Shown here in pieces: positions 1 to 64,000 of a DNA stretch of 64,000 nucleotides (the stretch's first letter is position 1; each line of letters opens with the position of its first letter). A model generated the notes under the pieces. The model was not told the origin of the DNA. It made no database searches and worked only from the letters and a program-made list of their open reading frames with translations. Origin of the DNA: Dicyema japonicum (Eukaryota; Animalia; Dicyemida); the NCBI GenBank assembly GCA_011109175.1, contig RDEW01000001.1, positions 214,594-278,593 of the forward strand, read 5' to 3'. A program made the translations under genes and the position numbers.

Positions 1-162
1 ATTTCTCTATTGGGGACATTCAAGATCACATCCATAGAGTCTTCCTCGTTGCTAATCATTGATGGAGATTGGAATGAAATAGTTTAATTTAAAAGCTTTA
101 TCAGCCCATGCGGAAGGAATATAAGAACGTACCCTTATCTGTTTAACCAACTTTTTGAGAGT

Positions 163-609
163 TCAAAAAAGATACTTCACTGAACCTTTTCGGTAAGACA
201 GGTAATAAGTACCATGGGTTGATGATGCAATCAATAGGACAATTGGGACTAACTTCCCTCTAGTAAAGCATGGCTGGAAATTGCAAGAGATTCTCTCTTC
301 CATACGTAAATATTCGAGAAATTCAATCGCCTTGAAAGTACCTTGTCTATCGAAGATATATTGAGATGGAGTTAGTGGATACACTGAGAATTGTGTTCCC
401 TGATGACTTTGATTTAGTATCAAATGACAAGGAAGCACTTATACTACTACAAATATTATGCCAGACTAACTGACAAAAAACTGTGGACCTCCTTGAAGAT
501 ACCGAGACAATGGGGGGAAATTACTATCAATGATAGCAATGAAAAAAAAGGTTTGTGGTGTTTGTGGTGGAAAAAAATAAACGTATCGTGGAAATAAAAG
601 AAATGGACT
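163..609 (-). CDS. Possible spliced gene fragment, unknown product
   Basis: ORF 163-438 can be extended upstream in frame through a candidate GTTAGT...TAAG intron (33 nt, donor at 470) into an open exon at about 471-609. No family motif recognised. Confidence 0.3.
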
Positions 610-1349
610 CTACGAAAATCGTAGAAACGAAGTCATCTGACAAATGTTCATTTTGTTAAGACTCAGAATGTGAAATCCTCTGTTCTGCTTGGGAGATTTC
701 TTCGACCTCGGATGTATCAAACTATCTCAGGTTGCTGTGAGCACATTTGATTTATCCTTCCTGCCTTTGCATAAGATTCCTAGTACCTATAAGAATACTA
801 ACTTGTCTCCCAGTCGTATCGCAACCATGGACCCGAATCAATCTTACATCTCATCTCAGAGCTTGTTTTGATTTCAGAGGCCCTTTCGATATGATCGAGG
901 ATGTACTCGGACAAACTAGACACATAATTTTGTGAGTCTGCTTATTTTTATGCCTTTTACGCTGGGACTTGTTCAAGAATGTCACGGAAAGGTCTCTCAC
1001 AGTTTTATACGGACAAAAACATCAGTTCTTTTATTCAATTCTCTGACTGCCCTACCTCTTAACAAAATACGGGAGAAAGTCAAAATTTATTAATTTGTTA
1101 AATTAATAAAGAGCACTTAATTTAGGGAGCTTTAAAGGCCATGCTATTTCGTCGACGATAGTCATCTAGATACGAAGCCATCCAGTCTCACGTGGATCCT
1201 TGGTGACCCTTTGGATCATTGAGGCTTCAGACTGACTAGATCCTCCAAAGTAAATTAATAAATCATTAAAACCATTTAATTATTAAAAACCGAAAGTTAT
1301 CTAATTAAACGTTTAAATTATTAGATTATTCTTGCACGATATTCCAATT

Positions 1350-1800
1350 GATTTGTACGAAAATTCGATAACCCTTGTGTATGCCGATGACATAATATAT
1401 GCTTGCAAGGATATATGTGTTACGAGAGCTAAGACAAATTGCAAACTACTCTGGACAGACTTCATGAACGGTTGAAAAGAAGTTCAATGTAAAATTCCAC
1501 AGAAAAGTCCTCGACCTCTATTGTTACGTCGTTAGAAGACTATCAAGTTATTCTGCCGAACTATTTTTGAATCGTGAACTAATCCCACACAAGAAACAAG
1601 CAAAGATTCTGGGAGTAACATTTGACACCTAATGACCTTCAACACACATGTGGCAAAGATATGGATTTGCAGCTTGGGGAATAAAACGTGCCAGAACAAA
1701 CATGGATAAGATCAATCCATTATGACCAATCTCTGGAATAACAGGAGTACCAATAAGGGCAACCCTCATTTAAAGTCCTTGTGAGGAAGTCGGGCGACAT
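1350..1800 (+). mobile_element. Degenerate APE-type LINE, RT C-terminal remnant
   Basis: Translates to TLVYADDII and KQAKILGVTFD..MTFNTHV with stops and frameshifts. Same family as 8979-10980. Confidence 0.7.
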
Positions 1801-1939
1801 ATTCACCCAAAATGAAAAACCGCCATAAGAACGGTACTATCGAAAACTTAAATTCGCTTAGTTTGCTAGTTTCTAACGGCGCACTAGTGAAACTATAACT
1901 ATTATGGTTTTACCTATGTCCTTTTAATAATATAGGATA

Positions 1940-2239
1940 ATTGGTAGAGATGGGAAATTTACAGCTATTTTTCCGATGCGTCCGTTTCAAGTAGACAAAC
2001 ATACCCCAAAATTTGCCTCATGAATTTTTTACATCCAGTACACCCCCGTGTATTTATATCAGCCAGAGGTGATACAAAACCGATGCTTGAGAATATCATT
2101 GATATTCTCGAAACAGACTTTCACAACGCTGCTTGGAAAATATTAAACGTTGCTGCAATTCAGGATAACCTCACGGTACGTCAGCAAAATTTCAACATAA
2201 TGGCAAAATCTTTTAAACATCCACTCGCTAAGACCAGAA
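1940..2239 (+). mobile_element. Left part of a degenerate CRE-like (RLE) non-LTR element
   Basis: ILETDFHNA resembles the KLDFxNAF RT motif. It shares the 34-bp direct repeat with 5918-6930, so the two pieces join once the intervening element is removed. Confidence 0.45.
2206..2239. repeat. 34-bp perfect direct repeat (second copy 5918-5951), probable target-site duplication
   Basis: AAATCTTTTAAACATCCACTCGCTAAGACCAGAA occurs at both ends of the 2240-5917 element. Confidence 0.9.
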
Positions 2240-5200
2240 GTCAGCTTACATGAGTAAGTATTACCTAGACACAAGAAAAAACCTTGCAGTTTGAACCGAT
2301 TAATCCGGGATTCCAAGACCAACCAGAAAAATGAGAACTTGAATCACTTAATTTAGAGATGACTCTTATCTTCTTTCTTGTGATTTCTGGTTAATAAATT
2401 AAATCAGCTTCAATGCCGAAAAAAAATAATTTTAACGAAACAACGAGTCACAAGTAATTAATTAATTAGCTAATCTCCTCTTCTTGGGGCCAACGTCAAT
2501 TGTCAGTATAGGTGTGTTTTCGTTGTCGCACAACCCACATTCCGAGACTCCCCTAGGTCGACATTCCTTATCAGCTTCCTCCTCATCAGGTATCGATACT
2601 CCATGTCTATCTTCAGCTTGCATGCTCTCCAACGTCTTTCTCAATACTAACGTTTGGATGTACGCTTTCACCCTTTCCTCCAGTTTGAGGGCATCCAGAT
2701 GGCCCTTGAAGAATCTCGAAACAATCCCATCCCAGGTAATGACTACAGGGATTATTTTTACCTTTGCGCGATGAATACATCCGAGTTCGTTCGCCAGTAA
2801 GTCATACTTATGGAACTTTTCCACCTCGACTTGCTTGAGGCAGTTTTGGGACGTGATCCCAATTTCAACGAGAGTAATCGTATTACGCACCTTATCATGA
2901 ACGAAAATATCGGGTTTGTTATTCTGTACAGCCGTATCTGTACTAATCGTTGTGTCTACACGAATCTCCACAAATTCATTTGAGACAACAGATTGGACTG
3001 AGTGGGTCTTCAGTTTCTTAGTTTTTCTTATTCCATATTGACGGCAGAGGTGTAAGTGAATACATCTGACCACCTCGTTATGCCGCCTGAGATACGAGCT
3101 ATTCAGCATTCTCCCACATCTAGTTGCAAGGTGATCAACGGTCTTCTTTCCTGAGTTACAATGTTTGCACTTGGCTTCTCCATTATCAAAAAACATGTTA
3201 CGATCCTGAAGCAGACACAGCCTTCCTTCGGTTACAGGAGAATGATTTCCATGAACTAACCACCCTGAGGATTCAGCAATATTCACTTCGGTATCTTTCA
3301 GACACTCAAATAGAATAGAGTGCAGCGGTTTCTCTTCAATTTTTCCCAGTAGATATTCATGTTGTATTTCCATCAATTTCAACATTGTCAAATCCTTCAC
3401 ATTTTCAATGTTGTACTTTCTTGAATGAATTTTACGATAGTGGCCATGTGTATTTTCTTTGAATTAATGACCCGTAGAATTCCCGCTCTTCTTAGGCAGT
3501 AATTTGCCTTATGTTCCAAATCACTATAAAATTGGAGGAGCATTCTTTCTGCTTTGTTACTGACTGACTCGAGGCCTCTTCCAAATTTATTTCTTGGTAG
3601 ATAAAGTCTTTCTTTGTTTGCCGGTTGCAAGTGGATATGACTGTCCATAAGAATTCTGCGAATATTTTTATCAATCTGTTCAAACTCTCCAGGTTCGATA
3701 TCAATCAATCCAATGTAATAGTTGTAAAGGGAGATTGCATACTCATTCATAGCTTTAAACAGGTTCACTGAGTTTAAATCCGTCTTCGTCAAATTTTTGA
3801 TCCGCTTAGATACTTCTCCATAGATTTTATTTAAGAACATTGCTGTTCTTATCTTCAAGAACTCCCAAATATCGGTATCCATCCAATCCATCAAGGAAAC
3901 GAGCTTTCCCAGACAAGGACTTGACATTTGTTGCAGATTTGTCAAAGTTCCTCTCCAACCCGGCTGCATCAAAAAACGAATCAACTTCTTCCATCATCAT
4001 AACCATTGAATCACTTTTGTGAGAAAACAACTTTATATCGTCCATAAACAGAAGGTGATTAGTGGCATATGTTGGCTCTCCATTTCCCGGGCTTCCCATA
4101 GTTACTTTAGGAAATTTTCCATTCAATATTCGGCTAAGGGGGTCCATTAACAAAGCAAAGATCTGTGGCGAAAGAGAGTCCCCCTGTAGAATTCCTCTTC
4201 TTATTCTAATCTCCCCCAACACTTTTCCTTCCAAATTCAGTCGTATCTTCCATTTCCCAACAAGTTTCGTGATAAAACTCACAATCCAGAAAGGCAGGCC
4301 AGAATTCTGGAGCACTTCGCCCAAAAACTCGTGGTAAACGGAATCAAATGCTTTTTTAACATCGATCCATGTAGAACATAAGTTACTTCCATTTCTCTGA
4401 TTTAAACATTGGTTCACCAAAGCTTGTTCTTTGGCTCCTTGACACATCCTCCGAGTTCCCAATTGATTATCACTTAAGAGATCGTACGATTCAATATATT
4501 CAGATAATTTCTTGTTCACACACTTTGTCAACAGTTTATAGAGATTAGGCATACAAGTAATTGGTCTTAACTCCTTGGGTGAATTACATACGTCCACTTT
4601 TGGTATAAGATGTGTTATCCCCGTGTAGAACCAATCACCAGGCGTATATTCATCATTTATGATCTTCTGAATCTCCTCGCAAAGATGTTCATGAATCGAA
4701 GTAAAACTTTTGATAAAGAAGTTATAAACTCCGTCGCACCCAGACGCTTTCCAATTAGGGAGCATCTTGATAGTATCGACGATCGCTTCCTTTGTAAAAT
4801 CGGCATAAGAATTTTCAGATCCAGTCACTCTCTTGTTCAACAAGAATTTGCTCTCCTTTCGATCACTCTCATTCCAAATGGTTGTCCAAAAAGGTAGACA
4901 TTCCCCTTCATCGAAATTCAGCACTCCCTTCTTATTATCTCCACTAATATTTCTGTAGAACCGCCTTCTATTCAACTCGAAGCACCAATTGGCTCTTCTA
5001 AATCCCTTTCTTGATTCATAAATTCTCAATTTCTTCTCAATTATCTTGATTTAATCACGGACATAGGAAGCAATTCTCTCAAATTCTCCCCTCTTCGATT
5101 TCTTAAATCCATATGAACATAGAGTATTGCGCACTTCTTCATCAAATTGCTTCTTCCCGTTCATTTCACTAGCCATTTGAATTTGCTCAAGTTGTTTCCT

Positions 5201-5917
5201 AAGTTTAGTGATTTTTCCTTTCATGGACTCTTCCCAATTACTTTTAGTGCTATTCCTCCTGGTAAGACTTTCATAGGTGCACTGCCCAGCATATATGATA
5301 TCTGTGATATCATTGATATCCAAATTAGGCAAGGAATCTATATATTCCTTGATTGCCGCATTAATTCCATTCAAAATATCCTTTTTTATCAATTGTCTGG
5401 GAATCTTCCTAGTAGGCATGCGAAGGTTCCTTCCCGTTGTGAATACTTTCCCAATTTGGCAACAAAACTCTTCAAAGCATTTTCTAAAATTCGAAATTTC
5501 TACCTTCTGTATTTCCCCAACTGGAAGACCACAGAGTGATTCACTCGAATTTGAAAAGAGCAAGCTCTTGAAATTGGTAACGGATTTCGATGTCCCGAAT
5601 CTTTGGTTAAAAGCATTCGTAATCAGAGGCCAACCACCACGGGGCATTCTCTTAAATCTGGATTTTGTAGCTTCAACTACTTCCACAGCCCATTGTCTCT
5701 TGTCCACAGTGTGAACTTTGTCGACTACGCATTGCAGTGAGAGAAGATGTTCTTTAAGATCAGTATTGACAACTTTTTGGGTCTTGGACAAGTCTTCGAC
5801 CACATTCTCTACGTTTCTTTTGTTTTTTCTTTTAGTAACTTTCGTAGATAGGTCGATTGAAACATCTTTTCTTCTTTTCTTACAAGAAACAGCCATGCCC
5901 ACAACAACAAAAAATTC
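2240..5917 (-). mobile_element. Near full-length RLE-type (R4/NeSL-like) non-LTR retrotransposon
   Basis: Four ORF pieces form one polyprotein: Myb-like N-terminus, RT (WIDVKKAFDSV, GILQGDSLSP, LFMDD, YLG), CCHC knuckle (CKHC...HLATRC) and restriction-like endonuclease (KPDI...VEIG...KY). It is broken by one in-frame TAA (5051-5053) and two 1-nt shifts in A-runs. Confidence 0.92.
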
Positions 5918-6930
5918 AAATCTTTTAAACATCCACTCGCTAAGACCAGAATTTGTGAACTAAAATTATTACATTATCGTTTTCGATAAGAAGAGAGGCT
6001 GAGTGCGTTCGATTGCGGTCTTGTTCGTCTTTAGGATGCTGACTCCAAGATTAACTAAAAAGCGTATTTTCAATGTCCACTTTGATGAAGCTTATGGAAA
6101 CGGGCTTTACTACTGTAAAATTTGATGGTCTTGGAATTCATAGCTTTGCAGATGATCCTCCCCAATGGGTTCCAATACATCGGTCAAGAGACTTTTACAC
6201 TCCCTTTCGAATTATCGATCTATTTGGATGTTGGCCACGTACGGGAAATTTTGAACCATCTTCATTCGTTCCTTCATCCCAATACTCTCAGCGTAGTCTG
6301 TATATGTTGTTTGCCGAATGTTATTCGAAAATCTTTTAAACTTATCGAATCAGCACCGCCGTTGTCTGGAGTTCATTCGGAGAATGGGATCTGGAACGTT
6401 TCTTGGGGATGATTCAATTAGAATTGGAGTCTCTTTACGCCTTAGATTCAAAACTTGTCCGACATTCGCGTCGAAGATCTCCCAAACACAAGGCCCTAAA
6501 ATAAGTTGTCAGACAGACTATGGATGCAGCTTGTTATCTGTCTCTGCTTGAACCTGTTTATGCAGGAATTATGGAGAACGACTAGATGAGATGTCCATTT
6601 TTCCGTCTGAAAACGAGAATCCTCGCGTCTGGGACGTCACGTGCATCTTTGTCACTAACGGCATACACAAGAGAGAATTCAAATCCTGTATGGCACCTAT
6701 GAAAGCCGAAATCTTGATTAAGAAGAAATATGCTGACTTATCCAATGGAATTGTATTTACTTCTGAGACTACCGGTGTCATGGTACCTTCAACAATGGAA
6801 TTTCTGAATCGACTTGGAGGGCCAGATTTCCTTGCGAACTTCGCGAACACATCAGGCTTTTCGAGCGAGCTTCAATCCATATTTTGAGAAAGAATAGCCT
6901 TACGGTTCGGGTAATATGAGGAATGAGCAA
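5918..6930 (+). mobile_element. Right part of a degenerate CRE-like non-LTR element
   Basis: VKFDGLGI, GTFLGDDSIRIGVSLRL and VWDVTC...KKKYADL...ETTG match CRE-clade thumb, zinc-knuckle and RLE regions. Many frameshifts. Confidence 0.65.
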
Positions 6931-7539
6931 ATTATTAAAAGAACAGATTGGAAGACGTCGAACTTGCCTTTTCTCAGCGTTAATAAACTGATCTTCTTGT
7001 ATAACTTGTAGACCTGTTAGATTTTAAGTATAGACTCGACTAATTTCATAAAAGACACTTAAGGTAACTTTCTCAGACTCCGTCGACTGTCGAAACTACC
7101 GAGACTACTACAGTTGTTGTGATACTTTATCAGATCTCTTTAATAGCAAATTTAAAAATCGTTCCTGCCACAGGATTCGAAGGCGATTACTGAAAAAGCA
7201 TCCCGCGCCCCCTCAGAAGAAAATAAATAACGATCCGTCAATAAATTTTTAGAGCTCTCCTTTTCCTCACACACGCTCACAAATACTTTTCACGCAAATG
7301 TAAGCCCAACAAGAGAGCCAAACCTGTCAGATTACCAAAGCAGATGACATGAGTTAAACTCCACTAGCCCCATTAATCGGAACTGATTTTTTCCTCTGAA
7401 CAATTAGTCTGCCAAATGTCTGTCCTTAAATGGAACTTAATGCAAGGCACGAAAAAAATCGAAAATTTTAATAGTCAATTTTGACATTTTTATGAAATTT
7501 AGATGTCACTTGAACAGAGTGGAAACTAAAACTGAATTT

Positions 7540-8050
7540 TGTCCATGAACTTCTTGGAAACTAAAATTCATTCATACCCAGCCATAGCCGATCATATGGT
7601 TGTATGTATTGGGTATGGAGTGAACTTATCGTTGAGTGGAAACACCATTTGTAGTATCCAAGAAGTTTTTTTTGCAGTTAAGTTTTTCTTGGGAGGAGGA
7701 TATGCAGTATGTTTACTGAATGTCATGAGGGGGTCGTACGTGTAACTTGGTATAGTTTTGGAGTGGATTAAATCTCAATTAAAAGTTGAGAGATGCAGAG
7801 TTTGTTAGTCCTTTATTTTCAGTAAAAATTAGTCTGCAAGACTTTTCATGGCTTGTGTACAATAGGTGCTCAGGTTGTCCATTGAACCTTTTAAGCGGGA
7901 ACGCCCAGTATGAACACATTGGTCTCTTGCTGCGACTATTATAACGTCAGCATAAGCGAGAACCAGAGATTGTGGCTGGCATATTGATGCTGAGGTTTGC
8001 ACTGTAGGCAGTTAATCCAACTACAATATCCATTTTATCTACATGTTTTA
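7540..8050 (-). mobile_element. APE-type LINE RT fragment
   Basis: The reverse strand gives VLAYADV, and the nucleotides resemble 10330-10800. Confidence 0.6.
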
Positions 8051-8199
8051 TTTTTCAAATTCTTTTTCACTATTTTCTGAATCTTCTAGGAATTTCTATT
8101 TTCAATAAATGTTTCATTTTCGTGTATTTTTTTAAAAATCCTCAACTTCGAAAAAATCAAAAATGTCAGTTCTTCTTATTGTTGTATCATTAATATAAA

Positions 8200-8600
8200 T
8201 TTCAAGAATTTCGTTATTGGAGTTATTTAAAACTCAAAAAATCCTAATAGTCTCTTCAGATATGTCTTCCCAAGCCATTTTTGTAAAAAAGACCGTATCC
8301 TTTAAATTCAATTTTCTGTAGGAAGTGAACCGAAATATTTTAGTTTCCATTAATTTCGTCAAAAGATTGCGTATGGTAAATTTACTCTTAAAGATTTTAT
8401 GATGCCAATTATTTTTATTTTATGTATCCTGAAAACATCAGTAGAACTTCTACTTAGTCAGATGATGAAGAACAGATAGGCGGCCGTCCAGGAAGGACAA
8501 TCTTCTTTGATTGGGGAGTATCTGGTCCTTTTTATTTGTGAAATTAATTCACAATTAACGCCACTAAAAAACCACATGGCGCGCGCATATTTTTTATTTA
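8200..8600 (-). mobile_element. pogo/Tigger-like transposase remnant
   Basis: INLKDTVFFTKMAWEDISEETIR and GIIKSL resemble the DDE_1 C-terminus. Confidence 0.45.
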
Positions 8601-8978
8601 TTTAACCCAAGACCACGGTAAAACAGAACTAATTATCACGTGATCCCGATTAGAATGCATCGCCCGTGGGCGAGAATGTCACCAGGAGGATGGGGTCTAT
8701 CGGTCCTTTTTCGGTGGGCACTAGGTAGCCCCATGAGCGTTTCCAAATCCTTTTGAATTGGTAGACCACATAACGCCACGCGAAATTAATACTATTTATT
8801 TATTTAATAAAATTAATATCCGCATATTGATTTTATTAATATTATTATATATTGATTTTATTAATATTTTTGACAAAGTTAATAATTATTTTAGCAAACT
8901 TGTTAATCTTTCTAACAAAGTTATTAAATAAATCTGAAAACCTGAGGATAAGATTTAACGTCATGTGGTTCGCCGTTT

Positions 8979-10980
8979 TTGGTGACGAAAACTGTGGAAT
9001 ATACTTCACAGACAAAAGAACCATCCTCTACGTCTAATCCAAGAGGAATGTCCTTTTTGGACGGTCTCCCCACTGACCTCTCTCTTGCCTTGATGGAAGC
9101 CCACCTAATGCTTTCCGGCGATGTGAACCCCAATCCTGGACTTCAAAAACCCATTATTTTGATTCAACTAAACATAAATGGAGTGAAAGAGAAGATCCTC
9201 GAACTCAGAAACCTTTTAAAAAGGTATAATACTGACATTTGCCTACTCCTAGAAACAAGACTGACTCCTATACTATTTTAATAGAGTGGTACGCGAGGGA
9301 ATGAAAATTTGTATTAAAAGAAGGCCACTGACCTCAAGAAAGACGTCTTCCCCCAGAGCTGATCCACTCATAAAAGAAAGAAATTATTTAAAAAGCCTCC
9401 AAAAACAATCCTGTGAACAAGATTGAGAATTCGTACATTAGAAAGAGAGATCAAGGACAATAGAAGAAACAAGAGAAAGTTTGGAAAAACCTCATATCAA
9501 AATTAAACAAGCAGAACTCTTTTACAAAAATGTGGAAAACACATAGAAACTTTAGTAACGCTGACAACCCGGCCACATGTGATGATATGGAAAACAAGAT
9601 TTTCCTAAACAAACTTATAAAGTACTACTCCAACACGAGTTTCATCCCACACAAGAAATTCGAAGGTCCATACATCCTAGCCCTCAAACCTAGAAGAGCC
9701 ACCTCCCCGATTATCCTCTCTGTGGAGAACGTACAGAATATGGTCAAAAGTCCACTTATTCTTGTGATCCGGACGGAATCCCTGCAATAGTTCTGAAAAA
9801 CATAGGCCCCTATGCTATCATGGCCCTCACAAAAAATTTCAACTTTTCAATCAACGAAAATTGTATTCCTTCCATATAAAAGCTATCAAACATACGACCA
9901 ATTTTGAAACTCGGACATAAGACCAATTCTAAAACCTTCCGGATGTACCTTCTCAACACGGATTCAGAAAAGGACACTCCACAGAAACGCATCTTACATG
10001 CCTTACAAATTTCATCAAGGATAGCCTAAAACGCAAAGCTCAACAGAACTCTTTGTTATGCTCCATCGATATAGAAAAGGCTTTTGATACTGTCCCAAGA
10101 AAGCTTTTGACAAGGAAGATCTTTACGTCAAAAATTCCAAACAACCTGAAAATCTGGATCGCAAATTTCCTAAATGGAAGAAGAGGAAGAGTAACTGCTG
10201 GAAAAACTAGATCAGTTACCAAGTTCCTTCCAAATGGGGTTCCTCAAAGATCTCCACTTTCACCACACCTATTCAACCTATTCTTGAATGATATGCCCTC
10301 CCATACTAGTGACGATACTCTGGTTTTGACATATGCGGATGATTTTTGTCGCAGTCAAAGACCAGTGCGTTAATACTGCTGTTTACCTGATACAAGCTTC
10401 ATTGGACGATCTGAACTGTTGGCTCGTTAAGAACATTTTACATACAAGTCCCGAAAAGTCTTATACAACAATTTTCACAACAAACAGAAGATTGACAAAC
10501 TCCGCTCTATGTGTAACCATAAATAAAAACTCAATCCCCACGGCCAACTCGGTCAAGATACTGGCGTAACATACGACCCACTCTTGACCTTCAACAAACA
10601 CATCGACAACGTCATCTCTTCGGCACAACGAAAGCTAAATTTTGTTAAAACACTCCTTGGACCATATAAGGGTGTTTCAACTCAAATTTGGACTCTACGT
10701 GCAGTATATTCAACCGTCTCTAACTTACGGGTTTGCTGTATGGGGAACCAACCTATCAAACAGGAATATAGAAAAGATCAATACCTTCCAAAAAATGGCC
10801 AGTAAGGCTTTGCAAAGGTTCTAAACCCTACATCTTTTAAAGAATTATTGAAGAAACTCGGAGCCTTACTACCCTCCAAAAAAGTTAGAAACCCCCGCCC
10901 AATCCGGAAATGCGTTGGAACCCGGGAAGAACACCGAGCAAGAAAAAGATGGCTACTCGAGACGGCTGGAATCACCCGAC
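8979..10980 (+). mobile_element. Degenerate APE-type LINE with an N-terminal 2A-like motif
   Basis: LMLSGDVNPNPG precedes the APE start (QLNING...LLLET). RT motifs follow: IDIEKAFDTV, GVPQRSPLSP, TYADD. Internally deleted and frameshifted. Confidence 0.85.
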
Positions 10981-11162
10981 GGCTATGTAATTATTTTATT
11001 TGTCGGTGATTTTTGGTTATTAATAATAATAATATCCCTGGCAGTAGTCAGAGGTAACAGCCACTCGATCATATCCGCTGGACTTTAGAACGATTTTATT
11101 GTTATAAATAAACTATTTATATTTAAAAAAAAAATAATAATAATAATTAAAAAATATTAATT

Positions 11163-12165
11163 ATTGTCGTATGTGATAGCGTCCGGGCTGTTGATACTGT
11201 CCGGGTTGATAAGACAAATTTATCACTTGAAAACATTAACAACCACAAAGTTTTGCTTCGAAAGATCTGTCCCTTGTTCCCTCAAAAAACAAAAAAATTT
11301 ATTTTGAGTCAATAAAGCGATTAAGCAAGAAAAGGGTCGAAAATAGAAGAGGTCGAAGGATCGGTCCCTTGTTCACTCAAAAAACAAAAAAATTTATTTT
11401 GAGTCAATAAAGCGATTAAGCAAGAAAAGGGTCGAAAATAGAAGAGGTCGAAGGATCGGTCCCTTGTTCACTCAAAAAACAAAAAATTTTATTTTGAGTC
11501 AATAAAGCGATTAGCGTGAAAATAGTTTTTTGAATGTTATATAATATTTTTTAATATTTTTAATTTCTTTTTAAAAATTTAAAAATTTTATTTTGAGTCA
11601 ATAAAGCGATTAAGCAAGAAAAGGGTTATATCTTATCGAAAACCTTTGAATCATCGATATTTGAGTTATTTGTAATTTTTATCACATATTTTAATCCTTT
11701 CTTTTATATTTTAAATTTTATTCTTAATTTGAATTACTTAATTCAACCTTATCAGTTTAATGTTATAAGATATAAATATCTCAATAATATGGCATTACCT
11801 AAATATTTTCGGATTTGCTATATCTCGGTTTTTTCCTTATATCTCGTTTTTTTCCATCTTGGCTTTCCTCTTTAGTTAATGGCTCTTATTTTGTTTAGTT
11901 AGTTGGGGTTTTGCGAATAAATTATGTTATCTATCTATCGGATTTGCTATATCTCGGTTTTTGCCTTATATCTCTGTTTTTTCCTTGGGGATTTAACATC
12001 TCTACTTTACTCCGGGATTTTACTTTTCTATTTTCCTTGGGGAACTTATCTCTATTTTGTTTCTCTTGAGACAAAGTTTATTGGTTGTTAATGTTTTCAA
12101 GTGATAAATTTGTCTCTTCAACCCGGACAGTATCAACGCCCCGGGTTCTTATGACATACGACAAT
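11163..12165. mobile_element. Non-autonomous DNA transposon with long TIRs (foldback/MULE/hAT-like)
   Basis: Imperfect ~83-bp inverted repeats start ATTGTCGTATGT (11163-11245 and 12082-12165). Perfect 8-bp flanking duplication TATTAATT at 11155-11162 and 12166-12173. No ORF. Confidence 0.85.
11270..11512. repeat. 95-bp tandem repeat, about 2.5 copies, plus a partial copy at 11583-11626
   Basis: Units starting TCCCTTGTTC at 11270, 11365 and 11460. Confidence 0.9.
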
Positions 12166-12430
12166 TATTAATTGTCATAGAAACATGAAACAATTTTATG
12201 TTGCATAGTAAATAAAAGTTCAAGATTCTTCATGCTTTGTGGTACTGATATTTTATCATTTTTATTGAATTTCCCATATTTTTGTAGAACCAATCGACTT
12301 TAGGCAAACCTCCTCTCACCCAACGGGATACATCCAGTTGATTTGCGCCTTGTTTCAATGCATGGATCAAATCACATCTTCAAGAAATACCACGTTTTTT
12401 AACACTGTGATCCCCTCCGCGACAAATGTA

Positions 12431-13398
12431 ATGGCGGATATAATAAAATACAACCATCTTAGGAAAAATGATTATATTTTATTGTTTTTTCCAATTATTT
12501 GGATTATAATCAGAATTAGGATGATTTATTATCTCAAGGTTGGTCCCCTAATCATTTAGTCGTTTCTGATTCGACAGTTTCCGTTGATAACACCAATTGC
12601 CGCCGGAAGAATTGCCCAGAACATCGTCCAGTCAACTGCTTACCTGGTCCTTTTCATTTGCTCCTCCTACAGCGTCCTTGTGCTCCGCCGTTACTACTTT
12701 ACTAACCCAGTTATGTGTTTAAAGGGTCTATTCACTGATCACGGTAGAATATAGCATCAATGACGTCATTCCCGGTGATATCTACCTCAATTACGTCGTC
12801 CAGCTGTCCGTTAGCATATGGGGAGGTTACATGACGTTGTATGTGGACGATAGGAGGTCCGACTTTCACCTTCTTGTACTCCACCACATTGTGACGATTT
12901 TCCTTTTGGGTTTATCGTATACTATAGGGTATTTGAGGGGGTTTATACAGGTTTTACCGCATCGGAGTACTCGTCATTTTCCTCCACGACTTCATGGACG
13001 TCATCTTGGGCCTTGCAAAGGTTTTCCTGTACTTGAGTGAGTTCTACTATAAAAGAGCTTTTGTTTTTGCTGCTCAAATCATGTTTTTTATGTTCAGTGT
13101 CTTATGGTTATTCTCCAGTTTCATGTTAGGTTTATTTTTCGTCTTTACTGGTACCCCATGAAGGTCCTTTACGCCGTTTCCATGGCTGCAGCAGTGTTCC
13201 CGTCTTTTACATTGTCATCTTATTCAGTTTTTAATGGACTTTTGATGATGCTTTACTTTACTCACATTATTTGGTTTGCGGTAACTCGATTCCTGAGTTT
13301 AGATGATTGTCAAAGCCATCATTAGACAAGTTGGTGGTTCTATTGAGGACTTGCGCGAATCAGATATTGTGGAGGATCGGAAAAATAAACGGGAATAA
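12431..13398 (+). CDS. Ceramide synthase (TLC/LAG1 domain, CerS1-like), about 285 aa, 6 exons
   Basis: Removing five GT-AG introns (21, 22, 22, 23, 22 nt) gives a continuous ORF with RRSDFHLLVLHHIVT, FLHDFMD and FRLYWYPMKVLY. Confidence 0.92.
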
Positions 13399-14559
13399 CT
13401 ATTTTGCTAATTTTTCATAAACGTGGGGTGTTTAGTGTTTGCATTTGATGTTGATTACTGAAGATGAGGTGACTCCACTCGTCTCGACAACAATGAGCTG
13501 AACATGGAATTCTTGTGGAGAGACTGTCGTATTTTTTTTATTTTGAAAGTATTATATTTCGCGAGGATTGGCTTTCCATGTTTGATTATCAAACTTTAAC
13601 AATGTTTGTTGCTGACTCAACTATAAAATGTTGGCCAGAGCATACTGGTTTACTTAATTTAGCAGTCATGTATGATCATTATTAGTCGATTCATACGTTT
13701 AAGCTTTATACTTTACATTTTATCCAGCAAGAGTCACTTCCATGTCTGGGAAATCAATTTTGTAGATGGTTTCTCCTTTCCAACCTTACTATGACAGTCA
13801 CTCACTCAGTGTAGTTCTCAGCAATAACTGAATCCCTTGAAGAAAAAATTAAGCAACATTAAAGGGATAGTTCGTTTTCAGGCCCGTCTCAGCCGAAACC
13901 TCGATGATTCTTGGATACAAGTCGCCTTCTTTCCTATGATAGCCGAGAAGATGAATGGCTGATTGAGCGCATTTCCATGCGAATTGTAAGAGGGAATATG
14001 CTACCAATCACGAGAACTGCATACTAATTTATAACACTTTGACGTTTAATGAAATTACTACTGCACTGAGCAAACACAAACATTATCTAAAAACTTATAA
14101 ATTTCAAATTCAATAATTACATCACAAATTATGAAGATTACATAACTTTACTATAAAATACAATACGCTGATAAATTCCCGATGGCTTCAAGCAATCAGA
14201 GAAATCAATCTAAAAGAAACAACCAACTTTATAGATTACCATGCATGCCTCTACCCCACGGTTGCTCTGTTAAGGTAACAAAGATATAAGTCGGATCAAT
14301 ACTGAAATCCCAAATTTGCAGTTTTTCCATTAATGGATATATCGCCTAGTCACTTTGATAATCCAAATTTTCTAAGGGTCACGCCTGAGCCTGGTTAAGT
14401 TTGTAAATTTAATTTCATAGAAGAAGAGTTCCTAGAAAATGGTCCGAGACCTTTGGGTATTCCAATCATGCTAGAATTTAGTGATCAAATTTAGGAAATT
14501 TGTTCTATACCCAACCTTCCCTCACACAGTGTCTGGTAGCCACATATATTTATTGCAGA

Positions 14560-16058
14560 AAATATTATAGTCGATAGATTTGTTGGCCACGTGGAATTTC
14601 GAGAGAATAAATATTATCTGAGTAATTTTTGAATTTACTTAGCCGTCATTCACGACTATTTTCACGACATTTTCTACAAATGGGAAAATAACGGTAAAGG
14701 ATATCCCTACTTTTAGGGTTTTCTCAGAACTGTCCAAAAGTGACCCTTATTATGCCAAGATAGAAAACTCCTTGACATTCATTTGTAAAATGCTGATAAA
14801 ATCCAGACCACGTCATAGTCTTCCCGTCATACGAGGAGAAACAAAGATACAGCGAAACGGTTTACGTGTACAACGAGGAGTATAACCCCCAAGAAATAAA
14901 CTACGGTGCTGATTGGGAATTCGGGACAGTTCCGTTTGTTGAACAGAACAATTCTCTGTTTTTTGTCAGAAAAAATGACATGATTGGTTCGGTTGTGTTT
15001 TATATAGAAATTTCGTCATTTTACGAACGGATTCTGAGATGTAACAGCCTAAAAAAGAAGTACTACGTGAGACAGTGTCCCTCAGACAAAGTTGGGTTCC
15101 ACATTGATTCTGAACGAATATACAAGGACCTGTTTGCTGAGAACATTCAAATTGTGAAGAATCCGATAATTGAAGCCAAAGATATCATTTTCCTGTTCAA
15201 ACTGAAACATCACCCAAATTTGACTTTCTCTAATAAATACAAACAGGTTTATCCAGAATTCAGGGACAACCCATTTGCCCTATCCTATTTATCCGACAAT
15301 AAACTTAGTCCATTCCCTCTGATTTACCTTTTTACCACATTTTTCGAACATGCAACGGTCCTCTCAAACGGCATTCCATAAAGAGTCTATTCATGTTATC
15401 TCACGGTCGAATACAACCACATAATGAACCAATACACCGTGACTTTACACAACCACATTTTGGGCTGCAACATAACCAAGAATTAATGAGTCAGTTTCAG
15501 GAAGCAATGCGGTCGTTCTCTTCATATCTTCCCACGGGACTTTTGCTTAATCTATACCAATATCCATTATTCACCCACACAGGAACAATATATACAGAAA
15601 AATACAACAACACCATTTATGTGGAACTACATGACTTTTTTCAAGACTATATGGAGTCGGCAAAAATTCAGTGTTGTGTTACTTTATTTCCCGTGATTGT
15701 GTGCATTCATGATGACATGTATGTCCCTGATTTTGGGGGAGGTAACATTCCCGGATTTTATGTAAAATTTGACGATGAAAATATGGTCGGCTATTATATG
15801 GATTGTTATGAAAATTTGGATTATTTGGTGGCCTATAACTTGACAAAAATCCCAGGATATGATAAAGAGAACACGCAGTATCCTGCAGTCGAGTACCAAC
15901 CATTGGGAAATGCTGACATTACATGGGGTTATGTCCCCACTTTTCTGCACAGATTCAAACAGCTGCTATCACCCCAAGTCTTTCCATACTACCCTTTCCC
16001 AAATTTTCATAAATATATTAAAGTTTACTTAGAAAGCAACAGAGGTTACTATTATTAG
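14560..16058 (+). CDS. Spliced gene of unknown function (Tyr/Phe-rich); ends uncertain
   Basis: Candidate introns at 14622-14642 (21 nt), 14785-14806 (22 nt) and 15358-15383 (26 nt). The last two join the reading frames of ORFs 14866-15381 and 15393-16058 and an upstream exon. Confidence 0.6.
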
Positions 16059-16138
16059 CTAATTGAAGGATATGCCAGATCAGCACGACAGGTAAATCAC
16101 ACAGGTAAATCCACGTTTGCCCCCAAACATGCGCTTAC

Positions 16139-16925
16139 AATGGAAGAACCTCTATCTGTTGTTGAACTTGATGCTTCAATTGAGAAATCTGAATCTGGTC
16201 TCCAACATGAGGTTATGGAAAAGAGAAGTCAATCGAACATGCCGCCACCATAGAAGAAGGTGAGTCAATCATCGAACATGAAGCTACCATGGGAGACAAA
16301 TCCGTGATTGAACATGATGTTACCATGGAAGGAGATGAGGTCACAAAGGAAGAAACCGACCATGTCGCTGAAGACGAGGTTACAGGGAATATATTGAAGT
16401 CAATATCTGGTGAGTTGGCGCATAAAGGTAAACTTGGGAGGAGAATGAAAAATTACAAGTCAACGAAAGAACTCGCAGAAATATTAGAAATATTTAAACC
16501 TGAAGAAAATGAAGATAGTTTAATATTTATTAAATTAAGAAAATACATTTTTCTACAATATACAATATTTGGTGACAAAACAACGCGAACGTGACAAACA
16601 AGAAGAAAAGGAGAAAATGAAACTCAAGGCAAAAAAGGCTAAAGCAAGTGGACGCCAAAGATCACCAGAAATCCAAACATTATCACAACCCCGAATAGCA
16701 AAAAATAGCAATGAAAACAGGGAAATAAAGCAACAAGAAAGCGTACAAACTACAGAAACTCCAACATCACAGCAACCCCGAATAGCAGAAAATAGCAATG
16801 AAGACAGGGAAATAATCCCACAAGACAGCGCCCACTACAGAAACCACAAAATTCGGTACCCCTATATGGTTCAGCCCAGAAATCGTAACCATTCCAAAAT
16901 CCTCAGAGAAACGAATAATTTATAG
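16139..16925 (+). CDS. Acidic, low-complexity repetitive coding region (possible C-terminus of the preceding gene)
   Basis: Degenerate 12-13 aa IEHxxTxE repeats, and two QPRIAxNSNExREI copies 87 nt apart. Frame joins are unresolved. Confidence 0.4.
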
Positions 16926-17335
16926 TAACAGGTCAATATATTGGTAGAACGGGAAAGCATAGAGGATGACATAACATTCATGAGGGACTACAATAAAATA
17001 CTAAAAAAGAACAGGAAAAGTAATAATAAAGCTAATTACTTCTAGATAGGAAAATTATCGATAATCCATTGAATAATTGTATCGATTATTTATTATTCAG
17101 ACATTTCAGGGGACACACCTAAGAAATATAATAAGAAAATTACCACCAGTTGATTTTTGTTTACATTGCAGCTCACCGGGAGGAAGTTATCTACCCGAGT
17201 TATATTCAGGATACGGCAATTGAGACAGAAAGTGAGTGTTTACTGTTGATGTAGAAAATGCAAAATTTGTAACGCAGCAAGTTTCCGGGATCGGTGATCT
17301 CAATTTGAGTTCCGGAGATAAGTTAAAACTGAGAG

Positions 17336-18415
17336 ATGGTTGTGGTTATTGTTATTTCAGTAATGATGAGTGTCACGAGAAACTATAATCAAAATATGGA
17401 GGATTTCTTTGGGAGGATGAAACTAGGATTAATCCCCGAAGATGAAGAACCCCCCGCGCATAAACATAAGGAAACCAAGAAAATCGAAGTAGTACGACGT
17501 GAAGAATCCCAAAATGAGGAGAATGTTCGTAATTCGAGGGAGGTGTCGAAAGGACTGGACATTGCAACTGAAAAAAATGAGAATGAAATTCAAAAACCTG
17601 TAGAGGAGACTAAAATCGTACCAACTGAAAAGGAACCCCCAAAATTTGAACAATCATTGAAGGGAGAGACTCGAAAACAAATTGATGAACCAAAAGTCGT
17701 TGAATCACCACAAACAAGGGAGACACCAAAGAAGGAACTGAAAGTCTCCAAAAGAGAGAAATCTCAACAATCGGCGACTGCTACGGAAGAAAGTATACGT
17801 TGGAATAATTTTAGAGCCCAATGTATTCCCATTGCCGAGTGCACGTGGTATTGTATTTGAATTTAATAAAGAAACGGAAAATTTGCAGAAAAAGCTAGAA
17901 AGTGAAATAATGACTGCCGTGGAATTTGTGAAGAAGCAGGTTCCAAATAACACGATCCACGAAATTCTGACTTGTGAGGAGACTTCAACAGACACTAAAG
18001 ATGACAGTCTAATGTACGACCGTGGGAGATCGAAGGTTCTCAAATCTGTGAGTCAGGTGGGGAGAATACCTGGTGAGTCCTTATTATTACCAAGATAATC
18101 CGCCGACGGTTCAAATCACCAGATCCGAAACCAAAGAAGAAATTGACCAGCGAAAATTAGAGGAATTACAATCACAACTGAAAAATGAAATATTAGATTC
18201 AATCGAACTAATTTATCAGAACACACCCAAGGACATCATAAAAGAGATCCTTACTGGTCAGGGAGAGGATATTCCGAGTGAGTCACCTCCCGAGTTCCCT
18301 AAAAGACAGCCTCGCTCTATTAAAGATACTGCAGAGTCTCCAATTGAAAGTACTAGAGAATACTGAATGAGCAGTTGTCAATCTAGTACCATCGGAGAGA
18401 CACTCTACAAGGTGA
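17336..18415 (+). CDS. Glu/Lys-rich protein with a hydrophobic N-terminal segment, unknown function
   Basis: Three 22-nt GT-AG introns (17793-17814, 18073-18094, 18350-18371) join three ORFs in frame. Internal duplication ending HEILT / KEILT. Confidence 0.65.
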
Positions 18416-18844
18416 TTAAAAAACCAAAAGAAAAACGGAACAAGGAAAACTGAGTTTATTCTTCCAAGAAAGTGAAGTATTTTAATAATATTTACTCAAG
18501 ACTGAGGACCAACTGTCAACTGGCACAGTGGAGACTGGTTGTTTTTGTTAGCATATTAAAGATGAATTCACCAATGAAAGTACGGACAGCAGTGCAGATA
18601 ATTTTTTCTGTTACGATAGTATTTGTATTAAAAATTGGTAGAGAAATTACTTGAGGACATTTATCCAATGGAATACGTCGACAAATGTAGAGTTTGTTGT
18701 TGTACTGTGTAGTGAGGAAGAAGGTTTATGAAAGAGAGTTTGAGAGGAGTTTTGATGAAAGTTAATTAATTTAATAAAGATTTATCGATTTACTGTTTAA
18801 ATGGTCAATTATAAGAATATAAATGATTAGTGGACGTTGTTGAA

Positions 18845-19338
18845 ATGGGTAATCGACTCTCAAAGGATCAGTTAACAGCCAACCAAGTTAAAGTGGATGG
18901 ATTACTCAATTTTAGATTATTGAATTGACTTGGGATGTCTTTTCTCAAGATTTGTTACATTTTGGTCAGCTTGTGTTCTTGGAGTTGTTCAAGAGGAATC
19001 CCCAATATAAAAGATTTTTCAAGTTGGGGGGAAATGATGAGGATATTTTTAGAAATTATTTATTTATTGCTCATTCCAAGCGTGTTTCCATAAGTCTTAA
19101 TATGATAATCATTAATATAAGGGATTTTGAGACTATGAGGACACTTCTTGTTAATTGGGGGGCTAAACACAAAAATATAGAAGGGTTTAAGACTGAATGT
19201 TTCATATCCCTAAAGAATGTCATCAATGGTGTTATTTCAGATAAATTGGGGGACAATTATAACGAAAAAATCAGAGAAGCATGGAATATTTTTTTGTCTA
19301 AAGTTTTTGATGCTCTCAAAGAGGGATTTCTTAGATAA
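18845..19338 (+). CDS. Single-domain globin, 156 aa, with a predicted N-myristoylation motif
   Basis: One 23-nt intron (18893-18915). Starts MGNRLS and has A12 Trp, CD1 Phe (KRFF), E7 His (AHSKRV) and F8 His (GAKH). Confidence 0.92.
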
Positions 19339-20199
19339 TCGATTCTAAATATTTGTATTGTCGCTTAATAAATATATTCAGCGTAGTTTTTATTAAACCT
19401 CTGGTATAAAGAGTTAAGCTTAGTTCCTGGGACCTTATAGAAATGTTCTGTTAAACACACAACAGGAGGAATGACGGAAAAACGTTTAATTCTTGCAGTC
19501 ATTGGAAACTTTACAGGGAAGGATCTAATTGAGTGGAAAAGAACAAATGATTATTTTTTTGATGGCATCATGGACGCCAGCTAAGATCACATGGTGTCGC
19601 TTTGATAGAACGATCTTGTTAATCACCGAACTTTGTGTCTCGAAGAGATATAATTTATGAAACACTAGCAGCGCAGGATGGTACGTTCACAGATAGCCAT
19701 ACTTTTAACTTGGGAATGTTAAAATATTTACGATTTATATGTAGTCTCTAAATTAAACATCCAGAAAAAATGTTTAAAATATTTACGATTTATATGTAAA
19801 TTTAAAGTTCAAAAATATCATCAGAGAATAGCTGAACATAATCAATGAATTTAAGGGTCGATTTTTCTAGAAATGGTTTAGCCATCGAGAGAGAAGTTGT
19901 TGATCATAGAGACCTTATCCGCAAAGAAGTGGCCGGTATACTGGTCGTCAAAAAGGCATGACAGGAATAGTGGAGAGGACGAATGTCCGATTCTTTTCAG
20001 ATTGGGAAAACTTGGAGACTTTAATTATGCTAACCACAGTATAAAATGACCAGAATTTATTTTACCACCCATTGATTAGTTAATACTCGAACAATGCTGT
20101 TTCCCGATCTATTTTAACACTATTTTTCTCTTTTTTAAATTCATACAATAAACAAAAGATAACCACAGAACAACCCGTGAAAAAAATTAAAATTAAATA

Positions 20200-20530
20200 T
20201 TAAAAATTAAGTAATATTGATCTACTTAGTTCAGTAGGTCTTTCCCTCCTCTTATTGCAATAAACAATGACAATGATAATCATAGTAATAAATATGATTG
20301 AAGTAATACTGACGATTATCACTGTTCGATTATGTGATTTACTTTTAATTGGAGTATTGTTTCTATAAATTGTCTTATATGTCGAATTAAAACAAATTGC
20401 TCTAAAATAAATAAGTAAAATAACTATAATCAACTAATAGTTTCTCCATCATTGTTTATACTCATCTTTAAATAAGAAATATTGAGAAACATCGGAAGAA
20501 AATTTTTTTAAAATAATTTGACAAAAACAA
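20200..20530 (-). pseudogene. LAMP-like membrane protein family, copy 1 (3' part only)
   Basis: Stalk, TM helix and tail KRRERPTELSRSILLNF. Nucleotide similarity to 22924-23360. Confidence 0.65.
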
Positions 20531-20559
20531 TAAGTGTGAAGTAACCAATTTCGGATTTC

Positions 20560-20880
20560 CACAGTCTGGATGGGATCTGATCCTTGATATGTTCAGAGAG
20601 ATCATTCCGAAAGCCACAGAAACCAAATCAGAACAACTGAGAATACTTGGGTGCCCTCTTATGATGCTGGAATCAGTAACACTCTAAGAACAAAAGAACA
20701 TCAACTAAAAACAACATTCAGACGTCTGGAGATGCTGGACGCACACATCTCCCTATACCTCCTGAGGAACCGCCTTATCAGCACAGAAACTGAACTACGT
20801 TCTTCGGGAAGCACCCTGCTACTTGAAAATGCAACAGCTCGATGCTATCGATTCCTTCTTCCGGAGTACTATTGAACGTA
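20560..20880 (+). mobile_element. CRE-like non-LTR RT fragment
   Basis: YLGA...LRTKEHQLKTTFRRLEMLDAHISLYLLRN. Confidence 0.55.
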
Positions 20881-20899
20881 TCACAAAAGCATATTTGCT

Positions 20900-21490
20900 T
20901 TTTAAAATAATAAAATTATCAAATAAAAGTAACATTTTTGCTTATCATATGAATTACTTGACCCTGGCGGTAACATTTGCACGGGACTGTATAAGGACTT
21001 TTCGGCTATTTCCAACGACAAATAAAATTTCTTGGAAATTTGTTTATATTCCAATAGTGTCTCAATTGTGCTCTCACAGTTTCTTTCTTTCAGGTACAAT
21101 ATTGAGAGTTTTCACTGTGTAGTGAAATTTATTTAGATAGCGGTTGATGGTGCTTATACTTAAGGATATTTCCATCTCCTCGCACAGTTTTATTTTCAAC
21201 GCTCCAAATATCATTATTGCATCTTCATCAACCCTTTCTGGTCAGCATCAAGATTGATCTATGATCCCCGTCACGCTCGCCACATTTGGTCTTTCCATCC
21301 TTCAGATATGAAGAAACAATTTTACATACAGTTGTACGAGGAAGACCCATAACTCGGGAGATCTCAGATTTTCCAAGATTATTCTTAACGTGGTTAATAC
21401 CGAGCTCTCTGATATCATTTGAGATTTTACGCCTTTCCTGGCTATTGTTTGATGCTGCAATTCGACTAAATACTAAAAAATCGTTTTTAT
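20900..21490 (-). mobile_element. IS630/Tc1-like transposase, N-terminal remnant
   Basis: HTH (SEISRVMGLPRTTVCKIV) followed by LSISTINRYLNKFHYTVKTLNIVPERRN. Confidence 0.65.
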
Positions 21491-21960
21491 GGTGGTCCAC
21501 TATCGTATTGATTCTTCCCTCTCATGTGGACCTGATTCTATCCCTTGTATCTTACTAAAAACCTTGAACCTACTGCGATTGATCCAATCACCAGTGATTT
21601 TCAATTATTCAATAAACATGAACACAATCGTAAGTATCTGGAAATTGTCCTATATACGCCCAATCCTTAAGCCTGGAAGCCTAAGGACATTCCTGCATTA
21701 TTTCGACCAATTTCTTTACTATGAACCTTAACAAAATTATTGGAAAAACTGATTCTTAATATTATAACCCTTTTCCTTCTTTTTTCATCCTCACAACATG
21801 TATTCAGAAGTGGTTATTCAACTTCTACCACCTAACTGCCTTCAACCAATTTATCCTTGAAGGCATTAACTCAAATCCTCGCCACCTAAACAGTCGTTTG
21901 CTCGATCGATTTGCATAAGGTCTCACAAGGTTCCGCTTTATTACCCGTCTTAATTAACTC
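21490..21960 (+). mobile_element. APE-type LINE RT N-terminal fragment
   Basis: GPDSIPCILLK...WKLSYIRPILKPG. Confidence 0.65.
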
Positions 21961-22266
21961 ATACAATACACAGCCACGATGTGAGAATGGTATACATCAC
22001 CACTCTCCAATTCCGAATTCCGAACCACCCCCACAGAGAAGTTGTGTTGGATCCAAGAAGGCGAGTTGAAAATGAGAATTCTGATAGAGGCCTTGGAGAT
22101 CACTTAATTAATTTAGTAATTAAATTAACTATTGGTTGTTCTTAGGTTAATAATAAAATGATAATTTTTAAGTGCTATTTTAAATTTTAACTGCTATTAA
22201 AATTTGCCCTACTGAAGAAATAAAAGAAAGACACTTCAGAAACGCTGTTGGTTCACTGGCGGAGCA

Positions 22267-22345
22267 TTCGAAGAGAATTCGAGAGATGTTGGAGTCTGGG
22301 ATCACTTAATTTAGCGAGTTAATTCTTTCTTTCTTAGTGGTCTTG
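22267..22345 (+). repeat. Dispersed ~80-bp repeat, inverted copy at 41478-41555
   Basis: Shared TTCGAAGAGAATT...GGGATCACTTAAT...CTTTCTTTCTT.GTGGTCTTG. Probably a LINE 3' end. Confidence 0.75.
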
Positions 22346-22579
22346 GGGTTTTAAAATAAATTAATTTTTTTGTTTAATCTGGATTATTCTTGAGTTTTAA
22401 GGAATGAGTAATCAAGCACTAAGCTACCTAAGACGTGTTAAATCTGGAAAGTGAATAAGAAACATTGGAATTTCAGATAATTTTTTTCATAAAGTGTATT
22501 GAGGAAGTAAATTTATGTGAATTCTAATATTGATTTATTCAGGTCAACACTAAATATGTAAGCAATTACTGTCAAACAG

Positions 22580-22815
22580 TAATTTTAACTAATCGTAGAA
22601 CCAAGGAATGATCTTCACTTCTATTTTTTTTCTTGTGTGTGGGTCCTTTTTTTGACAATCCAGTTCCGCAGTGAGAGTCCACTGATGACGGCGTCACTTG
22701 TCAAGCCTTTTTAGCATCGTAAATGCGTGGAACCTTCACCAGGTAAACAGCAGCGAGAATCGAACCCGTAATTTAAGTCACTTTAGCCCGACACCTAACC
22801 ACTATGCACCCGGCT
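22580..22815 (-). mobile_element. tRNA-derived SINE-like element
   Basis: Head has A-box-like TAGTGGTTAGG and B-box GGTTCGATTC with no acceptor-stem pairing. The ~67-bp tail recurs at 47811-47877. Confidence 0.65.
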
Positions 22816-22923
22816 ATAGAGAAAATATATTTTTTTCCAAATTTCATTTATCATTTAAATATAATTTCATACTATATAAAATATCTGCACAACAACGCCA
22901 GAAAAAGTGTAAAAATGAAAATA

Positions 22924-23848
22924 TTAAAAATTAAATAATATTGATCTAAGTTCGATAGGTCTGTCTCTCCTCTTCTTGTAATAAACAGTGGCAATGATTA
23001 TAATAATATTATAATAATACTGACGATTATCACTGTTCGATTATGTGATTTACTTTTAGTTGGAGTATTTATTATTTGGAATTATCATTTTTGAGTTGAC
23101 ACAGTTATAATATTAGTTTGTTTAATATTTGGAGTTATCACTAACTGAGTTGACTCAGTTTTAATTTTAGTTTGTTTAATAGTAGGAAAGAGTTTTTTAC
23201 TAGTGGAATTTATGCAAAATTGCCCTAAAATATATAAATAAAAAACCAAGTGAGCTAAATTTGATATTTCTTTCATTATTTATTATTTTGGTTGTTAAAC
23301 AAGAAATATTGAGAAAAACATGTGAAGAAAATTTTTTAAAAATAATTTGACAAGTATAATCCTCAATATAATCAATCAATTGTCCATCAATTGTAATCGT
23401 ATAATTATTATTATCTAAGAATGAATAATTATAATTACAAATAGAAAGTTCTATCTTTCCAAGGTAATATTGGCTATCAGGCTCTAAGGGAAACGTAAAA
23501 TATAAATCAATATCTTGCGCTGATAAAATTAGAACAATTTTGTCTTTTAATGAGATTTTATATAAATTGGAATTTTCCTTATTAAACATAAACTTCATAT
23601 TCTAATATTAGTGGAAAATTACAAACTTTATAATCCTTCATAAATGTTACTGATATATTGGCAGTTAAAAGTGCTTTGTTTTGTACACTCCAAGTAATTG
23701 GTTTTATAAATTTTGAATATGTTGAATGACATACAAATGAATAATGGCTTGAATGATTTATGTTTAAATCAGTATAAACCATTTGATATAGAATTACAGG
23801 ACTTGTTAAAATAATTAATAATTCATGTGCACATAGGAATAGGGTCAT
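22924..23848 (-). CDS. LAMP-like membrane protein family, copy 2 (most complete)
   Basis: Signal-like N-terminus, two short introns, LAMP-like domain (ANISVTF..KNMKFMF, LYFTF..YYLGKI, YTC, FSS..C), Thr-rich stalk, TM and basic tail. TGA TAA at about 23082-23087 lies before the TM, caused by two compensating 1-nt indels. Confidence 0.65.
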
Positions 23849-25149
23849 TTATAGGTTATTATTTATTTAGATTATTTTATTAAAATTATAATTTAAATTA
23901 TATTAATTTAATAATTTCATTAAATCCCGTTGTTCAACAACTGGAAATTATTCGAAGCTACCTTGTAAACTGCAAAAATGCAGATGGGCCTACTTTAAGA
24001 CTTTCCTTTAATAAACGTTTTTGTAGTGTTGTTAAACATGTTGTAAGAAAGATCCTACACAGAAGATTACTAAAAGCAAAAAAAGCCGTGTCTGATTGAA
24101 CTGTGTAAGAGTTTTTGAAAGAATAGTGTTGAGAACATTAAAAATTCTTTTCTGGGACGGCTACCCAACAAGTTGATATAACTGGTAAAGTTAAAATACC
24201 GACTTGAAGGGAATCGAAATACCACTATAAAGATAAACGGAATGTATTAACAGCTGAACTTTCGCCACCTACAAGAGCATGGAAATTATTAATTTGCAAA
24301 TCAATTATATATCTCTGAAGAGCGTCAGAGTGACTGGAAAGGTCGCAGGAAGAAATTAATTTGTCTTGTCCTTTCGGGAAGAGAAATCATAAAGTTATCA
24401 AAATACAAAAGAGACATTCAGAAATTGTGAGTCTTCCTTTAAGTCGTTTTCTTTTAAAATAATGTTTATTAGTACTTATTTCTGACTGCATTTAAATTTA
24501 CTATTATTTCACGATTTATTAACTTTAGTTTTAACTCTTACTACCAAAATTAATATTTGTTTTATTTTGGCCAGTTGAAGTATTTTGTTAGTCGTCAAAA
24601 GTTGATGTGGAAACGTACCTCCGATATTTTAATTTCTTCAAAATTGATGGAACTTATCGTTGCTATTCTTCTCATATGCATAACAGAAATTATAAATTTT
24701 GTGAGTCATTAGATATACAAAGTTTGTAATGCAAAATGTCAAATACACTCTTGGTTAGAATATCGTCTAGTAAGATTAAATTTACTTGTCACAAATTGAA
24801 TTAATTTAATTAAACATCCAAGAGTAACTTTAATCATGTCTGTTGTTTTACAAAATAAGCATAAAAAAGAGTTAAAATCTACTGATGAACTCACTCATTT
24901 AGAGTTAACAATCAAGGTGTGTAAACAGGTTGATATTATTAAAATGAACAATTCCAAAACCTGAATATTCCGGGTTGGAATCTTGTTCTGTCAATTCCCG
25001 TTTAAGATTCCTTGCATCTAGATGCTTATGGGATTGATAAGTGACACCGTCATCAACGATTTGAAAATTAAAAAACCTTTTATTTATCCTTCCACTTGTC
25101 GTACGTGAATTGCTTATTAGCACTGTATTTCTTCCTTTAAGCCTTTTCC

Positions 25150-25920
25150 GTCTTTTCTCAAGAGATAGTTTAGTGTGTTTGCGATTTTTTAATTTAAGAA
25201 GTGGAAAGGTAATATTTCTTAGATTGTTGAAGATACAGTAGATATGTATTTATAGGTGATCTATCAAAAACAAAATCTTGGTTTTCCAAATTTACTGTTC
25301 AATTGGATTAAATTTGTTATATTCCTTAAAACTGAGTTTTATAATTGTAATTTTTTGACCCTAATGTGGTATCAGATTTTATTGAATAAATCAAAAATAA
25401 AATCAATCTCTACGGAGCTCAAAATGTTTATAATGCTTACGAAACTTTATTTTACAAAATGATCCCGTCCAAAAGTGTTTGTAAAAACCTTAAATCTGGT
25501 TATATAAGCATTGACACAGAGTTTCAGTCATGTTATGTGCAAATGTGGACGGTACAGATAAACGAACACCCTTACTAATTGGGATGTTTAAAAATGTTAG
25601 ATGTTTCAACAAATTTGATATTAAAAAATATGCCACATATTCTATTTTAAAAAAGCATTGATGGATTGCCAAATTTTTAATCAATTTTTTTGAAATGGGA
25701 AATAGAATTGGGGAAGCATAATAGAAAAATTTTGCTTGTTCTAGATAAATGTCCTGCACATATGGTGAATTCCATAAAATTTACATTAGGTTTTGATTGA
25801 ATTAAACCAAATTGGAATAATATTTCTATAAGAGAATACAACGTCGTTTTTTGCAACCACTTGATCAGGGTATAATCAAATCGTACAAATGCAATTTCAA
25901 TTCTATTATTTTTTTAATAC
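25150..25920 (+). mobile_element. pogo/Tigger-like transposase remnant (duplicated at about 28830-29520)
   Basis: KSWFSKF, VSVMLCANVDGTDKRTPLLIG, RKILLVLDKCPAH and LQPLDQGIIKSYK. Confidence 0.75.
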
Positions 25921-27040
25921 AGCAAATTGAAGCTGGACCTATTTTGGATACAAAAATTAAACTTAAATGATGCTTATTACTAATAAGATTTGAAATGTTT
26001 GGTCTCGTGTCACTCAAAGCAACGCGCATATCGTTCTTAATCCGAAGGCGATTCCTATTCCGGATTTTCAATTATGCGAGATGTGACATCGCAATTTCAC
26101 ATAAATATGTCGTCTGGAATGGTATCAATCTTTCTAGTGCATGACAGCTAAGGGATGGAAAGCTGCTACTTAAATTGCACCAAAATTCCATTTGGATAAA
26201 TTTTTATATCTATGGTCATTCAAAAAACTTATTATAGAATCATATAACTCCGAAACTCTTGTTAAAGCACTTCCTTTCGAAATCCATCTTACTTTTGTGT
26301 GGAACAGTAAGATAGATTGTTCTGAGTCAAGTTCACATATTCGCTGAAAAATTCTGATTCAATGCCCGTGAACGAACAATATTAATTATTTTTATAATTT
26401 GTTCAAGAACATCAATTATATCCTGTGGCAATGTTTTTTGAAGAAGAGAATATAGTACGCAATGATTCGTCTGTAATTGAGGATTAACTTTTTTGATGAG
26501 AGAATAATCCTGACCGATAACCAAGCATTGAAGGAGCTCCGTCCGTACATATTGAACCAACTTTACTCATTCAATTTTAACTAATTTCATAAAACTATCC
26601 ACATCAAAAACATCTTGACCACGTGTTCTGCCTAAAAGTTCCAGACAACAAATGAAAATCATCAATTATATTGTCGTTTTCGACAAAACGAACATACGAA
26701 ATCACTGACAAACGTGTGTTGTATCAGCTGATTCACCAAACTGGAGACTTATAGGGAATGAATTTTCTTTAATACGATTCACTGTCTGGGTCAAAATATC
26801 ACCAGGCATATCTTGAATTCTTCGAGATATTGTATTATTTGAGAGAGGAACCTCTTCAAATGCAAATCAGTTCAATAATTTCTGCAATGGAGACAACGGA
26901 AGTTTTTACTACAAAGTCACCATAGGCGCTTTATTTTTTTTCAATTATGTAGACAACCTATTTTTGATTATAAATAAAATTACATCTTAAGATGCACGAA
27001 GAGTAGTCTTATTCTTTGAAAACATTAAAAGTGACAAATT
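25860..27040 (-). mobile_element. hAT (Buster/ZBED5-like) transposase remnant (duplicated at about 29540-30650)
   Basis: ICTDGAPS, TNHC and KTLPQDIIDVLEQIIKIINIVRSRALN. Confidence 0.8.
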
Positions 27041-27233
27041 TTTGGTCAGCAATGGCTAAACTGAGGGAAGGATTGCTAAGAGCCAGAAAATTTTAAATTT
27101 AAAAATTGGCCAATTTAGATGATCGACTGTTTGCAGTTGCACAATCTATTTTAATATTTTTTCCTCAATTTTTAAATTTAGAATATACACAAGATAACTT
27201 TTGAACAACCCATGAAAATTAAAAAATGAAATG

Positions 27234-27458
27234 TTAGTAATCAAGTAATATTAATCTAGTAGGTTCGATTGGTGTTTCCCTCCTCTTGTAATGAACAGTG
27301 GCAATAATTATAATTGTAGTAAAAATGATCGAAATAATACTACTGATTATCACCGTTCGAATAATTGATTTACTTTTAACTGGAGTATTGAGATTTGGAA
27401 TTATCTCTTTTCGAATTGACTGTTTAGGTATAATTTGAGTATAACATTTGTAAATGTG
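27234..27458 (-). pseudogene. LAMP-like family, copy 3 (stalk, TM and tail only; cut by the Tc1 fragment)
   Basis: ORF 27234-27470. Similarity to copy 4 ends abruptly at 27458. Confidence 0.7.
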
Positions 27459-27468
27459 ACAAAGTAAC

Positions 27469-28200
27469 ATGCAAAAGTGTCGAGATCAATTCAAAAGTGA
27501 CGAAAATGTTTCAAAAGAAACCATTCGAGTCCACTTGGACGGTGCCTGTTATTCTTTGAAAGATATCAGGTATGAACCAGAGAAAGGCAATAGTGAATTA
27601 AATAAAGAAAAAAAAAAATTTATAACTTCATTATTGGAATATCAATCGGAGGAAATTCCAATATTATTTATGGATGAAACAAATATAAACATGCACATAT
27701 CCCATAAAAAGGGTTGATCAAAAAAGGAACAAGGGCTAATGTCGTTGCAACAAGTTCGCGAGGTGCCAATGTACATTTCATTGGTTGCATCGGGTCCCTT
27801 GGATTGTTGCATTATGAATTCAAACGTGGATCCTTTAATAAAGAATCCGCCCATGAATGGGTGAGAATTTGTCTACGAAAAGCCAGGGAAGTTTACAATT
27901 TTCCAGTAGTGCTAGTAGTAGACAATGCTCCATGCCATTCAGGAATTGAAGAAATTGTCAGAGATAATGAATTCATCGGAAATAAAATTTTAAGATTGGG
28001 TCCCTATAGCCCTATGCTCAACCCAATTGAGAATATTTGGTCAGTTTTCAAAGCTGATGTAAAAAGACACATTGCTACAGATATGAAAAATATTTTGAAT
28101 GGTGTGAGACAAGAAGCTTTGTCAACTACGGAGTTTCGACTTTAAAAGTTAGAAGAAAGTATGATTAATTCATTATGTATAATCACTCCATCTTTATGCA
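27469..28200 (+). mobile_element. IS630/Tc1-type transposase, DD35E, 5'-truncated
   Basis: FMDET, VVDNAPCH and YSPMLNPIE, with 35 residues counted between the second D and the E. One TGA plus a frameshift near 27715. Confidence 0.85.
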
Positions 28201-28278
28201 ACACCGTAATTACTAGAATTCAGAGGTTGGCCCCATCGGTGTTAAATAATGATGACATGGTTTATTAAATAATTTTTG

Positions 28279-28434
28279 TTCCACTTTGCTTTTGGTAAGT
28301 TCCACTTTGCTTTTGGTAAGTTCCACTTTGCTTTTGGTAAGTTCCACTTTGCTTTTGGTAAGTTCCACTTTGCTTTTGGTAAGTACCACTTTGCTTTTGG
28401 TAAGACCCACTTTGCTTTTGGTAAGACCCACTTT
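28279..28434. repeat. 21-bp minisatellite, 7 full units plus 9 bp
   Basis: Unit TTCCACTTTGCTTTTGGTAAG with no spacers. Variant units cluster at the right end. Confidence 0.95.
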
Positions 28435-28449
28435 AAACCTGAAATGGTA

Positions 28450-31090
28450 TAGTAAGATTAAATTTACTTGTCACAAATTGAATTAATTTAATTAAACATC
28501 CAAGAGTAATTTTAATCATGTCTGTTGTTTTACAAAATAAGCATAAAAAAGAGTAAAATCTTCTGATGAACTCACTCATTTAGAGTTAACAATCAAGGTG
28601 TGTAAAAAAGGTTGATATTATTAAAATGAACAATTCCAAAACCTGAATATTCAGGGTTGGAATCTTGTTTTGTCTATTCCCGTTTAAGATTCCACGCATC
28701 TAGATGCTTATGGGATTGACAAAAATGACACCGTCATCAACGATTCGAAATAACAAAAACCTTTTATTTATCCTTCCACTTGTCGTATGTGAATTGCTTA
28801 TTAGGACTGTATTTCTTCCTTTAAGCCTTTTCCGTCTTTTCTGAAGAGATAGTTTAGTGTGTTTGCAATTTTTTAATTAAAGAAATGGAAAAGTAATATT
28901 TCTTAGATTGTTGAAGATACAGTAGAATATGTATTTATAGGTGATCTATCAAAACAGAATCTTGGTTTTCCAAATTTACTGTTCAATTGGATTAAATTTG
29001 TTATATTCCTTAAAACTGAGTTTTTAATTGTAATTTTTTGACCCTAATGTGGTATCAGATTTTATTGAATAAATCAAAAATACAATCAATCTCTACGGAG
29101 CTCAAAATGTTTATAATGCTTAGGAAACTTTATTTTACAAAATGATCCCGTCCAGAAGTGTTTGTAAAAACCTTAAATCAGGTTATAAAGCATTGGAACA
29201 CAGAGTTTCAGTCATGTTATGTACAAACGTGGACGGTGCAGATAAACGAACATCCTTACTAATTGGGATGTTTAAAATTATAAATGTTTCAAAAATTTGA
29301 TATTAAAAAATATGCCACATATTCTATTTTAAAAAAGCATTGATGGATTGCCAAATTTTTAATCAATTTTTTTTGAAATGGGAAATAGAATTTTTGATTG
29401 AATTAAACCAAATTGGAATAATATTTCTATAAGAGAATACAACGTCGTTTTTTGCAACCACTTGATCAGGGTATAATCAAATCGTACAAATGCAATTTCA
29501 ATTCTCTTAAATTTTTTTAATACAGCAAATTGAAGCTGGGATAGATACCTATTTTAGATACAAAAATTAAACTTAAATGATGCTTATTACTAATAAGATT
29601 TGAAATGTTTGGTCTCGTGTCACTCAAAGCAACGCGCATATCGTTCTTAATCCGAAGGCGATTCCTATTCCGGATTTTCAATTATGCGAGATGTGACATC
29701 GCACTTTCACATAAATATGTCGTCTGGAATGGTATCAATCTTTCTAGTGCATGACAGCTAAGGGATGGAAAGCTGCTACTTAAATTGCACCAAAATTCCA
29801 TTTGGATAAATTTTTATATCCATGGTTATTCAAAAAACTTATTATAGAATCATATAACTCCGAAACTCTTGTTAAAGCACTTCCTTTCGAAATCCATCTT
29901 ACTTTTGTGTGGAACAGTAAGATAGATTGTTCTGAGTCAAGTTCACATATTCGCTGAAAAATTCTGATTCAATGCCCGTGAACGAACAATATTAATTATT
30001 TTTATAATTTGTTCAAGAACATCAATTATATCCTGTGGCAATGTTTTTTGAAGAAGAGAATATAGTACGCAATGATTCGTCTGTAATTGAGGATTAACTT
30101 TTTTGATGAGAGAATAATCCTGACCGATAACCAAGAATTGAAGGAGCTCCGTCCGTACATATTGAACCAACTTTACTCCATTCAATTTTAACTAATTTCA
30201 TAAAACTATCCACATCAAAAACATCTTGACCACGTGTTCTGCCTAAAAGTTCCAGACAACAAATGAAACTCATCAATTATATTGTCGTTTTCGACAAAAC
30301 GAACATACGAAATCACTGACAAACGTGTGTTGTATCAGCTGATTCACCAAACTGGAGACTTATAGGGAATGAATTTTCTTTAATACGATTCACTGTTTTG
30401 GTCAAAATATCACCAGGCATATCTTGAATTCTTTGAGATATTGTATTATTTGAGAGAGGAACATCTTCAAATGCAAATCAGTTTCATAATTTCTACAATG
30501 GAGACAACGGAAGATTTTACTACAAGGTCACCATAGGCGCTTTATTTTTTGCAATTATGTAGACAACCTATTTTTGATTATAAATAAAATTACCTCTTAA
30601 GATGCACGAAGAGTAGTCTTATTCTTTGAAAACATTGGAAGTGACAAATTTTTGGTCAGCAATGGCTAAACTGAGGAAAGATGGCAAAGAGCCAGAAAAT
30701 TTTCAAGAAAAATTTTCAAAAATTTTCAATTTAAAAATTGGCCAATTTAGATGATCGACTGTTTGCAGTTGCACAATCTATTTTAATATTTTTTCCTCAA
30801 TTTTTAAATTCAGACTATACACAAGATAACTTTTGAACAACCCGTGAAAATTAAAAATGAAATGTTAATAATCAAGTAATATTAATCTAGTAGGTTCGAT
30901 TGGTGTTTCCCTCCTCTTGTAGTGAACAGTGGCAATAATTATAATTGTAGTAAAAATGATCGAAATAATACTACTGATTAGCACCGTTCGAATAATTGAT
31001 TTACTTTTAACTGGAGTATTGAGATTTTGAATTATCTCTTTTCGAATTGACTGTTTAGTTATAATTTGAGTATAAACATTTGTAAATGTG
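28450..31090. repeat. Segmental duplication, copy B
   Basis: See copy A. Lacks about 80 bp of pogo sequence present in A near 25710-25790. Confidence 0.92.
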
Positions 31091-31812
31091 GCTCTTTGTG
31101 GATGTGAGAATTATTAATAATAGGAATCGTCACTTTGAGTAGGGCGTTTAATTATAATAGAAGTTTGGTTAATATTTCGATAGACTGTCTTATATGTATA
31201 ATTTGAACAATATTGCCCTAAAATAAATAAGTACAATAACCCTGATATCCAATTACTCTATTACTGATTATTTTGGTTCTAAAACAAGAAATATTGAGAG
31301 AAACGTCGGAAGAAAATTTTTTAAAAATAATTTGACAATATATTCAAAGAGTTCATCAATCAATTGCCTGTGAAGGGTAATAGTATAATTAATATTATCT
31401 ACGAATGAATAACTATATTTACAAATAGATAGTTTATCTTTCCTAGGTAATATTGCCCACCAGGCACCAAAAAGAACGTAAAATATAAAATAATATTTTG
31501 TGATGATAAAATAAGAATAATTTTATCTTTTAATGAAATTCTATGTAAGTTTGAATTTACCTTATTAAATATGAAACTCATATTCTAATATTAATAGAAA
31601 ATTACAAACTTTATGATCTTTCATGTATGTTACTTCTACAATTCCTCTTAAAAATGCTTTATTTGTGCATTCCAAGGATTTAAATATTTCAAATTACACA
31701 TTCTATGATAGTTATTTAAATCACCAAAGTCAACATTAGTATAAACCATTTGATATAGAATTACAGGACTTAAAATAATTAATAATTCATGTCCACATAA
31801 TGATAAGGTCAT
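30865..31812 (-). pseudogene. LAMP-like family, copy 4 (full length, three 1-nt deletions)
   Basis: Colinear with copy 2. Frameshifts lie in A/T runs. Tail is RETPIEPTRLILLDY. Confidence 0.65.
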
Positions 31813-31949
31813 TTATAGGTTATCTTTTATTTATTTATGGGTTATTTTATAATTATTAATAATATATAAATAAACTATTAATGTTATTAACTTTTTCCTT
31901 GTCTGTTTGGGCATTTAGTTGGTTGCTTCGTTCTATAACTCATTTTTTT

Positions 31950-34171
31950 GATTTGTTTGGAAAACAACTCGAATATCTCATCATTCGATTTTGGTTGGGG
32001 ACATGAACGCAAAGCATGTTGATTATGGATGTGTTACAACAAATCAGGATGGAAAATGTCTTATAAAGTGGATGGAATCAGGAGAATTGAAAATTTTGAC
32101 GTCAGCAGAAATAAATCACTATGCAACTTATAGTGGTGATAAACTTGGATTGTTCATAATGCCTCTGACGATGAGTGAAATGTGTGATCCTCCATATATC
32201 GAAAATGACATAGGAAGTGACCACATCCCACAAACGATTGAATTAAAAACTGGTCCGGTTTACACACGACAGTTATTCATTGGATATGATGTCAGCAAAA
32301 TTGATTGGAATCACTTCAATTTCTACATCAGGCTGAAAATTGGTAATGTTTGTGATTTGGGGATTTCGAAACCGGAAGATATCGACATTCTGGATAACAA
32401 AATAAGATCTTTGTTGTTAAGTTATCTGGAAAATTATGGAAAAAGAAAAAATCTGTTGCCGCAGGAAAATATGATAATAGGAGTAGAAGAACGCTCTTTG
32501 CGTCAGGAGAAGAATAAGTTAGAAAATAAATTAAAGAGGTGTTGGGATATCTTCGACTCTCAAGAACTTAAAATGCAGATCAAGTTAGTGAAGAAGAAAA
32601 TAATGGATGTTGTAAAGAAGAATGAAGAAAAAGTATGGAAAAGAGAATGTTCAAAGTTACGTCGACAGAACCCAAAATTTTGGAAACTATATGCAAGAAT
32701 GAATTCTCCCAGTAATAAGAATGAAGAAATATCTCTCAAGTCAGATGATGGTCTCACTATTCCAAAAGAAGAAATTCCAAATGTTTTACGTCGACAATTG
32801 TCCAAAATTCAAGAGATAGATCCGGCATCTTTTATTCCGATAGAAGTACAAGATACAAGAAGTAGTTATAAAGAAAAGTCGAAACTGAGTGGTCCCTTGT
32901 GTCATCCTATAACGCTGGAAGAAATAAATGCTGCAATTAAGGGTTGCAAAAATAAAGCACCAGGGTGGGATTTTATCCCAATGAGTATTTTCAAGAACGC
33001 AGGCCCAATTTTGATTGAGTGCCTAAAAATATTATATAATTCTTCTTGGAGTTTTGGTCATGTTCCAGCTTATTGGAAACGAACAATTGTACGCATGGTT
33101 GTGAAAAAAGGAAAGCCAAGGTCAAAAGCAGATAGTTATAGGCCAATTAGCCTAGTCTGCTCAATATCGAAAGTTATGGAAAAAATTGTTTTCAATCGTC
33201 TATCAAGGCATGTTGAGGATAATAATTTTCTCTCTGATAATCAACTGGGATTTCGGCATAAAAAAGGGACTGGAGATTGCTTTAAAGAGCTAAGATCTGC
33301 AATCGAAATTTCACGAAATAAAAAGGAATTTCTTACAATAGCATGTTTGGATATAACAAAAGCGTTTGACAGTGTTTGGCACTTTGGACTTGTTGATACG
33401 TTGTCAAAAGCAGAAATTGGGAAAACTGCGTTATTATGGATAGAAAACTTTCTTTCAAAAAGAAAGTCATATATACGTGTTGGAAATTTAATTTCAAAGA
33501 AAATTGAATTGCGAAGAGGAGTTCCACAGGGTTCAATTCTCAGCCCGCTACTCTTCAATTGCGTAATGAGAGATTTGCCGAAAACAGAGAGCGTAAATAG
33601 TCAAATGATTATTTATGCTGATGACATTCTTGTGCTTGATTCAAGCATGAATAAACAAATTTCATGGAAAAGGGTGGAATCCCATATTACTAAGATTGGA
33701 AAGTGGTGCCAAAACAATGGGTTGACTCTATCGAGGGAAAAAACAACAGTCACTTGGATTGCAAGTAAAAGAAAAAATATTAATCAATGTGTGAATACTG
33801 GGGATATAAAAATCTCTGAAACATTGAAGTATCTCGGATTGTTGATAGACCGAAGAGGATCTTTCAAGGAACATATTAAAACACGAAGAAAGAAAGCTAC
33901 AGGAATGTTGAAATCTTTAATTCGATTTCATTTGGAGCCTGAAACTTTTCTTTTTGTGTATTCGGCGTGTGTTGAACCATTCTTGATATATGGTTATCAA
34001 GGATGGTTTAGAACAAAAGAAAGTGATGTCTTTGTCAAAAAATTGGAAAAGTCCAGAAGATTTGCGATTAAATTGGCATATGGACTGGACTTAAAATCTA
34101 ATATCGAAGAGGATTACGACCTGAAAGTCAGAAAGATAGAAAAATTATTACATCACTTATGGAAAATGTGA
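31950..34171 (+). mobile_element. 5'-truncated APE-type LINE with an uninterrupted 726-aa ORF
   Basis: GDMNAKH and GSDHIP (APE C-half), KAPGWD, YRPISL, LDITKAFDSV, GVPQGSILSP, YADD, KYLG. Confidence 0.92.
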
Positions 34172-34329
34172 TGTAATTTTTGGGGTCCAAACGAAGTAGA
34201 GACATGTGGTGTCTCATAAAATGACCCTACACGATGAATACAAACCCACTTAATTAGTTTTGGTTCAGGTTTTGGTTTCTTTACAGTAATTAGTTTTGGG
34301 GTTTGTTAGAAAATAAAATTTGTCTTGTC

Positions 34330-34700
34330 TTGGTCTTGAACAACAGTAGGCTCCGTGGTGCCACTGGAGCTACAATACAAAGGAATATATTACAAGGTTG
34401 AGAAACATACTGCAGGCCGAATAGAAATATTCTACAAAAACGAAGGAACCTTTTGGGGGACGCAGCAGCAAAATGGTCAAAATCTCCGGATATTTTCCAA
34501 GTTGGACCTAGTACCCACACCAATTGATCCCTACATTCGTATCCGGGTCTACACGGGACTTTGTTAGCCAGGCCATTGATCTCTACAGGACCTGGACTAC
34601 TGTGGATGTCATACTCGAGTTGGCACTTACAGGGGGTACCAACATTAATTGTTCCCTAAATTCGAATTGGGATCTACATGGGACTTTGTTAACCACATCA
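34330..34700 (+). pseudogene. SRCR-like domain remnant
   Basis: A 19-nt intron gives RLRGATG...QGRIEIFYKNEGTFWGT, with GPGLLWMS downstream. The frame cannot be kept open. Confidence 0.4.
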
Positions 34701-35859
34701 TCGGTCCCTGCAGGACGGTTTGGGACCACCGTGGAATAACATACTGGGGAAAGGACCTACAAAGGGAGAACTAACTGGAAATGGGCGTACTGGCTTTGTA
34801 CCTACAACGTTCTGGAGATAAATTAGTAATTCGATGGATATCAAGGATAAGGGTACCCGGAGGAACTGTCCATGCCAACCGGCGGAGTTACCTATTCCAT
34901 AACTTGTTGTTTTAATTCATTTTCAAATTTCAATGAACAACAGTCGTCCAACACTTGTGAATACTAAAATTTACCTCCAGGATTTTTTGATTTGCTGAAG
35001 GGGGTTTTTGTATTATTTTTTGAGGTTGATTTTTCATCTTAGTCTTTCGAAATGTGATTGACTTTTTTGGGTATTTGATAGTAGATCATCCATTATCCAA
35101 AATTGTAGTAAATCCTTGTGCTACTCCATTTTTATCTGGATGTCTCTACTCTAAACGACTTTCTGTAGATGTACGGAATCATATTTACCTGAGGATGTAA
35201 TACCACGGACTCTCCTCCCAATAAGTGTTATGGTCACTGAATTAAATGTAAATTACCCAAAGTATTGATTTCTAATCGTATATCACCCTCGACTTAGTAA
35301 ACCCCACATTTCCTCACGATCGCTATCGAGGTCAACTGGAGAGTCACTTTGTTTCACGAACGTCATTTTTTCTGAGTGTAGCCAGACGTCCTAGGCTCTT
35401 GAGAAAATATAGACTTATGCTTCACTTTTGTAGACAAAATAGTACATAACGTGAACAGATTTGAAAGTCTTTGTATGTCATTTTACCTATATACCTTTTT
35501 TTCCTCGATTGTACTTGTACCACACCCGACGATGTTAAATAGAGAGTACAACACATATGGACTCACATACTAGTGACTTACTCTATTTGCCGTTTCCATC
35601 TAGTGACTTAACTCTTGTCCAAGCCTACATCCTCCACCATTGTAGCGAGTCAGACAGACTCCAGTGATGTTTGACAATATCATTAAGTGAAGTATATCTC
35701 GGAATCTCGCCGCGTTTATTTAGAAAGAAATAGCATGTTGTCCATATGCATCGATCGTTTTACTACATATTTCAAACTCATTGATTCTTTCCCCGCTTCA
35801 CCCGTGAATCCCAGTATTGATTCAAACATTTCAGTGTTATGTCAAATTTATCTTCACTT

Positions 35860-36060
35860 TCGACTTTTTAGGTAATCGCAGACATTTGAGTACTCTGTAT
35901 ATGAACATTTTGACTGATGGTTTTCTGGAGTTCAAAATTCGGGGCGTAATTGATCTGTAAAAGAGTACGGAAATAGTTGTTTGGCCCCGATATGGCTATC
36001 AAATTTGACCTTGCAGAGATTCGGTAGGTTAACGGAAAATTTGTTTAAGGTGCACGCGAA
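35860..36060 (+). pseudogene. Second SRCR-like remnant
   Basis: YGNSCLAPIWLSNLT resembles the SRCR FGxGxGPIWL motif and sits between candidate short introns. Confidence 0.3.
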
Positions 36061-36528
36061 TTACATAGTTCAGTTTTTAAGTTGACATGCACTCCCTCAA
36101 AATGAAGAGGCATATATGTGTGCCCTTCATTTCCACACCTATGAATTTTGTTCCGTTCTTTTGTTTTAAAGTGTGTACAAATACTGAAGTCTTCGATTAT
36201 TTGGTAATATCGAGGGCACTGCTACTCCTCAGTCTCCAAAATTGCCGTCCTCTATGTGACTGCAAATCTTTGACTATGAGAAAAAGATTGGACTCAGTGC
36301 TCATTTTCTTAGTGATCTCTCACGTGTAAAACTGTCAAAAAGTTGTAAATGTTTTGAAATGTGGTGTTTTTAAATCTACTACCTACACTCAATAGAGCAA
36401 TCAGGCATTAATTGTTGTTGCTCTAATATTAAAAAATAAAAAATAATTTATTAAATGTAATACAAAATCATATCTTTTTGTCACGAGGTCTGTATGGACG
36501 TTTAGGTCTGGGATAATAATCAATATGT

Positions 36529-39143
36529 CTATAATAAACAAAAAGGTAAACTGTGGTCTTTGTTGAAAAAGCTGAGGTCGTTGATAGTATCTGTAATAAG
36601 TTGGTGGAATTGTGCCTGACTAATGGGTGATTGATTATGTGAAGGACTAATCATAGACCTAAATCTTCTATTTTGGAAAGCATTATTGCAATTGTTTCGT
36701 TTATTCAATTGTGCAGCAAACATCTTCTTAAAGTCACTGCAATAGATGGCCTTGCATTGATCATTAAAGCATGTTTGAATATGTGTTTTGTAGATATTAA
36801 TAAGTTTGTTACATGACTTGCAACAAGTTCCAAGATGACATGTCCTGTAATGTGGAATCAAATAGTGTCTGAATTTCCAGCAAGTCTGATTCTTGCAATT
36901 TGCATTATTGCAGGTGAGAATATGATCAAAGTTAGGTGCATTGTTATTATAAATTTTGATTAATGGGTGATTATGTGTAATACTATTAAGACATGTAGAA
37001 CACAAATCAAAATCCTTGCATATAGTACAGTGATGTCTCTGAATAGTAATAGTTTTGTTACAATTATTACAATAGTAAGGATTAGATGATAAATGTAAAT
37101 CAATAAGAATAGAGAACGTAGAAAATTTGGCTCTTCTATATGATGAGAATTCATAATTTTTATCTCTACAATAAGTGAGGAAGGAATCTCTAGTATCTGT
37201 GATATCCGAATGAATGACTGGATCAGGATCAGTTATAGTCGTAATATTGCTGTTTAATTCAATCACAAAAAATAAATTTTTGTGTTTATCCAAAGTATTT
37301 AAAAATAAATCATTAATAGTTTTCTTATTTTTCTTCTAAAAATATAATAAAAGATTACATCAAATTGTAATTTAATAATTTCTTCAAATCTACAAGGCCA
37401 GAAATCCCCATCAAAGTAAGGTATTTGATTTGGTGAATAATTCATATCAATAACATGGGTATTCAAATCCTTTATTAACAATATAATAATACCTGATATC
37501 CCCTAATAATATTTTGAGTTATTGCACTATTCAACATCACTTTATACCAATCTGATAATTTCTTTGCATTGGGAATTTTTTGTTGTGGTGGATGTGAATG
37601 AAATATGTAGTCATCTCTGTCAGACGGAGGACATGCCCAAATATAAACCCTCAAAAATCATAATAAAAATATAAAAATACCCCATATTGCGTACATAGTC
37701 CATATATGATATTAATATTTCATGATATATCCGTGTTCTAATGAATTGGCATGATAAATAATTAACACTATCCAAATATGCTATATATACACATCTATTA
37801 TTAGGACTAGGACAGTCTGATCCATACTCCTGTATTTGCAATGAAAAGAACATTATTTCAACATCATTCTCTTCCTGTATAAAATATATAGTCTTTAATC
37901 TATATCCATAACTCTCTTCTCCCTTATATTTTTCCTTCATATATGGCTTCACTACACTTTTCTTTTCTGTACACGAAAGTACTCGCACATGAATATACAG
38001 TCCACTTGGTAATAATCTATTTATTCTATCCTCAATGTAATCACTCACTCTTGTTCTTCCAAGGTCTTTATTATAATATGTATATTACTTTTAGCTCTAA
38101 ATCTGTTTACTTGTCTCTCTCCATTACACTCCGCACATACATAACCTTCTCTATACATATTCTCATTATACATCACACAAATCTCATGTAAACGACGGTC
38201 ACATTCTTTACAAACTACAAACTTTTCATCCACCAATATATTATTATTGCATTCTTTAAACTCTGATTTATGAATATTCACAATATATTCTCCTCCCTCG
38301 TTATAACACTTTGAACAATATATTTCACTATTCCTTTCATAATACGTACAGTCCCCACCAATCTGACAACCATTTATACAATATAGCATTTGTAAATTAT
38401 ATGTCATCTTCTTACCACAACAATATTTTAGCCTATTCTTCATTCCCTCACTTATTTCAGTCGTAAATAATGACAATATTTTTATTGATGACTTGTATAT
38501 TGCATGCTTACTGTTGTTGTACTCTTGCGCGTTCCTTACCATCAAATTAAAGTCTTCTATTATATCCCACGGACATACATACAACGATCGTAACAATTTA
38601 TTATATATTGTCGACAAATCCATTCCTTTTTTAATAATATCATAATAATTCTAGCATTATACACACATATATTACAGGGGCTCCATCCCTTTCACTGTTT
38701 ACTGGCTCTCGAAATGCTATCCACTCTTCACTGTTCTTTAGTTTCTCTATCACCGGCATAAACACTTCTTTTATTAATTCTATTCTTTTACTTTTCTACA
38801 CATTTCACATTTTCATTACCTCTTTACTCTTTATAAATTCTTTATCATTCTTAAACTTTATACATAAATCTAACATTATTATACACTATACCATTCAGTT
38901 CCCTTGTCGCATTACATACTATATCTAATATGTTAATGATCACTTAACCTCCACACCCTTCACAACTTGTCATGTGGTCTATAAACCTCTTCATTCGCTT
39001 ACAACTGTCCATACAACCATTACATACGACTGCGTGATTGTATAGTTTTATATATATTGGGGACTATTATTTTATTGGAATAATACTTTATCTATTGTAT
39101 CGTCTATTTGACGGGTTTTATTGAATTTTCGCTCAATGTTCAT
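36529..39143 (-). CDS. CREBBP/EP300: Miniaturised CBP/p300 (KAT3) histone acetyltransferase, about 798 aa, 10 exons
   Basis: Removing nine GT-AG introns (23, 24, 22, 24, 25, 23, 31, 23, 23 nt) leaves 2397 nt of open frame: TAZ1-like, bromodomain (YYDIIKKGMDLSTI), RING, PHD, HAT (IWACPP..DDYIF, LSDWY, PYFDGDFWP), ZZ and TAZ2. The C-terminus may extend through one more intron. Confidence 0.93.
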
Positions 39144-39239
39144 TTGCTGCCAATCCTTAACATAAACTGACCACAAAGACTAAGTATATTTATATATTTA
39201 TTTTATTATAAATAAATATTTTTATTATTTTTATAATTT

Positions 39240-39440
39240 ATGTTTATTTTTACTCCATTTCATATTAAAAATTTTAATTTAATTAATATAATTAATGGAC
39301 ACCTACCTCACCTTGAACAAATTCCGTACGCTGACGTGCAATTATTAATTAAGCGATATTATGACGGCGATACTCCGTTTATTATAATTGACACTATTAT
39401 TGATATGTTGCAAATTTATACTAATCCTATCAAGATTTAA
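39240..39440 (+). CDS. Small ORF head-to-head with CBP, unknown
   Basis: 66-aa ATG ORF starting 96 bp from the CBP start across an AT-rich gap. No motif. Confidence 0.25.
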   Translation: MFIFTPFHIKNFNLINIINGHLPHLEQIPYADVQLLIKRYYDGDTPFIIIDTIIDMLQIYTNPIKI

Positions 39441-41999
39441 TTAAATTTTGTGAATAATAGTATTCTTTTACTTCCTATTACTTTAATTATCTGTCTGAAG
39501 CTACCCAGAAAATGGCTTTCAAAATTACGATCAATCAGAATCCTCTACAGAGGGACTTCTTGGTAAACCGTTTGTTTACTGTTTGGACAACACTCTTTTT
39601 ACCAAAATACGTATGTATACTGGATGATACAAAGGATGCCCTTTGTTCTTTGCAACTTTTCTGAGTTTTTCAAATCACCTTTTTGAATTTCCAGAATTTG
39701 TTCTATATCCGTTTATTGCGCCATAGTTGACCGATTTATGTGTGCGCCCGGTATTTGCCCACTTAATAGCCGATGGTCTCATACAAATTGTGGCATGGGT
39801 TATTTAACTAACCAAGTTGCAGAGAGAGGGACTTCTGAAAATTTTTACCCTCCGACGTCTCTGGAATCCGTGAAAACCGAAGAGAATGCTTTTCAATTAT
39901 GAGCATTTGGTTGTGTGTTTTATAAGAGCTTGTATGGGGTCGAGGGAGGAGCTTCAGGGTGAGATGACTTCTAGTGGAGCTTCTTGGTATCACGTGAGTA
40001 GCTGGTTTAGTATTACCGTGGTTTTTGAAGTAATGTTCGAGGTTTTTCGTTTCTCCAAAAAATCAGGAAACCCACTTGAGAAAAATTTGTACTTGCCGAG
40101 ATTACTGATCATTCTTAAAAAATAGCGAGTTTATCTGCAGAAATTCAAGAAGACATTTACAGACCACTTGTGGAGGTCCGGGAATTACTAGTACTGGTAT
40201 CACTTAAATAGAGATCTTTATTGGTGATCTTATGAGTAGAGATTAATGAACTGTATATTTATTAACCCAGGGTACACCGAAAAGTTAAAAACCAACACTA
40301 ATTAACTGCATCTAGTCCCCATGTTCACAGAAAACCTTTCAATGTCTCCCTAGGCCATTCAGAACTAGTGGAAAAAAAGAAAATGCCGATCCCTTGCAGT
40401 TTGGGGGACCTCTAGCAGAGTGGACGAGATTAAGTGATCATTTTCTTACCCTCGTGCAACTGTGTGTCATCTGAAATGGGTGGATCACATGACACCACTC
40501 TATAGAAAAAGTAAAAAAAAAGGAAAGAAGAGATTAGCCTGCGGAGGATTCCCATGACCAGTCTTAAGCTCAATACAGTAATAGTCCCCACTACTAACCT
40601 AATAGTTAATGATGTCTGTTATTGGTGGTAGAAATAGATTCCATAATCTAATCATTCATAAATTAAGCTCAATTTCTGAGGATCATAACATTTTGATTAT
40701 AAAGTTGACTAACTCACATTATTGCGTATAAAAAATCTGATTTAAATTTGCCAATTTGATATTGCTTCTTATTCAGGTTAACATTGCAGCAAAAATTAAT
40801 AATCTTGTTTTCGTATTGATGTTGGAATTAAAAAGGAAGTTAGGTGAATTGTTATATTCTCGTAAATCCCTTTTAAAGAGTTATTTATAAGTCCTCTATT
40901 TTCTCGTTCGAATGTCCTTGTCAAACTGACTTGACAGCTTTTGGTTTGAAGTTATTAGAACTCGTCTTATTTTTGTCCGGGACATATGTGTTAGCAAATA
41001 TTTTGTAAGGTAAGATAATCAGGATGACTTTATGAGGCGACCAACAACTTTAGCTCACCAGCAAGCACACCACAGGTATATGAATGCCCATTACTCTCTG
41101 AGATGGGATTTTTAATCTCATTCGCCATTTTATTATAAAATGTTAGTTTTGTGTGTTGATTAACTTCTGACGTCATCATGAAGAAAGCTGGCAACTATTA
41201 GGATGTTTGCCGTTGTAAATCTAGAGTTCTGACTGCCAAAAGATCACGAACTCTCATCTTTCCGAAATGGATGATATTCTGAACTTTTAATCTCAAGAAA
41301 TCTTTGCCACTTATTTTGTGTTTTTCAAGTGCATGAATGGCACACGGACACAAAGTCATGAATTCTTTCGGTCCGGATTTGTATTTTGGACGGTAAGGAG
41401 ATTTTGGGGTTTTATAGTCGATGACCGACACTTTCCTGCGACGAAGTCAATGTTTATTTTAATTATCTTAAGACTATCAAGACCACCAAGAAAGAAAGTG
41501 TTAACTCACTAATTAAGTGATCCCAGCCTCCAACATCTCTTAAATTCTCTTCGAAAGCTCTGCCAGCCATCCAACTGCATCCTGAAGCGTCTTCTTTTAT
41601 GTCTGCGAGGAATATTATTGCCGATTTGAATTCCTCAGCAAGGGCTGCCATTTCTCAACGTCACCGGCTCTGAATGGACTAGGGATGGATATGGTGCCTG
41701 GTTGCTACTGCCACATGATCTTTCCCTTGAGAGAGTTCATTCGCTCGACCTTCGAAGAAGAAAAAGCAAATCTCTAATCAGAATAGGTATATTCAGTCGT
41801 CAGCACAATATCTTGAAGATATAGTTTGCTAATAGGATCGAAGGGGCGCTTTTTACGATAGCTTTTAGGACGTTCGATATGTGTGAAAAGAAATAATTTA
41901 AGAACCACGTCACCAGTTCAACCAAAACAGGTTGGCTTAAGATTTCAAATAAAAAATTATACTCTGGCACAATAGATGCCAATACGTATCGACATTATT

Positions 42000-42230
42000 G
42001 AATCAAGATGGAAACTATAAGGGCACGTGCTTAGAATGGACATAAACGCCCCTGCAAATATAATAATAGATAATTACTTTAACAATGAGAGCAAACCATC
42101 GTTAAGAGGAAGGCCTAGAGTCATTCTCCCTGTGACTCTAAACAAGTACTTAATGGAATTAAAAGAAAACTTAAATCTGCAGAAGACCTAGAAGATCTAC
42201 GAACAGATGCACACAGCAGAGGCCGATGGA
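42000..42230 (+). mobile_element. RTE-like LINE 3' fragment
   Basis: GHVLRMDINAPANII...RGRPR. Confidence 0.55.
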
Positions 42231-42493
42231 GACGGCTAGTGAAACAAATTTTGAAACGTGTGGCACAAACGGACCTTAGTTATGGAACGTTCTTTGGTTC
42301 TGTGAAAGTGCTTTTTAATAATAATAATATTAGGACGTTCCATTTTTGAAGACCAATATACAGCACGACCCGCCCCAATAGAAAAGTGCCCCGAATATAG
42401 AGGGTATATATAATTCTTACATTTTAAAACGATTATTTGTATTTTTAATAACAAAATATGTTGTTTCGATTGCGTATTAGACATGTGTGCCAT

Positions 42494-43433
42494 AGAGGGA
42501 CGTCACCACCTCAACCAAAAATCGGACAGGAGGGGATGGGAAAGGCTAATTAAGAGGATTGTTCGGACGCGGCACGAATAGAATTATAGTTTATATGATT
42601 CTATGTAGTTGCTTATAATAATAATAATAATGTTGTTTCGATAAAAAAGAGGATTTAATTTATGTGAAATAATCAGTTATTTGAACCAAGTATTATACTT
42701 TTTTCTTAGAATTTTTGAAATTTTTATTCAGAATTCATAGTATTCTTTGAGCCTTTCAGGGCAAGTATTGAATAAAGAAGTTTCGAGATTATTCATTATT
42801 GAATCTTTTAAACATAACCCTTCAATGTCATCATTTTCATTACAAGTTCTATTATCTTCAATTCCGTTTATTTCAAATTCAATTAACCCTGAGACATGTT
42901 TATCAATTAATTCAGAAGTTTGAATATTCTTGAAATTTGTGGCACGGTGCATTATCCATATGTTTTTTGACCATTTCAAAGTTTATTTTTGTAACCATTT
43001 ATCAAAAATATCAGTCGTCATCCAATCATTTTTGACGCTGTGTACAAAACCTAAAAATAACCTAATGAAATATACCCCATAATCCTCAGAACTTCTTAAA
43101 TGAGAGTTCATCAGAGCATAATTGTGTTTTTGATACCCCTTTCCGATTTCTTTTTTAGTTCGTGAGACAGTTCCTTTAACAATATTGTATAATTGACAAA
43201 TTTTTTTTTCTGACATATTTTCTTTCGTTAAAGAATCGGAAATCTTCTGTTTCAGGTGGCGACTAAGCTTCGCAGGCATGATTAAAAATATTTTAAAATT
43301 AATTAAATATTTAAAAATGAAATAATAAATTTTAATATTATCGATTGAAAAAGTGCCCAATAAGCAGGGTTTGTATTTTAAATTTAGGCTTCTATTGGTC
43401 AAAAATTTTTGATTGAGGTGGTGACGTGCCTCT
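42494..43433 (-). mobile_element. Internally deleted pogo-like DNA transposon with 29-bp TIRs
   Basis: AGAGG(G/C)ACGTCACCACCTCAA(C/T)CAAAAAT at 42494-42522 and inverted at 43405-43433. HTH N-terminus and DWMTTDIFDKWL inside. Confidence 0.8.
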
Positions 43434-43469
43434 CTTGCACCTATGTCTGCAAAGGATTCAGAACAAATA

Positions 43470-45500
43470 ATGACCTGACCATCCTAACCTTCAATGTCAG
43501 AGGCCTGAATAACGTGGCTAAGAGGCAGCTTCTATGTTCCGATGTTGAGAAATACCGGGGTTCTGTATGCTGCCTGCAGGAGACTAAAATAAAAAATGGA
43601 CTCGATGAAACACATGCAAATTACAGGTTACTATTGCTTTCCTCGGAATCGAGGCATTATGGACAAGGCTTTGCCATACACAAGGACTATATTCCCAGAG
43701 TATATCGTTACTGGAAAGTCAATGACAGAATCAGTGTCTTACAACTACGTACAAGATCAAGCAGAAATTCGAGGAGACTAATCTCAATTATCAACGTTTA
43801 CGCACCACACAGTGGACGTATCCTAAAAAATCCCGAAGAACTTGACCTGTTCTACAAGGAATTGGGAAGGACATTAACAGACTGCTGTTCATTATACTTA
43901 TTGTTTATTGCCCGGGACTGGAATGCGAAAATGGGAACCTGTAGAGGAAATGAAAGCTTCATTGGCCAGCACGGAAGAGGAATCAGAAACTTCCCCGGAA
44001 CCATCTTGGCAGAGTTTTGCCAGGCATTTGATCTGTTCCTATGTAATACTGGTTTCCAACTTCCCGCACGTCATAAAACGACATGGACTGGGCAACGACT
44101 TCTACCTATCAAAGGCTCTATTAACATTTTCAATCAAATCGACTACATCATCTGTCGAGTCAAAGAAAAATCACTCCTACGTGACTCGAGGTCTTACGGA
44201 GGTGTAGCTATCGACAGTGATCAAAAGATAGTCTCTGCCAAGTTTACAATGAGGACTTTGACTGACCTAATAAGAAGAGAGCCAAAAGTAGATGTAGGAA
44301 GAAGCTATAAAATGGAACTACTGTGTTACTCTACATCGATCAGAGACAACTACCAAATATCAATTACGAAATTTCTCAGAAACCTGGATCCCAGACTTTT
44401 TCTAGGAGGCACCTGGGCGGAGACAATGAAAGGGATCTTCTCGGCAGCAAATGGGAGTATCGGAACCTGGTCCCAGCACTGTTTAAAAAATGTATACATC
44501 CAGATGTTCCCCCTCATTAAGAACAAAGGGAACTAAGGATTACAACTGGAAATACGTCTGATCCGGACAGGAAACAAATCTTGAAGTCTAAGAAGATCCA
44601 CCCAGAAAACCATAAAGATTTTGAATAAGAAGCACGCCACTAACCTACTACTTGATCAACTCTATGTTTATAAAAAAGAATACCCAGCTTTTGGATCCGG
44701 ACTATTAACACCAATACAAAAACCTAACAAGCATGCTGGGTTTTTGAAAACCTACGTCCAATAATCCTGCTAAACACCTTACGGAAACTTCTGGCATTAG
44801 TTACGCTGAACCGAATCAGAGAACAAGTGGACAACTATCTATCTCCTAGTCACAGTGGATTCAGGACAGGAAGATCCACTGCAGATGTAGTATGGAGCCA
44901 CAAGTGGCGCTGCGCTATCAACCAGAGATTTGAAAGTGCAACGACAGTCTAGACCTCTCTAGGGCCTTTGACACGGTCCTTCGTGGTCTACTTCTCAAGA
45001 TACTGAAACAATTCTTGGACCCAGATTCTGTCAATATGATCAGAGTGTTGCTATCTAACACGAAGCACAGAGTGCGGGTCGGTAAGACGTTATCCCGTGA
45101 ATTTACGTGCAATGTTGGTACTCCCCAGGGAAATTCCTTCTCGCCCCTGCTATTTATCATATATCTGAAGGCAGCACTACGAGATCTTCTGAAGTTCTAT
45201 GATGGCAACATCGTCGAAATTGCCTATGAGGACGACGTCGACTTTGTGTCAGAAGACAAATCTGCCTACTTCGACTTCTCGAGCTGGCCCCTGCTGAGCT
45301 GAACAGATGGTTCCTTGGAATGAATATTGCAAAAACTGACATTGTGGAAATCAGGAGAATGGAAAGCAGATCAAGTGAAACATGGCGAAAAACAAACAAA
45401 CTTGGCTTTTTACTTGGAGACAGTCAAGATATTGCCAGAAAGAAAGCCCTCACTTGGGTAACGATGAACAAGTTGAAGAAAGAGTGAATTGACAAACGAC
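43470..45500 (+). mobile_element. Degenerate RTE-type LINE
   Basis: APE (TFNVRGL, CLQETK, NVYAP, NQIDYI) and RT remnants (DLSRAFDTV, GTPQGNSFSP, AYEDD). Confidence 0.85.
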
Positions 45501-45899
45501 GATCCTGTGAAAAATCCTATCTCCTTCTCCTGGAGACGTGGATTGTGTCTTGCATTTAGTCCAGGACTGACATCGATTATTGCCCATAAATAGAATTTGA
45601 AAAAATGTCAGCTAACTACGACGTTTTATTCAATCAAATTTGGATATTGCCTTAATTCTAGAGGCGAAACTAACTCATAAAAACGTGACTCCATTTTTTC
45701 CAGAATATTCCGTCTTCCATAGAGACAGAAAATATAGAAAAGGTGGAGGAATCAGATCAATGTAGTGGAGTTATCAAACAGGATATTGATTTTTTCAAAA
45801 CTGTGATACCTCCCCAACCCGGTCCCTCAAGGATCTCTACACTATCAATGGTACTATTCAATCTATTTACAAGCAACCTTTAAACTCTCAAAACACCAT

Positions 45900-46330
45900 G
45901 CCGAAGATCTCATTGTGGCACCGTGATCACAAAGATGCTACGCAGAGGGTTCAAGAGATCCTCGACAATAGGAATCCTGGTTTCTCAAGAACCGCATGGA
46001 CACTTCTCCTGGGAAGTCGAACACTAGCTATCTCTTTCTATTACCAGTTTACTTGAATGGAGAACTGACCTCGATAAGAAGAACCTCTCTATCCGTGGAG
46101 TCACATTCGACCCTCTGATGACGTTTTGCATCATGTGCATACATTAGTTTCTCGAGTCCAAAAAAAAGGGATCCTCAAAACCTTAGCTAGATCTCCAAAG
46201 TTTTTTCCTAGAATTATACAATATATCCTAACGTAACCGAATTACATCCCCCTGTTAAATACACTAAATGTCACAAAAATGATGGAACATCTCGCGGACA
46301 GACAGAATAACTTCTTAAAAATGGCTAGGT
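45900..46330 (+). mobile_element. APE-type LINE RT C-terminal fragment
   Basis: GVTFDPLMTF. Similar to 10400-10850. Confidence 0.55.
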
Positions 46331-47158
46331 CTTCTGGAAGCCCCCTTGAAGAGGACATTTTTGCGTACCATGAGAATGCTCGTAAATTGGACACTCGTAA
46401 AAAATTCCAGATAACCCCGAAACAGAAGGAGATGCTGAATTTATAAATTACTTTTATTAATATCAGTCGATTGTTGCCCCAGTTTGAATCTGTACATTAC
46501 CCCCACCTCCATTTATGAGTCTGTGTACGTCCGATTGGAACTTTTTTATTTTATTCAAAAACCAGTGATCCAGCCACTATCGGGGACCACATTTTTTAGG
46601 CATTTGAATATTTATCATTTATATTGATCTTCCATAAATCTTTGAACCTCCATAGTTCGACCTCACTGACATGTATAGACAGCTACAAGCGTCAACCTGA
46701 GTGTTGTGAGCATCCCTTAGAATCATTGACGGTCATAAAAGTATTTGATTGGTAATGTCACCAAATTGGTCAGGAAAGGTAACCTTAACCAGGATATCGA
46801 GCAGATTTGCGATAGGATTCTTATGAAACCTCAATCAAGAGTTTACTTCAAATCTTCTATTGGCGGGGATCTTCTGGGCCTTCTCACTAATGGAATAAAA
46901 CAATATTTTCTCAGTGACTGTGGACACTGTGCTAATAGCATTTATCGCATTAGTTTTTAGAATTCCCTCCCAATCAAAGCAGTTATTAAACCCAATATTT
47001 TACAAGTTAGCTCAACCCCCCTCAAATATTACTCAGATAAACGTGGTAGCGTAATCTGAAAGGCCATTATAAGGACTATCCGTAAACGTTCATTTATTCA
47101 AATAAAACTCAAGCAGTCTGCATTCTCTAAGCTTCCTCAGGAAAGCTAGCATCTCCCG

Positions 47159-47651
47159 TTAATAGAACTGCTTCAACTGTAGATTTGATGGGTCAATTAT
47201 TTTATAGGAACAAAACAGCCGATCATTCAGAATTCCAAATTCTTTTTTAATATATTTACCCCCCGTCTTTTCAAGTGAAGTTAACTGGTGGATGACAAGA
47301 TAGTAACTACCAAAAGCGGACAGTTCAGCATTCAAGTATGTCTGGTGTGGAGCAGAAATTGAAGGAGAAACAAAAAATATCAAGTCTTCTAGTCTGCTAG
47401 AAGGCAGGAGAGGCACGACATCTATTGTCGATTTTGTTTATGTAGTCTAGTAAAGCCATATCTGTAAAAGGTGGTCCACGTTGATATAAATTGGTTTTAG
47501 GAGTGCGAACTTTGTGGGCTTCATGTGGATAATCTGCTTGTGAAGAAAACTGCCCATATTTGTAATAAACAAACCCAACCTCTGACCAGTACCAAATGAC
47601 CGCCGAATAATTTAATTGGTGGTGACTAAAGGACGAATAACAAGATACCAT
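47159..47651 (-). CDS. Possible small spliced gene, unknown
   Basis: Two overlapping ORFs can be joined by a 28-nt GT-AG intron near 47390-47417. No motif. Confidence 0.3.
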
Positions 47652-47810
47652 TCCCAGATATCATTGAAACATTAACTTAGCTCTTCATTAAAACAAAGCA
47701 TAGATTTTTGTTAATTCATAAAAGTGTTTTAATAGAGCCTTTTCACGAGAGCCATAGTATTTATAGCTCCGCATAGGCAGGACACACACTTTATTTAAGT
47801 AAAGAACAGC

Positions 47811-47877
47811 TAATTTTAACTAATCGTAGAACCAAGGAATGATCTTCACTTTTTTTTTTTCTTGTGTGAGTGTCCTT
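47811..47877 (-). repeat. Solo copy of the SINE tail
   Basis: TAATTTTAACTAATCGTAGAACCAAGGAATGATCTTCACTT...TCTTGTGTG is shared with 22580-22646. Confidence 0.8.
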
Positions 47878-48599
47878 AAAAGTGTTCCACCTCATTAAAG
47901 AAATAATAATTAATTTTTTTCAATAATTATATTATTTATTGGAAGAAAATCATAAATCTTAATTCATTCAAAATATTATGTTTCAAGACAAATTTTTTTC
48001 CATAATATCACCGTTAAGCTTAGAAAATACAAACTAAGTGATTTAGGGTCTCAGATTGTCTCGTTGTTCCTTCCTTGATCCGTTGGTTTCCTAATCATTT
48101 TGGATCTCCAGGGGTGTCGTTTTGTCTCCGTTTTGTCCGTAGACAACTTCCCTTTTTAGTGTAGGCAGAAATTTCTGAGAACTAGTCTAAGAGATCGAAA
48201 CCCCCCATGAGGTCATGCATATGAAATGAATGACTCAATAAATTGAAGTAAAGCTTTTTTATTTCCGATTTTGCATAACCGTTAAATTAAAGTAGGTTGA
48301 TTTTTCTCCAATTTGCTTGTCACACTTACCACGTTCAAAGAGACACAAAATTTGTATCAAAGATAACTCAGTGGATTCTTTGTCATTAAGTGGTTTTTCC
48401 ATCTACTTCAATTGAGTTGTTTGGAGTAAAATACTTTACAGATGTCAACTGAGAATAATAAGGTCTTATGATGTTTGTGCATGTGGGATAAACCAGAGCA
48501 ATTAAGGTCCCTCAGAGAGAGGAGGTTAATTGTAGATAATCTATTAATTTTGAATCAATGCTGGAACGGTTTATCAGGAAGAAATTCGTTGACTTTCAA

Positions 48600-49250
48600 A
48601 ACAACAATCTTCTAAACGTTTTAGACTGGATCGGAGATGGGTCCTTTTTCGGCTTTCCAGTATTCAATATTGGCCAAATGTTCTCAAGTTACCATAATGT
48701 TGAAATTTAATTATGACTTTTATAAAATTATAGACTTTGGGCAGTGTAGTGATTCTTCAATTCCCAAGATTTTTCAAGACCAGGATGGAAATCTCAGTAA
48801 GTCCTTGTAACCCCCTTCGGTTTTCTAAATACGAGGTTGGATGCTTCAGTCATCTTATGGTTAGTGGGCAATTTTTTACGTATTATTTTCTCAGGAATTT
48901 AGGTCCTTTCGCTGTAGTTGTCATCTTCAGACATCGGCTGATTAAAAGAACCCATATCCATTCCTGGGTTTCATCGTTCAGGGATTTAAGACTGCTTCGA
49001 AAGAAATCTCCCCTCCTTCTAGACGACTTATATCTTTGACTATAGTCACCCTTCCGAGCCCATTCGTATGACTGATGTGTCTTTTTGGGAGGTCATTGAA
49101 ATTACTTCCAGAATAACATGACTAGTATAGGTGACTACCTTCCAAGAGGAATAAAGTTCTCCGATGTAGATAAGCCAAACGACTGTCCGTAAAACCCAGA
49201 ATGATCAGTCAGCGAGTTTGTAGATACAAGACGGATTACTCTCTCAAGAA
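48600..49250 (+). mobile_element. Highly degenerate Ty3/gypsy-like pol remnant (integrase-like piece also at about 46650-47100)
   Basis: PFLGFIV and SYHNVEI fragments only. Confidence 0.3.
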
Positions 49251-49420
49251 GATCCCTTTGATCTTCAATAAAATAAATTTATGGTTACTTCTGACGTCAT
49301 AAATGACGGACCAATTTGTTTTAGAAAGAAGTTGGGAACGGAATGTAATGTCTGACAAGGTTAATTGAGGTCCTGTAAAAAGTTCTCATGTTTTTGGAAA
49401 AGTCATTGAAGATTACAGTG

Positions 49421-49505
49421 AGCCCGTCTGCGGCGGCAGTAAATTTCCTTTTACATCGGCGGGTTGGCTTGATGGAGTTTCAGATCTCCACCAATCAAGT
49501 CGCAG
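49421..49505 (+). other. GC-rich segment with extensive predicted RNA pairing
   Basis: Helices found by eye; detailed in findings. Confidence 0.35.
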
Positions 49506-49891
49506 GTGAAGCTCCGATCGGCTTATGTTAAATCAAAAAAATAGGGGTAGTGTCAATAAGCGATACCTTCTGTCAATCTTGAATTTTAAAATAAGTACTT
49601 TTCAATAATTTTCACTTTAACTATGTTCACAATCAGTTGATCATTTGGCATTTGTCGGTCGGGCACGAGTTGTTTTAGGGAAAAGAGCTAATGGTTCTTT
49701 TTCGCGATGTAGCAAATGATCCCACTGCTCCATCAAAACCTTCGCGACTGATGAATCACATGACGCAACTTTGAAAATTAAATTTTGGTGCACCACAAGA
49801 CGGACTCTCATTAATTGAATTTATTATTTTTATCAGAAAATAACCCCACTTTATTTAACAAACAATAAAAAAAAAAAGTTAATATATTTAA

Positions 49892-50880
49892 TCAACAACC
49901 TTCCTCGCCTGCCTGTTCGCCAGCCTCCTCAGGCAGGTTCGATTCTGGTTGCTGAAACAACTCCGAGAGCGCATTGTCATATTGAACCCTCTGCCCATAT
50001 GGCATCTCAGAGCTCTGCCTCCTATACTCCAGTGTCAAGCTCTCTAGGGTCCGCTTTAACACAGTGGACTGTAGATAGGCCTGGAGCTTCCTATCACCCC
50101 CAACTGCTTCAGATAACCCTTGTGGTACTTTGTTGCAATTCCTTCCCACGTCATTACTATAGGAATAACGAGGACCTTGCAACCAAACGTCTGCCCCATC
50201 TCGTTTGCAAGAAAGTCATACTTCCTTTTTTTCTCCACCTCCACAGTCTGCAAACGGTCTTGAGACGTGATGCCAATCTCTATGATAAGGACTTGGCCAG
50301 ACTCCTTATCGTGTACTAAAATGTCCTGTTTATTGTGCTTGACTAGCACCGAGATACGGATAACACTGTTTACCATTACTTGGACCTTGGTGTTCTCAAC
50401 TACAGATTGCACCTTATAGTCCGCAACTTTCTGGTGTGGCGAATACCGTACTTATTTCATAGTAGGGGAGGAAGAATCCATACTACCTCATTATATTTCA
50501 AACATAGTCTTGGCAGAGCATGGATCAGCACCGAGTGGCTAAATAATCAACCGACATTTTCCTTGACATATAACGGAGATATTTATTTGTTGATCGACAC
50601 CAAAAAATATTGCGGTCTTGCATACACGTGTACAACGCCTCCGATCAAGGTGAGTTGTCACCGTATTTTAGCCATATTGTCGACGACTTAAGGTCGACAT
50701 GTGGGTTGTCCAATGCTCTGAAGAGGACCTTATGAAGGCTTTTTAAGTTGATCTTTTCCATCAAATTATTATATTGTAATTCGATCAACGCCTTCACATT
50801 TACTAGCCCACCATCATCAACACCATACTTAGCAGACAAAAAAGGTCTGATAGTGCCTAGGTGGTTGCCCGTGTTTTCTC
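49892..50880 (-). mobile_element. 3' fragment of an RLE-type LINE related to 2240-5917
   Basis: DILVHDK...IIEIGITSQDRLQTVEVEKKRKYD and IPIVMTWEG. Confidence 0.85.
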
Positions 50881-51086
50881 GGTCGTTATTATGGCGTGCT
50901 TCCTAGTCTCATCTAGTGTCATAGTCCACAAATATCACAGTTCTTCCATATATCACGTTGGAGAGTCAGTAACGTAATCAGGAGCGTCGCATCATAGTTT
51001 GTGACTAGTCTCAAACTTAGAAGAGGTTGAAGGATCACATTATTAATAAGAGAATATCATGTTAGTTTATGTGAGTCAGTCACGTG

Positions 51087-54000
51087 TTAAAATTTAAATA
51101 TATTTGACGAGACCTTAGCAAAGAAAAACTTCCAAATAACAGCGGAAGCAATTCCAACGAATGCCACGGATCCCAACGAAATTCCAAGAATGAGCGGGAG
51201 TTTATTGGATCCTCACTTTAAAATAAACCAATCCATTACCGGTCCTCCATATACGACTTTGTCCTCATAAATTAAGCTTGTAAGGGCAGCACTCTGATCC
51301 GCAAAATGTAAAATATTATTTTGCTTTAAGAATGCGGCAAACAGAGTGCCAGCATCGTCCATTTCGGTGATATTTCCTTCAATCACCACAGTGACCCTGA
51401 ATGTCCCTTAACTTAACTAGATTAGCTGTACCGGGGGATAGTTGGAAATTCACAAAATTGATATCCGAAAAGTTCAAACTGATGTAATTAAACAAGGTGG
51501 CTTCAATCTGGAGAGGATTGACTTGGAGGTGGGAGATATTTCTGTCTAATTCCATGACTATTGGTTTACTGACCGATAAATTCCAGTCAAAGTCTAAATC
51601 ACAAAAAACGAAGACTGCTGTTGTGGACTCGAATGATTCTGCTTTGTGTGGAAATATTGTAGTCGTTGGGATGACTTGCAACCTGAACATTCAGGATATA
51701 AAATCCAATCTGAGAAAGTGGATAATATGAGACGTTTAAAGATCCATTGACGATTTGCTGTTGGATGGGAGCTAATCGAGTATATTGGAACACTTTGGTG
51801 TCGGCAACGTCGATCTGGTATGTCCAATTTGAAATCTGAGGTGTACTACAAATATACCCTCCACGATAAATTACTGATCGTCGCATTTTCGATGATGTTG
51901 AGGACTTTGATGAAACCAGATATCGGTTGGTTTATGAAGACTGTGGACTGATTGAGGAGTAAGTCAACGAAAAGCCGTCTTTTTAGAATATTTAGGGGAC
52001 CAATGGAGGCTATGAATGAACTGTTCAGGGACTGGAACTATAAACACGGAAAAACCCGGAAAGTGAAATTTAAGTTATTTCCGTAAAATGGAATTCGGAG
52101 TGATGAGAAGTTAGCCGCCCCCGATATGAAACTGGCTAGGAACTGTCTCCCACTGATGACGTGGCCATTGGCGGAAATTTCAAGTTGAATCTTCCACGGG
52201 TCATACATTGAGCCGAGGATCCCCAAAGTCGCATTCTAATATATCACCAACTACAAACATTTGGGTCCAGCATAATTAACGAAAACCAGGTTGACGAGAC
52301 CGACTCTTCGTAGATTACGGATGGCCGGGATATTATGAGCAATTTGTCGGGAATCAAGATTACCTGTAGAGAATTTTGATATTGCCCCCACATGGATGTA
52401 TAAGTTGGGGGAATTGGCTCTAAAATCGATAGGGTTGATATCTTAAAGTAATTCCCAGTTGTACAGAAATGTTCAGAATGGTCGAGAGACCAGTACTCTG
52501 GGCTGTGTTCAAAATAATGGAGGATATATTCTGCATTTGTTGGTCAGACAAAAAATTCGTCGAGTTTGCGGTCTCGTTGGCTAAATTCGAAATTTCAATC
52601 AAAAAAATGTGATTTATCCTCCGACCTTTTGGCTCGGTTAGAGGACGTCTCACGGACTACATTTACGACTCTGACTTTGCTGGGGGATACTCCGAGGAAT
52701 GATATTAAATTTTGTAAAACATTGGAACCGAAAAAGTCAATCTCAGAGACGACCGATGACACTCCAATGATAACACTTTCCGTAAATTCGATGTCGACAG
52801 CCTGTGACCCCTCAAGCCGACTTGGAGGTATTTTGTGGAACGATTTCTATACTTCCCACCAGAAATAGTTGTAGTGGGGGTAATCATGCGATCTATAAAT
52901 AGTACACACTACCACTACCACTGGGGAATATAGGCACTCCGTCGATGGAGACGTTTGTCCCCTGAACTCTGTCAAAAAAGTATTCCACGACTAATTTGTC
53001 CTCAGAGTTGGCATTCAATAGTCTCAGTCTCAGATGGCGGTGCAGATGATGTCATAAATAACTGATAAACTCTCCCTATAAAATATCCCCCAATCACTAG
53101 CAACCGGTGGAAACAATAGCATAAAACGTGGATATCCTCAATTGGCAGGTATATCCATTACACCAGCCATGATCAGCCGGTCCATTAATAAGATCAACAT
53201 ATCCCCCACTTCTGATGGCGATCGGGGACAACCTCCTCTTTTCTGTGTCACTATCCATGCTCTCAATAACTAGTATGCGATATTTATCCCCACAACAGTT
53301 GTACGCCTTCCAAACAGGATTGTAAGTACAGTTCGAATTCCTTATTATTCCTGTTTGTGTCAAATTCAGAGATACCCAAGTGCTGTCTCACGTGGTTGAT
53401 TGGAATCTGAGAGCCATTGGGAAATATCTTCATGCTCGTTGGAAGTCGGTAATCTCCAGTCCCCCTACTTCTATCTCCATTCCAGGCAAATTCAGACTTC
53501 GGAAAAGCAGCACAGTCCCTAGAACCGAGGAGAGTCCCATCAAGGTCATTTATGAGTGTCTTCTTATTCCCATCACAGTCCATATCGACGCAGTCTGAAG
53601 GATTCACCTTTCTAAGATATAACTCAAATATACCCCAATGGGGGTAAGGTCATAAACAGATATTTGTCCGTTGAGATGTTGTATAAGCGGATATTTGACG
53701 TTCTTATCGGATGTTGGAAGTCATAACTCAATTTACTCGACATTATCAACCCATCGTCAGTGGAACAACTTACTGCACCATTACTGCTCACATCCAGATC
53801 TAGTCATCAGAATAGCATAGGACCGGATAAAGTCATGAGTCCCCCCAATGAAGGGTACGCCATTGGGTTGTTCCAATCTTTATAAGCACCCGGTAAACCC
53901 TCTGAAATGAAATTTGGAAAGAACAGTCCAACTCTGACATTTCTGTTAATAGAACTCACGCTGGAAGAAGCCAGAGTGGAGCTCTAAGGATGAAGCTATA

Positions 54001-57000
54001 ATTTTACAATTCTGCTGAGGACATGTAATACTAAGCCGTTTTGTGTTATATCCCTTATTACAGCCTTTTATGACTCAATCACGTTATAAGATGACGTGGA
54101 GATTACAATCTCTTCACCAATGCTCCAATCGACGGCGTCTTCTAAGTAAATGGTCCTCTCTCCGGAAACAGCAGTTCTATTAAGCGCCGTGAAGTAAATG
54201 TTGTGATCAACACCGTGAAGATCTACTCCACCAAAAGAGGCTAAATATAGGTAATTTGATACCAATGACTTTAGTCCCCACAACAGATCCCACAATTCTT
54301 GGAAATGTTTGAGAATTGATGTTTTCTCTCAGAACAATGTCCAGTCTTCCCTGAAAGGCGTTGTCTTCTATCTCCGCTATGATACGTCCCCCTCTTATGA
54401 AGATCACTCCGCTGACAAACAAAATCTCGATATCCAGAGCGCGTTGAATTATCAATTCCGTCAAATTTAAGAACTCCATACACGTGTAACTCTTTCAATG
54501 TTGGAAAAGCCACATCTGCTAAAACCCACGTGCCTGAATAATTAAGCGTGAAATTAACCGGCAGATATCACGACGACACTCCCATTGGATGGCATACCAC
54601 CACCTGAACTTAAACTTGCGTTCCACTGATTATTTGTGTAACTCCAAATATTTCTGTTTGACTATCTGACATAATTGTTGGGTCTATTTCGTTGCGGGGG
54701 GAGGTTTGTAGAAACTGGGGGAGGCTCACATTTCGGGTAGAAGCATCGGTACGCATTAAATCTGACCCAAAATCTTCGAATAGACGAATACATGTGACAC
54801 TGCTCGTTCTGGGGGACATCACTATTAATTAGCTTTTGACCCACCAATATAGCTTAAAACATTCCTGGAGGAGTTATAATACCAATCTCCTTATTGTTAG
54901 TCTCCACATTCAGGGGAAGCAGGGACATTGAACGGTTAACAGTGGAAGTCGTGAAAACTCGATCGGGTTTCTCCCTCATAGACTGATACACAATGATATA
55001 ACCCCCACTCTGCGCATGAAATCAATTCAAACCATTAAGTGATCTACCGCTGCTTTGTAGGAAATATTTATTGAACTCGACTCGACTGGGAATTGCAGAA
55101 ACACATTGTCATTTGCCGGGACAACAGCATTCATCCTAGAGGGGAGGTCATCCTCTTCTCTGCAAAATAGCTCGTTTCGTTGCCGTATTTCACGATTATC
55201 TTGGCATTCCTCGCTAAATAGAGGGTCGGGAGGATATCTGGCATTAAAGCGAATGAAACCGTTAAATGATAATCTCGCAAAGCTGTACCTTCTGAGGACA
55301 GAAGGATGACTGTATTCCTTGTGTATTTTGGGTATTCGTAACACAATCAGATGGGACCAAATTGGAATAGGGGACAATATTTGTCACCGAACCAGTCTGG
55401 GACCCGTCAGAGTCTGCAATGACTCCCTCGTGTATCCAATTCCATTTATATCTATTATTTGAATTTGTAAAGTGAATGTTTCTAATTAAATAGAGAAATC
55501 CTGCAAAAGTTAAGGAAGCTCAACTCCCACGAGTAGGTAGAGCTGGTGCCATCAATCTTTGCTTGGTAAAAGCACGAATATCCGGATTCGTTGTAATTAT
55601 AGAACTTTATGTTATTCAGAGTTAATCCATTTGATAGGGAAGGACTACCCCATACCCTGAAGAAACGGGGGTTACTCCAGGAATGTAAGCTAAATCCGTA
55701 TCATCAACGGTCTACCAATAATATCACTGTTATTGAGGAAAGGTCCTCGACTTGAGTATTCCACGCTGAAGGAATTCCTCATCATTTCGATATTTGCGAC
55801 TTTATTGGCGATAGTAACAAATTGTCAAATTGTAAAGCTCCCCCGTTTGCCCACTCGGCTCGTTTTTGATTGTTCCACGAAGTAAAATTTGTAAATCTCG
55901 CAACAGTGGGATTTCCATTTTTTCTCCCATCCACACGTGGGTAATAACTTGAGTAAATACCAAGGAAACTCCTTCGAAAATCCATATTCCGTACCACCCC
56001 TGAGAGTGAACCTCGTTCCCTCAAATATTCCTATTTGTCCGTTATTAGGAGCCACCGAGGGGTCATACGAAGGTCCGTCCACGGTTTTATGCAATCTGTA
56101 CCTTTCAATAAATATCAGAGACATACCAAAAACCAAAATGAGTGCCTCCTGCTACTGTGTTATATCTGACTATATTATTTGGATTTGTGAGCCAATAACC
56201 AGCGGGGGTTACGTCGTCATTTAATAAGCTGGAACTTCGCTTGACATACACGTGCAAGTTGTACTCAAAGACGTTGTGGGTTTCAATCCCATCCTCTAGG
56301 AAAAATGCCCCGCCCATTATGTTGTAATTGACATTCCTTCTTACTGTGATCCCATGCGTTCCTTGGAGGGGGTTAACGCATAACATACCGTGAATGTTAA
56401 CAGCTCTGTTGAAACTCTCGTGAATAGCACACCCGTTGACGTAGGAATGTCTATTCCACCCCGAAAGGTGAAAATGTATTGGATATCGTCCCAGACGAAA
56501 GGCTTGGCCGACGTAGTTGAACTCAACATGTGAGATCCTCACAATTGCTTCGTCCATACCCGGATGTCTTGGAGCTATCATGACTGTTCCCCCAAATTGA
56601 TCATTCCCTATTTCATCTCCCTCTCTTCCTTGAAAACAAGTCTGTACCGCGAATTGTCCTAGAATATGGTAATCACGGAATCCTACCCAACTTGAACTCA
56701 TCAGGACATCTTTCTATCTTAAAGGAATAATTCAGATTTCTTGTCCCCTTGATTTTAACATTTCTTGTAAGGAGACCCACCTTGGCTCGCAAATTCACTG
56801 TCTTTCCTCGTGCATAGTTATAAGTGTAGGCAAGCTTGTGATATTTTTAAACTGATCAATCTACTTGATTGGGTCCTAAAGGGTGATTGTGGTCCGATTG
56901 GGGGATATATTTGCAATTTTATGAACTTCATTTTCTCTTGCGCTGTTCATATCGCCGGTACTCGCAATCACGATGGTCTCATTAACCTTGACTTGACCCA

Positions 57001-60000
57001 ATAAACATACATTCCAATCGACTGGGTCTTGAAGTTCTAGGACCATATCCCCGACATTGGCGGATACCACTAATCGAGTCCACGTGACATTTCTATATCT
57101 CTCTATGTATTAATAAAAGTGAAATAACCGTGAAAATCTACGTTTCCACTTCTGACCCCGACTACATTCGATCCGAATATGGGGAACGTTTTTGACAAAA
57201 ACTTTGAGTGCAGCTCTATCAAAGCTTGATGCTGGAATGGTCTGCCTTCACTCCCAATCTAAATTAAATTTATATTAGCTTACTCTCAATGATCCGTTAT
57301 TTGTGATGAAAATATTTTCCGCGTGAAGTTCGACGTCTTCTCATCAAATGTTAGTGATCCCCCTAATTATCCTCCCTACTAATCACCGTTTATTAGAAGA
57401 ATCTGAAGTACAGGTGTGTTGACGTCAAGTAGGATATTTAATCCATGTGGTATTACAACAATTTCACCAGCCTTGGGTATATCGTAACCTCCCCAGGTAA
57501 ATCGCGAAGACCAGACGTTCACATACTCGAATATGACATCTGAGACATTTCTCTAAATTTATCACATCGTTTGACTAACAGCTACTGCTAATCCACTTTT
57601 CGAAGAATAAACTTGTACGGGGACCTAGCGTTTCCGTGGTGGAGACGACTCACATTGGATCAGAGAATTGTTGATAAATCTTATGATGCAGACAGAACCG
57701 TCAATTGTGACATTGGTCGCATTCTGGTCATTCCTGGTTGTTAACAAAACGTATTGACCTGAAACCGAATCCATAAATTGAGAGATTAGTTCCTCCCCCA
57801 GTTCCTCCTCTTTTGGGGGTAACATAGTAAATGAAGGAAGTATCACTCGAATTGTAAGTAAATTGATTGGAGTAGTTTATAATTGCTGTGCTTGTGTTTA
57901 TGGTGACTGAGCAGTTCGTGTCATTTTGCGAATCTACAATAAGCATGTGAGGATCACAAGTCATCGTGGGAGTCTCAACCAGCATTTCGGAGTGATTCGA
58001 CAGTGATAAAATTCTAGAATATATTCCACAAATCGAAATATTCATGTCTCGAGTGAATCCATTTCCACGCACCTGAACCACCTGCTTGCCTCCATATCCC
58101 CCTAATCAATGCAACCAAAGTCTACCTCTCCCTGGGTATATATCCGATATGGATAGCACGTTGGTGTAGTTTTCCACAGAGTTTGAGTCTCCGTAAATAA
58201 GATGTTTGATTTTTATGGAATAATTCCCATACCCTTGGTCGGGTGCTGAACAAGATATTATAAACAGAGAAAATGATATAATATTGCATATCTCGTTCCC
58301 TATAAGCACGATGTTGTCGCTTTCATTACCCACGAAACCTAGTTAATTGATAGATTATTGACTACCACTCCCAGCAATTAAAATTTGAGTATTTGCACTT
58401 CCACTCATCGGCCTTACGAAGCCTATCATCGGACTTTTACTGGGTTCATAACTAAACGCTAGTTGGTTGAAGGAATATGAGGCACTGATCACAGACAGGT
58501 TTTTACTCACACTCGTTAATAAGCGGGGTGTCAGACAAAATAACTATTTTATATACTAAAAACCCACCTCGTTTACTTGACACTGAGTTATTCTACAGGT
58601 TACGTTTTCCATAGTAGCCGTTATGTTGTTACAGTTGAATCCGAATCCCGTTATTTTTACCGTCGTTCCCCCATGGGTGCTACCAGAAGCTGGTTCTACC
58701 GTCGAGGTATATCCATAGCTATTTATCGTGTTATTCACTCTAAATTCAGCTTTCCCGTATCCTTCGACGTCCAATGAAAGCTGATGTTCTCCAACATCCA
58801 GATATGGAATCAGAAAGTAAACTCCACTTTGGGAGTTATTCAGTGAGTAGTACACCCTGTTTTGCATTCTCAATATACTCCTCCCGTTCACTGACGTCAC
58901 ATTTATCCCCGACAGTTTTATGGTCGTGTTTGGTCCCGTAATATTCGTGGGTTCAATTCGTAATACGAATGGCGTAAAATTTTGGGAGTAGTGGAATCCG
59001 ATATTGTTAGTGTTCACTGCGTAATAACTTCTACCCCCCGTTACTTTGACCGATATATTTAGGATGGCATCAACCGAGTGATTTTGAGTTCGACATAATA
59101 TTTGAGTCCCATTTAGAGATTCGATGAAGCACGAATTGGGACCAATCCTGACTTGTGTTGAATTTACGTCGAATTTCCATCCGGTTATTGTGATCAAAGT
59201 ATCTCCCTTAGTTGATCCCTTGTTAAGGACAACCGTTGATATTTCGGGCATAAGATAAACAGAGTTCATTGAATCCTTTGAAAGTTGGAAAAGTCCGTAT
59301 CCATCGTTTTTAGTCCAAACTCTCATCAGCCTTTTGTAGCCAAATGAAGAGTTCTGCAGTTCGTCCATTTTGCAGGTAATTCTAGTTTTATTGGATTCCA
59401 AGACGACGCATCGTTGGCCATCAATGCTGACGGAGTTCTGGCATGTTCTGCCACCAAAATTAGTCCCTGTATTTCCCAAATATATTATACCAGTAATGAT
59501 TATACTCCCATAGAAGCCCCTATTTGGCTGGGAGACGGAGAGGATTTTCGGACCCCCACAATTTGAATAGGTAAAGTTAAAGTCAGAAATCAGGGTACAA
59601 TTATTTACTATATTCGGGCAATTAGGGGGTTGAGGCTGGGTTAGACTGTTGTTTACTGATAAAATAATAATAACCGCATACATGCATATTCTGGAAGAAT
59701 ACCCACCATCGTCACATTTAGGGGGAACGATTCATCTGTGTTATTGACCACATTCACGATTCCCTTCAAGAACAAATCACGGTCGGCAACGACCGGGAGA
59801 GACCAGTAAAAGTACTTCCCCGGCTTTAGAAACTGATGTTTATATGTTCCTTGTAAATTTAAAGCATGAAATACCAGAATTTGAAGCATTTCCGCTAACG
59901 AATCCCCGAGAAAGGAATTTCGTATTTGTGAGGGAGTGTGTTTGATGAATCTTATAATTTATAGAGGTAATTCCAAGTGGAGAGAACCACTCCCACATTA

Positions 60001-63000
60001 CATAGTCGCCAACTCGGATTGTTACTTCGTCAGGCAGCCATCGGTACCCCTTTCCATTTTCTATATATTAGTAATATCAGTACGTGAATGTACCCCAAGG
60101 TTTGTTACTTTTTGTACATTCGCACTCTCGGATGTTTTGCAGCTTAAAAATGTTGAATTTACGAAATTCACTTCACATCGATGGTTCCCCAATCTTACTG
60201 AGATTTCGGAGCTATTTCCAAGACCTTCTCCACCAATGCTCAGTTCAGTTCCTCCAAAGATGGACCCACCAGTTGGGAACATTGACGTAATCTTAAACAC
60301 ATAAATCAAGTTGTATTGGCTGAGTCTTAATTTTCAAAACGAATACTTGTTGATTACTCCGTTTCGGGTTTTTGCCTCAAAAGAATAATTTCCGGGAGAC
60401 AAAGACGGAGTAAGGAAATAGTAAGAGTAATTAGAGCAGGAAGACTGGTTGATTTCAACGTTGTTTATATTCAAGACTACAGTTTCATTTCCACATAGCA
60501 AATTACTTATATTGAGTGTTAATGTTTGACTCCCTTGGCTGAATAAAAAACGCCAACCTGCGACACTAAGATGAGTAGGATGCACCCCCGAAACCATGGG
60601 AGTTGTCGAATCTTCGTAAACAATAATTCCAGCGTGATAGAATCTGTTTAAATTAAATAACGAAATTCTGTATATTCCAATGGACTATTAAATCGTTAAA
60701 ATTTGGATACGTTTTGGATTGGGGTCACAAACGTCATTCTGTACATTGACCTCCTTACAATCACCGCGGACTTTGAATCGACAAGGATCGTCATGTTTGC
60801 TTGGAACCCGAAGCCATTGATAGTCAAATATTCACCCCCTAAGTATAACAGATTTAGCCACCATTGATGGAACTAACATTCCTGGAGATGTTGGTAACAG
60901 ATATTTGAGGATTTAGACAAAACTCTTGGGCCAATCTGGCGTATCCGATAGGGTCTACCAATACGGAAACGTTGCAGAGGACGTTTATGTCATTTCGAAT
61001 ACTTAACGAACAGTTTATTTCGTTGGGGGAAGATTGAAATGGCACACAGTCGTTCCCACCAAGCAGAATAGTATTTGATGATAAATTTGCGCTGAATAGA
61101 GTCCCTCGTAGTGTTATGTTAGTTTCGGGATTTTGTACTAAACATGATCAGTTAGTAAACTCGAAAGAGGCTCAATTGAGGTGACTGTTGGTGTAGACAT
61201 GTTAGCTACTGAAAAAGAACAATTCCCAGAGCAAAGGGAAGGAGATTCGTTTATTATAACCTCAACTTGTGGCTCGGAAAACTTTTGTCTTACCATTGAT
61301 TGTGGAATATACGTACGAAGGTGACCGTCAGCCACTAAATAGTGGGATATTTGAATTCGATCATTTGATGTGTTCACCTAAAAATTCATTTGACGAATGT
61401 GACCTGAATCGATTCGGCATTCCCCTTCTACGACAGGAGAGCTATGTAATACCGAGAATTTTCGCAGTTGGAGTACCCAGATACGTACAGTATCCCAATG
61501 TCGGGGAAATATTCCAAGACACTTTTCATGTTGGTCGCATTCAGTTGAGCTTTAATATCTCAGAAATGCTACTGTATAAGGGAATGTCGCAATACTCCCA
61601 TGTAGTATGGTTCAAGTCAATGTAGCACCAAGGACCTAAGGGTTTTCCGTCGGGATTTCTGCAGAAATTATATTCTTGCCATTTACTAAAAGGCTCAACC
61701 TGAAGAATTCCATTTCTGGCATTTAAATCCGTTTTTCGTAACTGAAGTAGTCCCAGCATAATTTGTCTCCGCTACAGTGACTTTACAGTCGACGACTAAA
61801 TCACGTTTATAACATTCCAATAACCTTCTGAGGCTTTGATAGTCTTCCTGTTGAAAGTGAATACTAGATCTCCTTCAGAGGGGGAGCTCATATTTGAAAT
61901 TTTTTGACAGTATGGAAAATTTTGATTATTTGATATCTACGAATCACTCTATATCGCTGAGAACCATAGCAGGGGGAATATTTCCGAAGCAGTAATTCAA
62001 CTGATAAGTCACGTTGAGATGATTTAAAAATTTTGAAACGCTTATACGACGTACGGAATATTTACTCGGGGGAAGCACTCTCTGATTGGTCAAAATTGCT
62101 GAATCAATTAAATCAAAAAACATATTTTATCCGTATTTCTGCGAGTAGTGCTTAGAGAAACGAGATCATAATAGACCAGTCCCGTGTTAATCACTTCCGC
62201 CAACTTTACAAGGACGATCGACGACTGGACGTCACTCATCAGCTGTACAAGGTCAACACACTCGTAATTCCATTCCCTTTAAAGTGACAAGTCCCATATC
62301 AAACAATATTGAATCTTGTAGGGATAAATTGTATGTATTCGAGGAATAGGTTTTCCCGTCCGTAGAATATACGATATACAAGGAATTTGGGGGATATCCG
62401 TTGTAGGCAAAACACAGCTTGTTATAGAAGATTATAATTACCATTTTGAACGTTACTATGTTGGGTTTGTTTCTCAAAGCTTCGAAATTTAAAATCTCAA
62501 TTAGGTTTTTATTAGAGTGTCCCCCACAGAATGCGTTACCAAAGTAGTTATCGGAAGTTTCAAAGTCCTCCACGAAAAATACTGAATTTGACAATTTATC
62601 GAAATCTTTAGGACACCGAATTTCATAGGCCTTCATGAGTTGTTTCTCAATCTAATCATTAAGCAAGCGATACCTTGCTGGTATTAAAATTTAAAGAAAT
62701 TGGCGGTAAGTTGTAATTTTCGCTTTTTAATAGCAAATAGTAACTCCCAGAAGTTCCATTAGCTATTTTATTGAGAAAATAGTGTGAGACAGACTCGTTT
62801 ACACTCAAAAAAGAGAGTGACGTGGAATCACCTATAATAATCTAAAAACAAACCCGGATGTATCGTGAAATGTAAAACGAAGTTTGTAGTGTTTTCAGTA
62901 TTCGTATAGTTCTCTACATTTACAAGGTAATCCCCCAAGATTGGGTGTTGGTCAACTTTGGCTTGTAGAAGCTGTGACGTGTCGCTGCTTTTTAAAATTT

Positions 63001-64000
63001 CTAGTGTAAGCTCACTCTCAACCCGTTTCAACGCTATTGAAGCTTATTCGGTATTCCGCATTGGTCTTATTTTTATAAATCCGCACTCCGATGAGATCCC
63101 CAAGTGGGGACACTAATTGGTTGGGAAAGAAGCAACTCTACCCTGTAAGTTAGGTAATACATGTTGCTCTGGAATGTAGTAATAATTCATGCTAATAATC
63201 TGCTTTTCTGGGACAACCAATGGGAGGGAGATCCATTAATATGGGGATTCGAAAAGTTTGAAATCCACGCGGCAAGTGGACTCCCCGTTGTATTTTTTGA
63301 GTATAGTTATGTAATATCTTAACGTAAGTGATATCACAACCCTCTGTCTTTGAGCAAATAAAATCTCTTAAATGTATATTGGTCGCAGATTGTGACCTAT
63401 GAGTGAGTACTTTGTACTGAATCAGTAAATTTGAAGCAAAATAAAGTCAAGGACTTGTCGTTCATGTCAAATTGATAGTGTCCACTTTTTGGTGGACGGA
63501 ATATTCCCGATAGTCTGATACTCATGTCTCCCGTAGGAAGTTTTATGTTTCCAGACAATCCTCTAATCCTCCCATAGCCAGCATCCGCGGAAGTGTTGTT
63601 CTGTATCTCCCTTAAACTGGAAAAATTCGAAGAGGAGTTCCAATATTCTAACAGGAATCCTCGACTCCCTAAAATATCAAGGTTCAAGAAAACCGGAATA
63701 GAAGGTTCCGTTAAAGTCCTTATCCGCCTTACAAACAATTTTATGCTTATTGATGGATCTTATCGTGCATGTTCTCCCTGCATAAGTTATACATAGCGAT
63801 TCAACCCCCAACTAAAGCGACAGTGCTGTCATTGTAAAAGTTACGACCAAATATCGTCGAAATAGTACCTCCCTGTTGACTGCCCAAATTGGGGGTGATT
63901 CATGTTATTTCTACAATTAGGAATGCAGTAAACCCGCGTATGCCTCATACTGTCCGTATTTCAGATTATTGAATAGCATTACTGACTGAGAAATCGATCT
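51087..64000 (-). pseudogene. PKHD1L1: Fibrocystin-L (PKHD1L1)-like gene, disabled; 5' end outside the window
   Basis: IPT/TIG repeats (GSxxGGTxxTIxGxGF), PA14 (63400-63660), cupredoxin-like repeat, two G8 domains (about 57150-57540 and 54200-54620), PbH1 region (FRLGRYPIHFH, FFLEDG) and a C-terminal TM. Dozens of 21-30 nt introns. In-frame stops at 63900 (TGA), 61428 (TAG), 57625 (TAG) and 51213 (TGA), plus several frameshifts. Confidence 0.9.
61573..61795 (-). other. Kringle module (two exons) inside the fibrocystin-L-like gene
   Basis: DC...NYAG...KCQKW...FCRNPDG...PWCY...WEYCDIP. Introns at 61796-61824, 61675-61699 and 61550-61572. Confidence 0.9.

Follow-up and report, generated by a model that had tools for sequence, protein, structure and literature searches.

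A short CBP/p300-type gene of Dicyema japonicum without KIX and with most of the autoinhibitory loop missing

The window, a 64-kb stretch of Dicyema japonicum DNA, contains a predicted KAT3 (CBP/p300-type) gene on its minus strand. The model starts with ATG at 39143, ends with TAG at 36531–36529, and consists of 10 exons and nine introns. All introns are GT..AG, and introns 1–9 are 23, 24, 22, 24, 25, 23, 31, 23, and 23 nt long. The first-pass annotation had given about 798 aa with nine introns, and a frame of exactly 798 codons (2397 nt) without internal stops was recovered. The gene uses the standard code, with no in-frame TAA or TAG. Contigs from four DNA runs of one sample were collinear with the locus and had no joints. 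For intron 7, the 22-nt GT..TG alternative restores the residues FLR, which align with FMT in the closest relative and YTT in human. This alternative may be a better fit to the homologues, and the protein would then have 801 aa. The coordinates of all features are given in Table 1.

Table 1. Features of the KAT3 locus in the window and the evidence for each.
Feature	Position	Strand	Evidence or remark
Whole KAT3 (CBP/p300-type) gene	36529..39143	-	Frame count; domains; E 1e-32 and 1e-30 against CBP/p300 chains
AT-rich upstream stretch (24–26% GC), probable promoter	39144..39300	-	In-frame stop 13 codons before the ATG
Exons 1–4: N-terminus of ~10 aa and degenerate TAZ1	38820..39143	-	zf-TAZ E 5.6e-5 (exon 2 piece)
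Bromodomain	38489..38795	-	Pfam E 2e-11; tblastn with frog CBP
CBP/p300-type atypical RING (DUF902)	38339..38434	-	RING_CBP-p300 E 3.1e-4, under the Pfam cut-off; expected position
p300-type PHD finger	38123..38227	-	PHD_P300 E 4.6e-10
HAT_KAT11 catalytic domain	37084..38065	-	Pfam pieces E 8.5e-24, 6e-9, and 5e-3; PDB alignments
Intron 7	37650..37680	-	31-nt GT..AG as modelled, or 22-nt GT..TG at 37680-37659
Loop remnant (...LQFD, intron 9, KKNKKTI...)	37315..37370	-	PDB alignments; anchor spacing
ZZ zinc finger	36967..37083	-	Pfam E 1.4e-7; aligned to p300 ZZ
TAZ2, 12 of 12 zinc ligands	36739..36930	-	zf-TAZ E 5.5e-4; aligned to p300 TAZ2
C-terminal tail, short, end uncertain	36471..36738	-	1-base discrepancy at 36605-36607

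No other coding sequence in the window is as AT-rich as this gene (GC 0.30 versus 0.32–0.44). Over 4 kb upstream of the ATG, no open frames, homology, or further coding exons were found on the same strand. A possible splice acceptor is located just upstream of the ATG. A home-made intron finder reported equally many "introns" on control strands, and the genome-wide comparison of intron lengths was dropped.

Pfam and PDB searches were run exon by exon, and the joined protein was used only for counting codons and stops. The exon pieces gave the domain order TAZ1, bromodomain, CBP-type RING, p300-type PHD, HAT_KAT11, ZZ, and TAZ2. In PDB they matched CBP/p300 structures (E 1e-32, 1e-30, and 5e-19), with the catalytic motifs aligned. 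The bromodomain is encoded by exon 5 and the start of exon 6, which are divided by the 25-nt intron 5 (38675–38651), and its acetyl-lysine-binding Asn (...EYN) is retained. The bromodomain-RING-PHD module before the HAT domain is of the holozoan or metazoan type, the RING match being sub-threshold. The HAT domain spans exons 7–10 with introns 7–9 inside it, and the motifs YIWACPP, DWYKVML, YFDGDFWP, DPDP, and TRDSFL are present, covering the substrate and CoA motifs typical of KAT3 enzymes. YIWACPP and SDWYKVML align with HIWACPP and QEWYKKML of p300, so the catalytic Trp and Tyr are kept, as had been noticed at first. ZZ and TAZ2 follow the HAT domain directly with all ligands present. Domains and homology agree that this gene of about 800 aa is an intact KAT3, in line with its initial naming as CBP/p300.

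CBP/p300 is a central coactivator in animals, and drug and disease targets in it include the KIX domain and the autoinhibitory loop. To our knowledge, both are treated as near-universal in Metazoa. Because the owner of the window gene is an animal, which the first-pass annotation had not recognised, a loss of KIX is notable here. The Pfam zf-TAZ profile matched TAZ1 at 23.9 bits, just below the cut-off, over profile positions 5–46 of 72. Compared with animal TAZ1, the Zn1 and Zn2 ligands are present, whereas of the third site, Zn3, only one Cys remains, the His and the other two Cys being absent. The His had been recorded as missing, which is correct, but with two Cys also absent the third site is gone rather than merely weakened, and the gene does not have the intact three-zinc TAZ1 of metazoan proteins. 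From the last Zn2 Cys to the first bromodomain helix we measured about 28 residues, close to the 25 or so given before. This spacer is encoded by exons 3–4 and the start of exon 5 with three tiny introns, and the distance from the last TAZ1 exon to the first bromodomain exon is 150 nt. A spacer of only about 28 residues excludes a KIX domain at this place. No KIX-like match was found in the 64-kb window with tblastn or with an HMM of animal KIX domains, and the reported absence of KIX from this gene stands.

Exon 9 ends with ...EEIIKLQFD and exon 10 starts with KKNKKTINDLFLNTLDKHK. As only the 23-nt intron 9 (37358–37336) separates them, no hidden loop exon fits. The loop anchors are 14 residues apart, versus 65 in human p300, making this loop about 51 residues shorter than that of human p300 and the shortest among the 36 sequences measured. 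The distance from GDFW to xKHK was 27 residues in the window gene, 70 in the closest relative, and 61–190 (median 84) in 35 others. The HAT halves are joined by nine residues including four Lys (KKNKKT). These distances bear out the initial description of an almost deleted autoinhibitory loop; the Lys-rich loop of about 50–65 residues found in metazoan enzymes is missing. At least one further KAT3, the uncharacterised P0053, has no such loop either. Truncation of the human p300 loop removes autoinhibition, so the literature confirms the premise that loop deletion activates the human enzyme (PMC12354013, PMC12547938). For the window enzyme, we infer that constitutive activity is conceivable. 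RING and TAZ2 also restrain the human enzyme, and both are retained in the window gene. Because these brakes are kept, loss of the loop need not mean constitutive activity.

About 70–90 residues follow TAZ2. All four DNA read sets (one sample) contained an extra base at 36605–36607 relative to the window, and the final 23 of the 798 modelled residues are therefore doubtful. If that base is included, the tail becomes ...FPPTYYRYYQRPQ..., with a possible stop (TGA near 36471) beyond a tenth intron of 23 nt. Pfam gave no Creb_binding match and tblastn with the frog C-terminus gave no match, and neither NCBD/IBiD nor the long Q-rich region of metazoan proteins was found in it.

The closest relative was P0001 (XP_029655242.1; 51% identity, E 3e-58), and the next match had an E value of 7e-36. 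Its locus, L001, is on a tiny-intron contig (VCDQ01001334.1) within the Octopus sinensis assembly, and this RefSeq protein, assigned to the octopus, appears to stem from dicyemid contamination. The entry XP_029655242.1, annotated as 'CREBBP-like', covers L001 only in part. In the tree, the window gene and P0001 were sisters (100/100), separate from myxozoans. A myxozoan source of the window gene was rejected by the match ranking and the tree. Introns of 22–31 nt and a sister on this tiny-intron contig mark the window gene as dicyemid; the introns of L001 are 22–30 nt long. GC content, the tiny introns, the year of the runs (2019), and the Nextera reads agree with the D. japonicum project.

The two genes have eight homologous tiny-intron positions in common, and with them the 33-nt TAZ1 micro-exon. 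Both have lost the third TAZ1 zinc site, and their exons are 45–71% identical. They differ in what surrounds and interrupts the core. L001 has an N-terminus of 98 aa (about 10 in the window gene), a TAZ1-bromodomain spacer of about 155 aa (about 28), a full-length Lys-rich loop region of 70 residues, and about 270 aa after TAZ2. Its introns outnumber those of the window gene by six, its GC content is higher, and its branch is shorter by a factor of 2.7 (0.46 versus 1.23). The low GC and long branch of the short gene could reflect relaxed constraint. No synteny was found between L001 and the window, which have only the KAT3 gene and a distant reverse-transcriptase similarity in common. Word-indexed protein searches with the exon 10 piece, P0001, and the window globin gave no matches.

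The long spacer of L001 gave a weak KIX_2 match (E 0.003) under the Pfam cut-off, which is KIX-like only; phmmer against PDB and an HMM of 12 animal KIX domains saw no KIX in L001. The first-pass annotation had proposed a CREB-independent acetyltransferase. This would apply to the window protein alone, given the long L001 spacer with its KIX-like match and the full L001 loop. Were L001 a second copy from this genome, the organism would not be without KIX.

Several other explanations of the short gene were weighed. The short form could be an artefact of the gene model, the real transcript having further exons (for the N-terminal region, KIX, or a longer loop) elsewhere or being alternatively spliced. 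The possible acceptor just upstream of the ATG and the non-canonical introns in this genome would permit this, but TAZ1, the bromodomain, and both HAT halves are contiguous, the exon gaps of 22–31 nt leave no place for an internal exon to hide, neither open frames nor homology were seen on the same strand in the 4 kb upstream, and an in-frame stop precedes the ATG. We regard such an artefact as very improbable. Nearly as improbable is a pseudogene or non-functional relic with a frame open by chance. AT-richness, the long branch, the degenerate TAZ1, and the 1-base tail discrepancy are what a relic might show, yet 798 codons are open across nine introns, the catalytic and CoA-binding motifs and the ZZ and TAZ2 zinc ligands are all kept, and the discrepancy is confined to the disordered tail. 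Moreover, the gene is in total as similar to outgroup CBPs as the longer relative is (508 versus 536 summed bits). A KAT3 of a protist such as a ciliate, in which the absence of KIX would be ancestral and unremarkable, is hardly credible: introns of 22–25 nt with GTA..TAG ends are Paramecium-like, but the code is standard without in-frame TAA or TAG, the gene has a holozoan-type bromodomain-RING-PHD module, the best matches are animal CBPs with the sister gene in an octopus assembly, and the neighbouring genes (fibrocystin/CEMIP-like and globin) are animal-like. A ciliate origin was rejected on the standard code and the animal relatives.

A much more serious competitor is a pair of KAT3 paralogues in one dicyemid genome, the window gene and an L001-like copy that keeps the spacer, loop, and tails. 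In that case the window gene would not be the sole CBP of the organism but a rapidly evolving duplicate, either subfunctionalised or in slow decay. Identity to L001 is only 45–51% in the most conserved region, six introns differ, and neither synteny nor repeats are common to the two loci. The unequal branches (1.23 and 0.46) and odd AT-rich composition form a pattern common in duplicate pairs, and O. sinensis, whose assembly holds L001, is the host of the kidney parasite D. japonicum. Against this, mitochondrial proteins of Dicyema sp. and D. japonicum are only 39–75% identical, and because Dicyema species are so extremely divergent, about 50% identity is possible for orthologues (PMC6543705). 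L001 introns are also longer (mean 25.7 versus 23.2 nt; p 0.004, paired p 0.023), and this, like the lack of a common DNA repeat, hints at a different genome. A strongly reduced genome of only 5,012 genes also speaks against a second copy. We consider two paralogues in one genome a real possibility, somewhat short of an even chance.

Taken together, the window gene is probably an intact and functional dicyemid KAT3 (CBP/p300) that was secondarily reduced, with a predicted loss of the autoacetylation switch. The core of bromodomain, RING, PHD, HAT, ZZ, and TAZ2 is kept with a two-zinc remnant of TAZ1. The long N-terminus, the TAZ1-bromodomain spacer (the KIX site), about 50 loop residues, and the long Q/P-rich C-terminus with NCBD have been lost secondarily. 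As the nearest relative keeps an N-terminus, spacer, loop, and tail, the loss is placed inside the dicyemid lineage and is, judged from these comparisons, a recent event there. A nine-residue linker with four Lys would be too short for a pseudosubstrate role, and without that role the enzyme should lack an autoacetylation switch. The remaining restraint, if any, would come only from RING, TAZ2, and bromodomain contacts. Recruitment would not depend on KIX-binding activators but would run through the TAZ1 remnant, the bromodomain, ZZ, and TAZ2.

We tentatively propose, as the less probable and more specific form of this reading, a natural, recently evolved loop-deleted CBP/p300 of an animal. 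Dicyemids would have converted a coactivator gated by signals and docked by activators into a small, switch-less acetyltransferase recruited only via TAZ2, ZZ, and the bromodomain. If this is true, the loop-bearing and possibly KIX-bearing sister gene is a built-in comparison. It would represent the ancestral condition retained by a sister species, or else an ordinary paralogue active alongside the short gene. A natural animal enzyme without KIX and loop would form, with a near relative in which at least the loop persists, a pair made by evolution. Such a pair could be used to study why the loop and the KIX region are needed, and down to what size a bromodomain-RING-PHD-HAT-ZZ-TAZ2 unit still works. 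The window gene is also a concrete case of regulatory simplification in dicyemids, whose gene content includes five bZIP_1 genes.

Metazoan CBP/p300 proteins, such as the human p300 cores (4BHW, 8HAG, and others), have the same domain order with TAZ1 upstream. Their catalytic Trp/Tyr motifs, L1 loop, and acidic residues of the substrate groove are conserved in the window gene, with 36–61% identity per exon. They differ in having about 2400 aa instead of about 800, in the NRID, KIX, NCBD/IBiD, and Q-rich tail that the window gene lacks, and in the third TAZ1 zinc site. Myxozoan CBPs (Thelohanellus kitauei KII69208.1, Henneguya salminicola KAF0990936.1) also come from tiny-intron parasitic animals, but they have 1237–1691 aa, keep the Lys-rich loop, form a separate clade, and have 100–101 residues from GDYW to RSGFL compared with 61 in the window gene.

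Outside Holozoa, TAZ-HAT-ZZ-TAZ without KIX is the usual KAT3 architecture (PMC5560861). Plant HAC and the p300-like TAZ-KAT11-ZZ-TAZ proteins of protists are likewise compact and KIX-less; KIX absence is ancestral there, whereas in the window gene it is secondary and the holozoan bromodomain-RING is kept. With this architecture common (PMC5560861) and P0053 also loop-less, the suggestion that the gene defines the minimal KAT3 core was overstated. The engineered loop-deleted p300 HAT (residues 1523–1554/1555 removed) has a short linker joining the HAT halves, as in the window gene, and was reported to be constitutively active (PMC12354013). The window form differs from that construct in being natural and a predicted enzyme, with the KKNKKT lysines, RING, TAZ2, and bromodomain present.

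Three-frame translation of the minus strand at 36300-39400 revealed a chain of stop-free pieces, whose frame changed every few hundred bases, with short GTA...AG stretches between them. Nine introns of 23, 24, 22, 24, 25, 23, 31, 23 and 23 nt were predicted. Splicing them in silico joined the ATG at 39143 to the TAG at 36531-36529 (2397 nt) and yielded exactly 798 codons without an internal stop, reproducing the model of about 798 aa in the first-pass annotation. Homology searches were run with individual exon pieces, and the joined coding sequence was used solely for counting codons and stops.

The exons were compared with all PDB chains using phmmer, and only CBP/p300 were matched. The E values were 1e-32 for exon 7, 5e-19 for exon 8 and 1e-30 for exon 10, the last aligning over the C-terminal part of the HAT domain, ZZ and TAZ2. 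In exon 8, YIWACPPSDRDDYIFHSHPPQQKIP...LSDWYKVML aligned to ...LQEWYKKML of p300, and in exon 9, YFDGDFWP was paired with YFEGDFWP of CBP/p300. The catalytic Trp and Tyr motifs, noted as kept from the first reading, both aligned to p300; the L1 loop, the DPDP and RDxFL groove motifs, and all zinc ligands of ZZ and TAZ2 are also present. The locus is a KAT3 gene whose encoded active site is apparently competent.

Features of the window and Pfam domains of the KAT3 gene
Feature	Position	Strand	Evidence
LINE-type reverse-transcriptase ORF	2465-5959	-	
LINE-type reverse-transcriptase ORF	9933-10370	+	
Globin, single exon	18916-19335	+	Pfam Globin E 1e-16, full domain
DDE_3 transposase fragment	27708-28142	+	
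LINE-type reverse-transcriptase ORF	31952-34168	+	
LINE-type reverse-transcriptase ORF	43388-45299	+	
Large multi-exon fibrocystin-L/CEMIP-like gene	52000-63800	-	IPT/TIG repeats E 2e-24, CEMIP beta-helix E 2e-39
KAT3: zf-TAZ (TAZ1)	exon 2	-	Pfam E 5.6e-5
KAT3: Bromodomain	exon pieces	-	Pfam E 2e-11
KAT3: RING_CBP-p300	exon 6	-	Pfam E 3e-4
KAT3: PHD_P300	exon 6	-	Pfam E 4.6e-10
KAT3: HAT_KAT11	exons 7, 8, 9	-	Pfam E 8.5e-24, 6e-9, 5e-3
KAT3: ZZ	exon 10	-	Pfam E 1.4e-7
KAT3: second zf-TAZ (TAZ2)	exon 10	-	Pfam E 5.5e-4

The window DNA has a GC content of about 36%. Much of it consists of repeats, in line with what is reported for D. japonicum. A word-indexed protein search found no relative of the globin. 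The GC content of the fibrocystin-L/CEMIP-like gene (0.41-0.44) is markedly above that of the KAT3 gene.

Two parts of the KAT3 model may need revision. Intron 7 is the only 31-nt intron, and once it is excised, three residues that all homologues have immediately ahead of the catalytic Trp are missing. A candidate GT..TG intron of 22 nt that shares the donor (37680-37659) gives NMG-FLR-VYIW, which agrees with NMG-FMT-AHIW of the closest relative and with the human protein in length; this form suits the homologues better than the canonical GT..AG one, and the frame is kept under either. At the C-terminal tail, all four read sets (DNA reads from one sample) carried one more base than the window at 36605-36607, placed as G after 36605 in one run and as A after 36607 in three. 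The assembly likely has a 1-base deletion here, and because of the extra base the 798-aa model is probably wrong in its final 23 residues. Read with it, the tail is P/Y/R/Q-rich and may pass a further 23-nt GT..AG intron before a TGA near 36471.

The autoinhibitory loop is nearly gone. Exon 9 ends with EEIIKLQFD and exon 10 starts with KKNKKTINDLFLNTLDKHK; nothing but intron 9 (23 nt) separates them. On p300 chain 8hag_K, exon 9 aligned up to position 478 and exon 10 from 544, so that 14 residues lie between the anchors, compared with 65 in p300. The distance from GDFW to xKHK is 27 residues, versus 61-190 (median 84) in 35 other KAT3 proteins drawn from the representative search. With RDxFL as the downstream anchor, it is 61 residues, versus at least 69 (median 123) in 50 others; only P0053, a KAT3 sequence on a Logan contig (ERR11571142), and a spider isoform X3 come near. 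KIX is missing as well. With the last TAZ1 exon ending at 38820 and the first bromodomain exon starting at 38795, about 28 residues remain from the last Zn2 Cys to the first bromodomain helix, and neither tblastn nor an HMM from 12 animal KIX domains found a KIX-like match in the entire 64-kb window. The almost deleted loop, shortest among all KAT3 proteins compared, and the absent KIX thus bear out the first-pass annotation. Its report that the third TAZ1 zinc site lacks His was correct but understated the loss: the Zn1 and Zn2 ligands are there, whereas two of the three Cys of the third site are also gone, indicating that the site was lost and not merely weakened. Only about 10 residues precede TAZ1, and only 70-90 follow TAZ2, without NCBD.

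With the exon 10 piece as query, a full HMMER scan of 1.84 billion representatives put one protein far ahead, P0001 (XP_029655242.1, "CREBBP-like [Octopus sinensis]"; E 3e-58, 51% identity), followed by a match with E 7e-36 and then animal CBPs. Its locus, L001, is on contig VCDQ01001334.1 (203144-225038), and its introns are 22-30 nt long. To our knowledge, octopus genes have no introns of this size. Among animals, introns so short occur only in myxobolid myxozoans and Dicyema japonicum (PMC13644364), whose host is O. sinensis. Since its introns are unlike those of octopus genes, this 382-kb contig is dicyemid contamination of the host's assembly. A maximum-likelihood tree grouped the window protein and P0001 as sisters with 100/100 support and placed two myxozoan CBPs in a separate clade. 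The dicyemid origin of the window gene is established. D. japonicum is the likely species, as the GC content, read runs dated 2019 and Nextera adaptor ends in the read contigs all agree with the sequencing project on it.

L001 starts with an ATG at 7483 and a 98-residue low-complexity N-terminus. Its TAZ1 shares a 33-nt micro-exon and the loss of the third zinc site with the window gene. The TAZ1-to-bromodomain spacer has about 155 residues; a sub-threshold KIX_2 match (E 0.003) lies at the expected KIX place (8145-8321), a weak call because two other searches missed it. The loop region has 70 residues (…AVDEQEQRIKDGSQ… / …KRPNSKTEAKKSKKTKSKIRRK…), interrupted by an intron whose position matches that of intron 9 in the window gene, and about 270 residues follow TAZ2. 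The long spacer, full loop and long tails of L001 are plain, and the short form is therefore a derived state, arisen within dicyemids. The Gnomon model of XP_029655242.1 is confined to the 557 C-terminal aa and omits the exon with YMEGDFWP and the first loop half. A 23-nt intron at 9754-9776, apparently GC..AG, is required for in-frame ...PNNR|RVYIAYLDSV. At 8470-8530, no canonical GT..AG intron was found that would connect the first bromodomain exon with the preceding exon, whose end lies near 8490; the splice is likely non-canonical, or the exon ends elsewhere.

The two genes could be paralogues of one genome or orthologues from two dicyemid species. Per-exon identity of only 45-71%, six intron differences, the 2.7-fold greater length of the window gene's tree branch (1.23 versus 0.46) and the unusually high AT content of its coding sequence (GC 0.30, compared with 0.32-0.44 in other window genes and 0.38-0.42 in L001) speak for paralogues. 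Identity this low also suits orthologues, since Dicyema species are hugely divergent, with mitochondrial proteins just 39-75% identical (PMC6543705). Neither synteny nor shared repeats were found between the window and L001; both absences were counted for paralogues, and the lack of common repeat DNA for orthologues as well. Introns are systematically longer in L001 (25.7 versus 23.2 nt, p 0.004; paired p 0.023), again favoring orthologues. No further dicyemid KAT3 was found in the protein databases searched.

In human p300/CBP, the hypoacetylated loop fills the substrate groove until trans-autoacetylation frees it, with a 4- to 10-fold gain in activity; RING and TAZ2 are further, steric restraints (PMC12547938). 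Deletion of residues 1523-1555 makes the enzyme constitutively active, according to a statement in PMC12354013 citing Thompson et al. The HAT halves of the window protein are linked by FD-KKNKKT-I, whose four lysines in KKNKKT are similar to the vertebrate loop core, KKNNKKT. Judged by its length, this linker would be too short to reach the groove, and the enzyme is expected to lack the autoacetylation switch while still carrying the RING, TAZ2 and bromodomain modules. Recruitment would go through TAZ2, ZZ, the bromodomain and the two-zinc TAZ1 remnant, not through KIX clients. Such recruitment would fit the very small transcription-factor set of the D. japonicum genome, which has five bZIP_1 genes.

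Neither of the two dicyemid genome papers mentions CBP, p300 or CREB, and no paper linking dicyemids with CREB-binding protein was found in the library searched. P0053 is a HAT-ZZ-TAZ2 fragment without the Lys-rich loop, with about 33 residues from GDFW to ERHN, and loop-less KAT3 may thus occur elsewhere. Outside Holozoa, lacking KIX is normal for KAT3 (PMC5560861), and the architecture is therefore no novelty in itself. The novel finding is that an animal gene has secondarily lost KIX, the loop and the tails, next to a close relative in which the loop is still full-length and the tails are long.
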